Source: Methanothrix sp. (GTDB lineage: Archaea > Halobacteriota > Methanosarcinia > Methanotrichales > Methanotrichaceae). Taken from it: a stretch of DNA of 64,000 bases. Location: positions 32,001 to 96,000 of the forward strand of contig JBAXWY010000004.1 in the NCBI GenBank assembly GCA_037128175.1, given 5' to 3'. The translations under genes were made by a program, and so were the position numbers. The notes under the pieces were generated by a model. The model was not told where the DNA came from, did not search any database, and saw only the letters and a program-made list of their open reading frames with translations. Positions 1-64,000 of this stretch are shown piece by piece. Within the stretch, counting starts at the first letter, position 1. Each line of letters begins with the position of its first letter.

Positions 1-354
1 GCAAAGGACCTTCTGGATGCCAAACTTCCTCTGCAGATGATTGACGAAATAGGTAGAGACCGCTCCGCTAAAGAAATAGCTCTAAAAATGTCAGAAAAAC
101 TATTTTCAGACACGAATGCGAATGGAGGATCTATTGAGAAGTATCTATTCTGGCCGAGAACTAGAGAACGTCTGAGAGATCGGGTGAAATATCTATTCCT
201 GGTAGGCTTCAAACCCACACAAGTCGACTACGATGCCTTCCCATTGCCGGATTTTTTATATCCATTTTACTGGATCATCAGGCCCGTTCGCCTGCTCTGC
301 AAATATCGGGTCAAAAAAAAGAATGTGACTCATCAGGAGGGAAAAACTTTATGA
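1..354 (+). CDS. Nucleotidyltransferase family protein (NTP_transf_5-like), C-terminal part; gene begins before the window
   Basis: Frame is open from position 1. The C-terminal signature KPTQVDYDAFPLPDFLYPFYWIIRPVRLLCKY resembles RiPP/lasso-cluster-associated nucleotidyltransferases. Stop overlaps the next start (ATGA). Confidence 0.6.
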   Translation, partial: AKDLLDAKLPLQMIDEIGRDRSAKEIALKMSEKLFSDTNANGGSIEKYLFWPRTRERLRDRVKYLFLVGFKPTQVDYDAFPLPDFLYPFYWIIRPVRLLCKYRVKKKNVTHQEGKTL

Positions 355-644
355 GTGATGATGACAATTTAGCAATACCAATCCCTAACCCAGCCTCTTT
401 CTTTAAGGAGGACCACGCAGGTTGGGGGGTGCTGGTCAACATGGATACTGCTGCCTCAGTAGCCTTGAACCCCACAGGCACGATGATCTGGAAGCTGATC
501 GATGGGAAGCGTAGCTCAAGGGACATCGCACTAGCATTTATGAAAGGCTTTCAAGATGCACCGCATTCGGTATATGAGGACGTAATGGCCTTATTGGATT
601 CTTTGGCAGAAGATGGTCTGATAGGCTATGAGGTTAGAATATGA
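351..644 (+). CDS. scmD: PqqD family / RRE peptide-binding protein (ScmD-like)
   Basis: 97 aa with LNPTGTMIWKLIDGKRS and DVMALLDSLAEDGLI PqqD motifs; GGAGG RBS; upstream of rSAM/SPASM genes. Confidence 0.85.
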   Translation: MSDDDNLAIPIPNPASFFKEDHAGWGVLVNMDTAASVALNPTGTMIWKLIDGKRSSRDIALAFMKGFQDAPHSVYEDVMALLDSLAEDGLIGYEVRI

Positions 645-913
645 CTCGCTATCTTGCCAACTCAGTGGTTTCTTGTCGTGACGAAGGTGAGGATGGGGCT
701 CTGCTCTTTAATCCGGACCTGGACGGGGCGGCTCTCATAAATCCTACCGGCCGCTTGATCTGGGATATTCTGGTTTTGCCCCATACGGTGGAGGAGATCT
801 CCAACCTCCTGGCTGAAAAGCTGAATATCACGGATGCATCGGTTGTCGAAAATGATGTGGATTCGTTTTTAAAGACGCTCCAGCCTGATTATATTCTGGT
901 GGATGAAGATTGA
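641..913 (+). CDS. Second PqqD family / RRE protein
   Basis: 90 aa with LLFNPD, INPTGRLIW and DVDSFLKTL PqqD pattern; translationally coupled on both sides. Confidence 0.85.
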   Translation: MTRYLANSVVSCRDEGEDGALLFNPDLDGAALINPTGRLIWDILVLPHTVEEISNLLAEKLNITDASVVENDVDSFLKTLQPDYILVDED

Positions 914-2052
914 AACCTGTTCTTCGCTTCGAAGACGATCTGACGGTCCCTCCGCCCGGCCTGATGAGGGTGCCGAATACCGTTGAGATCTGCATCACGG
1001 GGAGGTGCAACCTCTCCTGTCGCTATTGCTTTTATGCCGATGAGATGTCTGCCCTCAAAGACCTGCCAAAGGAACGCTGGCTATCATTTTTCGAAGAGAT
1101 GGGCTCGCTTGGAGTGCAGAGAGTCACACTCAGTGGAGGCGAAGCCTTCACAAGGCCCGATATCTTCGAGCTGATCGACGGCCTGATCGATAATAAGATG
1201 CGCTACAGCCTGCTTACCAACGGAACGCTGATCACCGAAGAGACGGTAGAAGCCTTTGGTGTGGGCAAGCGCCGTCTGCGCCTGGATTCGATACAGTTTT
1301 CCATTGACGGCTCATGCGCTGAAGTTCATGACGCCAGCCGCCCGCCTAAGAGCTTCGATCGAGCGCTGCGCGCCCTTCGGCTCATGAAAGAGCGCGCGTT
1401 TCCCCTGGCCGTTCGAGTGACTGTCAACCGCTACAATTTGCATGATCTGGAGAATATCGCCCGGCTGCTGCTGGAGGATGTAGGGCTGGCGTCCTTTGGC
1501 ACCAATGAGGCGGATCGCTTCGGATCGGCTAAATGCTATGGCCAGGATGTAGTGCTCACGCCCGCGGAGCGGTTAATAGCCATGCGGACACTGAAAGCTC
1601 TGGCGATGCGCTATCCCGGCCGGATCGCTGCTGCTGCCGGGCCGCTGGCCATGGCCAACATGATTGAAGATATCGAGAAGAGGCAAAGCCGCGGCGAGAC
1701 GGGAATGCCGGGCAGGGGAACGCTCTGCTCCTGCGGCGGAGCCTTCCAGAAGCTGGCAGTACTTCATGACGGGACAATAGTGCCCTGCAACCTTTTGCCG
1801 GACTTCAAAATGGGGGAGATCGGCAAGACGCCTCTCCTGGAAGCATGGCTGCACGGCCAGGCTATCAATGCTCTGCGCAAGAGAAGATCGATTCCATTGT
1901 CGTCTCTTCCTGAGTGTCGGGACTGCAAGTACACGGGCTTTTGCGCAGGGGGCTGTCCGGCTGTGATCTACGCAAAGTTGGGTAGGCTGGATACAATCGA
2001 TCCAGGTGTCTGCTACCGTCAATTCAAGGAGGCAGATCATGTCGCTTTGTGA
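910..2052 (+). CDS. scmE: Radical SAM/SPASM peptide maturase, ScmE-like
   Basis: CNLSCRYC motif, SGGE, and C-terminal SPASM cysteines (CSCGG, PC, CRDCKYTGFCAGGCPA, C). TTG start. Confidence 0.85.
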   Translation: MKPVLRFEDDLTVPPPGLMRVPNTVEICITGRCNLSCRYCFYADEMSALKDLPKERWLSFFEEMGSLGVQRVTLSGGEAFTRPDIFELIDGLIDNKMRYSLLTNGTLITEETVEAFGVGKRRLRLDSIQFSIDGSCAEVHDASRPPKSFDRALRALRLMKERAFPLAVRVTVNRYNLHDLENIARLLLEDVGLASFGTNEADRFGSAKCYGQDVVLTPAERLIAMRTLKALAMRYPGRIAAAAGPLAMANMIEDIEKRQSRGETGMPGRGTLCSCGGAFQKLAVLHDGTIVPCNLLPDFKMGEIGKTPLLEAWLHGQAINALRKRRSIPLSSLPECRDCKYTGFCAGGCPAVIYAKLGRLDTIDPGVCYRQFKEADHVAL

Positions 2053-3193
2053 TCTGCAAGTTGAGGAGCCTTTGACACCCCCGGCGAGCCTCCCTGTGGG
2101 TGTCCCGCCGCTCCGGGCCTTTTACCTGTACATGACCACCGGCTGCAACCTGCGCTGCCGCCACTGCTGGGTGGTTCCCAGATACGTAAAAGGCAGGCCT
2201 GATCCAGGTGAGGTGATCGACGCAAAGCTTTTGCAGCGAGCTGTCGAGGAGGCAAAGCCCCTGGGCCTATGCAGCGCCAAGATCACAGGCGGAGAGCCTT
2301 TGCTCCATCCCCAATTTAAAGAGATTGTGAAGATGCTCTCCGACCAGGGTCTGGGCCTGAACATGGAGACCAATGGGACGCTGATGACACCACAAATCGC
2401 CCGCTGGCTGAAGGAAGAGACCCGTGTGGGTTTCATATCCGTGAGCCTGGATGGCGCAGATGCCGCGGCGCATGACAGCTTCCGGGGCGTGCCCGGTGCC
2501 TTCGATTCAGCGCTCTTGGGATTGGATGCACTGTTCGGGGCGGGTTATCGGAATGTTCAGGTGATCATGAGCGTCTATCGAGGCAACGCCCTGCAAATCG
2601 ATGATGTTGTGGCCCTGGCCAGAGCGCACGGCGCGAATTCGGTCAAGTTTACACCGGTCACCAATACCGGTCGCGGCGCAGCTCTGCATGAAGGGGGAGA
2701 GGCCCTTGATCTGCCGGAGCGTATGGCTCTGGCAAAATACGTCCAGGATGATCTGGCCGGACGGGCGGGCATCAGTCTGGTGATCAACCTGCCGCCGGCT
2801 CTTCGAACATTTGACAGGTTGTGGCAAAGCCGTGGGCGCACGGGTGATTGCGGCGTGGACCGCATACTGGGCATCCTGGGGAGCGGCGAGATCGCCATGT
2901 GCGGCATTGGCCAGACCATTCCTGAGCTGGTGTACGGACGACTGGGCGCAGACAGCATCCGGGATATCTGGCTGGGCCACCCCAAGTTACTGGAGCTGCG
3001 CCGGGAGATGGAGGATGTGGCGGCCTATCCGGGCATCTGCGGGTCTTGCCTTCATGCTAAATCCTGCCGGACGGGGTGCGTGGCCAACAACTACCAGCAA
3101 GCAGGCCGCATGGTCTGCCCTTCGGCTTCCTGCACTGAGGCGGAGAAGCGCGGTCTCTTCCCGAAGGCACGGCAAAGGTCATATTCGAGATAA
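2039..3193 (+). CDS. scmF: Radical SAM/SPASM peptide maturase, ScmF-like (copy 1)
   Basis: GCNLRCRHCW, TGGEP, CG...ILGILGSGEIAMCGIG, GICGSC..KSCRTGCVA. ATG at 2039 follows AGGAGG. Confidence 0.85.
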   Translation: MSLCDLQVEEPLTPPASLPVGVPPLRAFYLYMTTGCNLRCRHCWVVPRYVKGRPDPGEVIDAKLLQRAVEEAKPLGLCSAKITGGEPLLHPQFKEIVKMLSDQGLGLNMETNGTLMTPQIARWLKEETRVGFISVSLDGADAAAHDSFRGVPGAFDSALLGLDALFGAGYRNVQVIMSVYRGNALQIDDVVALARAHGANSVKFTPVTNTGRGAALHEGGEALDLPERMALAKYVQDDLAGRAGISLVINLPPALRTFDRLWQSRGRTGDCGVDRILGILGSGEIAMCGIGQTIPELVYGRLGADSIRDIWLGHPKLLELRREMEDVAAYPGICGSCLHAKSCRTGCVANNYQQAGRMVCPSASCTEAEKRGLFPKARQRSYSR

Positions 3194-3229
3194 TCATTTA
3201 GCATAAAATTAGTAAGAGGTGTGTGAGAT

Positions 3230-3436
3230 ATGGACTGCATAAAGAATGGATCCAGTAGCGAAGGTTCAAGCGAGAAAAAGGATTACGAGCCTCCCAAGGC
3301 CATGCGCCTGGGCGATATGCGTAACGGGGCAGGCGTTTGTTCTAATACAGGCAGCGGCGATGGTGAATCATGTTCTGGCGATGGCAATTCGGCCGCAGGG
3401 GGATGTTTTGGCGACGGCAATAATGTGAGTTTGTGA
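3230..3436 (+). CDS. Putative RiPP precursor 1 (68 aa)
   Basis: Leader KKDYEPPKAMRLGDMRNGAG; core VCSNTGSGDGESCSGDGNSAAGGCFGDGNNVSL; GAGGTG RBS; homologous to four downstream ORFs. Confidence 0.85.
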   Translation: MDCIKNGSSSEGSSEKKDYEPPKAMRLGDMRNGAGVCSNTGSGDGESCSGDGNSAAGGCFGDGNNVSL

Positions 3437-3464
3437 AAAGAATTTTTGCAGTGGCTTTATAACA

Positions 3465-3600
3465 AAGCGCTTGACCCTGGCCGATGACATAAGCCTTAGG
3501 ACCGCGGCAGAAAATGGCCCCCCAGGCTGGCCGTCGATCGGTCGGGCTATGTCAGCTTTGGCTGAAAAAAGGCAGAGGGCGGCTGATTGTGGCCGCAGTA
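3465..3600 (+). pseudogene. Remnant of the 5' end of scmC
   Basis: Encodes KRLTLADDISLRTAA, compared with MRLTLADGTSLRIAA in ScmC. Ends in GATTGTGGCCGCAGT, matching scmC 6383-6397. Confidence 0.75.
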
Positions 3601-3670
3601 GACGTGCCTCAATTCGAAGATATTTCCAGGAATCGAGAAAAGGGGGTAAATTTGGAAGGGATGATGGTCT

Positions 3671-4855
3671 TTGAAGTCTGAACACCAGGTAGAGCATTTG
3701 GCATCAGCCTGTGATGAGCCCAGGCCTTTGGCAGAGGCAGCCCTTGACCTTCCCAAAGGCGTCCCGCCGCTGCGCTCGCTTCAGCTCTATCTCTCAAATG
3801 GCTGCAACCTCAAGTGCCGTCACTGCTGGGTGAACTCAAAATACATAAGCTGTGAGCCGGAATCATGCGACCTGATCGATGTGGATCTCCTGCGCATAGC
3901 CGTGGCCGAGGCCAGGACGCTGGGGCTTTACAGAGCGGTTCTCACCGGTGGAGAGCCCCTGCTTCATCCACGATTTCGCGAGGTGGTGGAGATGCTCTCC
4001 GCAGAGGGCCTCTTCCTCTGTCTGGTCACAAACGGCACGCTTCTTACCGGGGAGATGGCCGGCTGGCTGAAGAACTGCCCCACATTAACCTCGATCTGCC
4101 TCAGCCTTGATGGAGCGGATGCAAAGACGCATGACGAATTTCGCGGCGTCTCCGGTGCCTTTGAGGCGGCTTTGCGGGGACTTGATCATCTGGCGGATGC
4201 CGGTCACAAAAATCTGCAGGTGATATGCTGCATCAACCGCCTAAATCTTCATCAGGCCGATGATCTGGTGGCCCTGGCAGAAGATCATGGTGCAACCTCC
4301 GTCAAGTTCACCCCCCTTGGAAACAAGGGACGAGGGGCGGCATTACATGCTCAGCAGGTGGGCCTCAGCCTGGAGGAGCTCATTGCTTTTGAGAGGCACG
4401 TGCGCACAGAGCTTGCCAAAGAGACCAAGCTGCCTCTCTTTGTCAGCCTCTTTCCTCCTGCCTTTCTTCCCCAAAAGGAGCTGTGGCAGAGCAATGGAGT
4501 TATCGGCACCTGTGGTGTCATCACCAATCTGGGAATCCTGGGAAGTGGCGAGATCTCCCTGTGCGGCATTGGGAGGAGCGTTCCGGATATGGTCTTTGGA
4601 CGGCTGGGCGCGGACAGCATCCGGGATATCTGGCTTTGCCACCCCAGGGTACTGGAGCTTCGCCGGGAGCTCACGGATGTGGCGGCCTATCCGGGCATAT
4701 GCGGGGACTGCATCCATGCCGGAGCATGCCGTACGGGATGCGTGGCCAACAACTACGTGGACCAGAGCCGCCTGGTCTGGCCCTCGGCTTTTTGCGCCGA
4801 GGCCGAGGAGCGCGGTATCTTTCCGGAGGCACGGCGAAAGTCATCTTCAAGATAA
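3671..4855 (+). CDS. scmF: Radical SAM/SPASM peptide maturase, ScmF-like (copy 2)
   Basis: GCNLKCRHCW, TGGEP and SPASM cysteines. Clear paralog of 2039-3193 (shared LGADSIRDIWL and DVAAYPGICG). Confidence 0.85.
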   Translation: MKSEHQVEHLASACDEPRPLAEAALDLPKGVPPLRSLQLYLSNGCNLKCRHCWVNSKYISCEPESCDLIDVDLLRIAVAEARTLGLYRAVLTGGEPLLHPRFREVVEMLSAEGLFLCLVTNGTLLTGEMAGWLKNCPTLTSICLSLDGADAKTHDEFRGVSGAFEAALRGLDHLADAGHKNLQVICCINRLNLHQADDLVALAEDHGATSVKFTPLGNKGRGAALHAQQVGLSLEELIAFERHVRTELAKETKLPLFVSLFPPAFLPQKELWQSNGVIGTCGVITNLGILGSGEISLCGIGRSVPDMVFGRLGADSIRDIWLCHPRVLELRRELTDVAAYPGICGDCIHAGACRTGCVANNYVDQSRLVWPSAFCAEAEERGIFPEARRKSSSR

Positions 4856-4881
4856 TCATTTTGCAAAGAGGTGCGAAAGGG

Positions 4882-5091
4882 ATGAACAACATAAAAAAAG
4901 GAGCTGGTAGTGAAGGTTTGAACGAGAAGAAGGCTTATGAACCTCCAAAGGCAATTCGCCTGGGAGATATGTGTGATGGAGAAGGCAGGATGTGTACTTC
5001 GTCTGGCAGCGGCGATTCAAACTGTGACACAACCGGCAATTCGGCAAGCCTCCTTTGCAGAACCGGCAATAGTGGCCCGAACGACGGGTGA
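4882..5091 (+). CDS. Putative RiPP precursor 2 (69 aa)
   Basis: MNNIKKGAGSEGLNEKKAYEPPKAIRLGDMCDGEG then RMCTSSGSGDSNCDTTGNSASLLCRTGNSGPNDG; GAGGTG RBS. Confidence 0.85.
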   Translation: MNNIKKGAGSEGLNEKKAYEPPKAIRLGDMCDGEGRMCTSSGSGDSNCDTTGNSASLLCRTGNSGPNDG

Positions 5092-5190
5092 TTGTGGCCG
5101 CAGTGAACTGGCCGAGAAGTGTGGTCTCTTCCCGGCGGCGCGGTGAAAGTCATCTTCACAATAATCATTTTGCAAAGAGGTGTGAAAGAT

Positions 5191-5406
5191 ATGAACAACA
5201 TAAAAAAAGGATCAAGCAGCGAAGGTTTGAACGGGAAGTTGGCCTACGAGCCACCCATGGCGTTGCGGCTGGACGATATGCGTGAGGGAGAAGGCACTTC
5301 TTGTTCATCATCAGGCAGTGGCAATGCCACCTGTCAAACAAACGGCAATTTAGCAAGCTCCCGCTGCAGCACATCCGGCAATAGTGGCCCGAGTGGCCCG
5401 TCATGA
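5191..5406 (+). CDS. Putative RiPP precursor 3 (71 aa)
   Basis: MNNIKKGSSSEGLNGKLAYEPPMALRLDDMREGEG then TSCSSSGSGNATCQTNGNLASSRCSTSGNSGPSGPS; GAGGTG RBS. Confidence 0.85.
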   Translation: MNNIKKGSSSEGLNGKLAYEPPMALRLDDMREGEGTSCSSSGSGNATCQTNGNLASSRCSTSGNSGPSGPS

Positions 5407-5618
5407 ACGGATCTACAAAGCGTCTTGCTCTGTCCGACGGCACCAGCCATCGGATTGCTGCAGGAGATGACCTCTCCCGGCCGGCCGTCGATCACCAGGG
5501 CCGGACTTATGTAGCTTCATTCGGCCAAAGGTCGCAGGCGGATGGTTATGGCCGCAGTGAACAGGCCGAGAAGTGCGGTCTCTTCCTGAAGTCACGGCAA
5601 AGGTCATATTCAAGATAA
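5403..5618 (+). pseudogene. Chimeric remnant: scmC 5' end fused to scmF 3' end
   Basis: N-terminal KRLALSDGTSHRIAAGDDLSRPAVD matches the ScmC N-terminus. C-terminal AEKCGLFLKSRQRSYSR matches the ScmF copy 1 C-terminus (AEKRGLFPKARQRSYSR). Confidence 0.75.
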
Positions 5619-5654
5619 TCATTCAGCATAAAATAGAAAAGAGGTGCGAAAGAG

Positions 5655-5864
5655 ATGGACAGCATAAAGAAAGGATCCGGTAGCGAAGGTTTGAACGGGA
5701 AGTTGGCCTACGAGCCTCCCAAGGCTATGCGCCTGGACGATATGCGTGAGGGAGAAGGCGTTTCTTGTTTATCATCCGGCAGTGGCAATGCCTCCTGTCA
5801 AGCAAACGGCAATTCGGCAACCTTCACCTGCGCATCATCAGGCAATGGTGTCCTGGATGGATGA
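5655..5864 (+). CDS. Putative RiPP precursor 4 (69 aa)
   Basis: MDSIKKGSGSEGLNGKLAYEPPKAMRLDDMREGEG then VSCLSSGSGNASCQANGNSATFTCASSGNGVLDG; GAGGTG RBS. Confidence 0.85.
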   Translation: MDSIKKGSGSEGLNGKLAYEPPKAMRLDDMREGEGVSCLSSGSGNASCQANGNSATFTCASSGNGVLDG

Positions 5865-5963
5865 TTGTGGCCGCAGTGCACAGTCCGAGGAGCGCGGTCT
5901 CTTCCCGGCGGCGCGGCGAAAGTCATCTTCAAGATAATCATTGAGCAAAGAGGTGCGAAAGGG

Positions 5964-6173
5964 ATGAACAACATAAAAAAAGGATCTTGTAGCGAAAGTT
6001 TGAACGGGAAGTTGGCCTACGACCCCCCCAAGGCTATGCGCCTGAACGATATGCGTAGCGGGGCAGGCGGGCCGGGTTGCTTCAATACTGGCAGCAGTAA
6101 TAGTTCCAGTTGTTCTACAGGCAGTAGTGCTAGTGGTCTGGGATGCATTTCATCAGGCAATAGCCCCAGATAA
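5964..6173 (+). CDS. Putative RiPP precursor 5 (69 aa)
   Basis: MNNIKKGSCSESLNGKLAYDPPKAMRLNDMRSGAG then GPGCFNTGSSNSSSCSTGSSASGLGCISSGNSPR; GAGGTG RBS. Confidence 0.85.
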   Translation: MNNIKKGSCSESLNGKLAYDPPKAMRLNDMRSGAGGPGCFNTGSSNSSSCSTGSSASGLGCISSGNSPR

Positions 6174-6242
6174 CGGGGCAGGCTCTTGTTATGGAGGCAG
6201 TGGCGATGTTGACTATTGCGAAGTTGGCAATGGCGTGCTGAC

Positions 6243-7784
6243 ATGAATCGAGCTGCAATGCGCTTGACTCTAGCCGATGGCACAAGCCTTCGGATTGCTG
6301 CAGGAGATGACCTCTCCCGGCCAGCCGTCGATCTGTTGGGACGGGCTATGCAGCTATGCCCAGCCGAGGGCGATGAGCGGTTGATTGTGGCCGCGGTGGA
6401 TGAAGCAGGGGAGCCACAGCCATCCGGCAGCCCACAGGTTTGCATTCTCAGACCGTCTAATAGCGACGGCGATGTTACCGGTCAGGCTGTGGAGCTCTCG
6501 CTGGCCATAGCCAGGGATGTCCAATCTCGGGGAGGCGTTCTGCTGCATGGCGCTCTGGCGAAACGCGGTGGCTATGGCGTGATCATGGCCGCGCCGGGAT
6601 GCACCGGCAAGAGTACAGCCTCCAGGCGTCTGCCTTTGCCCTGGGAATCGCTTTCCGATGATGCCACGCTCGTGGTGCAGGACGGCATGGGCCGCTACTT
6701 TGCTCACCCCTGGCCCACCTGGAGCCTCTTCTGGGAAGGATCCGGCGGCACCTGGCCCACGGAGAAGGCTGTGCCCTTAAAGGCGATCTTCTTCCTCGCT
6801 CAGGCCCCTCTGGAGAAAGTCGAGCCGATTAACCAGACTGTGGCCGCTGCCATGCTCATGCTGTCTGTGGAGCAGGTCTCCAGGTCCATGACTTATCGCC
6901 TTTCGCCAGAAGAGGTGCATCAGGTCCACAGCCGGCAGCTTACAAATGTCTCGGCCCTGGCAAAAGCCGTGCCCGCATTCATTCTGCAACTGAGCCTGAC
7001 CGGTCAATTCTGGGTGGAGATGGAGCGCGCCCTGCAAGGCCTGCAGGGCCTCGATAAGCAGGTGGTTTTGCATCCATCTCCCGCGCCTCCTATCTCGGCA
7101 GGTTCATTTTTCGGGGGCTCGCTTCCCATTGTCCTCACCGGCAATAGCATGAATCCCTTCCTGCGCTCGGGCGACCTATTGGAGGTCATGCTTCTGAGCC
7201 GTGAGCTTTCGCGTGGCGACGTGATCTACTTCCAGTCTCCCGACGAAGAAGGAATGGTTGTGCATAGAGTCGTGCGCCTCAATGCTACTGGGGCCCAAAC
7301 CCGCGGAGACAACAACCCTACCGATGATCCAAAACAGGTGCCATTCGATGCGATCGTGGGACGGGTAGTCGCGGCCCACCGTGGCCAAAGACGCTTTTGT
7401 GTCCCAGGAGGACGGCAGGGCCTGGCCAGATCTTGCCTGGGAAAAGCCCGGCGTCAGATTCGATCGAGCTTGGCGAGGCTCTTTGGCAGCGCCTACCGCG
7501 GCCTGGCCCGGACGGGATTGGGAAATCGCCTCCTTCCGGTGCCTTTGAGGCCGCGCATGGTGGCATTCGGCTCAACTCCTCGCCAACATTTGAAGCTCGT
7601 CTGTGGCCAAAGCGAGATAGGGCATTATGACGACCGGGCAGGGCAGTGGAAAATCCGGCTACCCTTCCGGCTGATCGTGGATGAATCGGCTCTGGGGCGG
7701 GCAGCCGCTCAGGTGGACGAGGCAAGGACGCAGGCCAGAGACAAGACCCTGGAGAGACTGCGCATGCGTGCCGGCAATGCATAG
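6243..7784 (+). CDS. scmC: ScmC-like HPr-kinase-related protein fused to an S24/S26 (signal peptidase-like) domain
   Basis: LLHGAL, P-loop AAPGCTGKSTASRR, LSDD and AHPWPTWS in the N-terminal part. TGNSMNPFLRSGD, VVHRVV and TRGDNN in the C-terminal part (Ser-His S26-type). Confidence 0.8.
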   Translation: MNRAAMRLTLADGTSLRIAAGDDLSRPAVDLLGRAMQLCPAEGDERLIVAAVDEAGEPQPSGSPQVCILRPSNSDGDVTGQAVELSLAIARDVQSRGGVLLHGALAKRGGYGVIMAAPGCTGKSTASRRLPLPWESLSDDATLVVQDGMGRYFAHPWPTWSLFWEGSGGTWPTEKAVPLKAIFFLAQAPLEKVEPINQTVAAAMLMLSVEQVSRSMTYRLSPEEVHQVHSRQLTNVSALAKAVPAFILQLSLTGQFWVEMERALQGLQGLDKQVVLHPSPAPPISAGSFFGGSLPIVLTGNSMNPFLRSGDLLEVMLLSRELSRGDVIYFQSPDEEGMVVHRVVRLNATGAQTRGDNNPTDDPKQVPFDAIVGRVVAAHRGQRRFCVPGGRQGLARSCLGKARRQIRSSLARLFGSAYRGLARTGLGNRLLPVPLRPRMVAFGSTPRQHLKLVCGQSEIGHYDDRAGQWKIRLPFRLIVDESALGRAAAQVDEARTQARDKTLERLRMRAGNA

Positions 7785-7796
7785 GCCGAAAAGAAT

Positions 7797-8495
7797 ATGC
7801 AGTTATTCGCCCTACCTACGTGCATGTTGGATGAGTTCATCCGTTACACTGCCCTGCAGCGCGATCAAGCTCCTTTGGCCTCTCTATTGATTTACCTGAA
7901 GCGAAAAGGAGGCTATGTTCAGCTCAATCAGATCTGGCGGGAGAATGGACCCACCGGGGGCGGCCCCTTCTGGAACCAGACCACCCTTTTAAACAAGCTG
8001 GACAAGCTGGAGCGCCTGGGGATTGTCAGCATGGAGCGGCGAATTCTGCCCTCGCCCCGCGATGAGGCCAAAAAAAAGACCAACACCTTCTACCGGATAA
8101 GTCCCGAAACACCCCTTTATCCTTACATCTTCGGCATGCTCAAGATCTACCGGGAGGAGCCGGATAAATATTCCTCGGAACTGGTGGAAAAGCCCCTCGA
8201 TCATCTAAGCGATCTGGCAGGCCGCTGTGCCTCCGGCGACCCGCTGGTGGGCCGGGAGCTGGATGTGGCCATGGAGCTGATCGGCGAGGTCTTCTCTGTG
8301 GGAGGCGACGAGGTCAAGAGGATGATCAAGGAGAGGATGGCCAGAAGGGGCATGATCAGGGATCGCAGGAATGAGCTGCCGGAAAATGCCCCCGCAGAAA
8401 TAAAAATAAAGCCGAAGAGGGCCGGGGCAGAGGCAAAAAAATCCACGAAGAAAGAAAAGACGAAACCCATGTCCGAAGAAGAGGATTCAGAGTAG
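7797..8495 (+). CDS. Hypothetical protein with probable winged-helix domain
   Basis: 232 aa; NQTTLLNKLDKLERLGIV...TFYRIS wHTH-like pattern; Lys/Glu-rich tail. Confidence 0.55.
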   Translation: MQLFALPTCMLDEFIRYTALQRDQAPLASLLIYLKRKGGYVQLNQIWRENGPTGGGPFWNQTTLLNKLDKLERLGIVSMERRILPSPRDEAKKKTNTFYRISPETPLYPYIFGMLKIYREEPDKYSSELVEKPLDHLSDLAGRCASGDPLVGRELDVAMELIGEVFSVGGDEVKRMIKERMARRGMIRDRRNELPENAPAEIKIKPKRAGAEAKKSTKKEKTKPMSEEEDSE

Positions 8496-10232
8496 ATCGC
8501 TCCACCCTCTCTTTTTCCGATAGATCCTGAGCATCTCCTCCACCGTTTCAGGTGTCACCAATCCTGCGGCAGAGACTGTCTCGTAGAAACGGCGCGGCAC
8601 GCGCACGTTTGAGAGGTCGAATCCCTCCTGTACCTTGAATTTGTACTTTTCCTCAAAGATCCTTTTGCCCAGCTCCATTAGATCATCCTTTGTCTTGACA
8701 ATGCCAACCGTTTCCAAAGAGTCGATGATATTCTCCTCTGTGTAAACGCCGCGAGCAAACAAACAGCCTACCAGGGAGTTGAAAACGCCGCGGGAATTGT
8801 CCTCTTTGATGAGCTCATCAACCATCATCTCTATCTCCATGGGCTTTTTGACGGCCTTCTGGTCGACGGCGTATCCTGCGTTGTCCAGATGAGAGTGGCG
8901 CACACCCACCAGTTGGCCCACGATGGAGGCAGGACCGGTATGGTAGCCGGAGACCTCGTTTCCTCCTAACGCCATGGCGTAATCCAATCCGCCGTACTTT
9001 TTCGCGGCATAGTCCACCCCCCGAGCCAGAGCCCCATAAAATTCATTGGGCGCTTTGACGATATTCTCTAAGGCCCGCGTGTAGCCGTCTACGCCGTTCC
9101 ACTGTAGCGGGACATCCAGGGTCTCTTTGCTGGTGATCAGCCCCTTTTCCAGAGCCTCGGTGGCCCAGGAGAGGACCACTCCCGCCGACATTACATCCAG
9201 GCCCAGCCTCTCGCAGACGTCGATCAGTTGCAGGACTCCTTTCGCTGAGCCCACGCCCAGGTTCGAACCCAGGGAATAGATGGGCTCGTAGTCGTAGGAG
9301 ACCTTTCTTACCTCGAATTCGTGATGACTGGAAAAGGCCGTCTTCAGAGCGGCGATATGCACACAGCCGATGGGGCATCCGGCGCAGGAGAGCCTGCGGA
9401 AGAGGTGGTTTTCTGCAAACATCTCGCCGCTGATATTTTCGCTTTGTGTAAAGCTGGAGAGAAGGAAGTTTTTGGTAGGCAGACCTTTGAGCCAATTCAG
9501 GGCGCTGATGTTCACAGAGGTGCCTATATCATGGTACTTCTCCATGACATCCGTCTGCACCGCGGTCTTGTAGAGCCGATTGTAGACCTCTTTGTAACGC
9601 TTGGCATCCGGAACATCGATCGTCTCCGTTCCTGAGATCACCAGGGCCTTGAGTTTCTTGGAACCGAAAACTGCGCCAAGGCCCAGCCGCCCAAAGTGCC
9701 GGTAGGTGTCCACCACCACGCCCGCGTACCTCACCTTGGCTTCCCCGGCCTGACCGATGCGGATAATGGAGCGCCGACCGACACCGGGCTCGCGATCGCG
9801 CAGGATCACGCCCGTAGTCTGGGCATCGATGCCCCAGATCGATGTGGCGTCCTTGATCTTTACCTCGCCGTCATTTATGGAGATGTAAGAAGGCTGCTCT
9901 GCCTGGCCGCGGATGACCACTGCCTCATGCCCGGCAAACCGCAAGGCCAGAGAGAGCCTGCCTCCAGCATAGGACTCGCCCAATTCTCCAGTAAGCGGCG
10001 ATTTGAAGGTGGCTACGGTCTTGGTGGCCACGGGAAAGATGCCGTTGAGGGGACCGATGGAGAAAATTATTGGTGCAGCGGCAGAAAGTGGATCGGTGCC
10101 TGCGGGGCACTCCTCCTGGAGGAGTCGAATTCCTACGCCGGTCCCGCCCATCCACTTCTCGAAGAGTTCCTGCCTCTCTTCAACCCATGATTCTTCTTTA
10201 GAAAGATCGATGTAGAGAACTTTTCGCAGCAT
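8487..10232 (-). CDS. Aldehyde:ferredoxin oxidoreductase family (W/Mo-pterin) large subunit
   Basis: KSPLTG...ESYAGG, GRLGLGAVFGSKKLKA, CAGCPIGC, DYE, CERLGLD. Start set at MLRKVLYIDL. Confidence 0.88.
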   Translation of the reverse strand: MLRKVLYIDLSKEESWVEERQELFEKWMGGTGVGIRLLQEECPAGTDPLSAAAPIIFSIGPLNGIFPVATKTVATFKSPLTGELGESYAGGRLSLALRFAGHEAVVIRGQAEQPSYISINDGEVKIKDATSIWGIDAQTTGVILRDREPGVGRRSIIRIGQAGEAKVRYAGVVVDTYRHFGRLGLGAVFGSKKLKALVISGTETIDVPDAKRYKEVYNRLYKTAVQTDVMEKYHDIGTSVNISALNWLKGLPTKNFLLSSFTQSENISGEMFAENHLFRRLSCAGCPIGCVHIAALKTAFSSHHEFEVRKVSYDYEPIYSLGSNLGVGSAKGVLQLIDVCERLGLDVMSAGVVLSWATEALEKGLITSKETLDVPLQWNGVDGYTRALENIVKAPNEFYGALARGVDYAAKKYGGLDYAMALGGNEVSGYHTGPASIVGQLVGVRHSHLDNAGYAVDQKAVKKPMEIEMMVDELIKEDNSRGVFNSLVGCLFARGVYTEENIIDSLETVGIVKTKDDLMELGKRIFEEKYKFKVQEGFDLSNVRVPRRFYETVSAAGLVTPETVEEMLRIYRKKRGWSDLL

Positions 10233-10233
10233 T

Positions 10234-10740
10234 TCATCCTCCTGAGGCCGGAATCTCCTCCAGCATAAGAACGCCATGCGGGCAGAAGTCCACGCAGGCT
10301 CCGCAGTGAATGCATTTTATGGGCTTTTTCTCTTTACCAAGGGTTACCGCGCCCACCAAGCAAGCCTTCTCGCAGCTGCCGCAACCAATGCAGCGGTCCT
10401 TGTGAAAGACCACACTGCCGTTTTGCCTCTTCTCCATGGCGCCCGTGGGGCAGGCGCGGGCACAGGGAGGATCCTGGCAGCCGCGGCAGACCACAACGCG
10501 AAAATCGCCCTCAATGCCGCCCTGCGTCTGCACCTTGATGGCGCTGTTTTGCAGGGAGACGGTGCCCGTGCGCGTGCGGCTGCAAGCGAACATGCAGCTA
10601 AGGCAGCCTATGCAGCGCTCGGGATGGGCCACCTTGAGGCGGCGGCGCATCCTGGGCGTGGCTGCCTCTTTCTCGGCGGGCTCAAGGACCGGCTTGGCCT
10701 CTGTTTCTTTAATCACTTCTACAGCCTGGCTCTCTATCAT
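10234..10740 (-). CDS. Poly-4Fe-4S ferredoxin-like subunit, partner of the AOR-family protein
   Basis: Four Cys clusters: CIGCLSCMFAC, CRGCQDPPCARACP, CIGCGSCEKAC, CIHCGACVDFCP. Confidence 0.88.
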   Translation of the reverse strand: MIESQAVEVIKETEAKPVLEPAEKEAATPRMRRRLKVAHPERCIGCLSCMFACSRTRTGTVSLQNSAIKVQTQGGIEGDFRVVVCRGCQDPPCARACPTGAMEKRQNGSVVFHKDRCIGCGSCEKACLVGAVTLGKEKKPIKCIHCGACVDFCPHGVLMLEEIPASGG

Positions 10741-10867
10741 TTCATGATCCACCCCCAGCAAGAATCACTTTTTAATCATATTTGTGTCCAAAACATAAAG
10801 TGGCAGGCTTGCTCTATTCAAACCTTATGCGACATTGTGATGTGCTCTATTAATATTAGTATATAAT

Positions 10868-11407
10868 TTACAACTTGATTTTGGATTCACATAAGGATCC
10901 TGCGCGCATGAAAGAACCGAGTTCATCTTTTCCGCTAGTTTTTTGAATTTTACAGCAAATATGATAATTCCAATTTTTAATGCCACATTCTCTGTTGATA
11001 TGATCTTCCAGCTCTTGGTTCCTTATCTTTACATGAACACTTCCAGGTACACTAATGAATGCCATCCATTTTATGTCTTGATTCTCTAAGCGGTTGCATC
11101 TGGTTATTAGAGATTTATATACACATGCAATTTGTTCTATGGCGTCCTTGATTTTATGTCCTTTGAGCTCAACTAGGCAAAGTATCTTAGTACTCATATT
11201 ATCATAAGCAAGAGTTACAATTAAGTCGCAAATTCTATCAATATTTAAATCACTTTTCAAAGGACATTTCTTGTTATTGGTATCATCTATTAAGAAGAAT
11301 TTGACATCCTCATGTTTTCTAGGGATTACATTTACTCGATTTCCCATCTTGGGCTCTTTCCAAGAGGTTCCCTCAATTAGGCAAGGTTTTAGAGTATCAC
11401 ATAGCAT
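10868..11407 (-). CDS. Hypothetical protein, possible PD-(D/E)xK-like nuclease partner of the AAA ATPase
   Basis: ICD...VELKG..(I)KDAIEQI motif; AT-rich; 12 bp after the ATPase stop. Confidence 0.55.
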   Translation of the reverse strand: MLCDTLKPCLIEGTSWKEPKMGNRVNVIPRKHEDVKFFLIDDTNNKKCPLKSDLNIDRICDLIVTLAYDNMSTKILCLVELKGHKIKDAIEQIACVYKSLITRCNRLENQDIKWMAFISVPGSVHVKIRNQELEDHINRECGIKNWNYHICCKIQKTSGKDELGSFMRAGSLCESKIKL

Positions 11408-11419
11408 CCAAATATCTCC

Positions 11420-12892
11420 TTATAACTCCATCCTTAAATCTAGAATTCTTTGTGATACCTGATTAAACGTTTCCCATTCTATGAATCCGTCCTCTTCTAG
11501 AATGCTTTTCGCTGTACCATCTGCAAATAGGTATACGGAAACATTATCTTTTGAGATAAATGCCTTCGAATTTTTTAAATAAAATTTGTCTTTTATTGTT
11601 TCTAAATTCTCCAAGGACGCTGCTTTCATTAAATTAATGAGATGATCTACGATATAGGGACTGTGCGTGGTAATTATTACATGGATACCAGAATTTACTA
11701 GCATTACTATAAACTCGATAAGCTTTGCTTGTGCTTCAGGATGCAGATTCATTTCTGGCTCATCAATAACTAAGAGATTTCTTTTATCTGCAAGATATCT
11801 TAAATATAATACCAGTGGGGAGAGTTCCTTTACCATTGAAGAGGCCACAGGTATATCTACAGATATTCCTTTTGGATCTAACGGCTTAAAAAGAAGTTCT
11901 CTCGCCGGATTTGGCTCTGGATCTGAGTAGTCAACATTCCCTTGAAGTATTTCTTTCTGCAGGATTTCAGCTAACTGCAAATAGGTTTCTACATTTCCAT
12001 TTTCTTTTATCTCTCGTTGGCGCTTTGAATAGCTCCCTTCATGCATGGTCTTACCAAGTAGGCTTATCAATCCATATATTGGGTCAGAGATTATTAGACT
12101 TACATTTCGCTCTTCATCGATATTTGTACCGATTTCTGAATCATTTTCCATTTTATTCGACCTCATATTTTCTATTTTGCTAGGTCTCATAAATAACTGA
12201 ATTAGATCCGTAAATGCGATCCGCTCAGACGGGAAAAAATATATATTAAAATAAACAGATCTTGAGATTATTCTAAATACATTAGAAATTATAATATCCT
12301 CTATTGCTCTCTTGGGGACTCGTTTTTTAAAATCAACATCTTCGGAGGAATTATCCGAAATATCGCTATTAGATGTGTAAAATGAGATGTCTGGATTATT
12401 CTTTTCTTTGAGCAAATTTAATAATGCTTTGCCGTCTTTACTTATAAAAAAACTGGCTTTCATGCCGTATGATGTAATGTTCTGTACAATTTGATCATTG
12501 CTCTCTTTGAGATTCACACTCATTTCCATATCCTTGAAATTAGCATTTGAACTTCCCAGGAAATCCTGAATCCATTCCTTCTCAAGAAGCCCTAGATCAT
12601 TGAAATAATATTCGCCAAATTCATTATAGAAGTCAATTAAGTTAATTTTAGTACTGCCAAAATCAAGAAGTTGTATTATTGCATTATCCAAAGACGGATA
12701 TATTCCACGAGTTTCATTACTTAAATAGGATTTTACATATTCACTCCAGGAGCGTGATCCAAAGAGGGCTGAAAGTGTATAAGCTGTCCAAGTTTTTCCA
12801 GCATTATTGGGGCCAACAAAAACCGTTAATGGTTTTACTTCAATTGATGTCTCCTTCTTAATGGGTCCTAGGTTATTAATATTAACGTCCAT
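11420..12892 (-). CDS. ABC-type AAA ATPase (AAA_15/AAA_21, AbiEii/OLD-like)
   Basis: Walker A GPNNAGKT, signature ASSMVKEL, Walker B LLVIDEPEMNLHP, H-loop ITTHS; AT-rich. Confidence 0.85.
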   Translation of the reverse strand: MDVNINNLGPIKKETSIEVKPLTVFVGPNNAGKTWTAYTLSALFGSRSWSEYVKSYLSNETRGIYPSLDNAIIQLLDFGSTKINLIDFYNEFGEYYFNDLGLLEKEWIQDFLGSSNANFKDMEMSVNLKESNDQIVQNITSYGMKASFFISKDGKALLNLLKEKNNPDISFYTSNSDISDNSSEDVDFKKRVPKRAIEDIIISNVFRIISRSVYFNIYFFPSERIAFTDLIQLFMRPSKIENMRSNKMENDSEIGTNIDEERNVSLIISDPIYGLISLLGKTMHEGSYSKRQREIKENGNVETYLQLAEILQKEILQGNVDYSDPEPNPARELLFKPLDPKGISVDIPVASSMVKELSPLVLYLRYLADKRNLLVIDEPEMNLHPEAQAKLIEFIVMLVNSGIHVIITTHSPYIVDHLINLMKAASLENLETIKDKFYLKNSKAFISKDNVSVYLFADGTAKSILEEDGFIEWETFNQVSQRILDLRMEL

Positions 12893-12994
12893 GTTAGTTC
12901 TCCTTTAATGTATGGTCCATTTAAGATAAGTTGGTATCCTATTTGAATGCTTAGAATGGTTGAAAAAAGAAATGAAATATGATTCGCGAAGCGG

Positions 12995-14110
12995 TTACTC
13001 CGCATTCACGAACCTTTTCTCCAGCACCTTCATGACATGGGGGAGTGTGGTGTACTCCATGTCCTCCATGGGGAGACGCGCCGGCTCGAAGGGCCCGTGC
13101 GCCCTCATGTAATCAGTGATCTCCAGGCATCTCTTGCGGGTCAGGTCGAAGGCCACATCTTTGAAGAGATCCACGGGACCTACGAAGTTTCCGTAGGCCA
13201 TCTGGAAGCCGGCGGCTATGACGCGAGGCGGACCGTCAAACCTTGTGGGGTGCGCGGTCTCAAAGGAGCAGGGCATGAGGGGACCGTTGTGGCTGCCTCG
13301 CATCCATCCGCTTACCAGGTGCCCGAGAGCAAAGGGCTCCAGCACCTCTCCCAAAGCGGGCAGGCCGGACTGGCAGCGCACCAGGGCCACAGGGTCATCC
13401 TTGCCTACGTAAGTTCCAGCCGTCTGGAAGAGCTTCTCCGTGCTTACCACAGCCACGGCCTCCTGCTCGGAGATCTTGCTATTCGGCTTGCAAAAGACCC
13501 TCTTGATCACATAGCGGCTCTTGGCGCCGATAAGCGCCAGCAGGTCGTACATCTCGCCCGGGCAGTACATGAAGACCCGTCTGTGCTCCATGATATCCCA
13601 GACCTCGAAGGTGAAGCCATGATGGCAGGCCGGATCTATGACCAGGCCGGCTGTGTTGAAGGGGTCGGCGAACATCTTGAAGATGGGCAGATTGAAGGCC
13701 CCCGGTTCGGTCTTGTCCATCATGAAGGCGACGACGGGCTCAGAGGTGCGCTCCTCAATCTCCATCTCCGCCACGCCCGGTCCCATGCCGCGAATGTTGC
13801 CGGAGAAGGCGTCCGCCAAAAGATCCTGCCCGGCTCCGTAGAGCTTGAGCTTCTTGGCAACAACGGTTGCCTCCTCGAAGGTCTCCCAGGCCAGGGCATG
13901 CACCTCGCCGTTGTCGCAGCCTTTCTTGTGGCTCATAAGAAGCTCCAGGTCGTCGCCGCAGGCAAGCACCCTAAAGTCTATCAGTGCGCCGGACTTCTTG
14001 GCCTGGGCAAGCTTCGACTCCGCAGTCTCGATCAATGCTGGATGGACCGAGGAGTGGCCGGGATAGCCGCCAACATCGGCTTTTATCAGGCTGATTGTGA
14101 TCTTTGTCAT
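12995..14110 (-). CDS. fbp: Bifunctional fructose-1,6-bisphosphate aldolase/phosphatase (class V)
   Basis: SLIKADVGGYPGH, GDD, LYGAGQDLL, DKTEPGAFN, YVGKDDP, GWMRGSH, MEYTT. Confidence 0.95.
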   Translation of the reverse strand: MTKITISLIKADVGGYPGHSSVHPALIETAESKLAQAKKSGALIDFRVLACGDDLELLMSHKKGCDNGEVHALAWETFEEATVVAKKLKLYGAGQDLLADAFSGNIRGMGPGVAEMEIEERTSEPVVAFMMDKTEPGAFNLPIFKMFADPFNTAGLVIDPACHHGFTFEVWDIMEHRRVFMYCPGEMYDLLALIGAKSRYVIKRVFCKPNSKISEQEAVAVVSTEKLFQTAGTYVGKDDPVALVRCQSGLPALGEVLEPFALGHLVSGWMRGSHNGPLMPCSFETAHPTRFDGPPRVIAAGFQMAYGNFVGPVDLFKDVAFDLTRKRCLEITDYMRAHGPFEPARLPMEDMEYTTLPHVMKVLEKRFVNAE

Positions 14111-14134
14111 CTTAGCGTCCCTCTGCTATTGCTT

Positions 14135-15529
14135 TCAGTCTTTCAGCGCTGTGGGCCATTTCAGCGGCACATCAACCGGTTTGATGAATTGATCCAGGAC
14201 AGGTCGTGTGCCGTTGACTTTGAGCTTATCAAATAAAAAGGCGAATTGCCTCTCCAGCTCGGCGCAGATTTCGTCGCGGACGTCAGAGGGCAGGTGCCAC
14301 AGCTCCATTTTGAACGGTCCGAAGCCTTTCTTGCGGGTTTTGTAGATGAACTGCTCTTCGGTGTCCTTTTCTTTCCATTCGTCTTTCAAGCCGTCTTTCA
14401 GATAATCATATATTTTTGCCCGCAGCTTCGCCGGGAAAGCTTTGCTGTCATAGATCATGTTATGGAAACCGGTCGCAAGGTGAATCTCGGCCGTTCCGGT
14501 GGCTGGAAAGCGGTCAAACGCTTCATCGGGCAGCGTTGAAGCGCCGTGCTGAACTGCACCGGACAAACCGTATTGCGAGCGGGAGGTTTCCGACAGTTTC
14601 GCCAGCACGTCAAAATCAATTTTGACTTTCGCAACCGTACCGTCGGCCAGCGGCACACCGCCATGCGTAGTCCCGGTCTGCACGCTGATCTTGCTGATTC
14701 CTTTGAAAGCCTCGCCCCGCTTTTTAAGTTCTTCCAGATAACCAGCCATGAAAACCTGCAATTCATCGACAGTGCTGTTCTTGCCGCCAACCTCGCCGAT
14801 TTCGCCGCCCACAGACACAGTGATGCCTTCTGGCTCCAGATCGCGAATCAGAGTGGTTAACTCCGCCGCAAGCGTAAAGTTTGTTCTTTGCTGATCTTTG
14901 ACTGTGGGCTGCGACAGATCAACCAGTGTAGAAGTATCGATATCGATATTGTAAAAACCGGCAACAATTGCTTCCCTGATTAAATTCTTAACCGCCAGAG
15001 TTTCCTTTTCTGCGTCCGCAGCGAACTTTTTGGCGTTTATCTGAAAATGGTCACCCTGCAAGAATACCGGGGCGCGCCAGCCGGATTTAACAGCCGCCGC
15101 CATAACTGCACAGGTGTATTCCAGTGGCCTTTGCTTTGTATAGCCTATTTCCGAACGGGCGATTTCAAAGATAACAGGCCCTACATTCCCTTTGATCGCG
15201 GCACGGAATACAGCCTGCGCCACATCGTAGGTAATGCCGCGGATATTGATTGCCGGAACGGTAAATACACCGAGTTCCTTACGTCCCATGGCTTCGTAAA
15301 GGGATTGGATCGACGCAGAAATGATTCCTAGCCTAGCCGCTCCCCGGCGAATCAGAAAACCCGCTGCTTGTGAAGTTGCAGGGTCGGGACTGAAAACGGC
15401 CGTAGAGATTAAATCATCGATCAACTTTTCCTGAAACCTGGATTCATTCAAGACACGAACATCTCTGCCGTCATAAGCTAGTATGAATTCGCATCCTTTC
15501 TTTAGCTGATCCCTATTCTCGTAAATCAT
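14135..15529 (-). CDS. Class II fructose-bisphosphate aldolase family (bacterial-type, long form)
   Basis: FTVPAIN, QGDH, GGEIGEVG, GTTHGG, AVQHGAS, EIHLATG. Confidence 0.85.
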   Translation of the reverse strand: MIYENRDQLKKGCEFILAYDGRDVRVLNESRFQEKLIDDLISTAVFSPDPATSQAAGFLIRRGAARLGIISASIQSLYEAMGRKELGVFTVPAINIRGITYDVAQAVFRAAIKGNVGPVIFEIARSEIGYTKQRPLEYTCAVMAAAVKSGWRAPVFLQGDHFQINAKKFAADAEKETLAVKNLIREAIVAGFYNIDIDTSTLVDLSQPTVKDQQRTNFTLAAELTTLIRDLEPEGITVSVGGEIGEVGGKNSTVDELQVFMAGYLEELKKRGEAFKGISKISVQTGTTHGGVPLADGTVAKVKIDFDVLAKLSETSRSQYGLSGAVQHGASTLPDEAFDRFPATGTAEIHLATGFHNMIYDSKAFPAKLRAKIYDYLKDGLKDEWKEKDTEEQFIYKTRKKGFGPFKMELWHLPSDVRDEICAELERQFAFLFDKLKVNGTRPVLDQFIKPVDVPLKWPTALKD

Positions 15530-15549
15530 TGCTGATCCTCTGAATGTAT

Positions 15550-16488
15550 TTATTGCGAGAGGAATTGCTCCGCCATTGTCACTTCCGCAGACGAGCCGAT
15601 GTATATGGGCGACCGTTGGTTGACGGACGTCACTTTGAGAGAAAGAATATCCTCTTTTCCGTCCGTAGCCCTGCCGCCGGCCTGCTCCATGATAAATGCC
15701 ATGGGCTGAAGTTCAAACAGCAACCGCAGCTTCCCTTGGGGCGATCTCTTCAGTGCAGGATAGGTGAATACGCCTCCCCTCTTGATGATCAACTGATTTA
15801 TGTCGGGAACAAAACCTCCGCTGTAGCGCAGCTTGTAGCCGTCTGCCTCCAGCTTATCGATATACTTGCGATGGCTGTCCATCCAGTCCTTGCGCAGACC
15901 GCCAGGTGAAAAGATCGCACCTTTCTCATTAAGCCGGATGTTTTCCTCAGATAGGACATACTCTCCTTCGCGATCCAATACGAACTCATGCACGCCCTTT
16001 CCGGCCGAGTAAATCATAGTGATGAGCGGGCCGTAAGTAATATAAAGAGCGGCAACCATCGAATTCCTTCCGCAGTCAAATATTGAATTTTTGTGGATGC
16101 CTATGATCGTTCCGATGGCCAGATTGGTATCCACCAGGGAAGAACCGTCTAATGGGTCGGCGGTAACAATATATTTTTCCTGCCCTTCACCGATGGTGAC
16201 GATATCTTTGAGCTCCTCTGAGGCATACTCGCGAACAAATCCTGAGTTGTGCAGCATATTTTTTAATATGTCATCAGAAATACGGTCCAGCGCCAACTGA
16301 TCCTCGCCGTAAGCATTCTTGAAGCCAGCCAGCTTGCGGTTGGATTCGTGGATCTTTGCGGAAATATATTTGCCGACCACGGCAATCTGCCAGATGAGCC
16401 GCCGCAATTCCACCTCGATGCCAACCATCCACATATGGCGCCTCAGATCTATGATGTATCGAGTCTGATCATTTATGCCTTCACCCAT
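15550..16488 (-). CDS. Class I fructose-1,6-bisphosphatase
   Basis: YASEE, DPLDGSS, LRYSGGFVPD, GKLRLLFELQPMAFIMEQAGG. Start at MGEGIND after GGAG. Confidence 0.9.
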   Translation of the reverse strand: MGEGINDQTRYIIDLRRHMWMVGIEVELRRLIWQIAVVGKYISAKIHESNRKLAGFKNAYGEDQLALDRISDDILKNMLHNSGFVREYASEELKDIVTIGEGQEKYIVTADPLDGSSLVDTNLAIGTIIGIHKNSIFDCGRNSMVAALYITYGPLITMIYSAGKGVHEFVLDREGEYVLSEENIRLNEKGAIFSPGGLRKDWMDSHRKYIDKLEADGYKLRYSGGFVPDINQLIIKRGGVFTYPALKRSPQGKLRLLFELQPMAFIMEQAGGRATDGKEDILSLKVTSVNQRSPIYIGSSAEVTMAEQFLSQ

Positions 16489-16610
16489 TGATTCTCCTGA
16501 TATTTTTTTGTCAGTCTGTAGGTTTTTCTCTAATAATAAATATGTTGCCCCCGTACCGAAAAAAATCTGTTTCAATCCTCTAATTGCTGTTTGCCAGAAT
16601 TTTCCCCAAT

Positions 16611-16651
16611 TTTTTGCCCGCAGCTCAGCAGGGAAACCTCTGCTGTCATAG
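16611..16651 (-). repeat. 41-bp fragment homologous to the class II aldolase gene (14413-14453)
   Basis: TTTTTGCCCGCAGCTCAGCAGGGAAACCTCTGCTGTCATAG vs TTTTTGCCCGCAGCTTCGCCGGGAAAGCTTTGCTGTCATAG, 36/41 identical by eye. Confidence 0.7.
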
Positions 16652-16795
16652 TCTCTCCGGCAGAAGTTCTTATATCTGCCAGAGACTCATCTATGCACGG
16701 AATTGGCCAATGAAGACTCGATGTCATTTTGAGAAGGAATTATCCCGAAGGCGGAAGGGTCCAGCTGGCTAAGAATAGACATCAGGAGCAGTAGT

Positions 16796-17956
16796 ATGGA
16801 ACTTATAGCAAAATATCATGTAGAAACAGACCTTCCCATCCAGAAAGCGGCGGAGGCTATCGCGGCAGAGCAGTCCACCGGCACCTGGACTGCGGTGCGG
16901 GGAGCGGACAACCCCCTCGCGGCCCGCGTCATCTCCGCGGAAGGAAACAATGTTGAGATCGGCTTTCCCGAGGAGCTCTTTGAGCCGGGAAATATCCCCC
17001 AGTACCTTTCGGTGGTGGCAGGAAACCTCTTCGGTCTTGGTGATCTAAAAAAGGTACGGCTGCAGGATATCATCTTCCCGGAGAGCCTGCTCTCGGCGCA
17101 TAAGGGTCCAAGCTTTGGTATCGAAGATGCGCGAAAAATCCTGGGTGTTTATGGCCGTCCGTTGGTCGGCACCATCGTCAAGCCCAAGGTGGGCCTGGAC
17201 CCGGCCGGCACAGCCGCCGTGGCCGCAGCCGCCGTTCGCGGCGGACTGGATCTGGTCAAAGACGACGAGACCCTGACCGATCAGAGCTTCTGTCCACTCA
17301 TCCCTCGTTTGGAAGCGGTCATGAGCGCCTTGGACAGAGTTGAGACAGAGACGGGCAAGAAGGCCTTTTATGCAGTGAACGTTACCGTCGGCGCCGATGA
17401 GATCCTGGAGCGCGCTGAAGCGGCTGTGGATCACGGCGCCAACATGGTCATGATCGATGTCCTGACGGTCGGCTTCTCCGCGTTGGAGGAACTCTCCCGG
17501 CATCTGAAGGTGCCCGTGCATGTACACAGGACCATGCACGGAGCCTTTACCAGAGACAAAGGGCACGGCATTGCCATGCTGGTCATTTCCAAGCTGGTGC
17601 GCATGACGGGGGGCACCAACCTGCATACGGGAAGCTACATGGGCAAGATGGCGCGCGAGACCCAGGAAAACGACCTCTCCCGTGATGCTCTGCGAGGGGA
17701 TTGGCACGGCTACAAGAGAGTCTTCCCGGTGGCCTCGGGCGGGGTCTATCCGGCCAAGGTCCATGGAAATTTGGACGGCTACGGCATTGATTGTATCATT
17801 CAGGCCGGCGGAGGAGTGCACGGTCATCCCGATGGAACCACCGCCGGGGCAAGGGCCATGGTGCAGGCGGTAGATGCCTGGCGAATGCAAATTCCCCTAA
17901 AAGAATACGCAAAAGACCACAAAGAGCTGGAAACAGCCATGAAATTTTGGGGGTAG
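16796..17956 (+). CDS. rbcL: RuBisCO large subunit, form III
   Basis: All catalytic motifs present: AAEQSTGT, AGN, TIVKPK, KDDE, HVHR, LHTG, MGKM, ASGG, AGGG. Confidence 0.9.
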   Translation: MELIAKYHVETDLPIQKAAEAIAAEQSTGTWTAVRGADNPLAARVISAEGNNVEIGFPEELFEPGNIPQYLSVVAGNLFGLGDLKKVRLQDIIFPESLLSAHKGPSFGIEDARKILGVYGRPLVGTIVKPKVGLDPAGTAAVAAAAVRGGLDLVKDDETLTDQSFCPLIPRLEAVMSALDRVETETGKKAFYAVNVTVGADEILERAEAAVDHGANMVMIDVLTVGFSALEELSRHLKVPVHVHRTMHGAFTRDKGHGIAMLVISKLVRMTGGTNLHTGSYMGKMARETQENDLSRDALRGDWHGYKRVFPVASGGVYPAKVHGNLDGYGIDCIIQAGGGVHGHPDGTTAGARAMVQAVDAWRMQIPLKEYAKDHKELETAMKFWG

Positions 17957-17997
17957 TAAGAAGAATGATCATACTTAGCCCTCTCCTCAAATCAAAA

Positions 17998-18013
17998 CCG
18001 AAGAGTTTATATT
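17998..18013 (+). promoter_or_regulatory. Probable BRE/TATA promoter of the ATP synthase operon
   Basis: Purine-rich run followed by TTTATATT (18006-18013), about 100 bp upstream of atpH. Confidence 0.4.
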
Positions 18014-18115
18014 GGTAGATGAGGATGGATCTGAACGTTTATCACGAGCCAAACGTGATGTAGCGCTGTTTGAAAAATGGAAGAGGTGTAGTGAGGGAAG
18101 AAGTAGAGGGATCAG

Positions 18116-18442
18116 ATGGCTAGAGACGATATCTTATCGAAAATTAAATCGGCAGAGGCTGAAGCCAAGGCAGCAGTCCAGCGGGCCTTGGATGAGAAAG
18201 GAAAAAAGATAGCCGCTGCCACTACTGAAGCTGCAAACCTCGTCAAATCCGCCGAGACTGATGCACAGGACTACTATGACAAGAGCGTTGCCAAAGCTGA
18301 TAGCGGTGTGAAAGCCAAGAAGGCATCGATCGTTAGCAGCGGTGAGAAGAACGTAAGCTCAATGAGCGGCAGCGCCAGCGCAAAGCTGGACAAAGCAGTT
18401 GAATATTTGATAAAGGAGTTTATGGGGTTGTTGCATGCTTAG
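18116..18442 (+). CDS. atpH: A-type ATP synthase subunit H
   Basis: Ala/Lys/Glu-rich coiled coil (ILSKIKSAEAEA); first gene of the operon. Confidence 0.85.
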   Translation: MARDDILSKIKSAEAEAKAAVQRALDEKGKKIAAATTEAANLVKSAETDAQDYYDKSVAKADSGVKAKKASIVSSGEKNVSSMSGSASAKLDKAVEYLIKEFMGLLHA

Positions 18443-20477
18443 ACCCGTGAAGATGAGTCGTGTAGTCGTCGCCGGGTCAAAGAACGTAATATCTCCAGTT
18501 GTAGAAAAGCTGCATGAGTTGCGCTTGCTCCACATTGTTAACTATAATGGCAGCCAACCACAGTTTGAGATGGGCAAGCCCATCGGCAAAGCCAAAGAAT
18601 ACTCCGAGAATCTCATTAAGCTCAGATCTGTCACCAGGTACCTTGAACTAAATAAGAAGTTTCCTGATAAGGCATATCCCGAGAGCCAGGTTCTATCGGA
18701 GATGGATAATCTTCTCAATAACGTCGGTGCAGATGTTACTGCTACATACGAGCGCATCGTTGCCATCGACGCAGAAGTAAAGTCCAAACAGGATCAGATC
18801 AAGTCTCTGACTCCGTTAGCTGTTTTGCCGCTGCCTTTAGAAGCTTACTATGGTTATGATTCTCTGGCGACCTTTGTCGGCACAGCAACAACACCAGTTG
18901 ATGCCGATGTAGCAAGGGTATCTCCGGTAAATGAGGTATATTCCGGAAGCGCCAAGAATGCAACTTTTGTAGCGGTATTTGTGCCTGCGGAAAAAGCCGG
19001 CGAAGTATCTTCAGTCCTTTCAGAGCATGGGTTTTCCGAGACGTCTGTACCCAGGCTGGAAGGCAATGTAGATTCGGCTATTGCTACCCTTGAAGGCAGC
19101 ATCAAATCCTTGGAAGGCGAAAAAGCGCCACTCCAAAAGAAGCTGGCCGACATGAAGAAGCAGTACGAAGATCTGATGCTGGCAACGGACGAGTATCTAT
19201 CCATGCAGACCCAGAAGACAGAGGTCCCACTCAGGTTTGCTGAGACGGCCAACGCCTTCGTTATAGATGGGTATGTTCCAGCAGATCAGTTCAGCAGGCT
19301 CAAGAGCGAGCTGGAGAGCGCTGCCGGCGGCAGGCTTGAAGTTTCGTTGATTGCAGATAAAGAGACAGACGAACTTGTCGAGACGGGCGAAGACATACCG
19401 ACCCTGATGGATAATCCCAGCTTGGTCAAGCCTTACGAACTGATAACAAGGATGTTCGCCATTCCCGAGTATAAGGAGTTCGATCCGTCATTGCTGATAT
19501 TCATATTCTTCCCAATCATGTTCGGCATGATTCTGGGGGATATCGGCTATGGCGTCATGTCGCTTCTGGCTATGGTGCTTCTGAAGAGGAAGTTCAAAAC
19601 ACCCGGCTGGCAGCAGTTGATCAATGTCGTTCTGATTTCCAGCGTGTGGGCGGTCATATTCGGCATATTCTTCGGCGAGATCTTTGGCCCGCTCGGTTTG
19701 TGGGGCCGGATCATGGGACAATTGCCTGAGCATGAACTCGAGGCTGTAAAAGTGGCAGGTCTCTATTTCGGTGAAGGTGTTTTTGGCTCGCTGGGAAGAA
19801 TCGGATTTTGGCCGGGAATTGATATTTTCCCCATGGACCGGCTGGCAAGTAACGCGGTTTTGTTGTTGATCGGTACTAGTGTCATCATAGGCATTATTCA
19901 CTGCAGCGTTGGTTCTATCTTGGGTATCAAGACGGAGCTGGCCTACGGCGAGAAGAAGCATGCCTATTTCGAGAGACTTCCTGTGATGCTCGTCCAAATA
20001 TTCTTTGGATTGCTTGTGCTTGGACTTGTCATAGGTCAGATGATGTTGGTAATTCTTAGTGCTGTCGTAATTTTAGCTGCCGTAGTGATGCTGGTAATGG
20101 GACCGGAAGGGCCTATGAGCATTGCCCACATGCCATTCTATGTGAGCAACCTGATATCCTATCTTAGGTTATTAGCCATCGGCCTCGCTTCGGTGGGTCT
20201 GGCGTATGCTGCTAACCAGCTGGCCTTCTACGTCATAATGCCCATGCTGAGCGGCGGAGCGACCAACAGTGCTGAGTTCACGATACCGGCCATCATCGTT
20301 GGTATCTTGGTACTGGTCGTAGTGCACTTCATCAACTTCCTGCTGGGAATTCTCTCTCCCTTCATGCACCCCCTCAGGTTGCATTATGTGGAGATGTTCA
20401 CGAAGTTCTACAGCAATCATGGCGGTGGAGTGGAGTACAGTCCCTTCGGACATGTCCGGAGGTTCCTGAAAGCATGA
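18435..20477 (+). CDS. atpI: A-type ATP synthase subunit I (a)
   Basis: MLRPVKMSR, GMILGDIGYG, SYLRLLAIGLAS, LRLHYVEMFTKFY. Confidence 0.95.
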   Translation: MLRPVKMSRVVVAGSKNVISPVVEKLHELRLLHIVNYNGSQPQFEMGKPIGKAKEYSENLIKLRSVTRYLELNKKFPDKAYPESQVLSEMDNLLNNVGADVTATYERIVAIDAEVKSKQDQIKSLTPLAVLPLPLEAYYGYDSLATFVGTATTPVDADVARVSPVNEVYSGSAKNATFVAVFVPAEKAGEVSSVLSEHGFSETSVPRLEGNVDSAIATLEGSIKSLEGEKAPLQKKLADMKKQYEDLMLATDEYLSMQTQKTEVPLRFAETANAFVIDGYVPADQFSRLKSELESAAGGRLEVSLIADKETDELVETGEDIPTLMDNPSLVKPYELITRMFAIPEYKEFDPSLLIFIFFPIMFGMILGDIGYGVMSLLAMVLLKRKFKTPGWQQLINVVLISSVWAVIFGIFFGEIFGPLGLWGRIMGQLPEHELEAVKVAGLYFGEGVFGSLGRIGFWPGIDIFPMDRLASNAVLLLIGTSVIIGIIHCSVGSILGIKTELAYGEKKHAYFERLPVMLVQIFFGLLVLGLVIGQMMLVILSAVVILAAVVMLVMGPEGPMSIAHMPFYVSNLISYLRLLAIGLASVGLAYAANQLAFYVIMPMLSGGATNSAEFTIPAIIVGILVLVVVHFINFLLGILSPFMHPLRLHYVEMFTKFYSNHGGGVEYSPFGHVRRFLKA

Positions 20478-20535
20478 ATTCGATAGAACGAATTGACAGA
20501 TTGAATAATATTCATATAAAGGAGGATTGAGGAAA

Positions 20536-20799
20536 ATGGTAGTAGCAGATGCAGGAACGTTGTATGGATTGTTGGCTGTCGGCGCAGGCTTGGCTACCGG
20601 ATTAGCAGGCATTGGTGCTGGTATGGGTGAGCAGGGTATTGGCGCAGCAGTGGTTGGCGTCGTTGCAGAGGAACCCGGATTTCTGGGCAAGGGTCTGTTT
20701 CTTATGCTTCTGCCCGAGACACTGATCATCTTCGGTCTCGCCGTATCGCTGATTCTCATGTTCGCCTGGACACCTTTTGCTGGCATCGTGACACCTTAA
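20536..20799 (+). CDS. atpK: A-type ATP synthase subunit K (c), single hairpin
   Basis: GLAGIGAGMGEQGIGAA and LPETLIIFG. Confidence 0.95.
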   Translation: MVVADAGTLYGLLAVGAGLATGLAGIGAGMGEQGIGAAVVGVVAEEPGFLGKGLFLMLLPETLIIFGLAVSLILMFAWTPFAGIVTP

Positions 20800-20829
20800 G
20801 TTAGCCAATTACAAGGAGTGTAAGAGGCA

Positions 20830-21378
20830 ATGGCACTAGATGCGGTGGTTGAGTCAGTCCTGGCAACCAGCAAGGAAAAGGTCGCTCAGATAACCAGTGA
20901 AGCCGACCAAGAGGTTGCAAGGGCACTCAACGAAGCTAGGGAACGTGCCGCCGAGATAAAGTCCAGAAAGGAAGCGGAGGTTGGACACACGGTTGAGGCT
21001 ATCGAGCGCAGGGAGATATCCAGCGCCAATCTCGAAGTCAAGAGAGCGGAGCTGAATGTTCACAAGAATCTCCTTGAGCAGGCTAGGACGAAGCTGCTTG
21101 AGAAGCTGCAGAATCTTCCTAAGAAGGATAATGAAGCCATGCTCAAAAAGCTGCTCGAACCTCACGATCTCAAGGATATGAAGGTCTTCTCCAACAAGAG
21201 AGATGAGGCCTTCATAACCTCTCTCGCCTCAAAATATGGCGGGAACCTGGACATTATAGGCGGCGCTGTGGTTGAGAGCAGTGATGGAGCTCTGCGTTAC
21301 GATTTAACCTACGAAACTCTTGCGCGTGAGGTCTTTAATAACCACATGAAAGAGGTTTCCAGGATCTTATTCGGGTGA
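20830..21378 (+). CDS. atpE: A-type ATP synthase subunit E
   Basis: N-terminal coiled coil and [10 protein letters not shown]...YDLT; operon position. Confidence 0.9.
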
Positions 21379-21383
21379 GGACG

Positions 21384-22433
21384 ATGCCTGTACTACGTTT
21401 GCCGAAGTTCGGTTCACCGGTGAAGTACGCTTACATCACGGGCAGAGTCCGGGCGATGAAGACTAAGCTCGTCCCGGCGGAGATGTATGCCAGGATGATG
21501 AACATGGATATGTCTGAGATCGCCCGCTACCTGGAAGAGACCCAGTATAAGGATGAGATCGACGCGTTATCCAAGGACTACTCCGGTGTGGATCTCATTG
21601 AACACGCCACCTTTGCCAATCTGGCAAAGACCTTCAGGAAGCTCGAGGAGGTCTCAATAGATGAGCCTTCATTCCTGATTCTGGAGTACCTTCGGCGCTG
21701 GGATGTATGGAACATCAAGACCCTCCTGCGCGGCAAGTTCTACGGGGCCAACGACACTGAGATAGTAAAACATCTCGTGCCTGCTGGTGAGTTATCATCA
21801 GAGCGCCTCAATGAGCTGGCCAAAAAGGATTCCATAACCGACATCATATCGGCCTTTGATGGAACCGACTATTCCAGCGCACTGGCGCAATACGACGGCA
21901 AGAATTTGGCATCGTTGGAGAATGCTCTCGACAAGCTCTATTACTTCAGAATGGAGTTGGCCGTGGGCGGCACTCTATCCGTGGGCGGAGGTCTGCTGCT
22001 CAAGTATGTCCGAAGAGAGGTCGATATAAGAAATTTGATCACCCTCTTCAGGATGAACAAGGCAGGCGTCGATGCAGCCGTGATACTAGAGAACCTCATC
22101 CCCGGAGGCAAGTTGCATGGAGAGCTGAGCCGTATGGCCGGTCAGCCTTTCGGCGAGTTCCTGCGCGGGCTTGAAGGATATCCCTTCTGGTCCTCCATTT
22201 CGGACATCGCATCTGTAGATCTGGATGCGGTCAGCAGAATCGAGGCTAGGTTGAGGGCGTATCTCATCCGGTATGCTTGGGCTCTTTCCAACTATCATCC
22301 GTTATCTATCTTGCCGGTGCTCGGCTATATGGTGAGCAAAGAGACAGAAGTTTCCAACATCAGGAAGATTGTGAGAGGAAAAGAAGCCGGACTTCCTGCC
22401 GAACTCATTGAGGAGCAAGTGGTGGTGGCCTAA
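21384..22433 (+). CDS. atpC: A-type ATP synthase subunit C
   Basis: [42 protein letters not shown]. Confidence 0.92.
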
Positions 22434-22435
22434 AA

Positions 22436-22735
22436 ATGGAGATTGCTTTTGTGGGAGGCAGCGAGAGCGTCCTCGGGTTCAATCTGGCAGGAATAAAGAA
22501 ATCTTATGCGGCCAACACGGAAGAGGAGATGGTCTCAAAGATTGGCGTCGTCATGGCTGATTCCAATGTGGGAATTCTGGTCTTGAAACAATCGGATTAC
22601 AATAAGCTGCCCAAGAGGCTTCAGGAGCAGCTCTCCGATTCAATCAAGCCAACCGTTATTGCCATCGGAACCGAGCAGAGCACAGAGATGAGAGAGAAGA
22701 TTAAAAGGGCAATAGGTGTTGATTTATGGAAGTAG
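22436..22735 (+). CDS. atpF: A-type ATP synthase subunit F
   Basis: IAFVG..LGFNLAGI and IKRAIGVDL. Confidence 0.93.
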   Translation: MEIAFVGGSESVLGFNLAGIKKSYAANTEEEMVSKIGVVMADSNVGILVLKQSDYNKLPKRLQEQLSDSIKPTVIAIGTEQSTEMREKIKRAIGVDLWK

Positions 22736-24456
22736 GTAAAGTAAAGCGAGTCGCCGGACCACTAGTTCAGGCCACGGGCCTGAAGGCTTCCATGTACGAC
22801 CTGGTTCTGGTCGGCGAGGAAGGCCTGATGAGCGAAGTCATCGGCATTTCCGGCAATAAATATATCATTCAGGTATATGAGGATACGGGCGGCGTGCGGC
22901 CCGGCGAGCCCGTCAAGGAGACCGGAGCTCCGCTCGTAGCACAATTGGGTCCAGGCATTCTGACCCAGATTTACGATGGTATTCAAAGGCCGCTGCCCAT
23001 GCTGGCAGCAGCATCAGGGGACTTCATCAGCAGAGGTCTGTTCGTAGATGGCATCGATCACAAAAAGAAGTGGGAGTTCAAGCCTACCGCCAAGAAGGGC
23101 GATGTCCTAAAGCCCGGGCAAGCCTTTGGTGAAGTTCAGGAGCAACTGCTCATCAAGCATAAGATCATGGTCCCACCCAAGCATAAGGGCGGTGCCATCA
23201 AGGAGATCTATGCGGGTAACTTCAACGTTGATGAGACTATTGCAGTCTTAGAGGACGGCAGCAAGCTCACCATGATGCATAAGTGGCCAGTAAGACAGGC
23301 CCGGCCCGTGACTAAAAAGTTGGCACCCACCATTCCCCTAAGAACTGGTCAGAGGGTCGTAGACGGATTCTTCTCCTTGGCCAAGGGCGGAACAGCAGCC
23401 ATTCCCGGTGGATTTGGTACCGGAAAGACGGTTATGCAGCAGACCCTGTCCAAGTGGGCAGATGTCGACATTGTGATTTATGTGGGATGCGGCGAGCGCG
23501 GCAATGAGATGGCCGATGTTCTGCATGAGTTCCCTGAGCTGCAAGACCCCAAGACCGGCAGACCCCTCATGGAGAGGTCCATCGTTTACGCCAATACCTC
23601 CAACATGCCTGTGGCTGCTCGTGAGGCTTCCATCTACACCGGAATGACCACGGCAGAGTACTACAGAGATATGGGCTACGACTGCATGATGACCGCTGAC
23701 TCCACTTCCCGTTGGGCAGAGGCCATGAGAGAGATGGGCTCGCGCCTGGAAGAGATGCCTGGTGAAGAAGGCTATCCCGCATACCTGGGTGCAAGACTCG
23801 CCGACTTCTACGAGCGTGCCGGACGTGCCGAGGTTTTGAACGGCGGTCAGGGTTCCATCAGCGTCGTCGGTGCTGTATCCCCGCCCGGCGGAGACTTCAC
23901 CGAGCCCGTTACTCAGAACACACTGAGAATGGTCAAGGTATTCTGGGCACTGGACTCTAAGCTAACTCAGCGCCGTCACTTCCCGTCCATCAACTGGCTG
24001 GATTCCTATTCTCTATACGACCAGATCCTCGAACCCTGGTTCATTGAGAATGTCAGCCCGGACTGGAACAAGAACAAGAGGCGTGCCATGAATATATTGC
24101 AGGAGAACGCCGAGCTGGAAGAGATAGTGATGCTCGTCGGTTCCGATGCCCTGCCCGAGGACCAGCAGATCACTCTGGAAGTAGCAAGGATGATCATCAA
24201 CTTCTGGCTGGCTCAGAGCGCTTTCCACCCGGTAGATACATTCTGCCCCTACAAGAAGCAGTTCGACCTCTTGGCTGCAATCCTGAAGTACAGGGATTAC
24301 GCCTTCGAGGCAGTTCAGAAGGGCATATCTGTGGCGGAGATAAATTCCGTTCCATCCAAGGATGCTCTGGCCAAGGTGAGACTGGAAGCCGAGTATGAGC
24401 CCATCCTGGCTAAGATTCTGGCTCAGATGGACGTTGAGTTCAAGGCGCTGAAGTGA
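22726..24456 (+). CDS. atpA: A-type ATP synthase subunit A
   Basis: [42 protein letters not shown]; no intein. Confidence 0.97.
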
Positions 24457-24468
24457 GGTGGGTTCAAA

Positions 24469-25857
24469 ATGACAAAGGAATACAAAACAATTACTGAGAT
24501 CTCCGGACCACTCATCTTCGTGGAGAAGACTGAGCCAGTGGGCTACATGGAGCTCGTCGAGATTAGGACGGGCGGAGAGATGAAGAGAGGTCAGGTGCTG
24601 GATTCCTCCGATGATATCGTGGTTATTCAGGTATTCGAGGGAACCGGCGGTCTGTCCAAAGATACTGCTGTCAGTTTCACCGGTGACGTCATCAAGATGC
24701 CACTTTCTCCCAGCATCGTGGGACGCGTTCTGTCCGGATCCGGGAAGCCCAGAGACGGCGGCCCGGAAATTGTGCCAGAGGTATTGAGAGATATCGCGGG
24801 AGCTGCCATCAATCCAGCTTCCCGTGGGAAGCCGCGCTCTTTCATTCAGACCGGCATCTCTACCATCGACGGCACAAACACACTGGTGCGCGGCCAGAAG
24901 CTGCCCATCTTCTCGGGTGCAGGTCTGCCCCACAATGACCTTGCTCTGCAGATCGCTCGGCAGGCCAAGGCATTGGGAGAAGCCGAGTCCTTCGCAGTTA
25001 TCTTCTGCGCTATGGGCATCACCAACGAAGAGGCTCAGCACTTCCTGGCTGATTTCGAGAGGACAGGAGCCCTGGAGAGGGCAGTGGTGTTCCTCAATCT
25101 GGCCGACGATCCGGCTGTAGAGAGGATTCTAACACCCAGGCTCGGCCTGACCACTGCGGAGTATCTGGCCTTCGATCTGGACATGCACGTGCTCATCATC
25201 TACACGGACATGACCAACTATTGCGAGTCTCTCCGACAGATGGGAGCCGCTCGTGAAGAGGTGCCAGGACGACGTGGTTATCCCGGTTACATGTATACCG
25301 ACCTGGCCTGTCAATATGAGAGAGCTGGCATCATCAAGGGCAAAAAGGGCTCTATCACCCAGTTCCCCATCCTGACCATGCCCGGCGACGACATCACTCA
25401 CCCCATCCCGGATCTGTCCGGATACATCACCGAGGGTCAGATCATCGTCTCCAGAGAGCTGCACAGAAAGGGCATTTATCCGCCCGTCGACATCAGACCA
25501 AGCTTAAGCCGCCTGATGAACTCTGGAATCGGCAAGGGCCATACTCGCGAGGATCACAGAGCAGTGTCGGATCAGCTCTATGCTTACTATGCAGAGGGCA
25601 ATGATCTGCGCGGTCTCGCGGCCATTGTCGGTAAGGAGGCTCTCTCCGAACGCGACAAATTGGTCCTGGAGTTCGCCGATAAGTTCGAGAAGCGATTCGT
25701 CAATCAGGGCAGAGATGAGGATAGGTCTATCTTCGATACCCTCCAGATCGGATGGGATCTCCTGGCAGACCTGCCTGAAGCAATGCTCACCAGGATTGAC
25801 GACAAATACATCAAGGCCTACCACCCCAAGTACGCAGCAAGCGCAGCGAAGAAGTGA
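24469..25857 (+). CDS. atpB: A-type ATP synthase subunit B
   Basis: [48 protein letters not shown]. Confidence 0.97.
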
Positions 25858-25861
25858 GATC

Positions 25862-26563
25862 ATGGCCGTAATTCGAGGAACTAAACCGACCAGGTCAGTG
25901 CTGATCGCTCTCAAGAAAAGGATGAAGGTCGCAAAGACAGGTCACTCGCTCCTCAAAATGAAGCGTGACGGCCTCATGATTGAGTTCTTCGAGGTGCTAA
26001 ACAAGGCCAAGACTGTCAGGAAAGAGCTGGTTGAAGCTCTGATCATAGCCGAGCAGAGACTTCAAATGGCTATGGCCATCGAGGGAACAGTTGCCATCGG
26101 AAGCGTGGCCTATTCCCTGCAAAAAGAGCCGGTCATACAGCTCGAATCCAGAAACATCATGGGTGTAGTGGTTCCCAAGATCGCCTCAGAAGCCGTGCGT
26201 AAGAAGATGTTCGAGCGCGGCTACGGCATCATTGGGACCAGTGCCGCCATCGATGAGGCCGCTGATGCCTATGAGAGCTTGCTGGATAAGGTCATCCTGG
26301 CTGCAGAGGTAGAGACCGCCATGATAAGGCTTGTCGAGGATATCGACAGCACTAAGAGGCGTGTCAATGCTCTGGAGTTCAAGGTGATTCCTGAACTCAA
26401 GGACACCGTCAAGTTCATCGCCATGGCCTTAGAGGAGATGGAAAGGGACAACGTGGTCAAGCTGAAGATGCTCAAGGGCAAGTCCGAGAGGAAAGCAGCA
26501 GTAGAAGAAGCCAAGAAGGAAGCAGAGAAAGCAGCAGAAGCGGCTGCTAAAGCTTCTGCTTGA
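25862..26563 (+). CDS. atpD: A-type ATP synthase subunit D
   Basis: KPTRS, GHSLLKMKRDGL, TKRRVNALE. True start is ATG 25862. Confidence 0.95.
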   Translation: MAVIRGTKPTRSVLIALKKRMKVAKTGHSLLKMKRDGLMIEFFEVLNKAKTVRKELVEALIIAEQRLQMAMAIEGTVAIGSVAYSLQKEPVIQLESRNIMGVVVPKIASEAVRKKMFERGYGIIGTSAAIDEAADAYESLLDKVILAAEVETAMIRLVEDIDSTKRRVNALEFKVIPELKDTVKFIAMALEEMERDNVVKLKMLKGKSERKAAVEEAKKEAEKAAEAAAKASA

Positions 26564-26572
26564 TCGAAAAAT

Positions 26573-26752
26573 ATGTCCAACTGGTTTGAGCGAAAAGCGG
26601 ATAACTGGGTTGGGACGGCTGAGAAGAAGATGCGTCTTCTTCAGTGGTTGGTGTACATCACCAACCTCTACATTATTTTTGGAATTTTTGTGCTTATCTG
26701 GATTCTTTATGGGAAATATATTATAAGAGCATGGGAATATTACACACAATAG
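26573..26752 (+). CDS. 59-aa membrane protein after atpD (ahaG-like position); missing from the ORF track
   Basis: MSNWFERKADNWVGTAEKKMRLLQWLVYITNLYIIFGIFVLIWILYGKYIIRAWEYYTQ; one TM segment; ATG 9 bp after the atpD stop. Confidence 0.65.
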   Translation: MSNWFERKADNWVGTAEKKMRLLQWLVYITNLYIIFGIFVLIWILYGKYIIRAWEYYTQ

Positions 26753-26756
26753 ATTA

Positions 26757-27101
26757 TTAGCAGCATTCATCACAGAAGAAATCACGCATATCCTTTAAAT
26801 CCGAGATCTCCTTCTGAGTCATCTCATTGATGCTATGTGAATTGTAGCTCCCCGTTAAATCAAAATAAACATAGCCGCCTTTGACGAAGACGTCCTTGCC
26901 TTGTAGACTGCTTTTGAGGTCATCCATCAGATAAGCATACTGTCTTTGATTGAGCCCGGAAGCGTCCACATCCGCCAAGGTAACTGTATTATTTCCGATC
27001 ATTAGGCTGGACGGCGAAATAACATTCATTATATTGCCCTGCATATCGAAGTATGAAGCCTGCAGCAGCAAAATGACGGGAATTAGGGCAAGCGCATTCA
27101 T
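26757..27101 (-). CDS. Hypothetical secreted protein (OB/SNase-like N-terminus)
   Basis: Hydrophobic N-terminus; G.IMNVISP...VTLADVD pattern. Confidence 0.55.
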   Translation of the reverse strand: MNALALIPVILLLQASYFDMQGNIMNVISPSSLMIGNNTVTLADVDASGLNQRQYAYLMDDLKSSLQGKDVFVKGGYVYFDLTGSYNSHSINEMTQKEISDLKDMRDFFCDECC

Positions 27102-27148
27102 GAAGAACTATGCAGTAATCCTGATAATATAAATGTATTGATTTTTGT

Positions 27149-28612
27149 CTAGCATTCATCTCGATTGCGAAGAAAGGCCGCCGCAGCCCCCAGTATGCAT
27201 AATGCCGCCGCAATGATCATCACATTGCTTATGGTAAGACTGAGAAACTGTGGCTTCGCGTCTATTGTCGGGCCGTGATAGCCGGCAAGGTTTAATTGCA
27301 TCGATAAGAGAAGGGTGGAGATAGAGACTCCCAGGGACATGCCCATATTTCTTACTGCAGAGGAGAGACTAGAAGCTGTGCCTAACATCTCTCTTGGCAG
27401 GGCATTCATGATCTCGGTATTGATGGGGCTTTGAAATAGCATGCTTCCCAGCCCCATGATCACAAAGGAGAAGTAAATCGTGGTAAGATCATCTCTAGCA
27501 ATGCCGCTTCCCATGAAAAGGAGGGACGCTGCTACTATTATCATGCCCAGGGCGGAATTGTAGCGAAAGTGATATCTGTCATATATCCAGCCGCCCAGTG
27601 GTGAGCCAAAGGCCATTATGGCCGGCACAATGAGAAATACGCTGCCCACTTGGGAGGGCGAGTAGCCCATGACGCCCTGGAAGTAAAATGGACCCAGGAT
27701 GAAAGCAGAGAAGCTGGAAATGATGAATAAGGTTATGGCGATTATGGGCAGGACGAACTTTTTTACCCGGAAGATGGAAAGGTCCAGAAGAGGTGACTTT
27801 TGATGCGATTCGATCCAGACAAATGCCGGCAGTGATAACGTAGCCAGCAGGAAGAAGGGATCCTCTGCAATAAAAAGAGCGGTGTTGCTGGAAAGATCGC
27901 CAAGAAATAGCATCAAAGATACTATGAAGATAATAAGCACAGTCGCTCCACGCCAGTCCAAGTCCAGTTTTTTCGATATCGTTTCCTCGATTTTCATGTA
28001 CTTGGCGGCAAGGGCTAAGAGCACAATGCCTATGGGCAGATTGATGAGAAAAATGTATTTCCAGCCCATGTAGTCCACCAAATAGCCACCGAGAATTGGT
28101 CCGGCAATGCTGGCCAAAGAAACGGTAGTGCCGATGTAACCCATGGCTCTGCCCTGTTCCCCGCGATGGAAAATCTGGAAGATTATGGCTGTGCTGATGG
28201 AAAAGGACATGGCAGCTCCGGCAGCCTGAACCGCCCGAAAGAAGATGAGCATGCCAAGACTGGTGGAAAGACCGCAGGCGACCGATGCCATAGTGAAGAT
28301 GACAAATCCTGCCAAAAAGAGCCTGACCTTCCCGGTTCGCTCTGCAATCTTGCCAAAAATCATGAGCAGGCTAGTCACAGTGACCAGGTAGGAGGTTATC
28401 ACCCATTGAGACTCTGCTACATCGGCCTGAAAATAGCGGGTGATGGTGGGAAGGGCAATGGATACTACTGAGCCGTCGATGACAAACATGAATATGCCGA
28501 GCAAGATGATAAAGGCCAGAACATTTCTGCCGGCAACAGGCAATTCAGATGAATCGAATGTGTTCCGTCCTTCTCGCCCATTATTTTCAATCACAGCAAG
28601 GCAAGAACGCAT
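27149..28612 (-). CDS. MFS transporter, DHA2 (14-TM) family
   Basis: IDGSVVSIALPTI, QWVITSY, GKIAERTG, GPILGG, WKYIFLINLPIG. Confidence 0.92.
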   Translation of the reverse strand: MRSCLAVIENNGREGRNTFDSSELPVAGRNVLAFIILLGIFMFVIDGSVVSIALPTITRYFQADVAESQWVITSYLVTVTSLLMIFGKIAERTGKVRLFLAGFVIFTMASVACGLSTSLGMLIFFRAVQAAGAAMSFSISTAIIFQIFHRGEQGRAMGYIGTTVSLASIAGPILGGYLVDYMGWKYIFLINLPIGIVLLALAAKYMKIEETISKKLDLDWRGATVLIIFIVSLMLFLGDLSSNTALFIAEDPFFLLATLSLPAFVWIESHQKSPLLDLSIFRVKKFVLPIIAITLFIISSFSAFILGPFYFQGVMGYSPSQVGSVFLIVPAIMAFGSPLGGWIYDRYHFRYNSALGMIIVAASLLFMGSGIARDDLTTIYFSFVIMGLGSMLFQSPINTEIMNALPREMLGTASSLSSAVRNMGMSLGVSISTLLLSMQLNLAGYHGPTIDAKPQFLSLTISNVMIIAAALCILGAAAAFLRNRDEC

Positions 28613-28618
28613 GAAGAG

Positions 28619-29746
28619 CTATATATGTAGCGCTGATGCCGCAGCCGTATCTTTTCTCTGCGCGATGCGATATCCCGTGACCACCATTCTCTTCCCGGCC
28701 AGGATTCGATCCATCTCTAGGTCGCCTGTGTCCACCAATAGTTGCGGCAGCTCCGCCAGCTTATGGGGCGTGGATACTATTATCAAATTCTCCCCTCCTA
28801 TGCGTCGCAGGACAGAAGCGCTGATCTGCTGGCTGCCTCGTCCCAGTATGAAGCCTTGGGCGCCGATAGGGCTGACAATGACCTTAACGCTCTTTTCCCG
28901 TTCCAGCAAAGCCAAAAGGTCTCTCTCTGAGGCGTCCTTCTGCAGTAGCTTTCCCTCCCGAATAACGTCCACGCCAAGCAGGGTCTTCTCCACGCCTAAA
29001 AGCTCGGCAATCCTGGCTGTGGTAGTGCCCGCCCCTAAAATGTAGGCAGAACCGTCTCTCATGAATTCGGAGGCAAAGAGTGCGATCTGATCCTTGAACT
29101 CCTCCTCGCAAGAGGCGCTATAAATTCTCTTTCGCTCCTGCACCAGCACAGGTTGGTAGGGCGTTTTGGCTATGGCATAAAGCCTGGTCTGCAGCTCTCC
29201 GGCCCGGTAGAGCTCCTCGTCCACATCCACAATCTCCGTATCTCTGGCCAAAAGTTCGCCTCGCACAAAGCCCAGAGCCAGCTCTGCCGCTGCCTGGGGG
29301 CTGATGGCAAAGACGCCAGAATGCATTTTCACTCCCGCCGGGATGCCCAGGATGGGGCATATGCCAGCGCTGCTGGCCACATCTCGCGCCGTTCCGTCGC
29401 CTCCGCAAAATAGAATCAAATCGACGCCGTTTTCCAGGAAGGCCTGGCAAGCCAGTTTCGTATCCTCTGAGCTGGACTCATCTCTAGCTACGTAGGCCAC
29501 CGTGTATTGCAGGCCGCATTGCAACAGTACATCTTCGCCCATCTCGCCGCTGGCGGTAAAAAAGAGGAGGTCCGCCTCCCGAGAAAGCAAATGCAGACAC
29601 GCGCGTGCGCGCACGGCTGCCTGGGGCTTTGCGCCCCTGGCCCGCGCTGCCGCCGCCAGGCCGTCCGTGCCTTTCAAGCCCACGGCCCCGCCCATGCCAG
29701 CTATGGGATTGATCAGAAATCCGATCTTTCCCGCTCTTGCAACCAT
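28619..29746 (-). CDS. ATP-NAD kinase family (AcoX-like) protein
   Basis: INPIAGMGGAVGLKGTDG, GGDGTARD, GIPAGVKMHSGVFA; TGATG overlap with trpB2. Confidence 0.85.
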   Translation of the reverse strand: MVARAGKIGFLINPIAGMGGAVGLKGTDGLAAAARARGAKPQAAVRARACLHLLSREADLLFFTASGEMGEDVLLQCGLQYTVAYVARDESSSEDTKLACQAFLENGVDLILFCGGDGTARDVASSAGICPILGIPAGVKMHSGVFAISPQAAAELALGFVRGELLARDTEIVDVDEELYRAGELQTRLYAIAKTPYQPVLVQERKRIYSASCEEEFKDQIALFASEFMRDGSAYILGAGTTTARIAELLGVEKTLLGVDVIREGKLLQKDASERDLLALLEREKSVKVIVSPIGAQGFILGRGSQQISASVLRRIGGENLIIVSTPHKLAELPQLLVDTGDLEMDRILAGKRMVVTGYRIAQRKDTAAASALHI

Positions 29747-31098
29747 CAAACCCGGGGCAGTTTGGCCAGGGACTGCTTGACCAGATCGGCTGGATACTCG
29801 TAGTCCACCAGTTTGCCGTCGTTATAGGCATCATAGGCAGCCATGTCGAAGTGCCCGTGTCCGGTTAGGGAGATGAAGATGGTCTTGGCCTCGCCCGTCT
29901 TCCTGCACCTTCGTGCCTCGTCAATGGCGGGCTTGATGGCGTGAGCCGCTTCCGGAGCTGGAATTATGCCTTCGCTGCGGGCGAAGAGGGTGGCAGCTTC
30001 GAAGACCTCGTTCTGCTGCAGAGCCGTGGCCTCAATCAGGCCGTCATGCACCAGATTGCAGAGCAAGGGGGCATCTCCGTGGTAGCGCAGGCCGCCGGCA
30101 TGGATGCCGGGCGGGATGAAGTCATGCCCCAGAGTGTACATCTTGATTACAGGAGCCATGCCGGCTGTGTCGCCGAAGTCGTAGGCATAAAGCCCTTTGG
30201 TGAGTGTGGGGCAGGCGGAAGGCTCGCAGGCCACCATGCGTAGGTCCTTCTTGTCCTTCATCTTGTCTGGTATGAAGGGGAAGACCATACCTGGGAAGTT
30301 GCTTCCTCCGCCGCAGCAGCCGTACATGATATCCGGATAGTCGTCAGCCAGATCGAACTGCTTCTTCAGCTCCAGACCTTCAATGGTTTGATGGAGAAGA
30401 ACATGGTTGAGCACGGAGCCCAGGGCATAATTGGTATCACTGTGGCTGGCCGCATCCTCCACTGCCTCGGAGATGGCGATGCCCAAAGAGCCCGGGGTGT
30501 CGGGCATCTCGGCCAGGATCTTTCTGCCGAAATTGGTCTTATCGGACGGGCTGGCGAAGCAATCTGCGCCCCAGACGCGCATGGCGCTCTTACGGTAGGG
30601 CTTGCTGTCGAAACTTGACCGGACCATGTAAACGGTGCACTTCAGGCCGAAGAGGCAGGTGGCTAAAGAGAGAGCCGAGCCCCACTGCCCTGCACCCGTC
30701 TCCGTGGCCAGCCGCTCAATGCCCTCTTTCATGTTGTAGTAGGCCTGGGGTACTGCAGTATTGGGCTTGTGGCTGCCGGCCGGGCTTACGCCCTCATATT
30801 TGTAGTAGATCTTGGCCGGAGTCTGCAGAGCCTTCTCCAGGGCGGCGGCCCGGTAGAGGGGCGTCGGCCTCCAGAGCCGGTAGATGTCGCGTACCTCTTC
30901 CGGGATGTCTATCCAGCGATCGGTGCTCATCTCCTGTTGGATGAGGGCTTTGGGAAAGATCATCTCCATATCCGCGGCAGAGAGGGGCTTTAGCGTCCCG
31001 GGATGCAGAGGCGGGTCCAGGGGTGTGGGCATATCGGCGGCTACGTTGTACCACTTCTTGGGGATCTCTTCCTCGTCGAGCAAATACTTGATCTTCAT
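29746..31098 (-). CDS. trpB2: TrpB2-type tryptophan synthase beta (PLP enzyme)
   Basis: [41 protein letters not shown]. Confidence 0.93.
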
Positions 31099-31257
31099 CT
31101 GGGACACTCCATCTTTAAACTACAATGTAATCTTGTGTACATCGTTGGTATTATCGGATTATTTAAAGGCTTTGAATGGGTCTGAAGAGTTTTCGCCTGA
31201 TACTATTTTTGTCTGCAAGGTAAGGATTTATTTATCATGGATGAGATGCCCTTTGCC

Positions 31258-32526
31258 ATGAGCGGCCAAACCCTGTCTGAGAAGATATTTTCGAGAGCCT
31301 CCCAAAAAGAGGTGCATGCTGGCGAGTTCGTCATGGCGGACATTGACGGCGCCATGATTCACGACATCACCGGCCCGCTGGCGGTCAAAGGATTTTATGA
31401 GATCGCGGGCCGGGATGCCCGGGTATGGGACCCTGCCAGAATCGTCCTTCTCTTTGATCATCAGGTTCCTGCGGACAGCCTGAAGGCGGCTGAGAATCAT
31501 ATCATGCTGCGTAAATTCGCGCAGGAGCAGGGCATCTTAAACTACGACATATTCTGCGGCGTATGCCACCAGGTCATGCCGGAGAAGGGGCATGTGCTGC
31601 CAGGGCAAATCATCCTGGGTACAGACTCGCATACCTGCACCTACGGAGCTTTGGGGGCTTTCGCCACCGGCGTCGGATCTACGGACATGTCATCCGTTTT
31701 TGCCACGGGCAAGCTCTGGTTCATGGTGCCCAAAACCCTGCAGATAATGATAGAAGGAAGGCTGCCCGCCAGAGTTACCTCCAAGGACGCCGTTCTGAAG
31801 ATCATTGGCGATATCGGGGCGGACGGAGCGAACTATCTGGCCTGCGAATTCCTGGGCGAGGCAGCGGCGCAGATGAGCATCCCGGAGAGAATGACGGTAT
31901 CCAACATGGCCATTGAGATGGGGGCCAAGGCCGGCATCTTCGAGACGGATGAGACCACCATAAAGTATCTGGAGGGCCGGGTGCAGGACAGCGCCGTCAT
32001 TCGAAAGGGAATTATGCGAACTGATGAGGACGCCGCCTTCACCAGGAAGAGCTGGAATGTCAGCGATCTGGAGCCGCAAATAGCGCTGCCCCACAACGTG
32101 GACAATGTTTTGCCGGTAAGCGAGGTGCCGGAGACGAAGCTTGATCAGGTCTTCCTGGGCTCGTGCACCAACGGAAGATTCGAGGACCTGCTGCTTGCCT
32201 CGCAGATGATGAAGGGCGAGCCCGTGGCCAAGGGCGTGCGCATGATTGTGGTGCCCGCCAGCCGGGAGGAGTACATGAAATGTCTGCATGCTGGCCTCAT
32301 AGAGAAGTTCATGGAGGCGGGGGCCATGTTTGAGTCGGCCTGCTGCGGGCCGTGCATGGGCGGGTCCTTTGGGCTGCTGGGTGCAGGCGAGCGCTGCCTC
32401 GCCACGTCCAACCGAAACTTCGTGGGCAGGCAGGGAAGCCCCCAGGCATTTGTCTACCTCTGCTCGCCCGCCACAGCCGGTGCCAGCGCCATCACCGGGT
32501 ACATCACCGACCCACGGGAGATTTGA
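31258..32526 (+). CDS. leuC: 3-isopropylmalate dehydratase / homoaconitase-type large subunit
   Basis: [46 protein letters not shown]. LeuC vs HacA not resolved. Confidence 0.85.
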
Positions 32527-32534
32527 TCTATTAA

Positions 32535-33341
32535 ATGAAGGTTGCACTCAAGCTCGCCTACCTGGGCGACAACTACTACGGCTTTCAGAAGCAGCCGGAT
32601 CTGGTCACCGTCGATTCCGTGGTTAGGAAGGCGCTGGCCCAAATTGGCGTAATTCACGGCGACTTCTGCTACGCCGGAAGAACGGACCGGGGCGTCTCGG
32701 CTCTGGGCCAGGTCATCGACTTTTGGATCGACGAGGACAGGGCCAAGTTGACCCGACCGCGCTGCGTGAACGGCCGGCTGCCCCGCGATATCTGGACCTG
32801 GGCCTGGGCCAAAGCCCCCATCGGTTTCAGTGCCCGCTGGAATGCCCAGTGGCGAGAGTACCGTTATCTGCTCTGGCATCCGGGCCTCGATCTGGAGAGG
32901 ATGCACGCGGCAGCAGAGCAGCTTTTGGGCGAGCACGACTTTAGAAATTTCTCCTCGGCCAAGGTGGATACGGTGAAGACGCTGCAAAAATTGCAGATCT
33001 CTGAGGAGGGCGGGCTTTTCGTCTTCGACATTCGGGCCAACGGCTTTCTCTGGAATATGGTGCGAAAGATAGTAGGGGCTCTGGAGAAGGTGGGAGCGGG
33101 CCAAAAAGAGATGAGCTGGTTCTCCGATCTTCTGCGCCCGGAGCTGAACCACGGCGCGCCCACCGCCCCAGCGGATGGTCTGATCCTCATGGATGTGGGC
33201 TATGAGGGGCTGGACTGGCAGGTGGACGAGTACTCCCGAGCACGGGCGGCGACGAGCCTTGCGGCAACGGTGCAGAGCAGGATGGCCAGGGCGAGCGTGG
33301 CCAGGGTGATGGAAAGGGCGATGATTGTGGAAAGAGTTTAA
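32535..33341 (+). CDS. truA: tRNA pseudouridine(38-40) synthase
   Basis: AYLG..YYGFQ.QP, AGRTDRGVSALGQ, GEHDFRNF, FLWNMVRKIV. Confidence 0.93.
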   Translation: MKVALKLAYLGDNYYGFQKQPDLVTVDSVVRKALAQIGVIHGDFCYAGRTDRGVSALGQVIDFWIDEDRAKLTRPRCVNGRLPRDIWTWAWAKAPIGFSARWNAQWREYRYLLWHPGLDLERMHAAAEQLLGEHDFRNFSSAKVDTVKTLQKLQISEEGGLFVFDIRANGFLWNMVRKIVGALEKVGAGQKEMSWFSDLLRPELNHGAPTAPADGLILMDVGYEGLDWQVDEYSRARAATSLAATVQSRMARASVARVMERAMIVERV

Positions 33342-33416
33342 TCGCCCCACCAATCCAGGGATTCTTTTTGCAATTGTAGAGAGGAATATCTTCCAGATTC
33401 CATAGGCAGGCGCAGC

Positions 33417-33761
33417 TTACATTTTCTCTTTCAAAATAGCTTCTACATTGTCCATAAACTCCGGTCGGCTCATCTCTTGTAGCTCTTCCGGGGTGAAGAA
33501 TTCATACCAATCATATGGCCTAACTACAAGAACAGACCTGCCATCCTTTTCCATCTTCTCGATGTGGACCAGCTTCGATTTTTCCAAACGTCTAACCGAG
33601 GCATATGTCTTGCCGTTGCTCCAGGCCATCAGCTTGGCCAGAGAATATACGCTCTCTCCGGGACTATTCTCTATTACGTCGTAGAGCTCCAGGTCGGTAT
33701 CAATACCCTTGTCCTCGACTGCTTGAATGGCCTGTGCGATGCTCATGATATGAATACTCAT
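33417..33761 (-). CDS. Small winged-helix DNA-binding protein
   Basis: PGESVYSLAKLMAWSNGKTYASVRRLEKSKLV HTH pattern. Confidence 0.6.
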   Translation of the reverse strand: MSIHIMSIAQAIQAVEDKGIDTDLELYDVIENSPGESVYSLAKLMAWSNGKTYASVRRLEKSKLVHIEKMEKDGRSVLVVRPYDWYEFFTPEELQEMSRPEFMDNVEAILKEKM

Positions 33762-33842
33762 TGGAAGTTATTTAAATCTTTTTGCTATTACCAAATATCA
33801 GTATTCCAAACATTTATATCCATATAAGCTATTCTAAAAGGT

Positions 33843-34121
33843 ATGATAGATGCAATGGAAAGACGTGTTTTGACAAGCATCTGTCAGGCAACCAATTCCA
33901 GCAAATCCGCCCATGTTCCTAAGCCTTATTTCATGAAAAAGTTCCAGCAGGACAAGCGCACGAAAAAATTAGCAGAGAAAGCACTCGTTTCTCTCATTGC
34001 ACATGGGTATGTAAGCCTGCACAAAACCCGAAATGAAACGACTTATGAGCTTACTGACATCGGGTTGGATATCTGCCGCGAGATATTTCAAAAATATGGT
34101 AGGGGGATCAAATTGCTATGA
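33843..34121 (+). CDS. Small hypothetical protein (wHTH-like), divergent from the previous gene
   Basis: AEKALVSLIAHGYV...TTYELTDIG; AT-rich intergenic region with TATA-like boxes. Confidence 0.55.
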   Translation: MIDAMERRVLTSICQATNSSKSAHVPKPYFMKKFQQDKRTKKLAEKALVSLIAHGYVSLHKTRNETTYELTDIGLDICREIFQKYGRGIKLL

Positions 34122-34218
34122 TTGCCTCTAAGAACATTATAACTCGATAGACGAACGCTCAAGCTATACTTGAATTAAAGAGCGCATAAATCTAAAGCAT
34201 ACGGAGAATTCGATATAA

Positions 34219-34962
34219 ATGCCCACCCCCGCCTGGCAATACCACGAGCCCGACCACCCCGGCGCCGACTTCGACGCTCTGGCTGAGATCTACGATCGCA
34301 ATATGCAAAAATTTCGAGATGTTCAGGGCGAGATTGAAGAGGTCATGGACTTCCTCACCCTCCGTCCCGATCAGAGCATCCTGGAGATAGGCACGGGCAC
34401 AGGCGAGTTCGCCCTGGCCGCCGCCCGCCGCTGTGCCCGGGTCTACGCCGTGGACCTCTCGCCAGGCATGCTGCGTTATGCCGAAAAGAAGGCCCAGATG
34501 CGCGGTGTGGCCAACGTCGAATTTCTGCCGGGCGGCTTTCTCACCTACCGGCATGAGGGCAAGCCGCTGGACGCCATCGTTAGCCAGATTGCTCTGCACC
34601 ATCTGCCCGACTTTTGGAAGCAGATCGCGCTTTTACGCATGGCAGAGATGCTGGCCGAGGGCGGAAAGCTATGTCTACGGGATGTGGTATACTCCTTTGA
34701 TCCGGCGAAGCACGGGGAATTCCTGGATGAGTTTATCTCGAAGGCCGCAGAAAGAGCAGGCCCGCAGTTTGCTGGCAGAATATCCGACCACGTGAAGAAC
34801 GAGTACTCCACCATGGACTGGATCATGCGGGGCATGATCGAGAGGGCGGGCTTTGAGATAGAAAGGGCGAAGCATAGCCATGGATTCTTCGCCCTCTACC
34901 TGTGCAAGAAGACTACTAATAGCGCATCAGCAGAAGGGATTTCTAATGATCGACTTGGATGA
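34219..34962 (+). CDS. Class I SAM-dependent methyltransferase
   Basis: ILEIGTGTG, YAVDLS, ALHHL. Confidence 0.88.
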   Translation: MPTPAWQYHEPDHPGADFDALAEIYDRNMQKFRDVQGEIEEVMDFLTLRPDQSILEIGTGTGEFALAAARRCARVYAVDLSPGMLRYAEKKAQMRGVANVEFLPGGFLTYRHEGKPLDAIVSQIALHHLPDFWKQIALLRMAEMLAEGGKLCLRDVVYSFDPAKHGEFLDEFISKAAERAGPQFAGRISDHVKNEYSTMDWIMRGMIERAGFEIERAKHSHGFFALYLCKKTTNSASAEGISNDRLG

Positions 34963-36610
34963 GGATGATCTCAGAAAAATGTGCACAGAGGCCTCTTTCG
35001 ACCGGGGGGAGCGATATTTCGAGGAGGGAAGAGTGCGCATCAAGGAGGCAACGCCCACCAGGATAAAGGCGGTTGTGAGAGGGACAGATGATTACCAGGT
35101 GGAAATTGAGCTGGGCGACGAACTCTCAGGCGAATGCAACTGTCCTTACGACTTGGATGGGCTATGCAAACACATAGTTTCTACCTTTCTGGCAGTCATC
35201 CGCGATGATGGGGAGATCGAGCCTCTGATGAAGAAAAGCATCTGTGAATTGGAGGATACTGAATCCCTCCTGAAGCGGGCCGATCCTGAAACTTTGCGAA
35301 ATTTCCTGCTCTCCGAGATGGAACAGCGACCCGATCTTCAGAATCGGTTCAAAGCCGTCTTCGGCAAAAAAGGCGAGGGAAGAAGCCTGAATGATTATAA
35401 GGCTGATGTGGAATCGCTCTACGATGATGTCGAGGATCACGGTTATATCCCTTACGGAGAGGACGTGGATTTCTCTTCGCTAAGCGATCTGGCTGAGATT
35501 TATATTCAGAAAGACGATCTCCTGGAGGCAGCCAAGATCTACCAGGCCATTTCCGAGGTCATAGCTGAGAAAATGGATGATGTGGACGACTCAGACGGCA
35601 ACTATGGAGAAGAGTTCACGGACAGCCTGGATGCATTCACTGACTGCATATCCACGGCCGGACTGGATTCTAATGACAGGAGACCTTACATCAAGTATCT
35701 CTTCGACAGGTACCTGCTAGGTGATCCCGACTATTTCCAGGACGACTACAGCGAAGCCCTGGATAAGCTCTGCAGCGAAGAGGCGGACCGGCGATACTGG
35801 AAAGATCAGCTGGAGCCGCATATGCCTGGTGAGATTCCAAGTGAAAAGGATTGGGGGCACCATCATGATGCAATTGAGCAGGTCTCGATGATGCTTGACC
35901 TTCTCCTAAAACTCGGTGAGAAGGACGAATTTTATGGGCTCATAGAAAAATATTACCGTGCCAGCCATGATCTCTGTCTCAGGTATGGAGAAAAGCTCCT
36001 GGCGGATGGAGAGAAAGCGAAAGCGCTGAAGGTGGCTGAGGAGGGCGTGGCCATCTTTGAAGATCATTTAACCAAGGAATTGCGAGATTTCCTGAGCAGG
36101 ATCTACAAAGAAACCGATCCTAAAAAGTACCGGGATACACTACAGTCGCTATTTCTCCAGAGCGGGGATTGGAAGTATTACGGGCCGCTCAAGAAGTCCT
36201 CTCAGCCGGAGGAGTGGCAAGAGCGGCTGGGCAAGATACTGGCTCACTTTGCAGAGAACAGATCAAACTGGTCCGGCATGAGCAAGCTAATTGATATCTA
36301 TCTTAAAGAGAAGATGTACGATCAGGCCCTGACAGAGGTACTGGCCAAGAGAAGCCTCTCCACTTTGAGACAGTATCAAAATGATCTGGCCTTCCGCTAC
36401 TCTGAGCAGTACTTCAACGTCTACCGGGAGTTAATTATTCCCTTTGCCGATAAGGATACGGGAAGGAAACACTACCAAGAAGTGGTCTCTTATTTGAAGA
36501 GGATGAAATGCATCGAGGGCTACGAAGGGGCCGTTTCAGAGATCGTGGGGCAGCTCAGGGTAGAGCACAGGAGAAAGCCTGCATTCATCGACGAGATGAA
36601 AGAACTCTGA
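34946..36610 (+). CDS. SWIM zinc-finger domain protein
   Basis: FDRGERYF and CNCPYDLDGLCKH; helical C-terminus ending RRKPAFIDEM. Confidence 0.85.
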   Translation: MIDLDEDDLRKMCTEASFDRGERYFEEGRVRIKEATPTRIKAVVRGTDDYQVEIELGDELSGECNCPYDLDGLCKHIVSTFLAVIRDDGEIEPLMKKSICELEDTESLLKRADPETLRNFLLSEMEQRPDLQNRFKAVFGKKGEGRSLNDYKADVESLYDDVEDHGYIPYGEDVDFSSLSDLAEIYIQKDDLLEAAKIYQAISEVIAEKMDDVDDSDGNYGEEFTDSLDAFTDCISTAGLDSNDRRPYIKYLFDRYLLGDPDYFQDDYSEALDKLCSEEADRRYWKDQLEPHMPGEIPSEKDWGHHHDAIEQVSMMLDLLLKLGEKDEFYGLIEKYYRASHDLCLRYGEKLLADGEKAKALKVAEEGVAIFEDHLTKELRDFLSRIYKETDPKKYRDTLQSLFLQSGDWKYYGPLKKSSQPEEWQERLGKILAHFAENRSNWSGMSKLIDIYLKEKMYDQALTEVLAKRSLSTLRQYQNDLAFRYSEQYFNVYRELIIPFADKDTGRKHYQEVVSYLKRMKCIEGYEGAVSEIVGQLRVEHRRKPAFIDEMKEL

Positions 36611-36675
36611 AGATCTGCGATTGAAAGCGACCTCATGCTAAAGTCCAAATATGAACCGAGAGAATAATTAAATTG

Positions 36676-37379
36676 ATGCATAAACTCACCGCCTTTGTCT
36701 TTGGAAAAGTGCAGATGGCCGGCTACAGATCTAAGGTAGCGACCATAGCCAGAGCATTTGGCCTTAAAGGGTATGTAAGAAATCTGCAGAACGGCAGAGT
36801 GAAGATATTGGCCGAGGGCCCCCTTGACGATCTGGAGCGGTTTCTTAAGGCCATAAAAATTGATAATACTCTTATCAAAGTTGACGATATCCAAAGCGAG
36901 TTTTCCGATGCATTGGGTGCTTACGACGATTTTTTCAAGGTGGCTGGCGAGAATGAGACCGATGCCCGGCTTGATGTTGCTGCCGGTCATCTTAAAGAAC
37001 TGATTGTGGTAGTGAAAGACGGTTTTAAGGAGACGGTCTCCAAGCTAGGGGGCATGGACGGCAGCCTGAAAGAGATCTCCCATAAACAGGACGAAATGAT
37101 AGTGGAGATGAGAGGCGGATTCAAGGAGCTATCCGGAAAGCAGGACGAAATGATAGCCGAGACGAGAGGCGGCTTCAAGGAAAACAACGAACTGCTCCAA
37201 GAGTTCTCCGCAAAGCAAGATTATGTGATCGATGCCATTGACGAAGCCCGCGCGGACGTCGTCTCCGAAGTGCAAGGCCTGCGCTCGGATCTGAAGGGGA
37301 TCTGAAGGGTCGCATGGATGAGCGGCTGCAGAGGATCGAGAGCGATGTGGTGGAGATCAAGGCCCGCATGAGGCCTTAG
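36676..37379 (+). CDS. Acylphosphatase-domain protein with coiled-coil tail; last ~24 codons cut off by an 11-bp tandem duplication (ORF stops at 37305)
   Basis: GKVQMAGYR and GYVRNL acylphosphatase motifs. GATCTGAAGGG occurs twice (37288-37298, 37299-37309); removing one copy restores ...DLKGRMDERLQRIESDVVEIKARMRP* ending at 37379. Confidence 0.75.
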
Positions 37380-37459
37380 CTCGTTGTCGTTGTAGCCGAC
37401 GGGTTGATCCCTTAGGAGCAGTATTGGGGTAAACATTACCAGGCCGAGAACATATTCGA

Positions 37460-37596
37460 TTCGTGTTCTAGGCCTGCCTGGGGCGGCGTGGCAGTGTCGC
37501 CCTGCAGAAATCCAGGAAACCGGTGAGACGGGGACGCGATCGGGCCCTTGATTGGGGAGAAGCGCCACCATTTGAGAGGCGGCCCGAGGGCCTGGA
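37460..37596 (+). repeat. GC-rich intergenic repeat, copy R1
   Basis: GCCTGCCTGGGGCGGCGTGGCAG...GCAGAAATC...GATCGGGCCC...GGCGGCCCGAGGGCCTGG. Confidence 0.8.
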
Positions 37597-37666
37597 GGAT
37601 GATGATATGGAATGCCGCGTTTCCAGATAGACAAAGAATTTATTCTGACAGTTCTGTTATCAATCC

Positions 37667-38797
37667 ATGAGACTCATCTGGATATTTCTGGGCATAATTG
37701 CCATCGCCGCCAGTACGCCAGACAGAACGCTCGAACAAGCGGACAATGCTACTTCAATAGTGTTCGTATTCGACAGGGATTTCGTGCCCTTCACCTATGA
37801 GGAGAACGGCTCGATCCATGGCTTCGAATTGGACCTGCTCCGGCTGCTGGGCGAAGAGGAAGGTTTTCAGATAATTCCAAAGCCAATGGTTTGGACACAG
37901 GCCATGCTCTCCTTCCAGAAAGGAGATGCTGATGTGATAGGAGGATTGGTCAAGACCCAGGAGAGGCAAAAGCTATACAACTTCACAGCCCACCCACATG
38001 GAACTTTTGACATATTGACCTTCGTTTTGGATGATAGTGAAATCAGATCGACTGCCATGCTTCAGGGCAGAAGAGTGACGGCGCAGAAGGGAAGCATTTC
38101 TTTGGACCTCCTCAAGAATCAGACCGGTTCCCTGGTGCAGGCTTACGATTCCGAGGGCGAGGGGCTTCAGGCTCTCCTCCAGGGAAAGGCAGATGCCTTC
38201 GTGGGCGGAGGTTCCACCACATGGTTTAGGATTAAGCAGCAGAACATCTCCGGCATCAGAGCTCTGGCCATGCCCTGGGAGATGCACTCACTCTACTTTG
38301 GGGTAAGAGATGCAAAGCTCTTGCAGTCCCTTAACCGTGGCATGGAGAAGCTGATTTCGGACGGAAGGTACGACCGGCTCTATCGCAGATGGTTTGTGCA
38401 AGAGCTTGGTGAGGCTGAGATTTTGGCCCTGGTGAATGCCTCCCGCCGGGCCGGTTTCAATGCTTATGCACCATACTCGCGCTACTCGGTGGGTTCGGCG
38501 GTGCTCGCCTCCTCGGGCAAGATCTACACCGGCTGCAATGTCGAGAATGCCCTTTATGGCCTGTCCACCAGCGCTCTGAAGGTGGCGGTCTTCAAGGCGG
38601 TATCAGAGGGCGATGGCAACATCCGGGCAGTGGCCAATTACCTACCGGACGGAAAGGCTGCTGCGCCTACAGGAGACGAACGTCAGATCCTATTCGAGCT
38701 AGGCAGAGGCATTCTGGTAGTCCTGGGGGAAGAAGGAAATTATACGACTAAAATGGTGTCTGAAATCTTCCCCTACCCCTTTGAGATGAGGGATTAA
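37667..38797 (+). CDS. Secreted amino-acid-type substrate-binding domain fused to a catalytically dead cytidine deaminase-like domain
   Basis: Signal peptide; DFVPFTY..GFELDL SBP family-3 pattern; AYAPYS...GCNVEN CDA motif, but CAE is replaced by SAL and PCGxCRQ by PTGDERQ. Confidence 0.8.
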   Translation: MRLIWIFLGIIAIAASTPDRTLEQADNATSIVFVFDRDFVPFTYEENGSIHGFELDLLRLLGEEEGFQIIPKPMVWTQAMLSFQKGDADVIGGLVKTQERQKLYNFTAHPHGTFDILTFVLDDSEIRSTAMLQGRRVTAQKGSISLDLLKNQTGSLVQAYDSEGEGLQALLQGKADAFVGGGSTTWFRIKQQNISGIRALAMPWEMHSLYFGVRDAKLLQSLNRGMEKLISDGRYDRLYRRWFVQELGEAEILALVNASRRAGFNAYAPYSRYSVGSAVLASSGKIYTGCNVENALYGLSTSALKVAVFKAVSEGDGNIRAVANYLPDGKAAAPTGDERQILFELGRGILVVLGEEGNYTTKMVSEIFPYPFEMRD

Positions 38798-38847
38798 ATG
38801 GGTTCACCTTGATAGTGCCGAAATCCTGCGATTTTTGTGCAGGCTCC

Positions 38848-38936
38848 GGGCCTGCCTGCCTGCCCGTGCGCGCCCACCCACGGGCGCGCACACATGCACG
38901 GGAGCGGGCGCGTGCCAGTGGCAGAGCCAGAATCCT
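38848..38936 (+). repeat. GC-rich intergenic repeat, copy R2 (5' half, degenerate)
   Basis: GCCCACCCACGGG...GCGGGCGCGTGCC...GTGGCAG...CAGAATCC. Confidence 0.7.
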
Positions 38937-39056
38937 GGGAAGGGCGACTACAGCAAAGAGCGCTCTCATGTGTGTGATCTTGGAATTGACGAGATATTTC
39001 AGGGAATAGAGAGAATGAAGAAGGAGAAAGCGAGAGGCCACCAAGATGACAGATGA
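38934..39056 (+). pseudogene. 3' remnant of an antitoxin gene homologous to 40729-40947
   Basis: GKGDYSKERSHVCDLGIDEIFQGIE vs GRGDYTKERSHVLGLTLDEIFMGIE. Confidence 0.75.
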
Positions 39057-39417
39057 TATTGCAGGAGATAAGACAGCAGCTCGCAGGCAATCCAAGACCC
39101 GTCAGTATTGCGGCTTTGTGGGCGAGACCAATTACAATGAGGCGTTTATTGAAGAGCTCTACCGTGATTGTGAGGAGAGTGGTTATGATTGCAGCCAGAT
39201 TCCTCTGCCGCGGGATGAGCGGATCGTCGTCGATCCCAAGATCGCCCACGGCAAGCCCATCATACGAGGAACGCGAGTGCCTGTGGCCGTCATCCTGGGT
39301 GCGCTGGCCGGGGGCATGCAGATCGATGAGACTGCCCGGGAGTATGGGATAAGTCAGGAGGACGTGAGGGAGGCGATCGGGTACGCGGCCTGGATCGTCT
39401 CTCAAGAAGATATTTAA
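39046..39417 (+). CDS. DUF433 (antitoxin-like) protein with an N-terminus derived from another antitoxin
   Basis: RIVVDPKIAHGKPIIRGTRVPV is the DUF433 motif. N-terminal KTRQYCGFVG...EESG matches the C-terminus of 41305-41526. Confidence 0.7.
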   Translation: MTDDIAGDKTAARRQSKTRQYCGFVGETNYNEAFIEELYRDCEESGYDCSQIPLPRDERIVVDPKIAHGKPIIRGTRVPVAVILGALAGGMQIDETAREYGISQEDVREAIGYAAWIVSQEDI

Positions 39418-39440
39418 TCCTGGCAAGCCGATGGTAGTTC

Positions 39441-39587
39441 ATGTATGAGCAAGCTACTCCAATGTCAAAGGGAGAACAAGAGAGATCAGCAAATGCTGTT
39501 GAAGGTTTGACTCCTGGCGAGAGACAGCGCCTTGAAGAAAGCATGCGGCGTAATGAAAAACTCATGAAGCGTTTAGCCGAAATGTGA
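39441..39587 (+). CDS. 48-aa putative Doc antitoxin peptide; missing from the ORF track
   Basis: MYEQATPMSKGEQERSANAVEGLTPGERQRLEESMRRNEKLMKRLAEM. The C-terminal helix resembles Phd-type ...L.RLA ends. Stop is 4 bp from the doc stop. Confidence 0.55.
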   Translation: MYEQATPMSKGEQERSANAVEGLTPGERQRLEESMRRNEKLMKRLAEM

Positions 39588-39591
39588 GCGC

Positions 39592-39951
39592 TCAGAGTCT
39601 ACCGGTGTTTTTCAAAAGCCAGATTTTGACTTCATCGACCTGACATTTGTAACTGGCGATTCTTAGCAGCATTCGGATTATTCTCTCTTCTTTTGCAGTG
39701 ATGGCGTACCCTTCGCTGCTCAGGATTAATTCTGCAATTTGAAAGGCAGATCTCTTGTTTCCATCCAGGAACGGGTGGCAATTAGCGACGAAATGCAGAG
39801 CGATTGCAGCTTTGCGGAAAAGATCTGACTCGGCATTGATCTGATCGACCAGGTAATCGATCGTCCCCTGGCAAAGAACTCCATCTATTCCGCCAAAATT
39901 GCGGATTATAAGCTTATGAATATCCAGGATTTTCTCGGAAGTGAGGATCAT
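39592..39951 (-). CDS. doc: Death-on-curing (Doc/Fic) family toxin
   Basis: HPFLDGNKRSA Doc-type motif; ILDIHKLII...GG; about 119 aa from MILTSE. Confidence 0.88.
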   Translation of the reverse strand: MILTSEKILDIHKLIIRNFGGIDGVLCQGTIDYLVDQINAESDLFRKAAIALHFVANCHPFLDGNKRSAFQIAELILSSEGYAITAKEERIIRMLLRIASYKCQVDEVKIWLLKNTGRL

Positions 39952-40006
39952 GATCGCCACCATTGCGTGAGTTGGCATCATTACTACTAACTTGCGGTGC
40001 CAGTCA

Positions 40007-40210
40007 GCCCTCGCCCACCCGCGGGAGCGCGCGCACGGGCATGGGGGCGGGCGCGTGCCTGAGGCAGCGTGGCAGTCGTTGCAGAAATCAGGAGGGATTG
40101 GGAGGACTGGGGCGTGGTCGGGCCCTCGCCTGGGGGAGATCACCGCCGGTACGGGACGGCCCGAGGGCCCCGGCCACGCTGCGAGGGCAAGGGCGCTGTG
40201 TCGTGGTGGC
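40007..40210 (+). repeat. GC-rich intergenic repeat, copy R3 (near full length)
   Basis: GCCCACCCGCGGGAGC...GCGTGGCAGTCGTTGCAGAAATCAGG...GGTCGGGCCCTCGCCTGGGGG...GGCCCGAGGGCC...GGGCAAGGGCGCTG.GTCGTGG. Confidence 0.88.
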
Positions 40211-40304
40211 TCCCGCAAAAGGGCATTTCGAAGAAAAGATTTAATGTCTATGAGGTCATTTTATCTAGCAGCGTTATTGGCCAAATATTAATAATCATGA
40301 TGAT

Positions 40305-40745
40305 ATGAAAGTCTATATGGACGCCTGCTGTTTATGCAGACCCTTTGATGATCGGACACAAGATCGAATTAGGATCGAAACCGAAGCAGTTTTGACCATC
40401 TTGGGCAGGTGTAATGAGGACTGGATTTTGGTCGGAAGTGAGGCAATTGATTTTGAATTATCCGCCGTGATGGATCAGAAGAAAAGAACAGATGCTTTTG
40501 TACTGGCATCCCTTGCCAAAGAAAAAATAAAGACCGACAAGAGAATCATCAAAAGTGCATCAGAGCTTGAAAAACTTGGCTTTAAAACTATGGACGCCGC
40601 ACACATTTCATGTGCAGAACGAGCAGCGGACATTATGTTTACAGTCGATGATGACGTGCAGAGAGTCGCGAGAATAAAACGAAACCAGATCTCTATCGAA
40701 ATAGAGAATCCTTTGAGGTGGTTGATAAATGTCTTCCAAGACTGA
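40305..40745 (+). CDS. PIN-domain toxin
   Basis: VYMDACCLCRPFDD, E, MDAAHISCA, TVDD. Confidence 0.85.
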   Translation: MKVYMDACCLCRPFDDRTQDRIRIETEAVLTILGRCNEDWILVGSEAIDFELSAVMDQKKRTDAFVLASLAKEKIKTDKRIIKSASELEKLGFKTMDAAHISCAERAADIMFTVDDDVQRVARIKRNQISIEIENPLRWLINVFQD

Positions 40746-40947
40746 TGTTAGAAGCACAGAGGAGATAAGAAGGATCGGGATAGAAGCACTGGCTGAAGCC
40801 CTCGGACCTTTGGATGCCGTTCGCTTCCTGCAAAGCTTCGACCTGGGGAGAGGCGACTATACCAAGGAGCGCTCTCATGTGCTCGGTTTGACATTGGATG
40901 AAATCTTCATGGGTATCGAAAAACGAAGAAATATTGGTTTAGATTAG
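40729..40947 (+). CDS. Small antitoxin downstream of the PIN toxin
   Basis: EIRRIGIEALAEALGPLDAVRFLQSFDLGRGDYTKER; overlaps the toxin gene. Confidence 0.75.
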   Translation: MSSKTDVRSTEEIRRIGIEALAEALGPLDAVRFLQSFDLGRGDYTKERSHVLGLTLDEIFMGIEKRRNIGLD

Positions 40948-41015
40948 CATAGATTACAGCGGTTCTGATCCGTGTTCTGGGCCAAAAATGCCAGGCACTC
41001 GTATCACTTATCATT

Positions 41016-41190
41016 CGGCCCCTGCCCACCCGCGGATGCGCGCCTGCCTGGAGCGGCGTGGCATTCGTCGGCAGAAATCAGGGGGAGCGGGTGAAGGGCG
41101 CGGTCGGGCCTTCGCCTGGGGGATCACCACCGTTACGGAGGCGGCCCGAGGGCCTGGGCCACAGGGGCAAGGGCGCTGAGTCGTGGGGAT
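41016..41190 (+). repeat. GC-rich intergenic repeat, copy R4
   Basis: GCCCACCCGCGG...GCCTGCCTGGAGCGGCGTGGCATTCGTCGGCAGAAATCAGGGGGAGCGGGTGAAGGGCGCGGTCGGGCCTTCGCCTGGGGG...GGGCAAGGGCGCTGAGTCGTGG. Confidence 0.88.
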
Positions 41191-41304
41191 GCTGGCCAAG
41201 GTTGTTTGGTGTCGGATAGTGAGCGCGGCCAGGATCGTTAGGGACAAGAATTTGTTATGATGACCAGAAATCATTAAAAGAAGGAGTGCAATAGTACTGA
41301 TAAC

Positions 41305-41526
41305 ATGACTGAAGCCGTAATGGTTGATGGAGGTCTCCTTATTCCAAATAGCCTTCTAACGAAGCTTGGCACAGAAAATCTCGAAGTCTTGACCAGAGGT
41401 CGCGAGATTGTGATCCGGCCAAAAACCAAGACCCGGCAGTATTATGGTTTCATGGGGATCACTAAATATGATGAAAAGCTCATCAAAGAGCTAGAGCATG
41501 ATTGGGAAGAGAGTGGCAAAGATTGA
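41305..41526 (+). CDS. AbrB/VapB-like antitoxin
   Basis: GLLIPNSLLTKLG...EIVIRP; overlaps the downstream PIN gene. Confidence 0.75.
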   Translation: MTEAVMVDGGLLIPNSLLTKLGTENLEVLTRGREIVIRPKTKTRQYYGFMGITKYDEKLIKELEHDWEESGKD

Positions 41527-42029
41527 ATCTAGCAGAGTATTCTTCTCAACATCCGATTTTCATCGACGCCAATATATTTCTTGATTACGCGCTTCCCAAC
41601 ATTGAATTTAGCTGCGCAGCCTCCGATTTCTTAGAGCGAGTCGAGCTGCAAGATATAGTTGCCATCACAACTCCTGTCGTCCTAAACGAAGTCTCTTATA
41701 TTCTGCTCCTCCAACAGGGAATGACGATTTTAGATACCGAAAATAGAGATACTGTGAGGAACAAGATTAAGGCAAATGGCCATTTTGCTCATCTGTGCTA
41801 TGATGCAGTCGATACGTTCAATGAATTTATCAGCGGTCTTGATGGCTTGAAATTGACCCCAGTCCAACCTGAGGATTATTTGCTTGCGTCCGATCTGGGA
41901 AGGGCTTACAATTTGCTGCCAATCGATGCACTCCATCTATCTGCAATGAGGCGGGCCCATATCGTGGATATCGCCAGCAGAGATCGGGATTTTGAGCGAG
42001 TCGATGGAATCGTGATCTGGAGTCCGTGA
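41523..42029 (+). CDS. vapC: VapC PIN-domain toxin
   Basis: IFIDANIF, VLNEV, LLPIDALH, SRDRDF. Confidence 0.88.
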   Translation: MNLAEYSSQHPIFIDANIFLDYALPNIEFSCAASDFLERVELQDIVAITTPVVLNEVSYILLLQQGMTILDTENRDTVRNKIKANGHFAHLCYDAVDTFNEFISGLDGLKLTPVQPEDYLLASDLGRAYNLLPIDALHLSAMRRAHIVDIASRDRDFERVDGIVIWSP

Positions 42030-42072
42030 TTAGCATATCTCCGGGTCCCGGTCCCGGTTGAAGATGCCCCGT

Positions 42073-42188
42073 CGGCCCCCCCGCCCACCCACGGGAGCGC
42101 GCTGGCGTGCGGGCGCATGCCTGGGGGCGGCGTGGCAGTTGTCGGCAGAAATCCGGGTGAGCGGGGGAAGGGCGCGGTCGGGCCTTCC
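42073..42188 (+). repeat. GC-rich intergenic repeat, copy R5 (3'-truncated)
   Basis: GCCCACCCACGGGAGC...GCGGCGTGGCAGTTGTCGGCAGAAATCCGGG...GAAGGGCGCGGTCGGGCCTTCC, then an abrupt switch to AT-rich DNA. Confidence 0.88.
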
Positions 42189-42202
42189 TTAAATAGAAAT
42201 TA

Positions 42203-44782
42203 TTAATTTTCTGAAATTATTATATTCCTAATATCTATTCTACCCAAGTTTAATTGTACATACTTGATTAGCTGCTTCTTATGAGTTCTTAACCATGCGG
42301 GATTGTTTCCCCGATGCAACTCAATTTCCAAGGTTACATCTAGACGGTTTGCAGTTTTCTCATTTATTTCTGAAACCGCTTGGCTGTGATAGAAGAAGTT
42401 GATAATTCTTTTCAGCACGCATATATTTATCTCAGAGCTTGGCTTTTCGAAAAATCTTAGTTCTTTTTTGGGTTCATCTAATGGAGATTCCATTTTCTTG
42501 AAATCGATTTCATCCCTGTTTTTTTTATGATTACATTCACTGCATAATGTCTGTAAATTCTCCATCCTTGTTTCGCCATCCATAGAATCTGGCTTTATAT
42601 GGTCCATCTCCAACTTTGCCAAATGCCCATTCTTCCCGCAACAGAGACATGTATTTTCGTCCCTCTTTAGGATTTGTTTTTTCAATTCCAGTTTCTCTTC
42701 AAGTGTCAACTTATTTTTCGGTTTGCTCAATCCGATTTTGATTTCCGGCCATTTTCCGGTACGCTTATGGTAATTGTATGTATTTAGTGCAGCATCAAAT
42801 GCCGTCTTAAATTTAAATAGATCTTCATTATATACATCAACCCATAAATTGCCTTCTTTGTTAAATTCGAGTTCTAGCTCTTCCCATTGCTCATTGTCAT
42901 TTTTCCGTTCTAATTTCTTAACCAAGACATCTAGATCGTATTTTTCTCGATCCTCCATCGGGTAGAATTCAGGAGCTTCGCCATTTTGTGCAATATGTCT
43001 TGCAATTTTCATTAGGCTATTTTCTAGTGCCTCACTAATATTATCTTCACCCAAATCAAAATACTTCGTCATCCAATTATGAATCTTTGGGGCTAACGTC
43101 CTTTCGTCCAATTTTTCATTTGCCCACTCATGCGGTATGTTCCTGGATTCATTCTTTATAAATTTAATAAACTTTTCTTTCGTCTTATTGTAGACCATCA
43201 CATATTCAACGAATGATGGCAACTCTTCATCGCCACTATTATTACCATTTGAGCTAACGACGATCTCTGTCCTATACCATCCTACTGGTATGTACTCTAA
43301 AAACGGGCCGTCATTAAAATTGATGCCACTTTCAATCTGCCTGCTCAACAGTTCAATCAAACGTATTGGTATTAGTTCACGAGGTCGATATCCTCTAACG
43401 ACCGGAGGTTGTTCCTCTTCGCCTTCTGGATGGGCCCAAACATCAATCAATCCCTTCCAGTTGTCCATGAACAGAATAATATTGGCATGGGTCTTATTTG
43501 GACCGCCCCCTGCCTTTTTGCCCCGTAATGCTCTCCCAATCATCTGCGTCATTAAAATAGGACTAGTCGTTTGTCTCGTGAGCATTACCGTCTTGACATC
43601 AGGGACATCGACACCTTCTGTAAGCATGCGAACATTCGCCAGCACATCATATTTTCCATCCCTAAATTCTTTTATAATCAATTCGGCATCTGGCGTTTTG
43701 TGGGAATCTTTATCGACTTTAGAATAAATGGCTTCGGATTTTATATTAGTATTGCTCAAGCCATTCTTGGTCCGAATTGATCTGACGAGATTCTTATCAT
43801 TTAATTTGCTCTTAAAATATTCACATTGAAACCATCTATCTGCAAAAATTATCGTCTTCCCATATTCTTCACTATTCTTTATATAGTCTGCTATTATAAA
43901 ATCATTTCGTTCATGATCATCAGCTAATTTTTCAATTATATCTTCACGCAAATCTTTATGTTCTCGGACAAGTCGATCTCTGAGGTCGTCATCAACTTCA
44001 AAATCTCTACCAGTCGGCTTAGGAAGATACCTGGGGTTTGCAAGAATATTTTGTGCAATCAAATCCGCCTTTTTGGCTTCATATATAATCTTTTGATTAA
44101 AAATTTTAAAAAGCCAGCCGCTGATTTTCTTTTCAGTATGAGTAGGTGTTGCAGTTAGCCCCAGAACACAAGGCGTTTTAATAATCTCTTTGATGCCCAT
44201 TAGAAGTGTTCGACAACCATAAGCGGGCGCATGATGGGCTTCATCAAGTACAACAAAAAGTCCAGTGTCAACACAACTTTTTATGTATTTTTTAAATTGG
44301 GTTTCTGTTTTCTTTCCTTTTCCATCTTCTGGCTTTGCGTTAAAATAATTGATTGCCGTTTGGGTTGTGACAATTAGAACATCATCTGTCTCCTTGATGG
44401 ATGACGCTTTAGATTGGGATGGATTGCTTGATACAACTCTTATATTCAATGTATTCCTTGTACGAGGTATCTCAATGGCATTGTCTAAAAAAGACTTGCT
44501 TGCCTGATCCAACAAATACGAAGACTGGGCCAACCAAAGAACTTTTATTTTTTTTGGAATAACGTTCCTGCATATCCAATTGATTGCCGTAAAAGTTTTC
44601 CCGGCCCCGGTAGGGAGCACTAACAGCCCGCCAGTGTATTCGTTCGAAGGGAGCAAAAAAGTACTGCTCAATTTTTTAAACGCTTTCTTTTGATGTGGAA
44701 ATGGCTCTTTTGGCAAGTATTCTGAGTTGTCTTTTCTTAATTTTTTAAGATCGATTGATTCATATTGGAGCTTGTTTTCCAT
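42203..44782 (-). CDS. SF2 (ResIII/DEAH) helicase fused to a C-terminal HNH endonuclease; defence candidate
   Basis: PTGAGKT, LDEAHH, LTATP, LTEGVDVP, QMIGRALR; CLCCG...EMDHIKP...NLQTLCSECNHKK; AT-rich. Confidence 0.88.
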   Translation of the reverse strand: MENKLQYESIDLKKLRKDNSEYLPKEPFPHQKKAFKKLSSTFLLPSNEYTGGLLVLPTGAGKTFTAINWICRNVIPKKIKVLWLAQSSYLLDQASKSFLDNAIEIPRTRNTLNIRVVSSNPSQSKASSIKETDDVLIVTTQTAINYFNAKPEDGKGKKTETQFKKYIKSCVDTGLFVVLDEAHHAPAYGCRTLLMGIKEIIKTPCVLGLTATPTHTEKKISGWLFKIFNQKIIYEAKKADLIAQNILANPRYLPKPTGRDFEVDDDLRDRLVREHKDLREDIIEKLADDHERNDFIIADYIKNSEEYGKTIIFADRWFQCEYFKSKLNDKNLVRSIRTKNGLSNTNIKSEAIYSKVDKDSHKTPDAELIIKEFRDGKYDVLANVRMLTEGVDVPDVKTVMLTRQTTSPILMTQMIGRALRGKKAGGGPNKTHANIILFMDNWKGLIDVWAHPEGEEEQPPVVRGYRPRELIPIRLIELLSRQIESGINFNDGPFLEYIPVGWYRTEIVVSSNGNNSGDEELPSFVEYVMVYNKTKEKFIKFIKNESRNIPHEWANEKLDERTLAPKIHNWMTKYFDLGEDNISEALENSLMKIARHIAQNGEAPEFYPMEDREKYDLDVLVKKLERKNDNEQWEELELEFNKEGNLWVDVYNEDLFKFKTAFDAALNTYNYHKRTGKWPEIKIGLSKPKNKLTLEEKLELKKQILKRDENTCLCCGKNGHLAKLEMDHIKPDSMDGETRMENLQTLCSECNHKKNRDEIDFKKMESPLDEPKKELRFFEKPSSEINICVLKRIINFFYHSQAVSEINEKTANRLDVTLEIELHRGNNPAWLRTHKKQLIKYVQLNLGRIDIRNIIISEN

Positions 44783-44924
44783 CCCAGTCACTACTAGTGC
44801 AAATCCTCCCCAGCCATATAATCTTATCGGAAAATTACAGATGCGACACATCTAATACAAAAGACAATGATGTCATCGCTTTCACAAACCCCAGGAACGG
44901 CAGAGATTGCCTCGTCTCCCCGTG

Positions 44925-45080
44925 GGCCTTCGTCCACCCGCGGGAGCACACGCACAGGCACGGGGGCGGGCGCGTGCCTTGGTCGGTGGCAATCGTCGGC
45001 AGAAATCAGGGGGGTTGGGAGGAGGAAGACGCGGTCGGCCCTCTCACCCGGAGAGAGCGCCGCCGATCCGGGACAGCTCA
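44925..45080 (+). repeat. GC-rich intergenic repeat, copy R6
   Basis: GTCCACCCGCGGGAGCA...GGGGGCGGGCGCGTGCC...GTGGCAATCGTCGGCAGAAATCAGGGGG...GCGGTCGGCCCTC. Confidence 0.85.
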
Positions 45081-45164
45081 CCGCCGCGCCGACCTGCATG
45101 GATCTCTAAATTGAGAAATCTATTTTTAGAGGCAGGGGCGTATTAGTAATGTTTGGTGAGATAG

Positions 45165-45377
45165 ATGGAGGTTCTTGTTAAGAAAGGCGGGATAATTGAG
45201 CTTCCGAGTTCAATATTATCTGAGATCGACCTTTGTGAAGGCAAACGAGTAGCTCTGAGCGTGAAAGGTGGAGAATTGCTCGTCAAGCCGATAAAAAGTC
45301 TTACTGATCAACTTATTGGCTCAATCCGATTCGATGATCAAAAACTTATAGAAGAGATAATCGAATCAGAGGATTAG
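45165..45377 (+). CDS. AbrB/MazE-family antitoxin
   Basis: GIIELPSSILSEIDLCEG...ELLVKP. Confidence 0.8.
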   Translation: MEVLVKKGGIIELPSSILSEIDLCEGKRVALSVKGGELLVKPIKSLTDQLIGSIRFDDQKLIEEIIESED

Positions 45378-45379
45378 CT

Positions 45380-45886
45380 GTGATTAGCTCTCTGGATTTG
45401 CTTGCGCCCCAATCCAAGATATTTATAGATACAAACATATTTTTGTATGGCGCCATGGACTATTCAAAATACCGAGCTACATGTCGTACGTTCCTGCAAA
45501 ATATTGAATCCGGCACTTATTTTGCAGCCACTTCTGTCCAGGTTTTAAATGAGATCGTCCACAAGCTCATTCTCGCCGAGACCACAAAGACATATCGTTT
45601 GCGAAGCTAGAGCGAAGCCAAGAAGCTAATAGAAGACAAGCCGGAAACGATCTCAAGCCTTACGAGGGTCTGGAAGACCTACGCTGTAATTAGAGCATAT
45701 CCTTTGGTCATCTACAGCATCGATAAGGCCACAATGGATATGGCCGCAGATCTCTCAAGCAGGTATGGGCTCTTCATATCCGATGCATCTCACCTGGCAG
45801 TCATGAAAATGAACGGCATTTCCAATATCGTTACTAATGACAACGATTTTCAGCTAGCAGAAGACATCAGCATTTACAAACCATAA
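45380..45886 (+). pseudogene. vapC: VapC PIN toxin interrupted by one in-frame TAG (45608-45610)
   Basis: IFIDTNIF and VLNEI lie before the stop. The same frame continues to ISDASHL and TNDNDF, ending at 45886. Confidence 0.82.
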
Positions 45887-45924
45887 CGGCATCTGCCCGT
45901 CTTCGTTCCCCGATTGCGGCGACG

Positions 45925-46026
45925 CTCGCGCCCGCGAGCGTGCGCTGGCGCCTGCCTGGGGCAGCGTGGCAGTCGGCGGCAGAAATCAGGGGGAGCGGGG
46001 GAAGGGCGCGGTCGGGCCCTCGCCCT
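45925..46026 (+). repeat. GC-rich intergenic repeat, copy R7 (3'-truncated)
   Basis: GCGCCTGCCTGGGGCAGCGTGGCAGTCGGCGGCAGAAATCAGGGGGAGCGGGGGAAGGGCGCGGTCGGGCCCTCGCCC, then AT-rich DNA. Confidence 0.88.
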
Positions 46027-46123
46027 AATAATGAATTGTGGTCGCGTTCGGATTATGTGATGCCATTTATTTCATCAGTCGATAATTTATAGAACTAATA
46101 ACAACTCTATATGGGTTGTGTTG

Positions 46124-48262
46124 ATGACAAAACCAGAAGATAACTCATTGTCTGCTGATAGGGCGTTAGTAGACCCTGATAAAGATCAATTGGGCTATTC
46201 ATCATTTGCAGAACATATATCTAAAATAATTAGCAGTATGGAGCCCTATGACGGATTCGTCATTGCTATCTATGGACCTTGGGGGTCGGGGAAAACTACT
46301 TTGCTAAATTTTGTAAATCACTATCTAAGTCATGCTAATGAAAATGAACCGCCAGTTGTAGTGAGTTTTAATCCGTGGTGGTTTTCTGGCCACGAAGATT
46401 TAACGATACGTTTCTTCTATCAGCTGCAGGCTATCTTGAGCAAGGGAAAGTTCTCAATGAATGATTTAACAAAACAAATGGCAGATTTTGCAGACATTGT
46501 TTCAGATATCCCTATACCATATGCTTCAACCGGAAAAGTAGTATCAAAAATAATTCGCGCAAGGCAAAAAGATATAAATGAATTAAAAAATAATATTTCT
46601 AGATCATTGAAAAAGCAAAACAAGAAGATACTTGTTACAATCGACGACATCGACAGATTGACTCCAGAAGAAATTAGGCAAATATTCAGAGTCGTAAAGG
46701 CAATCGCAGATTTTCCTAATATAATCTATTTAATGGCTTTTGATAAAAGGATAGCCATTAAGGCTTTATCCGAACAAAATGGTTTATCTGGTGAAGAATA
46801 CCTTGAAAAAATCGTTCAACTACCTTTAGAATTACCCCCGCCAGACGAAGCATCTTTCCGATCGATGTTTTTTGGAAAATTAAATAAAATTTTAGGGGAT
46901 ATTCCCGAAGAAGAATTTGATAAAAAATATTGGGAAGAGATTTATTGGAGGGGGTTAGATCGCCTTATCTTCACCCCTCGAGACATAGTTCGTCTCACGA
47001 ATACTCTGAGCATCACTTATCCACTTGTCAAAGGCGAAGTAAATCCGGTAGATTTTATTGCTCTAGAATCAATTAAGATTTTTTGTCCAATAGTTTATAA
47101 TTCTATATCAAACGAGTCTCGAATGTTCATAGGAGTAATTGATGAATATGGATTTAGAGGAGCTCCAAGTCTGGAAGATCACAAGAGCTTTCTTAATTTA
47201 TTATTCGAAAAAGTAGACGACAGAATCAAAGAACCGATTAAGCGTCTTTTAAACCTAATGTTCCCAAAACTGCGAAAAATTTATAGTGATAATAAGAATT
47301 TTTTCGCAGATCAATCCGTGTGCAGAAAGCAACTTCGTATATGCAGCCCAGACATATTTCCAATATATTTCCGATTAGCAATTCCAAAAGGAAGCATATC
47401 AACAATGGAAATAGGTTCAATACTTGCTTTCGCGAGAGATTCGAGGTTATTTGGTTTGAAGCTTTCAGAATTAACTACTATAAAAAGGCCAGATGGTACA
47501 ACTATGGCCAAAGCATTTATTGATCGCCTTAACGACTATACAGATGAGAAAATATTGCTCGAAGAAATACCTACCATAACCAGAGCGCTATTCGAAATGG
47601 GCGATAAATTGCTCGTTCCAGAAGATGAACCACAGGTCGGATTAGAATTATCTTCCGATGCTAAGTTAAGATTTTTGATACGAGATCTCTTATCACGTTT
47701 GGATAAAAAAACAAGATCCGACTTATTAAAGCAAGCCATCACTGAGGGTCATGCTCTTACAATTATCGTTGAATTTGTCGCAATGCTTGATCATGAACAT
47801 GGCAGATTCGATGGAAGTAGTATACTCTCAGAAGAGACTAGAATTGTCGGAGAAGATTGTCTAGACGAATTTGAAGGTATTGCTGTTGAAAAAGTGAATG
47901 AAGCAATTAAAAATGGCAACCTATTAAATGCTAAAAATTTGCCGTCTATCTTGTATTACTGGCATAATTGGCGAAAAGAACAAGTAGTAGGTTGGATTCA
48001 GCAAATCGCAACAGATGACAATAATTTAGTTACATTTTTAGAGAAATTTGTCGCGAAGAGCTATACAAATCTTGGAATCAAATACTTCCTCGATCCAGAT
48101 TCGATAAAGCCATTTATCGATCCCGCCCAAATCATTGATCGAATTCGGACAATTTCGGAAAAAGAAGATCTGAATGAAGGTCAAAGAGCTGCAATTAATT
48201 ATTTCATTCATGGATATGAATTAAAACAGCAGGGCAAAAGCCCAAGCTGGTTCGCAGAATGA
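46124..48262 (+). CDS. KAP-family P-loop NTPase; defence candidate
   Basis: DQLG, IYGPWGSGKTT, FNPWWF, VTIDDIDRL, YLEKIVQ, TPRDIVR; AT-rich. Confidence 0.9.
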   Translation: MTKPEDNSLSADRALVDPDKDQLGYSSFAEHISKIISSMEPYDGFVIAIYGPWGSGKTTLLNFVNHYLSHANENEPPVVVSFNPWWFSGHEDLTIRFFYQLQAILSKGKFSMNDLTKQMADFADIVSDIPIPYASTGKVVSKIIRARQKDINELKNNISRSLKKQNKKILVTIDDIDRLTPEEIRQIFRVVKAIADFPNIIYLMAFDKRIAIKALSEQNGLSGEEYLEKIVQLPLELPPPDEASFRSMFFGKLNKILGDIPEEEFDKKYWEEIYWRGLDRLIFTPRDIVRLTNTLSITYPLVKGEVNPVDFIALESIKIFCPIVYNSISNESRMFIGVIDEYGFRGAPSLEDHKSFLNLLFEKVDDRIKEPIKRLLNLMFPKLRKIYSDNKNFFADQSVCRKQLRICSPDIFPIYFRLAIPKGSISTMEIGSILAFARDSRLFGLKLSELTTIKRPDGTTMAKAFIDRLNDYTDEKILLEEIPTITRALFEMGDKLLVPEDEPQVGLELSSDAKLRFLIRDLLSRLDKKTRSDLLKQAITEGHALTIIVEFVAMLDHEHGRFDGSSILSEETRIVGEDCLDEFEGIAVEKVNEAIKNGNLLNAKNLPSILYYWHNWRKEQVVGWIQQIATDDNNLVTFLEKFVAKSYTNLGIKYFLDPDSIKPFIDPAQIIDRIRTISEKEDLNEGQRAAINYFIHGYELKQQGKSPSWFAE

Positions 48263-48280
48263 TTTAGAAACGGAATGAAG

Positions 48281-49891
48281 TCAAGGGCCGGACCTACTTT
48301 TCCCCTTCATCGCTTCCACAAAAGCCAGGAACGGCGGCGACGGCTTGCCCGGTCTGGACTTCATCTCCGGGTGGAACTGCGAAGCAAAGAAGAAGGGATG
48401 CTCGGCGATCTCGCAGATCTCCATCAAATCCCCGTTGGTGCCCGAGAAGATCATGCCCTTCTCCTCAATCTGGGCGATGTAAGCGGGATTAACCTCGTAG
48501 CGGTGCCGGTGCCTCTCCACGATCTCGTCTGTTCCGTAAATCCTGTGCGCCAGGCTGCCCGCTTTCAAATGGGCGGGATAGTTGCCTAACCTCATCGTCG
48601 CGCCCATGTGCCTGATCTTCTCCTGCTCCGGGAGAAGGGCAATCACTGGATTGGGCGTGGCCCCAAACTCCGTGCTGCTAGCGCCCTGCAGGCCGCAGAC
48701 GTTGCGGGCGTACTCGATTACAGCGAGCTGCATTCCGAAGCATATCCCCAGGTAGGGAACCTTCATCTCCCGGGCGTACTGCACGGCCTTCATCTTGCCC
48801 TCTGTCCCGCGGAACCCAAAGCCGCCCGGAACCAGTATGCCGTCCGCGTCTCTCAGGATGATATCCGCCGAGCCGTGCTCCAGCTCCTCGGCATCGATCC
48901 ACTGCACATCAATCTTCACCCCGGCCTCAATGCCGGCGTGCTTGAGGGACTCCCGAATGGAAAGGTAAGCATCCTCCATGGGGTCAGCACACTGCGAGCC
49001 CACGGTGTACTTGCCCACGATGGCCACCTTGACGATGCCCTCGGCTGCGTCCATCTTCTGCACGAACTCGTCCCAGTCTTTCCGCTCTTCCAGGGGGAAG
49101 AGCCGCATGGCCTTCATCAGATACCTGGCCAGGCCCTCCGCCTCCATCTGCAAGGGAACGCGGTAAATGTCGTCGGAATTGTGGGCGCTGATTACGGCCT
49201 CCATAGGCACATCGCAGAAGTGGGCGATCTTGTGCTTGGTCTCCTCCAGGAGGGGGCGCTCGCATCTTACTACGATCATGTCCGGCTGCAAACCCAGCTG
49301 GCGCATCTCTTTCACGCTGTGCTGAGTGGGCTTGGTCTTCTGCTCGCCATCCATGGTGGAAGGGGCGAGGGTGACATGCACAAAGAAGATGTTGCCCGTC
49401 TCTTCATACTTGAGCTGGCGCATGGCCTCCAGGAAGGGCATGGACTCGATGTCGCCCACCGTCCCACCCACCTCGATCAGACATATCTCGCAGCCTCCGT
49501 CCCGGGAAACCTGGCGAATGCGTCTCTTGATCTCTTCGGTGATGTGGGGGATGATCTGCACCGTCTTGCCCAGATACTCGCCTCTGCGCTCTTTTTCGAT
49601 GACAGTGCTGTAAACCTTGCCGGTGGTGATGTTGTGGTCGCGGGTCAGTTCCACATCTAAAAAGCGTTCGTAGTTGCCCAGATCAAGGTCCACCTCGCCC
49701 CCATCCTTGAGGACATAAACCTCTCCATGCTGGAATGGGCTCATGAGTCCGGCATCGATGTTGATGTAAGGATCAATTTTAATGGCTGTAACCTTATAGC
49801 CCCTGTTCATGAGCAGCCTGCCGATGGACGCCGCAGTAATGCCCTTGCCAAGGCCGCTCATAACCCCGCCTGTGACCACGATATATCTCAT
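48281..49891 (-). CDS. pyrG: CTP synthase
   Basis: [45 protein letters not shown]. Confidence 0.97.
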
Positions 49892-49901
49892 AAATTACAT
49901 C

Positions 49902-51092
49902 TCACGCCTTGAGGAGCGTAGCCGCTCCGTATATGATAAGGGTGACGATCAGGATGGACGAAGCCAAAGCGCCGGGAAACTCAGGAATGCTTTCTGTGAT
50001 GAACGTCAAAACCAAAACGATAACCAGCGCCAGGAATAGGGCAGCAGGGATGATTTTTAATGCGCCCATGCCGCCAAAAGCGCCCAACCGCTCCAGATAG
50101 ATGGACTCTGGTCCTTCATCCTGCTCGACATAGACCTCCGGCTCTTCAGGGGCCCTTTCCTCGGATCTTTGCTCCCTCTCGGCTGCTGAAGCAGAAGTTG
50201 GGATCTCCTCCCGGTTCTCGCTGTCTGTGTCCCGGAAGCCCTGGTAGCGGTCCTCCTCATAGCCGGAGTTGAACCTTTGCTTCTCTTCTGTCCTCTCTTC
50301 CTTCCACTCTTCCCTCTTCTCTTCCTGGATCCCCAGAGGTACCTTTCTGGGGACGAAACGCGGGCCCTCGTCCTGCCTATTGCTGGGGTCTACAAAACGA
50401 TCATCAATACGGCTTCCTGCCGGCTTTTGGCCGCGCTTCTCCTTGCTTCGTTCTATTCCGCCGGCTCTTTGCTGACGGGTGGCGGATCGGTATCTTTGCA
50501 GATCTTTATCGCGAGAGAATGCTATGCGCCGTGGCTCTTTCTCCGTCTCTTCGTCCCCGTCTTCATCATCATCCTCGTCATCGGACCGCTTCACTCGCCG
50601 AATTCCCAGAGATTCTTCTTCATCCTCGTCCTCATCTTCGGTTTCTTCTCTGTCCCCTCCGTCTCTTTTCCGGGCAAGATCAGCATCTTCGTCTTCTTCA
50701 TCCACTTCGTCGTCTTTCAATTCCTCGTCCCCCTGCAGGCCGGGGTCTTCCAGATCGTCGCCCGGATCTTCTGAATCGCGTAAAAGAGTGATGGGCACCC
50801 GGCTTTCTCCACCGCGGCCACAAAGAAGAATCTCGCCATCCAAACGCTTCTTGTTGGCAGGCATCCTGGCCAGAATGGGAATGATCTCCTCTTGGACTAC
50901 ATATTGATCCGGCTTCTTCAAATGCACCGCCTTTAAGACAGGACTGCTGGCCTGCAGAGAAATATTAGATGGCTCCCCGTGATTGACGACCTTGAGATTG
51001 AATATGGTCTCCTCACCAGGAAGAAGACGAAGAACTATGGGCTTGGCCGCACCACCGCCATTGTTGATGTGAACAACATGATCCAATGCCAA
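49902..51092 (-). CDS. Hypothetical protein: Ig-like N-terminus, long acidic low-complexity linker, two C-terminal TM helices
   Basis: D/E-rich tract; hydrophobic C-terminus; co-oriented and adjacent to pyrG. Confidence 0.65.
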   Translation of the reverse strand: MALDHVVHINNGGGAAKPIVLRLLPGEETIFNLKVVNHGEPSNISLQASSPVLKAVHLKKPDQYVVQEEIIPILARMPANKKRLDGEILLCGRGGESRVPITLLRDSEDPGDDLEDPGLQGDEELKDDEVDEEDEDADLARKRDGGDREETEDEDEDEEESLGIRRVKRSDDEDDDEDGDEETEKEPRRIAFSRDKDLQRYRSATRQQRAGGIERSKEKRGQKPAGSRIDDRFVDPSNRQDEGPRFVPRKVPLGIQEEKREEWKEERTEEKQRFNSGYEEDRYQGFRDTDSENREEIPTSASAAEREQRSEERAPEEPEVYVEQDEGPESIYLERLGAFGGMGALKIIPAALFLALVIVLVLTFITESIPEFPGALASSILIVTLIIYGAATLLKA

Positions 51093-51190
51093 AATTCCCC
51101 CTCACTACATATCCCATAATATTGTATAAATATTTTGCTAGTGAATACCTTGCCCTTGCCTGGCCTCTTGCCCGGCCGGTCAAAGTTGGA

Positions 51191-51373
51191 CTAATCCCTC
51201 AGATCGGGCGGCAGCATATTGGGTATGCCGTCTTCAATAGGATAGCATTCCCGGCAGGCCTGACAGCAAAGCTTGCCCGTCACAATCTCTTTCTCGTTCT
51301 CCTCGAATACCTCAAGTGTCAAGTTGCCTTTGCAGAGCGGACAGGCTAAAATGTCAAGCAGATCGTGTTTCAT
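51191..51373 (-). CDS. trm112: Trm112 family methyltransferase activator
   Basis: LLDILACPLCKG...C..C...YPIEDGIPNML. Confidence 0.9.
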   Translation of the reverse strand: MKHDLLDILACPLCKGNLTLEVFEENEKEIVTGKLCCQACRECYPIEDGIPNMLPPDLRD

Positions 51374-51418
51374 GGATCAGAACATCTATTCTAAAGAAGT
51401 ATAAACCTTTGGCCCACT

Positions 51419-52285
51419 TTACGAGTCCAAGTCGTCTTTGTGCCTTTGTGCCTTTGTGGTGAGCGTGGTAGTAAGCTCTAAGTCCACATCCAGAAGCTTG
51501 GCCGCATTCTTGCCAAGGATTGCCTGCTCTTCCTCTTCACAAAGACCCAGGCCCTTGATAATCTCCACTGCCCTTCCCGGCTCCTCCCAGGGGTAATCGC
51601 TGCCGAAGATGACCCTCTCCTGCCCGATTTCACTTATCAGCTCTCTCATCTCTTCCCATCCCATGTAAAAGGAGACGTAAGCCGTATCAAAATAGACATT
51701 TTCGCCGGCTGGCAAAAGGTACCGTCTCACATCATCCCACATGCGCAGACCTCCCAGGTGGGCCAGCACAAATCGCAGCTCTGGATAGCATTCCACAGTT
51801 CTGCTAAACCGATCCGGCGTGCCAAAGACCTCCTGCCGGTCGAGTGGATCGCGGCCCGCGTGAGCCACCAGGATCATCTTCCTCTCGATCAATGCCTCGT
51901 AAAAGTTGCCGCAGCAAGGATCGTCAGGATAGACCTCCTGCAAGAGCGGCATCATCTTGACTCCCTTGATGCCCTGTGAGGCCAAGCGGTCCAGCTCAGT
52001 CTCCAGGTTTGGCATGAAGGGATGAACGGCCCCGAAGGCTGTCAGCTCCTCGCTCTTTCCCCCGGAGACAGAAAGGATCCAGTCGTTGAGGCTGGAGACA
52101 TCCTCTCTGCCTTTGGCCAGGGGCAGGAGCACCGATCCGGTAATTCCGGCAGCCTGCATCATGCGGAGCAGATCCTGAGGGGCGCCGCTGCCCGGCACTG
52201 CCACCTTCAGCTTTCTTTTCGCCGCAGGCAGGATCTTGGCCGCCACCCATTCCGGGTAGATGTGAGTATGAAAATCGATGATCAA
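51419..52285 (-). CDS. Amidohydrolase-2 family protein
   Basis: IIDFHTH, AHAG, LAHLGG, FDTA, FGSDYPW. Confidence 0.88.
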   Translation of the reverse strand: MIIDFHTHIYPEWVAAKILPAAKRKLKVAVPGSGAPQDLLRMMQAAGITGSVLLPLAKGREDVSSLNDWILSVSGGKSEELTAFGAVHPFMPNLETELDRLASQGIKGVKMMPLLQEVYPDDPCCGNFYEALIERKMILVAHAGRDPLDRQEVFGTPDRFSRTVECYPELRFVLAHLGGLRMWDDVRRYLLPAGENVYFDTAYVSFYMGWEEMRELISEIGQERVIFGSDYPWEEPGRAVEIIKGLGLCEEEEQAILGKNAAKLLDVDLELTTTLTTKAQRHKDDLDS

Positions 52286-52287
52286 AC

Positions 52288-53424
52288 TCAGATTATCCCC
52301 ATCTCAGTAAGCCTTTCCGGCAAGTAGGTCTTGGTCACATAATCCAGGCCCTTGCCGGCAAAAGCCTGCTGCTCTGCCTTTTTCTTGAGATCGATCTGCA
52401 GCTTAATCTGCTTTTCCCAGTAGGGCGTGGCAAACCGGGGGTCGGTCAGCTCGCTTCGCAGTGCCTGCATGTCCTTATCGGTCAGCTTGTCTGTGGAGAG
52501 GTTGTAGTCCACGATATCGCTGGGCTGCACCCCCAGGAAGCGCGCCCCGGGAGTGACCAGGTGCTCGGAGAGGTGAGCGCTCTTGATGGCCCCATAGGCG
52601 ATGCTGGCAAAGATGCGATAGGACCAGGGATCGCCATCCGTGAAGACCACAACTGGGATGTTCAGTTCCGTATTCAGCCTCTTTATGATGCGGCGCGTGG
52701 ACCTGGCCGGCTGTCCTTTGATATGCACCAGGATGGCATTGTACTCCTCATCAAAGCCGTTCTCGATCAGCCGGGCGTACATTCCGCCCGTCTCAATGGC
52801 CATGACCATTTTTGCATCGTGGCTCAAAAATTCGATGTTATCCACATTGAAGGGTATCTGGTAGCCGGCCTCGCCCACATCCTCCTGGCAGTGCATCTCC
52901 CTCTCCCCCCGCCGGGTTTGCTCCTTGAGGCGCAGCGGCCCGAAGACGGCCGCACCATCTTCCTCCGGCCGAACGTGAAAGTCCTCCCGGTGCAAAGAAG
53001 TTACGATCTCCAGATCCTCGATAAGCCGGTCACTTTCCGCCTGCTCATGGAATTTGGCGATATCCCAGTTCTCGGAAATGTAATAGATCTCTCTCAAAGT
53101 CGAGCCGCGATTGTTCTTGAGATGCTCTTTGATGAGAAGCTCAGCCAGATGAACCGTCTTGAGCAGCGTCTTGGCTCCCCGCACGGTCTTGACGCTGCGT
53201 GTCGTCTCCTGGTCACCATAAACCCAGACATCGTCCTTAGTGGAAAACTCGATGTTTCCTTTGGTTCGGGAGGGCAGAGAGATATGGGGCACGATGCCCT
53301 GCTGGAACTGGTTGTAAAGAGTATCGGCGAGGAGAAGCAGATTCTCCTGGGCGATTTTTGATTTTTCTGCTTTTTTAATATTTAGCTTCCTTTCAAATTC
53401 ATTTTTCTCGTCGGATTTTTCCAT
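52288..53424 (-). CDS. top6A: DNA topoisomerase VI subunit A
   Basis: [27 protein letters not shown]. Confidence 0.95.
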
Positions 53425-53427
53425 TGG

Positions 53428-55263
53428 CTAGATCACCCTGGCCCCTGTGACAATTTCCGCTTCCAGGCCCTCAATCACCGGCTCTTTTAAGGCTACGCCT
53501 TCCGCGGTGATGTTGTAGCTGAGGGTGGTGCTCTGGCCCGGAGGAATTGCGAGCTTCCAGTGATAGTCGTAGCCGTCTCCCATGGGAATGACTTTGGCAG
53601 CAGGCGAGACAGAGTCGGCCTGCACAGCCAGCACCTCATGCAGCTTAAAGGAGCGTAACTGTTCGCTGTGATTTTCTACCTGGATTTTGACGAATAGCTG
53701 TCCGTTATTTCTCTCCACTTTCCGGAAGACGAGTAGATTGCCCATGATCTTGGCTACCACCGGCCCGATATCCGGCAGCTCTTTTTCCAGGACATCGGAG
53801 AGCTTCTGGGCGATGCGCGGCAGGATCTTTCTTATGATCTCCTCCTTCTCCCGCCTCTCTGAAAGGACGCTCTGACGGCTCAGGTAGCGGCGCAGCTTTC
53901 TGGCTACCTCTTTCAGCCCCAGATCGATCTCTGTCAAAATCTCCGGCATATCGGCCACGGCATCTTTGCTCTCCGAAGTGAAGGGAATGTTGGTGGAGGC
54001 GATATGCACCAGCAGCACCGCCGGGCCGACCGGCACGCCGCTTCCCGTAGGCTGGCCCAGGGAATAATTCTTCCAGGATACGTTCTCCACAGCATGAGTT
54101 ACGGCGCAGGCACCCTGCTGGTAGACGAGTGGAACGCGATTGGCAAAGCGCAAAAGTTCAATGCGGCTCTCCTTCTCCAGCTCTCCTCCGTATCCCAGTC
54201 CCACCTCAACTAGGAAGGGATTGCCCGAATAGACGGATACGGGCCGAACCGTGGTGGCGATATAGTCCAGCCGAAACTCCTTTTCCAAACCGGCCTTGAT
54301 CAGCTCCTCGCCAATGGGAGACAGACAGTCCACGGGAGGCGACTTGACCTTGATCTGTTTGAAGGCAGTGTGCAGGCGAGATGCGGCATCATGGTCTAGG
54401 TCGGTAGGGGCCACTTCCGGATCCAGGCCCGCCCGGCTGCATAGCTCCTGAGCAGAGATGGTGCCGATGGAAGAGAAGGTCTCTTTTAAAAAGACGCGCA
54501 GCTTCTTTTTATCGGTGTAGCGGAGGAGCTTGATCAGCTCGCCAAGCTCTATTCCGTCCGGATGAGGGGAAATGGCATAGGCTTTTTTGGGCAGACTCTC
54601 CGTGGCTCTCTCGAAGACCTCCACGTTGCCCTCCGGCTCCACTAAGGTCAGGCGCGCATGGGGATTGACAATGGCTGTGCTCTTCAGCGAGCCATAGACC
54701 GACTGGCGCCGCCCCCTCACATAGGTGCCCTCCATCTCCAGCTCCACGCGCGTGCCCCTGGGGCGTTCCCAGTCCATATCCTCAGATTTAAGAATCTCGG
54801 GCTCGTTTTTGGCTGTATTTATGAGCAGCTCGCAGTAACGGGCAGGTCTGTCCGGAGCGATCTTGGAGATGACCTTGGTGGGTCTGCCGCTGGTGAGCTG
54901 GGAATAAAGCACCGCCGCGGATATGCCTATGCCCTGCTGGCCGCGGCTTTGGCGTAGCGTATGAAAACGCGATCCATAGAGCAGTTTGGCAAAGACGCGG
55001 GGGATCTCCTCTTGCACAATGCCCGGCCCGTTGTCCTCAACAATAACCTGATAGTATTCGCCGTTCTTCTTTATCTGCACAAAAATATCCGGCAGTATCC
55101 CGGCATCTTCGCAGGCATCCAGGGAATTGTCCACAGCCTCCTTCACGCAGGTGATGAGCGCTCGCGGAGCGGAGTCGAATCCCAGGATCTGACGATTCTT
55201 CTCAAAAAATTCAGCTACGGATATGGCCTTTTGCTGCTTGGCCAGCTCCTCGGCAATTTCCAT
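53428..55263 (-). CDS. top6B: DNA topoisomerase VI subunit B
   Basis: [45 protein letters not shown]. Confidence 0.95.
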
Positions 55264-55280
55264 AAAAAGGGGAAAAAGGG

Positions 55281-55511
55281 CTAAAGTTCAGCCCCGACTA
55301 CGGTTTGGGTGGCGGTTACGTTATCAATCTCACGGATGACGTCCACGAGCTTATTCAACATACTCAGGCCCTCGACCTCGATGATGACTACGAAGTCGAA
55401 CTCGCCGAAGACATGGTAGACATCTTTAATGCCATCTATCTCTTGCAAGGCATTGTAGACGGTCTTTTCCTGTCCCGGCACCACCTTTACCATCGTTACT
55501 CCAATTACCAT
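55281..55511 (-). CDS. Lrp/AsnC ligand-binding domain protein
   Basis: [12 protein letters not shown] and [10 protein letters not shown]. Confidence 0.88.
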
Positions 55512-55558
55512 ATTGATTCACCCATGTCATACAGCTTCAGTACATTATATAAAACTTT

Positions 55559-56407
55559 TCAGCTCTTCTTGCCGAAATTAATGGTCTCGACTTCGTCCTC
55601 GTTCTCCGCTTCCGGCCAGGTATTGTTGGGCTCGCTCTTCTTGGGCTTGCTTTTTCGGGAAGAGGGCACATCTTCCGGCTCTGCCGGCGTAGCGGCGGGC
55701 TTCTTCTCGCTCTCGATAGTCGCACTCTTCGCCGTTTTTGTCTCCGGAAGTGTGTCGCTCTTGGCCAAATCCGCCTTCAAGGAGGAGAGCGCGCGAAGGA
55801 CCATCTGCCGGAAGTGCTCTATGTCGGTGTGGTAATGCTGCAAAGCTCTATCGTTGTCCTGTTCTGGAGTGGACGAGGAAGAGGAAGCCGGCACATTGTC
55901 TGCAGTGGCGAAATCGCTGGATACTGGGATTGGCCTGGCATTCTTCAGTGCCTCCAGCCTCTCTAAGGTCCGGCGGGCGGTGTCTATTATCCACTGGTTT
56001 CTCGTATTCTCGTCTACTCGCTGAATGGATTCAGCACGCAGAGATATGATGATGTTTCCGTCATCGGTCTGGTAGAGATTGGGCTTGCCCACCACGGCGA
56101 CATATGAGGGCGCCTCCATGCAGGCGAGTATTTGAGCGGCCTCAGGCTGGTACTGACCGGCATAGATCAGTATGCTGCCCGTAGGATCTACCACTCTTCC
56201 CCTCCAGTACTCCGTGTCGCTGCCTATGTCATCCTTCTCTGTGAGGGTGCCGACCACGAAAACGCGATTACATTTAGCACCCGTAGGGGTGAGAAGATAC
56301 GAAGGTGCATATTGGTGCTGATCCTCGCCGTCGCGGAAGGAGTAGTTAGAACTCTTTAGCTCCTCGGCGAAGATCCTTTTAGCCACTTCTCGTGAAAATC
56401 CTGCCAT
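55559..56407 (-). CDS. RPA-associated OB-fold protein
   Basis: REVAKRIFAEE, PSYLLTPTGAKCNRVFVVGTLTE, DPTG, YAGQYQPEA. Confidence 0.85.
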   Translation of the reverse strand: MAGFSREVAKRIFAEELKSSNYSFRDGEDQHQYAPSYLLTPTGAKCNRVFVVGTLTEKDDIGSDTEYWRGRVVDPTGSILIYAGQYQPEAAQILACMEAPSYVAVVGKPNLYQTDDGNIIISLRAESIQRVDENTRNQWIIDTARRTLERLEALKNARPIPVSSDFATADNVPASSSSSTPEQDNDRALQHYHTDIEHFRQMVLRALSSLKADLAKSDTLPETKTAKSATIESEKKPAATPAEPEDVPSSRKSKPKKSEPNNTWPEAENEDEVETINFGKKS

Positions 56408-56409
56408 TT

Positions 56410-57639
56410 TTATGCCACCTCCGCGCTAGCTATGAGCTCGTCCACTTGCGTTTGCGACACCGGCGGGATTTCATTAATGCTTTCCACCAGAAGATAGCGA
56501 TCAATCCTCGGCCCGGTTATGGAATAGTATCTTCCCATCAGCTTGCTCTCAATTAATGAGTGCACTACCTCATGATCGAGCGCCTCCATAGCCATCTGTT
56601 TTGCCTCTTCTAATGTGAGATTTAGCAGCCTCTCCGTGGTCTCCCGGTTGACGAGTAGATCCTGCACCCGGCGGCCGTCGTCCAGCACTGCTTTGATGCG
56701 CAGATCATAGGTGCCGTCCACTTTTCCGTGCTCACTGCAGACACCCTTGGCCAAAGATCGCTTGCAAACCGGGCAGCGCTTGATTAGCCCGGAGCCCTTC
56801 TGCACATCCACCAGGGCGCCAGAGAACTCCGCGGCGATGGAGCCAATCTCCACATCGACATCTAACGGCTCGATCTGGCTGGTGCGATTCAGTTTCACGG
56901 AAAACCTGCCCTGAAACTCGTCTGTAACCAGGTTTTTGAGAAGGTAGCTTTTGCCATCCACAAGTTCCGGTAAATCGGCCTTAACCCACTTCACAAATTT
57001 TATGGCACCGGTCTCATCGCCCACCAGTCCTGACTGGGAGATGGCTTCGCTATTCGTCTCCCAGAGCTGTGCCACCTTGACCTTCAGATCAACCCACAGA
57101 CCTGGCTCATTGATCTCTGCCACTGTTACGAGCTGTGCAGCTTTGCTGGCGGGCTTTGCCTCCACATCGACATCTAACGGCTCGATCTGGCTGGTACGAT
57201 TCAGTTTTACGGAAAACCTGCCCTGAAACTCGTCCGTGACCAGCTTTTTTAAGAGATAGCTTCGGCCAAGTTCCAAGTTGGGCAGATCGGACTTGGTCCA
57301 CTTCACAAACTTCATGGACCCCGTCGCATCGCCCACAAGTCCCGTCTGAGAGATGGTCTGGGCCGCAGGCTCCCAGAGATCTAAAACCTTGACCTCCAAA
57401 TCCACCCACTTGCCGGACTCCTTGATCTCGGCGATCTTGACCTTCTCCGAGCCGGCCCTAACCTGAGGCACTATGCCATGCTCTTTGAAAAAGTAATTCA
57501 AAACAGATCTTCTCGCCTCGCCTTCAGGAACGCGAAAATCCACGATGAGCTTCTTTAGGCGAGATTCGATATCCTCCTCAGAGACCTCGATCTTCTGATC
57601 CCTGAGACGAGCTTTTATCTGATCAACCAGTTCTTTCAT
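56410..57639 (-). CDS. rpa: Replication protein A (two OB folds plus zinc finger)
   Basis: Repeated GLVGD.TG..KFVKW OB folds; CPVC...CSEHG, DLRIKAVLDDG. Confidence 0.9.
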   Translation of the reverse strand: MKELVDQIKARLRDQKIEVSEEDIESRLKKLIVDFRVPEGEARRSVLNYFFKEHGIVPQVRAGSEKVKIAEIKESGKWVDLEVKVLDLWEPAAQTISQTGLVGDATGSMKFVKWTKSDLPNLELGRSYLLKKLVTDEFQGRFSVKLNRTSQIEPLDVDVEAKPASKAAQLVTVAEINEPGLWVDLKVKVAQLWETNSEAISQSGLVGDETGAIKFVKWVKADLPELVDGKSYLLKNLVTDEFQGRFSVKLNRTSQIEPLDVDVEIGSIAAEFSGALVDVQKGSGLIKRCPVCKRSLAKGVCSEHGKVDGTYDLRIKAVLDDGRRVQDLLVNRETTERLLNLTLEEAKQMAMEALDHEVVHSLIESKLMGRYYSITGPRIDRYLLVESINEIPPVSQTQVDELIASAEVA

Positions 57640-57760
57640 AAACAATTCAGCCCCCTAATTTTTTTTTTGAGAGGTAACTGTAACTTAGGTCCGGAAGTAT
57701 TTAAACTAAATCTGTGCGGGGCGAAAGTAATCTATTCAAGATCGAGCAGAAGTATATGCA

Positions 57761-58627
57761 ATGGTGATCCTAACCTGGTTTGGAAGAGTTGACCTGCTGA
57801 CCGGATCTTTGCTGACCGAAGCCATGCTTGGCAGAGAAGAGTCGGATGGGATATCAGAGCCTCAGCAGGAGACATCCGGTGCCTTTCCTCTTCCCCAGAC
57901 GGATCTACGCGCCCTGGCCAGGGCCTGTGGCTTTGCAGCCGACGACGGAGAATATAACAGGCTGCTGCGAGAGGCGGCCTTAGGCCTGGTGCGGCGAAGC
58001 ATCCTGTCCGGCAGCACCGTTGAGCAGGATCTGCTCCAGGCCATGGAGGCCCTGGATAATTTGACTCAGGCGATCAATCTGCTGGACGAGAGGCTCTACG
58101 AGTGGTCCCGCCTGCACAGCCAGGAGATCGTCCACGGAAAGGATCTGGCGGAAGGGCTAAAAGAAGACGAAAATATGGGGCTCCTGGCAAAAGCGATCCT
58201 GGGCCTGCGGGAGGCCAGGAAGGCCACGGAGACCGACGTCTCGGCCACGGTGCAGGCCCTGGCCCCCAATCTCTCCTCCCTGGCAGGCAGCGTCCTGGCG
58301 GCAAGGCTCATCTCTCGGGCCGGCGGCCTGTCTCGTCTGGCAAAGATGCCCTCCAGCCGAGTGCAGGTCATGGGCGCAGAAAAGTCTCTCTTCAAGCATC
58401 TTCGGGGCCATGCACCTTCTCCCAAGCACGGCATCATCTTCCGCCATCCTGCCGTGATCGGATCGCCCCGAATGTTGCGGGGACGTGTGGCCCGAACCCT
58501 GGCGGCAAAGCTGGCCATCGCCGCCCGCCTGGACCATTTCGGGGCCGGACTCTCTTTGGATCTGCAGGCATCATTGGACGCCCGCCTGAGAGATATCAAG
58601 CAGAGAGGACGCAATAAGGGCAAATAG
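57761..58627 (+). CDS. nop5: Nop5/Nop56 family C/D box RNP protein
   Basis: WFG, ERLYEW, APNLS, QVMGAEKSLF, PSPKHGIIF, AAKLAIAARLD. Confidence 0.88.
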   Translation: MVILTWFGRVDLLTGSLLTEAMLGREESDGISEPQQETSGAFPLPQTDLRALARACGFAADDGEYNRLLREAALGLVRRSILSGSTVEQDLLQAMEALDNLTQAINLLDERLYEWSRLHSQEIVHGKDLAEGLKEDENMGLLAKAILGLREARKATETDVSATVQALAPNLSSLAGSVLAARLISRAGGLSRLAKMPSSRVQVMGAEKSLFKHLRGHAPSPKHGIIFRHPAVIGSPRMLRGRVARTLAAKLAIAARLDHFGAGLSLDLQASLDARLRDIKQRGRNKGK

Positions 58628-58683
58628 GGATCAGATTTATATTCAATGCCCAGCCATGATGCTTCTGAGGTTGAGGTGTGCAG

Positions 58684-59322
58684 ATGAGATGGTGGTCCGG
58701 ATCGTTGACGCTTGGAGTTTTGATTATATTTATTATAGCTGGCACTAGCATTCTCGTTCCTACGGCAAACAGCGTGCCTCAAAACCTCACCGAGCATTCC
58801 TGGATCTACAGCCAGGGAATTACCGACGATATGCGCATCTACCAGTCGGCAGCCGGTTTTCATGGACAGAAGCTGGTCACGGGAACAAGAGGCACCGGCA
58901 CTGTGTCCCGATCCATAGATGCAGAGGTCTACGGCGGCTTTGAGGACGGCTACAATGAGATCTGGGCGAACGAATGGGGCGTATTCCAGAACCGTCCGTC
59001 CAGATACAGTGCGCCCATAACCAATAGCGAGCTTAAGAATGCTCTATGCGCCAAGAATTATGAGGTAGGATCTATCTATTCGGAGAGCTACTCAGGTCTG
59101 GTGGAACTGATCAAGGATACCTCCGTCGCCCAGACAGACAACAACTCTGTCTACAGCATTCATTCCGAGGTAGAGGGAACAACCAGAGTGGGTGCGCGGG
59201 TGCAAAAGGGCTCCAGGGCGGTGCCCATTTATGTCATGAGCGGAACCTATTCCGGATACCTAAATATGAGGATGTCACTGGAGAGTGGCGACGCATCCGT
59301 CTTGACCCTGCCCTGCCCCTGA
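58684..59322 (+). CDS. Hypothetical secreted protein
   Basis: N-terminal hydrophobic signal; beta-rich body; GAGGTG RBS nearby. Confidence 0.65.
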   Translation: MRWWSGSLTLGVLIIFIIAGTSILVPTANSVPQNLTEHSWIYSQGITDDMRIYQSAAGFHGQKLVTGTRGTGTVSRSIDAEVYGGFEDGYNEIWANEWGVFQNRPSRYSAPITNSELKNALCAKNYEVGSIYSESYSGLVELIKDTSVAQTDNNSVYSIHSEVEGTTRVGARVQKGSRAVPIYVMSGTYSGYLNMRMSLESGDASVLTLPCP

Positions 59323-59352
59323 GGGCATCAAAAATTATTTTGTAATGATATC

Positions 59353-60165
59353 ATGGATTACCTCTCAAGTGGATTCTCGGATATCGATCATTCTAATGAT
59401 CCCTCTTTTTTCTCATCCTGCCTGGTCACCTTGAACTCTCTGCCCTACTTCCAGGATTACAAGAGAAAAAGCTTCAATCTTATGAACGCCCGGACGGGTT
59501 CCAGGGTCCTGGAAGTGGGCTGTGGCCTGGGCTTCGATGCCATTGCCCTGGCCAGGATAGTAGGAAGCACCGGCCGGGTAGTGGCGGTGGACTCCAGCCA
59601 GACCATGCTGGAGACGGCCCGGTCAAGGGCTGAGAACCTCGGCCTTCCTATAGAGTTCGTGCTGGGAGATGCCGGCCGTTTGGACTTCGATGATGGATGC
59701 TTCGACTGTTCCAGAGTGGACAGAACCCTTCAACATATACCTGAGCCTGAGAAGGTCCTAACCGAGATGGCCAGGGTCACCAGGAGCGGGGGCCGTGTCG
59801 TGGCCTATGAGCCGGACTGGGGAACCTTCACCATAGGGTCAATGAACCGAAAGGTTACTCGTAAGATAACAGACCTCTGGTGTGACACCTTCAGGAGCGG
59901 CTGGATAGGACGTAACCTCTACGGGTATTTCAGAGATATGGGACTGGAGGGCGTCCAGGTTTACCCAAGCACCCTTGTAATCACTGACCTTAACCTTGCC
60001 GAAAAGGTCTTCGATCTGTCCAAGAACGCAGAGAAGGCCATGGGTTTGAGTCTGGTATCAAGGTCCGATGCAGAGGACTGGTTAAGGGGACTTGAGGAAG
60101 ATAACCTTAGAGGCAAGTTCTTCTGCACCTACACAGGCTTTTTGGCTTATGGTAGGAAGCCGTAG
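59353..60165 (+). CDS. Class I SAM-dependent methyltransferase (UbiE-like)
   Basis: VLEVGCGLG, VAVDSS, GDA, EMARVTRSGG, EPDW. Confidence 0.88.
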   Translation: MDYLSSGFSDIDHSNDPSFFSSCLVTLNSLPYFQDYKRKSFNLMNARTGSRVLEVGCGLGFDAIALARIVGSTGRVVAVDSSQTMLETARSRAENLGLPIEFVLGDAGRLDFDDGCFDCSRVDRTLQHIPEPEKVLTEMARVTRSGGRVVAYEPDWGTFTIGSMNRKVTRKITDLWCDTFRSGWIGRNLYGYFRDMGLEGVQVYPSTLVITDLNLAEKVFDLSKNAEKAMGLSLVSRSDAEDWLRGLEEDNLRGKFFCTYTGFLAYGRKP

Positions 60166-60317
60166 ATAACTGAATGCTGCCTATTTTAGCTGAAGCCGAT
60201 TGGACTGAGAACGAAGGAATGGAAAAGAAGGAGGGAGGCAAAAGTCTCAGGGATGTAGGAGGGAAGAATAGCCATCGACTTTCGCCAATACACTATACGT
60301 CAATTGCCGAGATAAAA

Positions 60318-60564
60318 GGCTTTCGCTTCACGTTAAGAAAAGACCATTCTCCACCCTAAGAAATAATGGTTCCTCGCTGTATCGAGTGGGTAATAGACTA
60401 ATCGAGTCCTCAGTGAGTCCTCCCTCGCGCTCTGTGTCTGCGGTGGTGGTAGTATCGTCAGCCACTTGGTTATAACCAGCGGCCAACGACGTTTTCACCA
60501 CATAGACACCACAGTTCACAGAAGGACGCACAGAGCGACTAACAACTGGAAATAGCGAAAAGCC
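60318..60564 (-). ncRNA. Candidate structured non-coding RNA
   Basis: Nested inverted repeats at 60318-60327/60554-60564 and 60428-60436/60529-60537, plus a 37-nt hairpin at 60454-60490 whose mismatches become G-U pairs on the minus strand. Confidence 0.4.
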
Positions 60565-60609
60565 AACAAAAATTTTAGGGGTTTAGCTGAGCCGGACTGG
60601 CGTGCGGGC

Positions 60610-61017
60610 TCAAGCGGTAACTTTGGTCTTGGCGATGTACTTGATCAGCTCCGAGCCGATCCTGGCCTTCCTCTGAATCTGATTGGCCACGTCGTCTGCG
60701 GATGCGCCGCTGGCGGCCAGGGCGTGAATCTCCGCAAGCGTGCTGTCTTCCACGGTGAAGTACTCGTCCAGGTCCTTTCTGTGGCCCCAAACGTCGCCTT
60801 CCAGCATCTCAATGCCCTGCATCTCCAGGAATACCTGGATGGCATTGGACATGGTCTTGCGGTAGGATGGCGGAACCTGAATCATCCTTAGCCGGGGACA
60901 CCTCTGCATCAGGTTAAGGAAATCTACATTACTGGCCCGGAAAGCCAGATGAACAGTCTTCTCATTGGGGTTCAAATTGGGGATCTCGTTTCTGGCGCTG
61001 ATTACTCTAAGTCTCAT
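60610..61017 (-). CDS. DUF1699 family protein
   Basis: MRLRVISARNEIPNLNPNE, HLAFRASN, EGDVWGHRKDLDEY; family typical of Methanosarcinales-type methanogens. Confidence 0.8.
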   Translation of the reverse strand: MRLRVISARNEIPNLNPNEKTVHLAFRASNVDFLNLMQRCPRLRMIQVPPSYRKTMSNAIQVFLEMQGIEMLEGDVWGHRKDLDEYFTVEDSTLAEIHALAASGASADDVANQIQRKARIGSELIKYIAKTKVTA

Positions 61018-61143
61018 TTTAGCACTCCATACCTTAAAAGGCATTCCTAATATTAATAGACACTTTCGCTGTACACATCATACTAAAACGATTGCGACAG
61101 AGACAATCAGCACTAAAAAATTGAAATTTAGTACTGTGCGAAA

Positions 61144-61176
61144 GTCAACTACCACGCCCTAAAGGATGGGGCCTCC
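61144..61176 (+). mobile_element. Solo IS200/IS605-superfamily (IscB/HEARO-type) terminal hairpin remnant
   Basis: GTCAACTACCACGCCCTAAAGGATGGGGCCTCC resembles the GTCAACTACC...CTAAAG...GGGGC end motif; no transposase nearby. Confidence 0.55.
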
Positions 61177-61197
61177 TTGGGCAACGAGGTGATAAAT

Positions 61198-62109
61198 TCA
61201 TAGTCCCGCCCCCAGAGACAGCCCTGTTCGCAGCAGCACATCGGCAATTATGGCCGCAAAGAGCACGGCGCGGTAGTTGGCCGACTGGTAGAACAGCTTT
61301 TCACCCCTCTCTGGCGTAGGGTGGCGCACGAAGTCCATGTTTTGCAGCAGAAGCCATCCTCCGGCCGCAGCCGCTGCGGCCAGGTAGAGCCATCCGAGAT
61401 TAGCAGCAAGGCCCAGGGCGAGAGAGAGAATGACGCCGATGATCCAAAAGAGCGCCACCATCTTGGCAGTGGCCGCAATGCCGTAGGTGGCGGGCGTTGT
61501 GGGAATGCCTTTCTCTTTATCACCGGCCACATCTCGCGAGGCATCGCAGTTGGTAAAGCCCCAATCGGTGATGACGATCATGGCCGCCAGGATCAGGGCG
61601 GCGGGATGCATTCCAGGGCCTGCTTTGAGAAGCCCGGCCGGCTCCAGGGCCAGCCAGACGCCCAGGGGCACCAGGCCGAAGGACAATCCCACAAAGATCC
61701 AGGAGAAGGGCGTATTTCTCTTGGCCCAGGCGGAGTAGATGGTGATGAGCAGCGTGGCAGTCAGGAGGATGGCAAAGCTCTCCGGGTTAAGGTAGAGGGA
61801 TATGGCCGCAGCCACGAGAAAAAGAAATAGCGACCATAACTGAGCCTCGCGCTTGCTCAGCATTGCCGAGGGCAGGGGCCGATTGGGCATAGCGACGCTG
61901 TCCACATCGATGTCGCAGCAGTCGTTGTAGACATAGGAGCTGGTGATGGCAGCGTAGGCTCCAATGGAGGCTATGATAAAGGGCAGCAAAGGCGGCAAAG
62001 TCCCCTCTACGGCGTATTCGGCTAGTAGGGCCGCGGCGGCTGGCATGGCCAGATCCATTGCCGCGAGTGGCGGGCGCAGCAGCTCGATGTGCGCCCTGAA
62101 TCTATGCAT
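61198..62109 (-). CDS. UbiA-family prenyltransferase
   Basis: LLRP, NDCCDIDVDSVAMPNRPLPS, YS...K, DASRDVAGD...GIPT; multiple TM segments. Confidence 0.88.
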   Translation of the reverse strand: MHRFRAHIELLRPPLAAMDLAMPAAAALLAEYAVEGTLPPLLPFIIASIGAYAAITSSYVYNDCCDIDVDSVAMPNRPLPSAMLSKREAQLWSLFLFLVAAAISLYLNPESFAILLTATLLITIYSAWAKRNTPFSWIFVGLSFGLVPLGVWLALEPAGLLKAGPGMHPAALILAAMIVITDWGFTNCDASRDVAGDKEKGIPTTPATYGIAATAKMVALFWIIGVILSLALGLAANLGWLYLAAAAAAGGWLLLQNMDFVRHPTPERGEKLFYQSANYRAVLFAAIIADVLLRTGLSLGAGL

Positions 62110-62829
62110 TCAGATGAGTCCCGCGAAGAGCTCCAGATGCTTCTCGGGCTTCGTCATGTAATCCAGAAGACCCGGAACTCTCAGCAGTGGATACATCTCC
62201 CTGCCCTTAGCCAGGCCGAGTTTGCGAAGGCTTGAGCTGTTGGGCGCCTCTACCCTGCGCAGCTCTGCCGCCCCAGGGCATCGAATGTTCTTTATCCAGC
62301 CATCCCTGGTGAAAAAGTAAGCTCCCCCCCCATTCTCTCGGATGGGATCGTAAAGCGATGAGAAGTTCCTGGCCACGTAGTTGGCCATCTTCAGAGTCTT
62401 ATTGGAGCGGTTTATGGTGATATGACCGTAACCGGGTGGCACGAGGACCTTATCTCCCGCTGAGGCGTGGACTGCCACCACATCGCTAAGGTCCTGGTTT
62501 TGCAAAAGGTAAAGTGCTTCACCTTCTATTACCTCGTAAAGCTCCGGGTAGGTGACGCTGCCACCGGGCACAAGCGGATGGTAATGGCCGGCCGTCTTGA
62601 TGTATTCGCATCCGAGCATATTTGGTGGAATAATAGTGATATCATAACGTAGATCCTGTTGCAGGAGCTTCTCTTTATCCGCCCTGCTTAAGAAAAGGTC
62701 GCGATACATGTAATAAAGCTCAAAGTCCTCTGCCCCGGAAAGCCAGCTTTGATCAAAGATCACGTCCTTCATATCAAAAAGCCGACGAACATCGGCCGTT
62801 CGCATTTTGCCGCTAAACTCCATCTGCAT
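62110..62829 (-). CDS. Cupin-type glucose-6-phosphate isomerase family protein
   Basis: LYYMYRD, LRYDIT, KTAGHYH, YPELYEV, VPPGYGHITIN. Confidence 0.85.
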   Translation of the reverse strand: MQMEFSGKMRTADVRRLFDMKDVIFDQSWLSGAEDFELYYMYRDLFLSRADKEKLLQQDLRYDITIIPPNMLGCEYIKTAGHYHPLVPGGSVTYPELYEVIEGEALYLLQNQDLSDVVAVHASAGDKVLVPPGYGHITINRSNKTLKMANYVARNFSSLYDPIRENGGGAYFFTRDGWIKNIRCPGAAELRRVEAPNSSSLRKLGLAKGREMYPLLRVPGLLDYMTKPEKHLELFAGLI

Positions 62830-62971
62830 TTTCTCTGCCACCAAACGATTATGAGCATTTCTGGATTAAATATGTTCCATTTCCTGTCGATCTTTTCTTT
62901 CCAGAAAATATCACCCGCACAGCTAAGACCGGCCAATTCTAAAGGCAAGATGTCTTCAGTTGCTACTAGCT

Positions 62972-63421
62972 TTAGCAGGCTTCTGGACTGGTGATAGTGA
63001 AGTACTCTGTGAGCACCTTCCGATAGTCCACAATCACATCCACCTTCCAGGTTCCAGGCAGGCGGGCGACGTCTGTTCCCTTGATCTTAAGGCAGCTCCA
63101 GACAGGTGCGGCCCACATTCCCGTAAATCCGTCGATGGGCGGTATGGTGCTAAAAGACCGGGCATACGTCCTGCCCTCGGGCCAGTACCATCTCCATTCC
63201 ACACTGTGTACCTTGGCGTCCCGCCAGATGAGCAGCCAGGAGGCTACCTGCTCGTCATCGGAGGTAAATGTATACGTCCTGTAAAGCGGCATGCCGTTTT
63301 GGCTAATCTCTTTGGCTATGGTATGCTCGGAAAGCGGAAAGAACATGGGATGGGATGCTTGAACTACCCCGCCCATGAGCAAAACCGCCAGAACGACTAT
63401 TGCTAGAACTCTTTCTCTCAT
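62972..63421 (-). CDS. Hypothetical secreted protein
   Basis: Signal peptide; EWRWYWPEG and LPGTWKVDV...FTI beta-sandwich pattern. Confidence 0.65.
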   Translation of the reverse strand: MRERVLAIVVLAVLLMGGVVQASHPMFFPLSEHTIAKEISQNGMPLYRTYTFTSDDEQVASWLLIWRDAKVHSVEWRWYWPEGRTYARSFSTIPPIDGFTGMWAAPVWSCLKIKGTDVARLPGTWKVDVIVDYRKVLTEYFTITSPEAC

Positions 63422-63526
63422 TGCTCCTCACCCACTACTCCTTAAGTTTATTGCGACCCTAATAGTATAATAATTAACTGTACCATAAAAAGATGACGAT
63501 TGGATTTTTTTCAAGGACAATCCTGT

Positions 63527-64000
63527 TTAGACCAATAACGGGCTTATGCCCCGTCCTCTGGCAATTTCTCCAGGAAGATCTATCACGCTCGATACGGCAT
63601 CGATCACATTTCCGTCACTGCTGGCAACTATGGATCCGCATGTTTTGAGCTGATGATCGACATCTCTCGCGCACCTGGCCGCGCCAGGAAGAGCCCGCTC
63701 TGCCATCAGGCGGCGCACCTCTTTGGCCAGTTCTCCGCTGCGGCTAATTTGCTGGTCCAAGAGCACCTCTACGCGAGCAGCCCCGGCAGCAGCCAGCAGA
63801 TCCAAAATATTGGAGAACGCGCAAACGGTAATTCGCGATGCATTGTCGCTTCTGAAAAATCCTCGCGTATCTCGCAAAAAGCCGTCGTCACAGAGGTAGA
63901 CGGGAAATCCCGCCAGCAGGCTTTGTGTAGTGATGAGAACATTGTAGCCGTCCACGAACACCGCCATGCCGCGTAGGGCATGTAGCCGCCGGGCCTTGGC
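63527..64000 (-). CDS. DUF434-family (NYN/PIN-like) protein; 5' end lies beyond the window
   Basis: VFVDGYNVLIT, DDGFLRD, ISRSGELA, DVD..LK, VASSD..ID. Confidence 0.75.
   Translation of the reverse strand, partial: AKARRLHALRGMAVFVDGYNVLITTQSLLAGFPVYLCDDGFLRDTRGFFRSDNASRITVCAFSNILDLLAAAGAARVEVLLDQQISRSGELAKEVRRLMAERALPGAARCARDVDHQLKTCGSIVASSDGNVIDAVSSVIDLPGEIARGRGISPLLV

Follow-up and report, generated by a model that had tools for sequence, protein, structure and literature searches.

What is produced by a locus in which five short open reading frames (ORFs) with a common leader lie among enzymes of peptide modification? The locus fills the first 7,784 nucleotides of the window, a 64,000-nucleotide stretch of a Methanothrix sp. 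contig (JBAXWY010000004.1), where the original prediction saw a SynChlorMet (Scm) cassette with its substrates. The neighbours that it named, two RREs, three radical SAM (rSAM)/SPASM enzymes, ScmC, and a nucleotidyltransferase, were all confirmed by family models (Table 1), and our sequence comparisons indicate that the five ORFs are real precursor peptides, so far unrecognised, of a widespread peptide-modifying cassette. We think it quite probable that they are divergent ScmA-family peptides whose maturation is carried out by the operon in which they lie, one of a subtype in which ScmC is fused to a peptidase, via the pathway proposed below.

Table 1. Features of the locus in window coordinates.
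Feature	Position	Strand	Remarks
PF14907 (NTP_transf_5) nucleotidyltransferase, 3' end (401 aa in full)	1-354	+	E 1.1e-60, 205.7 bits
ScmD1, discrete PqqD-type RRE, 97 aa	351-644	+	TIGR04248 50.7 bits (cutoff 100); PF05402 E 1.5e-13
ScmD2, second discrete PqqD-type RRE, 90 aa	641-913	+	TIGR04248 38.6 bits; PF05402 E 1e-8
ScmE, rSAM/SPASM, 380 aa	910-2052	+	TIGR04250 373.5 bits (cutoff 400)
ScmF1, rSAM/SPASM, 395 aa	2006-3193	+	TIGR04251 343.2 bits (cutoff 400)
Precursor peptide 1	3230-3436	+	68 aa; GAGGTG 8 nt upstream of ATG
ScmC 5'-end remnant, frameshifted	3468-3603	+	tblastn matches 3468-3551 and 3553-3603, two reading frames
ScmF2, rSAM/SPASM, 394 aa	3671-4855	+	TIGR04251 307.7 bits
Precursor peptide 2	4882-5091	+	69 aa
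Precursor peptide 3	5191-5406	+	71 aa
ScmC 5'-end remnant, 34 codons	5403-5504	+	74% identity to live gene; repeat family D5
ScmF 3'-end remnant, 18 codons	5562-5615	+	
Precursor peptide 4	5655-5864	+	69 aa
Precursor peptide 5	5964-6173	+	69 aa
ScmC + signal peptidase I fusion	6216-7784	+	TIGR04249 169.5 bits (cutoff 125); TIGR02228 55.3 bits (cutoff 51.85)

As predicted, the five ORFs combine a common leader with a variable three-Cys core, and their starts and plus strand were confirmed, all products having 68-71 aa. Their alignment contains 22 invariant columns, among them M1, I4, K5, Y19, P21, P22, R26, L27, D29, M30, G33, G35, and the three core Cys, which occupy positions 37/48/59 in peptide 1, 38/48/59 in peptides 2 to 4, and 39/50/61 in peptide 5, the spacing of 10-11 residues that had been claimed. 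The count of three Cys holds for the cores, but the whole peptides 1, 2, and 5 have one more in the leader (C3, C31, and C9, respectively), and the Gly of the proposed Cys-Gly unit lies in this genome mostly at Cys+4, not Cys+3. The sequence AAGAGGTG is invariant upstream of all five ATGs, and a genome-wide search places all five precursor matches within a single cluster. RNA-library contigs span all five ORFs with 0 mismatches; these are assembled contigs from one study, at depth 2-6 and unstranded, in which DNA carry-over is possible.

The abundance of duplication remnants in the locus raises the possibility that only one precursor copy is a real gene and that the remaining ORFs are functionless debris of tandem duplication. 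Remnants recognisable at the DNA level, like the 18-codon ScmF piece, also precede precursors 3 and 5, and the five copies evidently result from cassette segments having been duplicated repeatedly. Yet the duplicated ScmC and ScmF pieces have decayed, being truncated or frameshifted, whereas each peptide ORF retains its ATG, Shine-Dalgarno site, and reading frame, and all five retain the three core Cys and the invariant residues of the leader. The pN/pS of the leader is 0.42 when pooled and below 1 for each computable pair, the pairs being non-independent and dS being saturated in many core pairs. It is thus hardly credible that four of the peptides are mere debris.

The family recurs far beyond this genome. 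The original prediction had suggested searching other Scm neighbourhoods with an HMM of these peptides, and a model based on these five sequences only matched 52 ORFs in 44 of 80 loci selected by ScmC, in many phyla, with zero matches among the other 16,467 six-frame ORFs, which supports the claim that the ORFs are substrates of the cassette. With a broader peptide model, a match was found beside ScmC in 63 of the 80 loci; 16 of the 17 missed loci are interrupted by contig ends. Such recurrence in independently selected loci exceeds chance, although the loci include close kin, so that the counts exaggerate independence, and many are truncated. Within the host's class, 8 of 11 fetched peptide matches sit directly between ScmF or ScmE and ScmC. 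A set of 5.8 billion proteins holds 115 relatives, and 1,175 representative clusters match at E<=0.001. Across 75 family peptides, the first Cys follows the leader Tyr at a distance of 18 residues in 46, GxG is found in 62, and Cys-Cys intervals of 10 or 11 residues make up 240 of 326; Gly stands at Cys+3 in 78%, and in 62% the first unit has Ser at Cys+4.

Such a peptide might, like PQQ or mycofactocin, serve inside the cell as a cofactor or in metal handling, instead of being exported as a natural product. Cofactors, too, are made by rSAM/SPASM enzymes with a discrete PqqD-type RRE, the NCBIfam matches include the maturases of mycofactocin and PQQ, and the anaerobic hosts have a high Fe-S demand. 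A cofactor precursor would, however, be expected to remain conserved, and therefore the hypervariable cores, the varying number of precursors per locus (1 to 5), and the patchy occurrence of the cassette (12 of 392 genomes of the host's class) argue against this role, as does the ABC exporter in 52 of the 80 loci. We consider it very unlikely, and retain the reading of an exported peptide.

How do these peptides relate to the named Scm families? The original prediction took the cassette to have been defined without a precursor, but NCBIfam already has TIGR04252 (SCM_precur_ScmA), beside TIGR04249 for ScmC, TIGR04248 for ScmD, TIGR04250 for ScmE, and TIGR04251 for ScmF, and the claim of novelty was therefore overstated. 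Our literature search found no paper on the Scm cassette. TIGR04252 is a narrow model; it does not match the five window peptides, and its cutoff is reached by 0 of the 76 ScmC-linked peptides. Relatives of the window peptides match it below threshold, in alignments beginning at the YExP motif, and these matches have in common with the window peptides the YExP...GxG leader and the Cys repeats. The window contains the same five components as the Scm cassette and its ScmC exceeds the family cutoff, but its ScmD, ScmE, and ScmF are all under theirs; the order is D1-D2-E-F-precursor-C::peptidase, instead of precursor-D-E-F-C; and its five precursors and two ScmF are the largest set seen, against at most three precursors in the 80 loci. 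In a quick, midpoint-rooted tree of ScmC, the fused subtype falls on one side of a branch with 99% SH-aLRT. Two RRE types occur with the fused peptidase in 11 loci and without the fusion in 1, and the ScmD2-type RRE is nearly confined to the fused-peptidase subtype. We regard the operon as a separate, 'fused' subtype of the SynChlorMet cassette.

The profiles of both window RREs match TbiB1, LppB, and PbaB1, the best matches of ScmD1 being TbiB1 (3.9e-8) and LppB (PDB 9x8z, 7.8e-8); ScmD2 matches LppB at 1.3e-5. ScmE and ScmF score below the NCBIfam cutoffs, yet these families are by far their best matches. ScmF1 and ScmF2 are 57% identical. The SPASM Cys motifs are complete in all three rSAMs, and ScmE carries CX3CX2C (residue 33) and CX2CX5CX3C (residue 336), both of which motifs also occur in ScmF1. 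The closest solved enzymes, SkfB (thioether) and PqqE (C-C bond), are at similar distance, and CteB (thioether) and SuiB (C-C bond) are also among the nearest, all remote. ScmE and/or ScmF could perform non-thioether chemistry—e.g., C-C or C-O crosslinks, epimerisation, or Cys conversion—with the Cys perhaps acting as ligands or recognition points. BlsE and PqqE rank alongside SkfB, outside its own family ScmE matches WgkB best in NCBIfam (122.5 bits), with heme and PQQ enzymes next, and the two distinct rSAM families per cassette suggest two reactions. Against this, Cys, then Gly, is the sole strictly periodic residue of the repeats, and periodic Cys are the usual signature of thioether RiPPs, such as the CX3D motifs of freyrasin. 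A like signature, CxxQ/D, is reported in the accessible text on CrpA (PMC13692751). Non-thioether chemistry seems to us possible but rather doubtful. With thioethers as the preferred chemistry, a three-ring product is plausible, although sequence by itself cannot decide the matter.

ScmC consists of a P-loop kinase-like region (~10-285), followed by a signal peptidase I domain of the archaeal/ER type (~300-385) and by a tail of ~130 aa; its translation probably begins at the ATG at 6243. We detected no transmembrane segment in the protein (maximum KD(19) 1.39). Aligned to SEC11A/C, the peptidase domain retains the SM.P, VHRV, and GDNN motifs (SEC11-type Ser, His, and Asp). The kinase-like region has a Walker A motif (APGCTGKS, residue 126), and its residues 148-149 are an invariant DD; D158A/D159A renders PsmK inactive (PMC6993621, accessible part). 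Its fold matches PEPCK-type kinases (Z 12-13.6), HPr kinase being absent among the fold matches listed; an HprK-related model matches weakly (TIGR04352, E 0.0015), and a Pfam kinase search gave no match. The PF14907 gene begins 852 bases upstream of the window, and directly upstream of it lies a 613-aa MsbA-like ABC exporter (MsbA-type models, E 2.6e-89, under their cutoffs). Neither the fusion nor the exporter was mentioned in the original prediction.

That prediction took ScmC and the nucleotidyltransferase for bystanders, and the product for three-ring thioether sactipeptides or ranthipeptides made by the rSAMs alone. The three core Cys at 10-11 residues in each peptide, the full SPASM motifs of three enzymes, the presence of SkfB and CteB among the closest solved relatives, and the ranthionine links made by a methanogen SPASM enzyme in a repeat protein (PMC13692751) would all fit. 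But ScmC, the peptidase (46/80), PF14907 (47/80), and the ABC protein (52/80) widely accompany the rSAMs, even with many loci truncated; the homologous gene set of the linear polyphosphorylated peptides (LPP) works on its own peptide (PMC13381572); and the first repeat unit carries a conserved Ser. ScmC and the nucleotidyltransferase are core LPP-type genes, along with RRE, peptidase, and exporter, and a product of the rSAMs alone, with these two proteins leaving the peptide untouched, seems to us unlikely.

Maturation by the whole operon, which we favour, would involve 1) binding of the leader at Y-E-P-P-x4-L-(G) by ScmD1 and/or ScmD2, discrete lasso/LPP-type RREs, a step proposed from their homology to RREs with solved YxxP-leader complexes; 2) modification of the 10-11-residue Cys repeats by ScmE and the two ScmF paralogues, most likely to one Cys-to-carbon thioether in each repeat; 3) phosphorylation by the P-loop kinase-like ScmC of a Ser, most plausibly the conserved one in the first C-x-x-(x)-G-S-[S/G] unit, and possibly decoration of the phosphate by the PF14907 transferase, both suggested by the precedents of LPP, paeninodin, and pseudomycoidin; 4) cleavage of the leader at or beside GxG, Tyr+14 to Tyr+16, by the soluble signal-peptidase domain of ScmC; and 5) export by the MsbA-like ABC protein. 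The product would likely be a peptide altered at its Cys repeats, cleaved at GxG, and exported, and by analogy it is probably phosphorylated on Ser as well.

Several known systems resemble parts of this scheme. As in ranthipeptides, sactipeptides, and CrpA, SPASM rSAMs are paired with repeated Cys motifs after a leader-like N-terminus; in Methanococcus voltae, the SPASM enzyme CrpC puts ranthionine links on the repeat protein CrpA (PMC13692751). CrpC is, however, a TIGR04463 member with a fused RRE, and its substrate CrpA, built on a 17-residue repeat with CxxQ/D motifs, is at least 100 aa long; the study left out peptides under that length. In the accessible text of that study, the terms 'Scm', 'PqqD', and 'HPr' occur 0 times, and neither a kinase nor an SpI peptidase nor an NTP transferase is described. 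Phosphorylated lasso peptides have in common with the Scm operon a Ser kinase, putative in the case of ScmC, an NTP transferase, a separate RRE protein, and an ABC exporter. In paeninodin and pseudomycoidin, an HprK-type kinase phosphorylates the precursor Ser, and a hexose on the phosphate requires the NTP transferase (PMC6993621). There, the target is the C-terminal Ser, and the Scm operon lacks a macrolactam synthetase and B2 cysteine protease.

In the LPP system, polyphosphorylation of Ser3 and RRE-dependent leader cleavage by an SpI-like peptidase were demonstrated (Popov et al. 2026, PMC13381572, accessible part); LppA is cut between Tyr+15 and Tyr+16, with which the Scm GxG at Tyr+14 to Tyr+16 agrees, and loss of LppK blocks the cleavage. 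The kinase-like ScmC, signal peptidase, exporter, RRE, and PF14907 protein correspond to the LPP gene set, and the ScmD profiles match LppB. The differences are that kinase and peptidase are fused here, that the cores are Cys repeats, and that only YxxP is common to the leaders, the remainder of the LPP leader, VLxHQxIxFET, being missing. LPP clusters are described as restricted to Bacillota. Those reported have no rSAM enzyme, to judge from the main text of PMC13381572, which uses 'radical SAM', 'SPASM', and 'thioether' 0 times each; its supplement might include neighbourhoods with rSAM genes. In the operon studied here, an LPP-type module of kinase, peptidase, and exporter is coupled to rSAM/SPASM enzymes.

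The window, G000:C4:32001-96000, carries five precursor ORFs inside a SynChlorMet (Scm) cassette, and a six-frame profile search of the whole genome matched exactly these five and no other. The alignment of the peptides shows 22 invariant columns; identity to the first ORF is 51-58%, and all share M-(D/N)-x-I-K, S-E, Y19-(E/D)-P-P, R26-L27, D29-M30 and G33-x-G35. The original prediction that each core holds three Cys at 10-11-residue spacing is borne out in all five peptides, three of which have one extra Cys in the leader. Upstream of each ORF stand an ScmF 3'-end remnant and the invariant AAGAGGTG, with GAGGTG ending 8 nt 5' of the ATG. A search of the assembly did not find the 16S rRNA 3' end, so the match of this motif to an anti-Shine-Dalgarno sequence rests on general knowledge.

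Features of the Scm cassette in the window and immediately upstream (the five precursors are 68-71 aa each)
Feature	Window position	Strand	Length	Model match	Remark
MsbA-like ABC exporter	upstream of window	same strand as the PF14907 gene	613 aa		just before the PF14907 gene
PF14907 nucleotidyltransferase	1-354 (3' end)		401 aa	PF14907, E 1.1e-60	
ScmD1, PqqD-type RRE	351-644			TIGR04248, 50.7 bits	below cutoff 100
ScmD2, PqqD-type RRE	641-913			TIGR04248, 38.6 bits	below cutoff 100
ScmE	910-2052			TIGR04250, 373.5 bits	below cutoff 400
ScmF1	2006-3193			TIGR04251, 343.2 bits	below cutoff 400
Precursor 1	3230-3436	+			
ScmC 5' remnant	3468-3603				after precursor 1, frameshifted
ScmF2	3671-4855			TIGR04251, 307.7 bits	below cutoff 400
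Precursor 2	4882-5091	+			
Precursor 3	5191-5406	+			
ScmC 5' remnant	5403-5504				after precursor 3
ScmF 3' remnant	5562-5615				
Precursor 4	5655-5864	+			
Precursor 5	5964-6173	+			
ScmC	6216-7784			TIGR04249, 169.5 bits	above cutoff 125

The remnants of enzyme genes lying between the precursors imply that the locus grew by duplication of cassette segments; the enzyme pieces then decayed, and every peptide ORF was kept intact. The window holds five precursors, against a maximum of three among the 80 loci that we selected by ScmC. Pooled pN/pS is 0.42 for the leaders and 0.59 for the cores of the five precursors, the pairs being non-independent; leader dN/dS is below 1 in all computable pairs, and many core pairs have a saturated dS. 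Metatranscriptome contigs match all five ORFs, as well as enzyme genes, with 0 mismatches (depth 2-6, four runs of one study), which indicates presence in RNA libraries rather than strand, level or absence of expression and could include DNA carry-over; not every bin of the cluster is covered by a contig in every RNA run.

The association between peptide and cassette extends far beyond this genome. At the level of the class, the six-frame search gave matches in 12 of 392 genomes, the window's own included, and in 8 of the 11 contexts fetched the match has ScmF (or ScmE) immediately on one side and ScmC on the other. Weak matches at L018 (a 1,167-nt contig), L030 and L031 have no Scm genes nearby and were taken as noise. 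Across species, loci were chosen by ScmC and not by peptide, as the best 80 of 146 ScmC relatives; they span Thermodesulfobacteriota, Chloroflexota, Acidobacteriota, Lentisphaerota, Verrucomicrobiota, Elusimicrobiota, Planctomycetota, Bacillota, Methanoregulaceae and Methanotrichaceae, among others. A profile built from 15 archaeal peptides has a match in 63 of them. The original prediction had proposed an HMM search near Scm genes, and the full-length model of the five window peptides does find 52 ORFs there, in 44 of the 80 loci, with no further match among their 16,467 six-frame ORFs. An HMM of the leader alone (36 columns, five sequences) recovered just 15 ORFs in 12 loci; as a probe the window leader by itself is too narrow, and it takes the full-length model. 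As for the 17 loci that the archaeal profile left without a match, in 16 the contig edge precedes the site where complete loci have the precursor, and the remaining one (L109), although 4.2 kb of it lies upstream of ScmC, lacks rSAM genes as well. Large protein collections contain 115 relatives, all annotated as 'hypothetical' and none with a Pfam domain. The nearest named relatives are Methanothrix or Methanotrichaceae records.

Some of these loci depart from the usual arrangement. Four precursors (L064:6433-6720, L078:5839-6192, L088:6105-6413 and L105:8476-8679), three from Methanoregulaceae/Methanomicrobiales and one bacterial, lie between or beside ScmF and ScmC on the strand opposite the Scm enzyme genes. 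A precursor copy on a related Methanotrichaceae contig (L024:7492-7785, the same place as L034:427-678) has a single in-frame TAG before the YxxP motif and could be either a pseudogene or a gene with a read-through codon.

The family signature was derived from 75 peptides, i.e., 74 matches and the five window peptides, minus two fragments, one frameshifted copy and one copy interrupted by TAG. Their leader consensus is Y(98%)-E-x-P(100%)-x4-L(90%)-G-x4-G-x-G, with the GxG present in 62 peptides and a distance from the Tyr to the first Cys of 18 residues in 46 and 19 in 15. The cores contain from 2 to 10 Cys, 240 of the 326 Cys-Cys intervals are of 10 or 11 residues, and Gly occupies Cys+3 in 78%. 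The first repeat unit is distinct, C-x-x-G-S(62%)-[S/G] versus C-T-A-G-x-x-A in later units. The window has all the elements of this broad profile of an ScmA-like family: the Y-E-x-P...L-G...G-x-G leader, Cys repeats of 10-11 residues, and adjacency to ScmC, ScmE and ScmF. In two bacterial peptides (L051:2919-3638 and L076:3017-3502) long poly-Gly or Gly-Thr inserts separate the first Cys unit from the later repeats, which again sets this unit apart. Nine stretches of an 816-aa protein, P0120, match the repeat part of the peptide profile, and the Cys repeat may therefore occur in large proteins too.

The original prediction took the cassette to have been defined without a known precursor, which would have made these ORFs the first for an orphan system. 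They are not: NCBIfam contains a candidate ScmA model, TIGR04252 (short name SCM_precur_ScmA), and the cassette was therefore defined together with a candidate precursor. That model is narrow. It matches none of the five window peptides, even at E<=10, and its 35-bit cutoff is reached by none of 76 peptides (the five and 71 others linked to ScmC). At E<=0.01 it finds 12 of these 71, in alignments that mostly start at the Tyr, model position 1, and the best score among them, 31.1 bits, belongs to the window's nearest relative. Four weak six-frame matches on other contigs of the window's own genome, none in the cluster, are not meaningful because 10 of 14 control genomes give comparable noise. 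Scm precursors thus go unannotated because the sole curated model misses them. Our literature search found no paper on the SynChlorMet cassette, nor any product or function, and nothing specific on RiPPs in Methanothrix; PMC10288494 does not mention Scm, HprK or archaea, and the cassette is not named in PMC10114670 or PMC3531188.

The enzymes around the precursors are assigned to the cassette. The ScmE and ScmF models are the top NCBIfam family by more than 200 bits for each of the three rSAM enzymes, though below their cutoffs; all three have the CX3CX2C motif and the SPASM CX2CX5CX3C motif, and ScmF1 and ScmF2 are 57% identical. The two RREs are discrete proteins. ScmC is listed with a TTG start at 6216, and the ATG at 6243 is the likelier true start because the decayed ScmC copies begin at its equivalent. 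The model of its kinase part (pLDDT 79.3, pTM 0.81) matches the whole of the PEPCK-type P-loop kinase fold, with 239-259 of 290 residues aligned at Z 12-13.6, and the match to the HprK-related model TIGR04352 is weak (E 0.0015). HPr kinase is not among the fold matches listed for ScmC, which are taken up by PEPCK entries; this does not count against an HprK-like fold. A Walker A motif and an invariant DD occur in ScmC, and the DD pair is described in PMC6993621 as required in PsmK. [quoted passage not shown] Directly 3' of it lies a 232-aa ORF (7797-8495, +) with no Pfam or NCBIfam match, of which L022, a locus of a related genome, has an 85%-identical copy in the same place.

This fusion marks a subtype. 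In a ScmC tree (quick search, SH-aLRT support, midpoint root) there are two clades with 99% support each. One, of 24 rows, groups all 13 bacterial ScmC::peptidase fusions with 8 of the 9 archaeal rows, the window included; the other, of 57 rows, contains the unfused cassettes, a Syntrophobacteraceae record among them. Of the 58 loci that have an RRE, close kin included, 11 combine the fusion with two RRE types, 1 has two RREs without the fusion, and 2 have the fusion with one RRE.

Two other features of the contig deserve mention. A second RiPP-like set upstream of the window (G000:C4:23100-25947, or L002:3100-5947, minus strand) encodes, besides an rSAM/SPASM enzyme and a PqqD-type RRE, a fusion of an S24/S26 peptidase with a GNAT acetyltransferase and a 64-aa candidate precursor, which has a leader-like W-x-K-P-E-L motif and a tail containing four Cys; homologues of these genes also occur beside Scm cassettes in three other loci (L022, L041 and L066). 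Further downstream, at 10800-13000 of the window, an AT-rich island (GC about 0.34 versus about 0.57 around it) with minus-strand ORFs of 490 aa (11420-12892) and 179 aa (10868-11407) may be foreign DNA.

The analysis shows directly the genes with their conservation and synteny, the signatures of repeat and leader, and the duplication history, and a pathway can be proposed upon them. It would involve 1) binding of the YExP leader motif by the RREs, for or against which a co-fold of ScmD1, ScmD2 and leader residues 1-40, run without controls, does not speak (score 0.05, mark 0.32); 2) modification of each Cys unit by the rSAM enzymes, a thioether being the most likely chemistry (SkfB and PqqE, among the nearest solved rSAMs, lie at about the same distance); 3) putative phosphorylation of Ser by ScmC; 4) removal of the leader at the GxG, presumably by the peptidase domain fused to ScmC; and 5) probable export by the ABC protein. 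We put forward as a tentative joint reading, which we regard as somewhat doubtful, that these systems form a distinct and widespread hybrid class of RiPPs combining an rSAM crosslink per repeat, Ser polyphosphorylation of the type found in linear polyphosphorylated peptides (LPPs), and RRE-guided leader removal by a soluble peptidase. Two rSAM/SPASM enzymes would then make one crosslink per 10-11-residue Cys repeat, an LPP-type module would next polyphosphorylate and perhaps glycosylate the conserved Ser adjoining the first Cys, and in the fused subtype the second RRE would split the labour between the rSAM enzymes and the kinase-peptidase. Methanothrix, in this same conjecture, might hold a five-member precursor library with the duplicated ScmF dedicated to part of it.

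The finding in the window is real and useful. The cassette is common in anaerobes: species genomes contain the 146 ScmC relatives, and the peptides account for 1,175 representative clusters at E<=0.001 (17 of them at E<=1e-10). The analysis yields a working profile of the precursors, a clear signature of their repeats and a connection to the LPP system, which together make the cassette a testable pathway that predicts about -2 Da per Cys, steps of +80 Da on Ser, and cleavage at the GxG. Methanothrix is a major acetoclastic methanogen, and one may speculate that a family of modified peptides, if secreted by it, could bear on interactions in methanogenic consortia. The main text on LPPs (Popov et al. 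2026, PMC13381572) describes them as restricted to Bacillota; the link, if true, would extend SpI-type leader peptidases and LPP-type phosphorylation to archaea and many Gram-negative phyla.

Counterparts of the five functions of LPP clusters also surround ScmE and ScmF in the window, ScmC being the candidate for the HprK-like kinase. An archaeal-type SpI peptidase and a discrete RRE are both present, and the profiles of ScmD1 and ScmD2 match LppB (9x8z), PbaB1 (9x90) and TbiB1 ahead of PqqD. A PF14907 NTP transferase and an MsbA-type exporter stand beside the cassette, and we take the LPP transferase LppN to belong to PF14907. That accession is absent from the main text of PMC13381572, according to which the LPP kinase adds several phosphates to core Ser3, the RRE binds the YxxP motif, and the peptidase cuts the leader only with the RRE present and cuts unphosphorylated precursor poorly. 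Of the LPP leader YxxPxVLxHQxIxFETxxS, the Scm peptides share only the YxxP and its distance from the junction: LppA is cut between Tyr+15 and Tyr+16, and the Scm GxG spans Tyr+14 to Tyr+16. LPPs are linear, with Ser polyphosphorylation as the primary modification and no other class-defining enzyme, and radical SAM, SPASM and thioether go unmentioned in the main text of PMC13381572, whereas the window adds three rSAM/SPASM enzymes. In having SPASM rSAMs with auxiliary-cluster Cys motifs together with RREs, the window cluster resembles those of sactipeptides and ranthipeptides.

Follow-up and report, generated by a model that had tools for sequence, protein, structure and literature searches.

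What separates the toxin-antitoxin and defence genes that lie between truA and pyrG in Methanothrix sp., and does it make of this locus something akin to an integron? The window analysed here is a stretch of 64,000 nt (GCA_037128175.1, contig JBAXWY010000004.1, positions 32,001-96,000 of the forward strand), for which a preliminary description had listed seven same-strand copies of a non-coding repeat, one between each successive pair of modules and none in the housekeeping parts, and had proposed an integron-analogous platform. A profile built from those seven copies and run over the 64 kb with nhmmer returned seven matches, all on the + strand within 37.4-46.0 kb (E-values 1.6e-53 to 2.7e-31). 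All seven lie inside 8.6 kb, the other ~55 kb holds none, and no eighth copy was found in the window, the next three matches having E-values of at least 2.4; number, strand and placement are thus as originally described. A degenerate core pattern was present in six of the seven copies and in 0 of 100 shuffles.

Table 1. Repeat copies (R1-R7), cargo and flanking core genes of the window in order of position; A, B and C are the parts of the repeat, and L008 is one of three related loci (see text).
Feature	Position	Strand	Description	Basis
truA	32535-33341	+	left core gene	Pfam
R1	37445-37610 (nhmmer match to 37658)	+	lead GAGAACATATTCGATTCGTGTTC, then B + C, without A	nhmmer, alignment
Module 1	37667-38797	+	SBP_bac_3 solute-binding domain fused to cytidine deaminase	Pfam, NCBIfam
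R2	38835-38925 (nhmmer match to 39050)	+	module A only, joined at GTGGCAG to gene fragment	
Antitoxin-gene fragment	38922-39020	+	paralogue of ORF 40729-40947	tblastn
DUF433 protein	39046-39417	+		Pfam
Conserved 48-aa ORF	39441-39587	+	convergent with Doc	46% identity to L008 counterpart, E 8e-9
Doc	39592-39960	-	Fic/DOC toxin	Pfam, TIGR01550
R3	39990-40222	+	A+B+C, subfamily 1	nhmmer, alignment
Module 3	40305-40947	+	PIN-domain protein (40305-40745) and 72-aa partner ORF (40729-40947)	Pfam
R4	40999-41203	+	A+B+C	nhmmer, alignment
Module 4 (AV1)	41305-42029	+	73-aa ORF and VapC/PIN toxin	Pfam
R5	42057-42190 (nhmmer match to 42200)	+	A+B only	nhmmer, alignment
Module 5	42203-44851	-	helicase (ResIII/Helicase_C) fused to HNH nuclease	Pfam
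R6	44902-45096	+	A+B and divergent C, subfamily 1	nhmmer, alignment
Module 6 (AV2)	45165-45886	+	AbrB-like antitoxin and VapC	Pfam, NCBIfam
R7	45883-46024 (nhmmer match to 46031)	+	A+B only	nhmmer, alignment
Module 7	46118-48262	+	KAP-family P-loop NTPase	Pfam
pyrG	48281-49891	-	CTP synthase, right anchor	Pfam

Although the repeat family is real, alignment shows that it is not the single element first envisaged but a composite, unevenly present among copies: a module A (CCCACCCRCGGG..GGGCGCSTGCC), a conserved G-rich core B of ~70 nt, for which the consensus originally given is correct, and an optional module C of ~90 nt. Module A is missing from R1, and module C from R5 and R7, where low-GC cargo begins at the 3' edge of B. 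R2 is truncated to module A plus GTGGCAG and holds a perfect 10-6-10 palindrome; what had been counted as repeat beyond this word is a gene fragment (61% identity to aa 35-67 of the 72-aa antitoxin ORF, E 2e-10), of which the related locus L003 holds a longer version (aa 22-67). The core of R1 is the most divergent, and its lead sequence GAGAACATATTCGATTCGTGTTC also precedes copy g of the related locus L006, such that R1 looks like that copy after a deletion of module A between two GCCTGCC words. In R4 the tail following A+B+C resembles the 3' end of a DUF433 gene. GC content is 61-78% in the repeats versus 36-54% in the cargo, consistent with the AT-richer cargo noted before, and no reading frame is open throughout all 12 B-containing copies, which upholds the view of a non-coding repeat.

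The cargo itself required some revision. The DUF433 and Doc genes, formerly treated as one unit, are convergent and not an operon, with the conserved 48-aa ORF between them; Doc shares 53% amino acid identity with its L008 counterpart, and DUF433 is a mosaic gene, its N-terminal part being similar to the C-terminal part of the AV1 small ORF (tblastn E ~1e-10). The earlier 'AbrB' label is weak, since the AV2 antitoxin matches an AbrB model below cut-off only and the AV1 small ORF has no Pfam or NCBIfam match; the L003 homologue of the AV2 antitoxin gives a weak sub-threshold MazE_antitoxin match (Pfam E 0.004). The AV2 VapC, listed before as a pseudogene, is indeed broken by one in-frame stop, and its L003 allele is intact and divergent (53.5% amino acid identity). 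Module 5 (37.7% GC) has a PbeA-like PADLOC match (1.1e-24), and module 7 (36.2% GC) is PifA-like over its full length (PADLOC PifA 1.2e-119) and carries a repeat on one side only, with none towards pyrG. The stretch from truA to R1 also carries accessory genes, one of which codes for a SWIM protein that by PADLOC resembles the defence candidate PDC-S62.

We scanned species-representative genomes with the degenerate core pattern (sensitivity 9 of 12 known core copies) and obtained ten loci, three of which are real, all in Methanothrix-family MAGs with one locus each; the other seven are bacterial, lack profile support (best E 0.26) and were rejected. The three related loci, of which 2-4 kb each were compared, are co-oriented arrays with ~1-kb spacing, and two adjoin the same genes as in the window: L003 reads DUF433, orphan AbrB-like gene, repeat, intact AV2, repeat, low-GC 335-aa gene, pyrG, and L006 reads SBP-deaminase, A-only copy, gene fragments, repeat, contig end. 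The third, L008, reads AV1, repeat, PIN, repeat, AV1, repeat, then a DUF433 remnant with small ORF and Doc. As far as this pattern recovers copies, the repeat is confined to one island and not scattered through genomes, and module content and order are variable, not invariant, among the repeat-bearing genomes.

As far as nucleotide comparison can show, cargo is far better conserved than the repeats flanking it, and changes in homology and identity fall mostly at repeat edges. The PIN module block (40195-40954) is ~99% identical between the window and L008, with repeats on both sides at 55-88%, and the two AV1 copies of L008 are mostly 95-100% identical, with flanking repeats at 60-90%. Such ~99% blocks may reflect either recent transfer or plain genomic background. 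By our reading, 8 of the 12 ends of syntenic BLAST segments fall within a repeat or at most 30 nt from its edge. Upstream of PIN, the place filled by R3 (subfamily 1) in the window is filled by L008_b (subfamily 2) in L008; their cores are only 66% alike, and hence the linker has been replaced. Breakpoints also occur inside genes (the AbrB C-terminus and the 3' ends of VapC, DUF433 and pyrG); the last codons of pyrG differ between the window and L003 in alignment, and AV1 compared with L008 is itself a mosaic (99% identity at the 5' end, ~64% in the VapC body), its VapC body being swapped between conserved ends. These mosaic gene fragments point to both homologous and illegitimate recombination. 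Core B is conserved between genomes (mean identity 77% over 47 pairs, with 86-90% for near-consensus copies) no less than within them (71% over 19 pairs), a level on a par with or above that of the SBP-deaminase coding sequence compared with L006 (85% at the nucleotide level); these pair identities reveal no concerted evolution of repeats within genomes.

Sedentary chromosomal integrons and CALINs, which include archaeal ones (Ghaly et al. 2022, PMC9668308), are among the closest known systems. They share with the Methanothrix array a co-oriented repeat between ~1-kb modules, cargo rich in toxin-antitoxin and anti-phage genes, and content that differs between relatives. The repeats of one array also resemble each other, as do the VCRs within one Vibrio array. 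Unlike integrons, the Methanothrix array has no intI, R''/R' cores or attC hairpin, and its modules have their own AT-rich upstream regions, with two of the seven inverted. Neisserial minimal mobile elements and NIME repeat arrays offer a second comparison (PMC3898611, a review that also mentions mafB and pilS): intergenic repeat arrays are considered there to favour homologous recombination, whether the partner DNA is resident or imported, and NIMEs consist of 20-bp dRS3 elements and RS units, with ~700 occurrences across the genome. The Methanothrix repeat is by contrast a single 70-230-bp family at one locus, and its host is an archaeon, for which we know of no natural transformation. Orphan toxin-immunity cassette arrays (CDI, Rhs, MafB) and pilE/pilS likewise have short conserved repeats that let homologous recombination swap modules, and at pilE/pilS, where a G-quadruplex is found, a G-rich element may start recombination; in these systems the repeat is part of a coding sequence and is also present in an expressed gene, whereas the Methanothrix repeat is intergenic and its modules are complete operons. 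Finally, Acinetobacter dif modules (PMC6449649) are small units, with toxin-antitoxin and Fic/Doc genes among them, that have short recombination sites at their ends and are exchanged between replicons without requiring a recombinase gene beside the array. The Methanothrix modules are likewise small, include such genes and lack an adjacent recombinase gene; however, the pdif sites, XerC/XerD cores of 28 bp, alternate in orientation and are mostly plasmid-borne (PMC6449649), while the repeats here have no conserved 11-6-11 core and are all direct and chromosomal.

Could a site-specific system nevertheless be at work? An unlinked recombinase that recognised core B, cut near its 3' edge and moved modules as circles would account for the conservation of core B across four genomes, the co-orientation of all copies, the variable module content and order, and the low-GC foreign genes that begin exactly at the 3' edge of B; the cargo types (toxin-antitoxin, restriction-like, abortive infection) also match common integron cassettes (PMC9668308). 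At this edge the R5, R7 and L003_e junctions lie close together, within ~4 nt of each other and 8-12 nt past the GGGCC at the B 3' end, but they do not coincide to the base. Among the 60 window ORFs we found no family of integrases, transposases or resolvases, nor were attC cores, a family-wide hairpin, covariation or a conserved 11-6-11 recombinase core detected in the repeats, and so membership of the integrons fails, as the preliminary description had itself partly recognised in seeing no integrase or canonical attC cores. Repeats moreover do not travel with cargo, the last module has no distal repeat, and several breakpoints lie within genes. We thus regard this mechanism as improbable: 'integron-analogous in outcome', with variable modules between repeats, is fair, but nothing shows site-specific recombination, and an integron-like mechanism is an unproven, less likely reading.

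It is also conceivable, though in our judgement unlikely, that the repeat is a selected cis-acting expression element (a shared upstream regulator-binding region, or a G-rich 3'-UTR or boundary) with recombination as a by-product. A + strand gene has its start codon 56-120 nt past the end of six of the seven copies, and four copies begin 0-53 nt after a + strand stop. The core is conserved across species and contains the words CTGCC-N11-GGCAG-N5-GGCAG as well as a canonical G-quadruplex motif, which we read from the alignment in 8 of the 12 core copies and which makes up 5 of the 8 G4 motifs on the + strand of the 64 kb. A shared repressor over a defence island is, moreover, known in bacteria (PMC12255303). 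R5, however, has no promoter to control because the gene next to it is convergent and presents its 3' end to the repeat, core and start codon are between ~60 and ~200 nt apart according to the presence of module C, orthologous repeat copies are much less conserved than adjoining promoters, and by nhmmer the other defence island of the window (10868-12892) has no copy. Nor did we find a conserved RNA structure (1 of 28 pairs in the covariation test), an Rfam match or a family-wide fold (z -0.85 to +1.85 in 12 of 14 folds), strong folding being limited to the two strands of R3, the sole copy with a strong long-range hairpin. Very improbable, finally, is a small non-autonomous MITE/REP-like element inserted repeatedly, such that the repeat and not the cargo moves. 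Star-like identities with several near-consensus copies in different genomes, the roughly inverted B start and C end of R3 and L008_b, and a modular mosaic make-up reminiscent of the composite REP/BIME or NIME elements would fit it; yet copies are confined to one locus and one strand, terminal inverted repeats or a hairpin common to the family are absent, we saw neither a target-site duplication nor an empty site, and the repeat has no match in plasmid or phage collections.

Our tentative preference, to which we give somewhat less than an even chance, is that the repeats are homology blocks driving cassette turnover in a hypervariable truA-pyrG defence island with no need of a dedicated integrase. 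Being co-oriented, 70-230 bp long and 60-90% alike, they would serve as portable homology on which general (RadA-type) recombination machinery could act: unequal crossover between copies would duplicate or delete modules, gene conversion could overwrite one copy with another, repeat-by-repeat crossovers might bring in imported DNA or circles made of a module and a repeat, and illegitimate joins would add gene fragments and one-sided insertions, with an outcome resembling an integron array. The presence of AV1 twice in L008 is the pattern that unequal exchange between repeats would produce. Several points speak against homology blocks. The clustering of the R5/R7/L003_e junctions suggests a directed site more than it does random crossovers; frequent gene conversion could have been expected to make the copies within a genome alike, but no concerted evolution is seen; and the way in which unrelated low-GC genes first came beside a repeat is not accounted for by homologous recombination. 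Passive homology blocks also need no such conservation of core B, which suggests a sequence-specific function as a recombinase site, regulator site or RNA element. We infer homologous recombination as the agent, with a G-rich core B that may additionally be bound by something or form a G-quadruplex, as would explain the 77-90% identity kept across species. The repeats are best explained as non-coding DNA linkers specific to one toxin-antitoxin/defence island in a Methanothrix clade, and since relatives carry the same repeat with different genes between its copies, it marks where this island has been reshuffled.

The repeat array is real and beyond chance. A profile built from the alignment of the seven intergenic stretches returned, with nhmmer, seven matches in the 64-kb window, all on the + strand and spanning 37445 to 46031 (E 1.6e-53 to 2.7e-31), with every other match in the window at E 2.4 or above, which upholds the preliminary description of seven co-oriented copies (R1 to R7) confined to the island. 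A degenerate core pattern matched six of the seven window copies and 0 of 100 shuffles, and parts of the family were also detected by a repeat search of the window. The alignment resolves the repeat into modules A, B and C (Table), the conserved core consensus reported earlier being module B. R1 is devoid of module A, and R5 and R7 end at the 3' edge of module B. R2, previously counted as a full copy, has to be revised to module A alone: beyond 'GTGGCAG' it continues as a fragment of an antitoxin gene whose paralogue is the 72-aa ORF of the PIN module (tblastn E 2e-10). The modules are indeed AT-richer than the repeats (36-54% versus 61-78% GC). Directly past the SBP-deaminase stop, R2 also carries a perfect inverted repeat that was matched by 0 of 200 shuffles and scores 8/10 in the orthologous copy of the related locus L006; it may form a stem-loop at the 3' end of that gene.

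Features of the Methanothrix window and of three related loci (R, repeat copy; AV1 and AV2, small ORF plus VapC modules)
Feature	Window coordinates	Strand	Content or comparison
Radical-SAM genes	910-6350		three in tandem, one SPASM
Direct repeats at radical-SAM genes	4801-6145		four 263-nt units
Second low-GC island	10868-12892	-	34-35% GC, without a repeat copy
SWIM protein	34880-36610	+	576 aa, N-terminal SWIM zinc finger
Left flank			truA, methyltransferase, SWIM protein similar to PDC-S62 defence candidate, acylphosphatase, then R1
Acylphosphatase ORF and open stretch	36673-37378		domain covers only residues 7-87 of 210 aa; open stretch past the ORF runs on to 37378 in a different frame
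Between R1 and R2			SBP-deaminase fusion
Inverted repeat of R2	38866-38891		10-bp arms, 6-nt loop: GTGCGCGCCC ACCCAC GGGCGCGCAC
Between R2 and R3			DUF433, 48-aa ORF, Doc (-)
DUF433 N-terminal ~45 residues	39046-39190		
Between R3 and R4			PIN-domain protein, 72-aa ORF
72-aa ORF	40729-40947		
Between R4 and R5			73-aa ORF, VapC (AV1)
AV1 small-ORF C-terminus	41398-41523		
Between R5 and R6		-	helicase-HNH, PbeA-like
Between R6 and R7			AbrB-like ORF, VapC with one in-frame stop (AV2)
Past R7			KAP NTPase, full-length PifA match (1.2e-119), then pyrG (-)
pyrG last codons	48281-48305		differ from L003 ~750-800
197-nt direct repeat	56848-57356		82% identity
411-aa ORF	56410-57645	-	no Pfam match
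Repeat module A			contains CCCACCCRCGGG and GGGCGCSTGCC (alignment)
Repeat module B			~70 nt
Repeat module C			~90 nt, optional
Segment ends at repeat edges	37630, 38899, 38919, 39998, 41205, 42184, 45099, 46019		
Segment ends elsewhere	39404, 45198, 45390, 48305		
PIN promoter and both genes	40195-40954		~99% identity with L008
Block	41265-41424		~99% identity with L008
R3, R4, R5			55-88% identity with L008, with indels
VapC body			~64% identity with L008
Last 40 nt of VapC			95% identity with L008
L003 order			antitoxin fragment, DUF433, orphan AbrB-like, R(A+B), intact AV2, R(A+B+C'), low-GC 335-aa gene, pyrG
L008 order			C tail, AV1, R, PIN + 72-aa ORF, R, AV1, R, DUF433 3' remnant + small ORF + Doc (-)
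L006 order			unrelated flank, SBP-deaminase, A-only copy, AbrB and Doc fragments, R, contig end

Genes were annotated with Pfam, NCBIfam and PADLOC. Five of the seven modules lie on the + strand, in agreement with the earlier statement that cargo occurs in either orientation, and AT-rich, TATA-like stretches can be read in the sequence upstream of the module genes. The pseudogene call on the VapC of AV2 also stands, by virtue of its in-frame stop. Topoisomerase VI and A-type ATPase genes in the window mark the host as an archaeon. Since the first ~180 residues of the SWIM protein match PDC-S62 (PADLOC, 9e-20) and the DpdE N-terminus, the accessory island may begin to the left of R1. The acylphosphatase ORF, which borders the array on its left, may represent a frameshift or a gene fusion. 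Elsewhere in the window, the second low-GC island encodes a 490-aa AAA_15/AAA_21 ATPase matching PD-T4-4_A (PADLOC, 4e-49) together with an unannotated 179-aa ORF. The direct repeats that follow and overlap the radical-SAM genes, which include further pairs of 300, 204 and 106 nt, may encode multiple precursor peptides in a cluster of RiPP type. The 411-aa protein, whose ORF contains the 197-nt direct repeat, is internally duplicated.

A scan of species-representative genomes with the degenerate core pattern gave 10 loci, the window's own genome not being among the results. The profile backs three of these (E <= 8e-24), namely L003, L006 and L008, all in Methanothrix or Methanotrichaceae MAGs; the other seven, all bacterial, had no better profile E than 0.26 and were rejected as matching the pattern by chance. 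Of the known cores, the pattern picks up all 6 in the window and 3 of 6 in the relatives (9 of 12 in total), and several further copies elsewhere in the related genomes would therefore probably have been detected. Each related locus, compared over 2-4 kb, carries several co-oriented copies spaced 0.4-1.1 kb apart. The island is common to the relatives, with differing content and order: module content was found to be variable, with boundaries mostly at repeats, in all three loci. Next to pyrG, the KAP/PifA gene of the window is replaced in L003 by the unrelated 335-aa gene, and 5.7 kb of modules lying upstream in the window are missing from L003. The two are 92% identical in pyrG and 93% in the DUF433 region. 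The VapC of the L003 AV2 module is only 53.5% identical in amino acids to that of the window. As the contig end of L006 (L006 1-160) falls inside a repeat copy, short-read assemblies probably break at arrays of this type, leaving them incomplete in MAGs and their frequency underestimated.

The syntenic BLAST segments have 12 ends in window coordinates, and by our own placement 8 of these lie inside a repeat or no more than 30 nt from its edge. Identity with L008 jumps along the array (Table), and the two L008 copies of AV1 are mostly 95-100% identical where their adjoining repeats are 60-90% identical. R3 and the L008 copy at the equivalent position (L008_b) belong to different subfamilies with cores only 66% alike; linkers are therefore exchanged or altered far faster than cargo and do not move with it. 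The ~99% blocks could reflect either recent inter-species transfer or simply how similar two closely related genomes are throughout; whichever their origin, the discontinuities fall at repeats, with a minority inside toxin-antitoxin genes. In R5 and R7 the low-GC helicase-HNH and KAP/PifA genes start directly at the 3' edge of B, and a break in one L003 copy (L003_e) lies near this junction site, but the exact base differs among the junctions. On the right, the island ends within the last codons of pyrG, where there is no repeat; homology with L003 begins ~24 nt inside the gene, so cargo replacement has rewritten the C-terminus of this core enzyme. The N-terminus of the DUF433 ORF and the C-terminus of the AV1 small ORF are homologous (52% identity, E ~1e-10), which makes the DUF433 ORF a chimeric gene from recombination between modules. 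A tail of ~45-70 nt past module C resembles the DUF433 3' end at the DNA level only in R4 and in three L008 copies (a, c, d). This we take as evidence of mosaicism and not of origin: a decayed DUF433 gene was rejected as the source of the repeat, tblastn finding no DUF433 similarity within the repeats.

Core B is 71% identical on average within genomes (19 pairs) versus 77% between genomes (47 pairs), and concerted evolution of the copies within genomes was rejected on this comparison. Near-consensus cores from different genomes are 86-90% alike, and conservation of core B equals or exceeds that of the coding sequence for the SBP-deaminase (85% identity with L006), which argues for some sequence-specific role of the core. 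The repeat is non-coding, as proposed before from its indels, the core being open throughout all 12 copies in none of six frames and the indel lengths not being multiples of three. No Pfam match was obtained for 17 ORFs crossing repeats even at E <= 10, an 18th ORF immediately downstream of R1 giving a single weak and unrelated match. As a probe for the spread of the repeat in public data, a protein search with an 87-aa spurious ORF across R4 produced 5 word candidates, 0 at E <= 0.01. Rfam gave no match in the window at gathering thresholds and, at E <= 5, two weak unrelated matches outside the repeats. The window holds no tRNA, and a tRNA or attachment-site remnant was rejected; so was a plasmid or phage origin, with no match of R4 in either collection by blastn in distant mode. 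Canonical G-quadruplex motifs are read from the alignment in 8 of 12 copies of the core, which is G-rich on the + strand, and 5 of the 8 + strand motifs in the window lie inside repeats. A description of this repeat was absent among the matches listed by full-text searches.

Integron arrays are adjoined by an IntI tyrosine recombinase, CALINs needing none, and their generally co-oriented, promoterless cassettes are flanked by attC sites. These are inverted repeats of imperfect symmetry that fold into single-strand hairpins, their cores being R'' (RYYYAAC) and R' (GTTRRRY). No such core pair was found in 37000-48500 on either strand, and Pfam revealed no integrase, recombinase, resolvase or transposase family among the 60 scanned window ORFs, in line with the preliminary description. 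Single-stranded DNA folds of A+B (four copies, both strands) gave z of -0.85 to +0.86, and the alignment fold had compensatory change in 1 of 28 pairs with a positive covariation term (+2.58), RNAalifold runs being consistent with this. We rejected both attC identity and integron membership on these grounds. The array resembles integrons and CALINs in that its content varies between relatives with boundaries at repeats, and of the integron-analogous shuffling first proposed it is the cassette-like turnover that survives, as the three related loci support. Sedentary chromosomal integrons, archaeal ones included, have a similar outcome (PMC9668308), but the defining features tested here were absent.

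Modules of Xer/dif type have sites in alternating orientation, whereas all repeat copies here lie on one strand. In a dif-type core, a spacer of ~6 bp separates two inverted arms of ~11 bp each (PMC2958812). The best 10-6-10 palindrome reached 10/10 in R2, better than all 200 shuffles, and only 5-8/10 in the other copies, in differing registers and equalled or exceeded by 13-200 of 200 shuffles, and a conserved dif-like site was rejected. In Acinetobacter, small TA-bearing modules can shuffle via dif sites of a housekeeping recombinase (PMC6449649); the Methanothrix repeat has no such core.

We class the array as a hotspot within a defence island at which repeats mediate recombination. The closest working analogue (PMC3898611) is offered by Neisserial minimal mobile elements, in which different cassettes between conserved genes are acquired by homologous recombination, and by NIME repeat arrays, thought to favour such recombination; the likeness lies in the different whole-gene cassettes at pyrG in the window and L003. 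Our leading reading, to which we give slightly less than an even chance, is that the repeats supply the general recombination machinery with portable homology, and from the mosaic pattern of identity we infer homologous recombination as the route of incorporation. The L008 duplication, the modules gained and lost in the window relative to L003, and the contrast of cargo with linker would all follow from unequal exchange, ectopic conversion and integration of repeat by repeat, and illegitimate joins would yield the gene fragments and the one-sided last module.

It is unlikely, if a serious contender, that the repeat acts in cis as a regulatory, 3'-UTR or boundary element and that recombination is a mere by-product: in six of seven cases a + strand start codon follows 56-120 nt after the end of the copy, but R5 lies opposite the 3' end of a gene. 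We regard as improbable an unlinked site-specific recombinase acting at core B, which would make the array an integron-like capture platform of the Methanothrix clade; no integrase, transposase or resolvase family, attC core pair or dif-like core speaks for it in the window. Equally improbable is its corollary, that a G-rich, double-stranded, sequence-conserved attachment repeat replaces attC hairpins, the cut falling close to the 3' edge of core B. MITEs and REP/BIME elements have many copies dispersed genome-wide and, in most, terminal inverted repeats or a REP-type palindrome. A mobile repeat of this kind is very improbable here: rather than being randomly scattered, the copies are confined to one locus, with none outside 37.4-46.0 kb in the window and one locus in each of the three related genomes (incomplete MAGs, the L006 contig ending in a repeat). 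No shared terminal inverted repeat was found among the copies, and RNA folds of B+C are strong for R3 only (z -4.0 and -3.6), those for R4, L008_b and L008_d having z of +0.2 to +1.9. The 2-4 kb of related loci contained no empty site to pair with a filled one. These alternatives are not fully exclusive of the portable-homology reading.

Defence and TA islands turn over rapidly, and the entry and exit of modules are usually obscure without a visible mobile element. In this island one locus-specific repeat marks most module boundaries, and relatives show duplication, loss and replacement between its copies. If the repeat alone suffices, archaea would have in it a simple means of shuffling cassettes without an integrase; if a dedicated recombinase exists, it would point to a gene-capture system of a new kind, and a recombinase platform, if true, would represent a second, independently evolved cassette system in an archaeon that is globally important for methane production.
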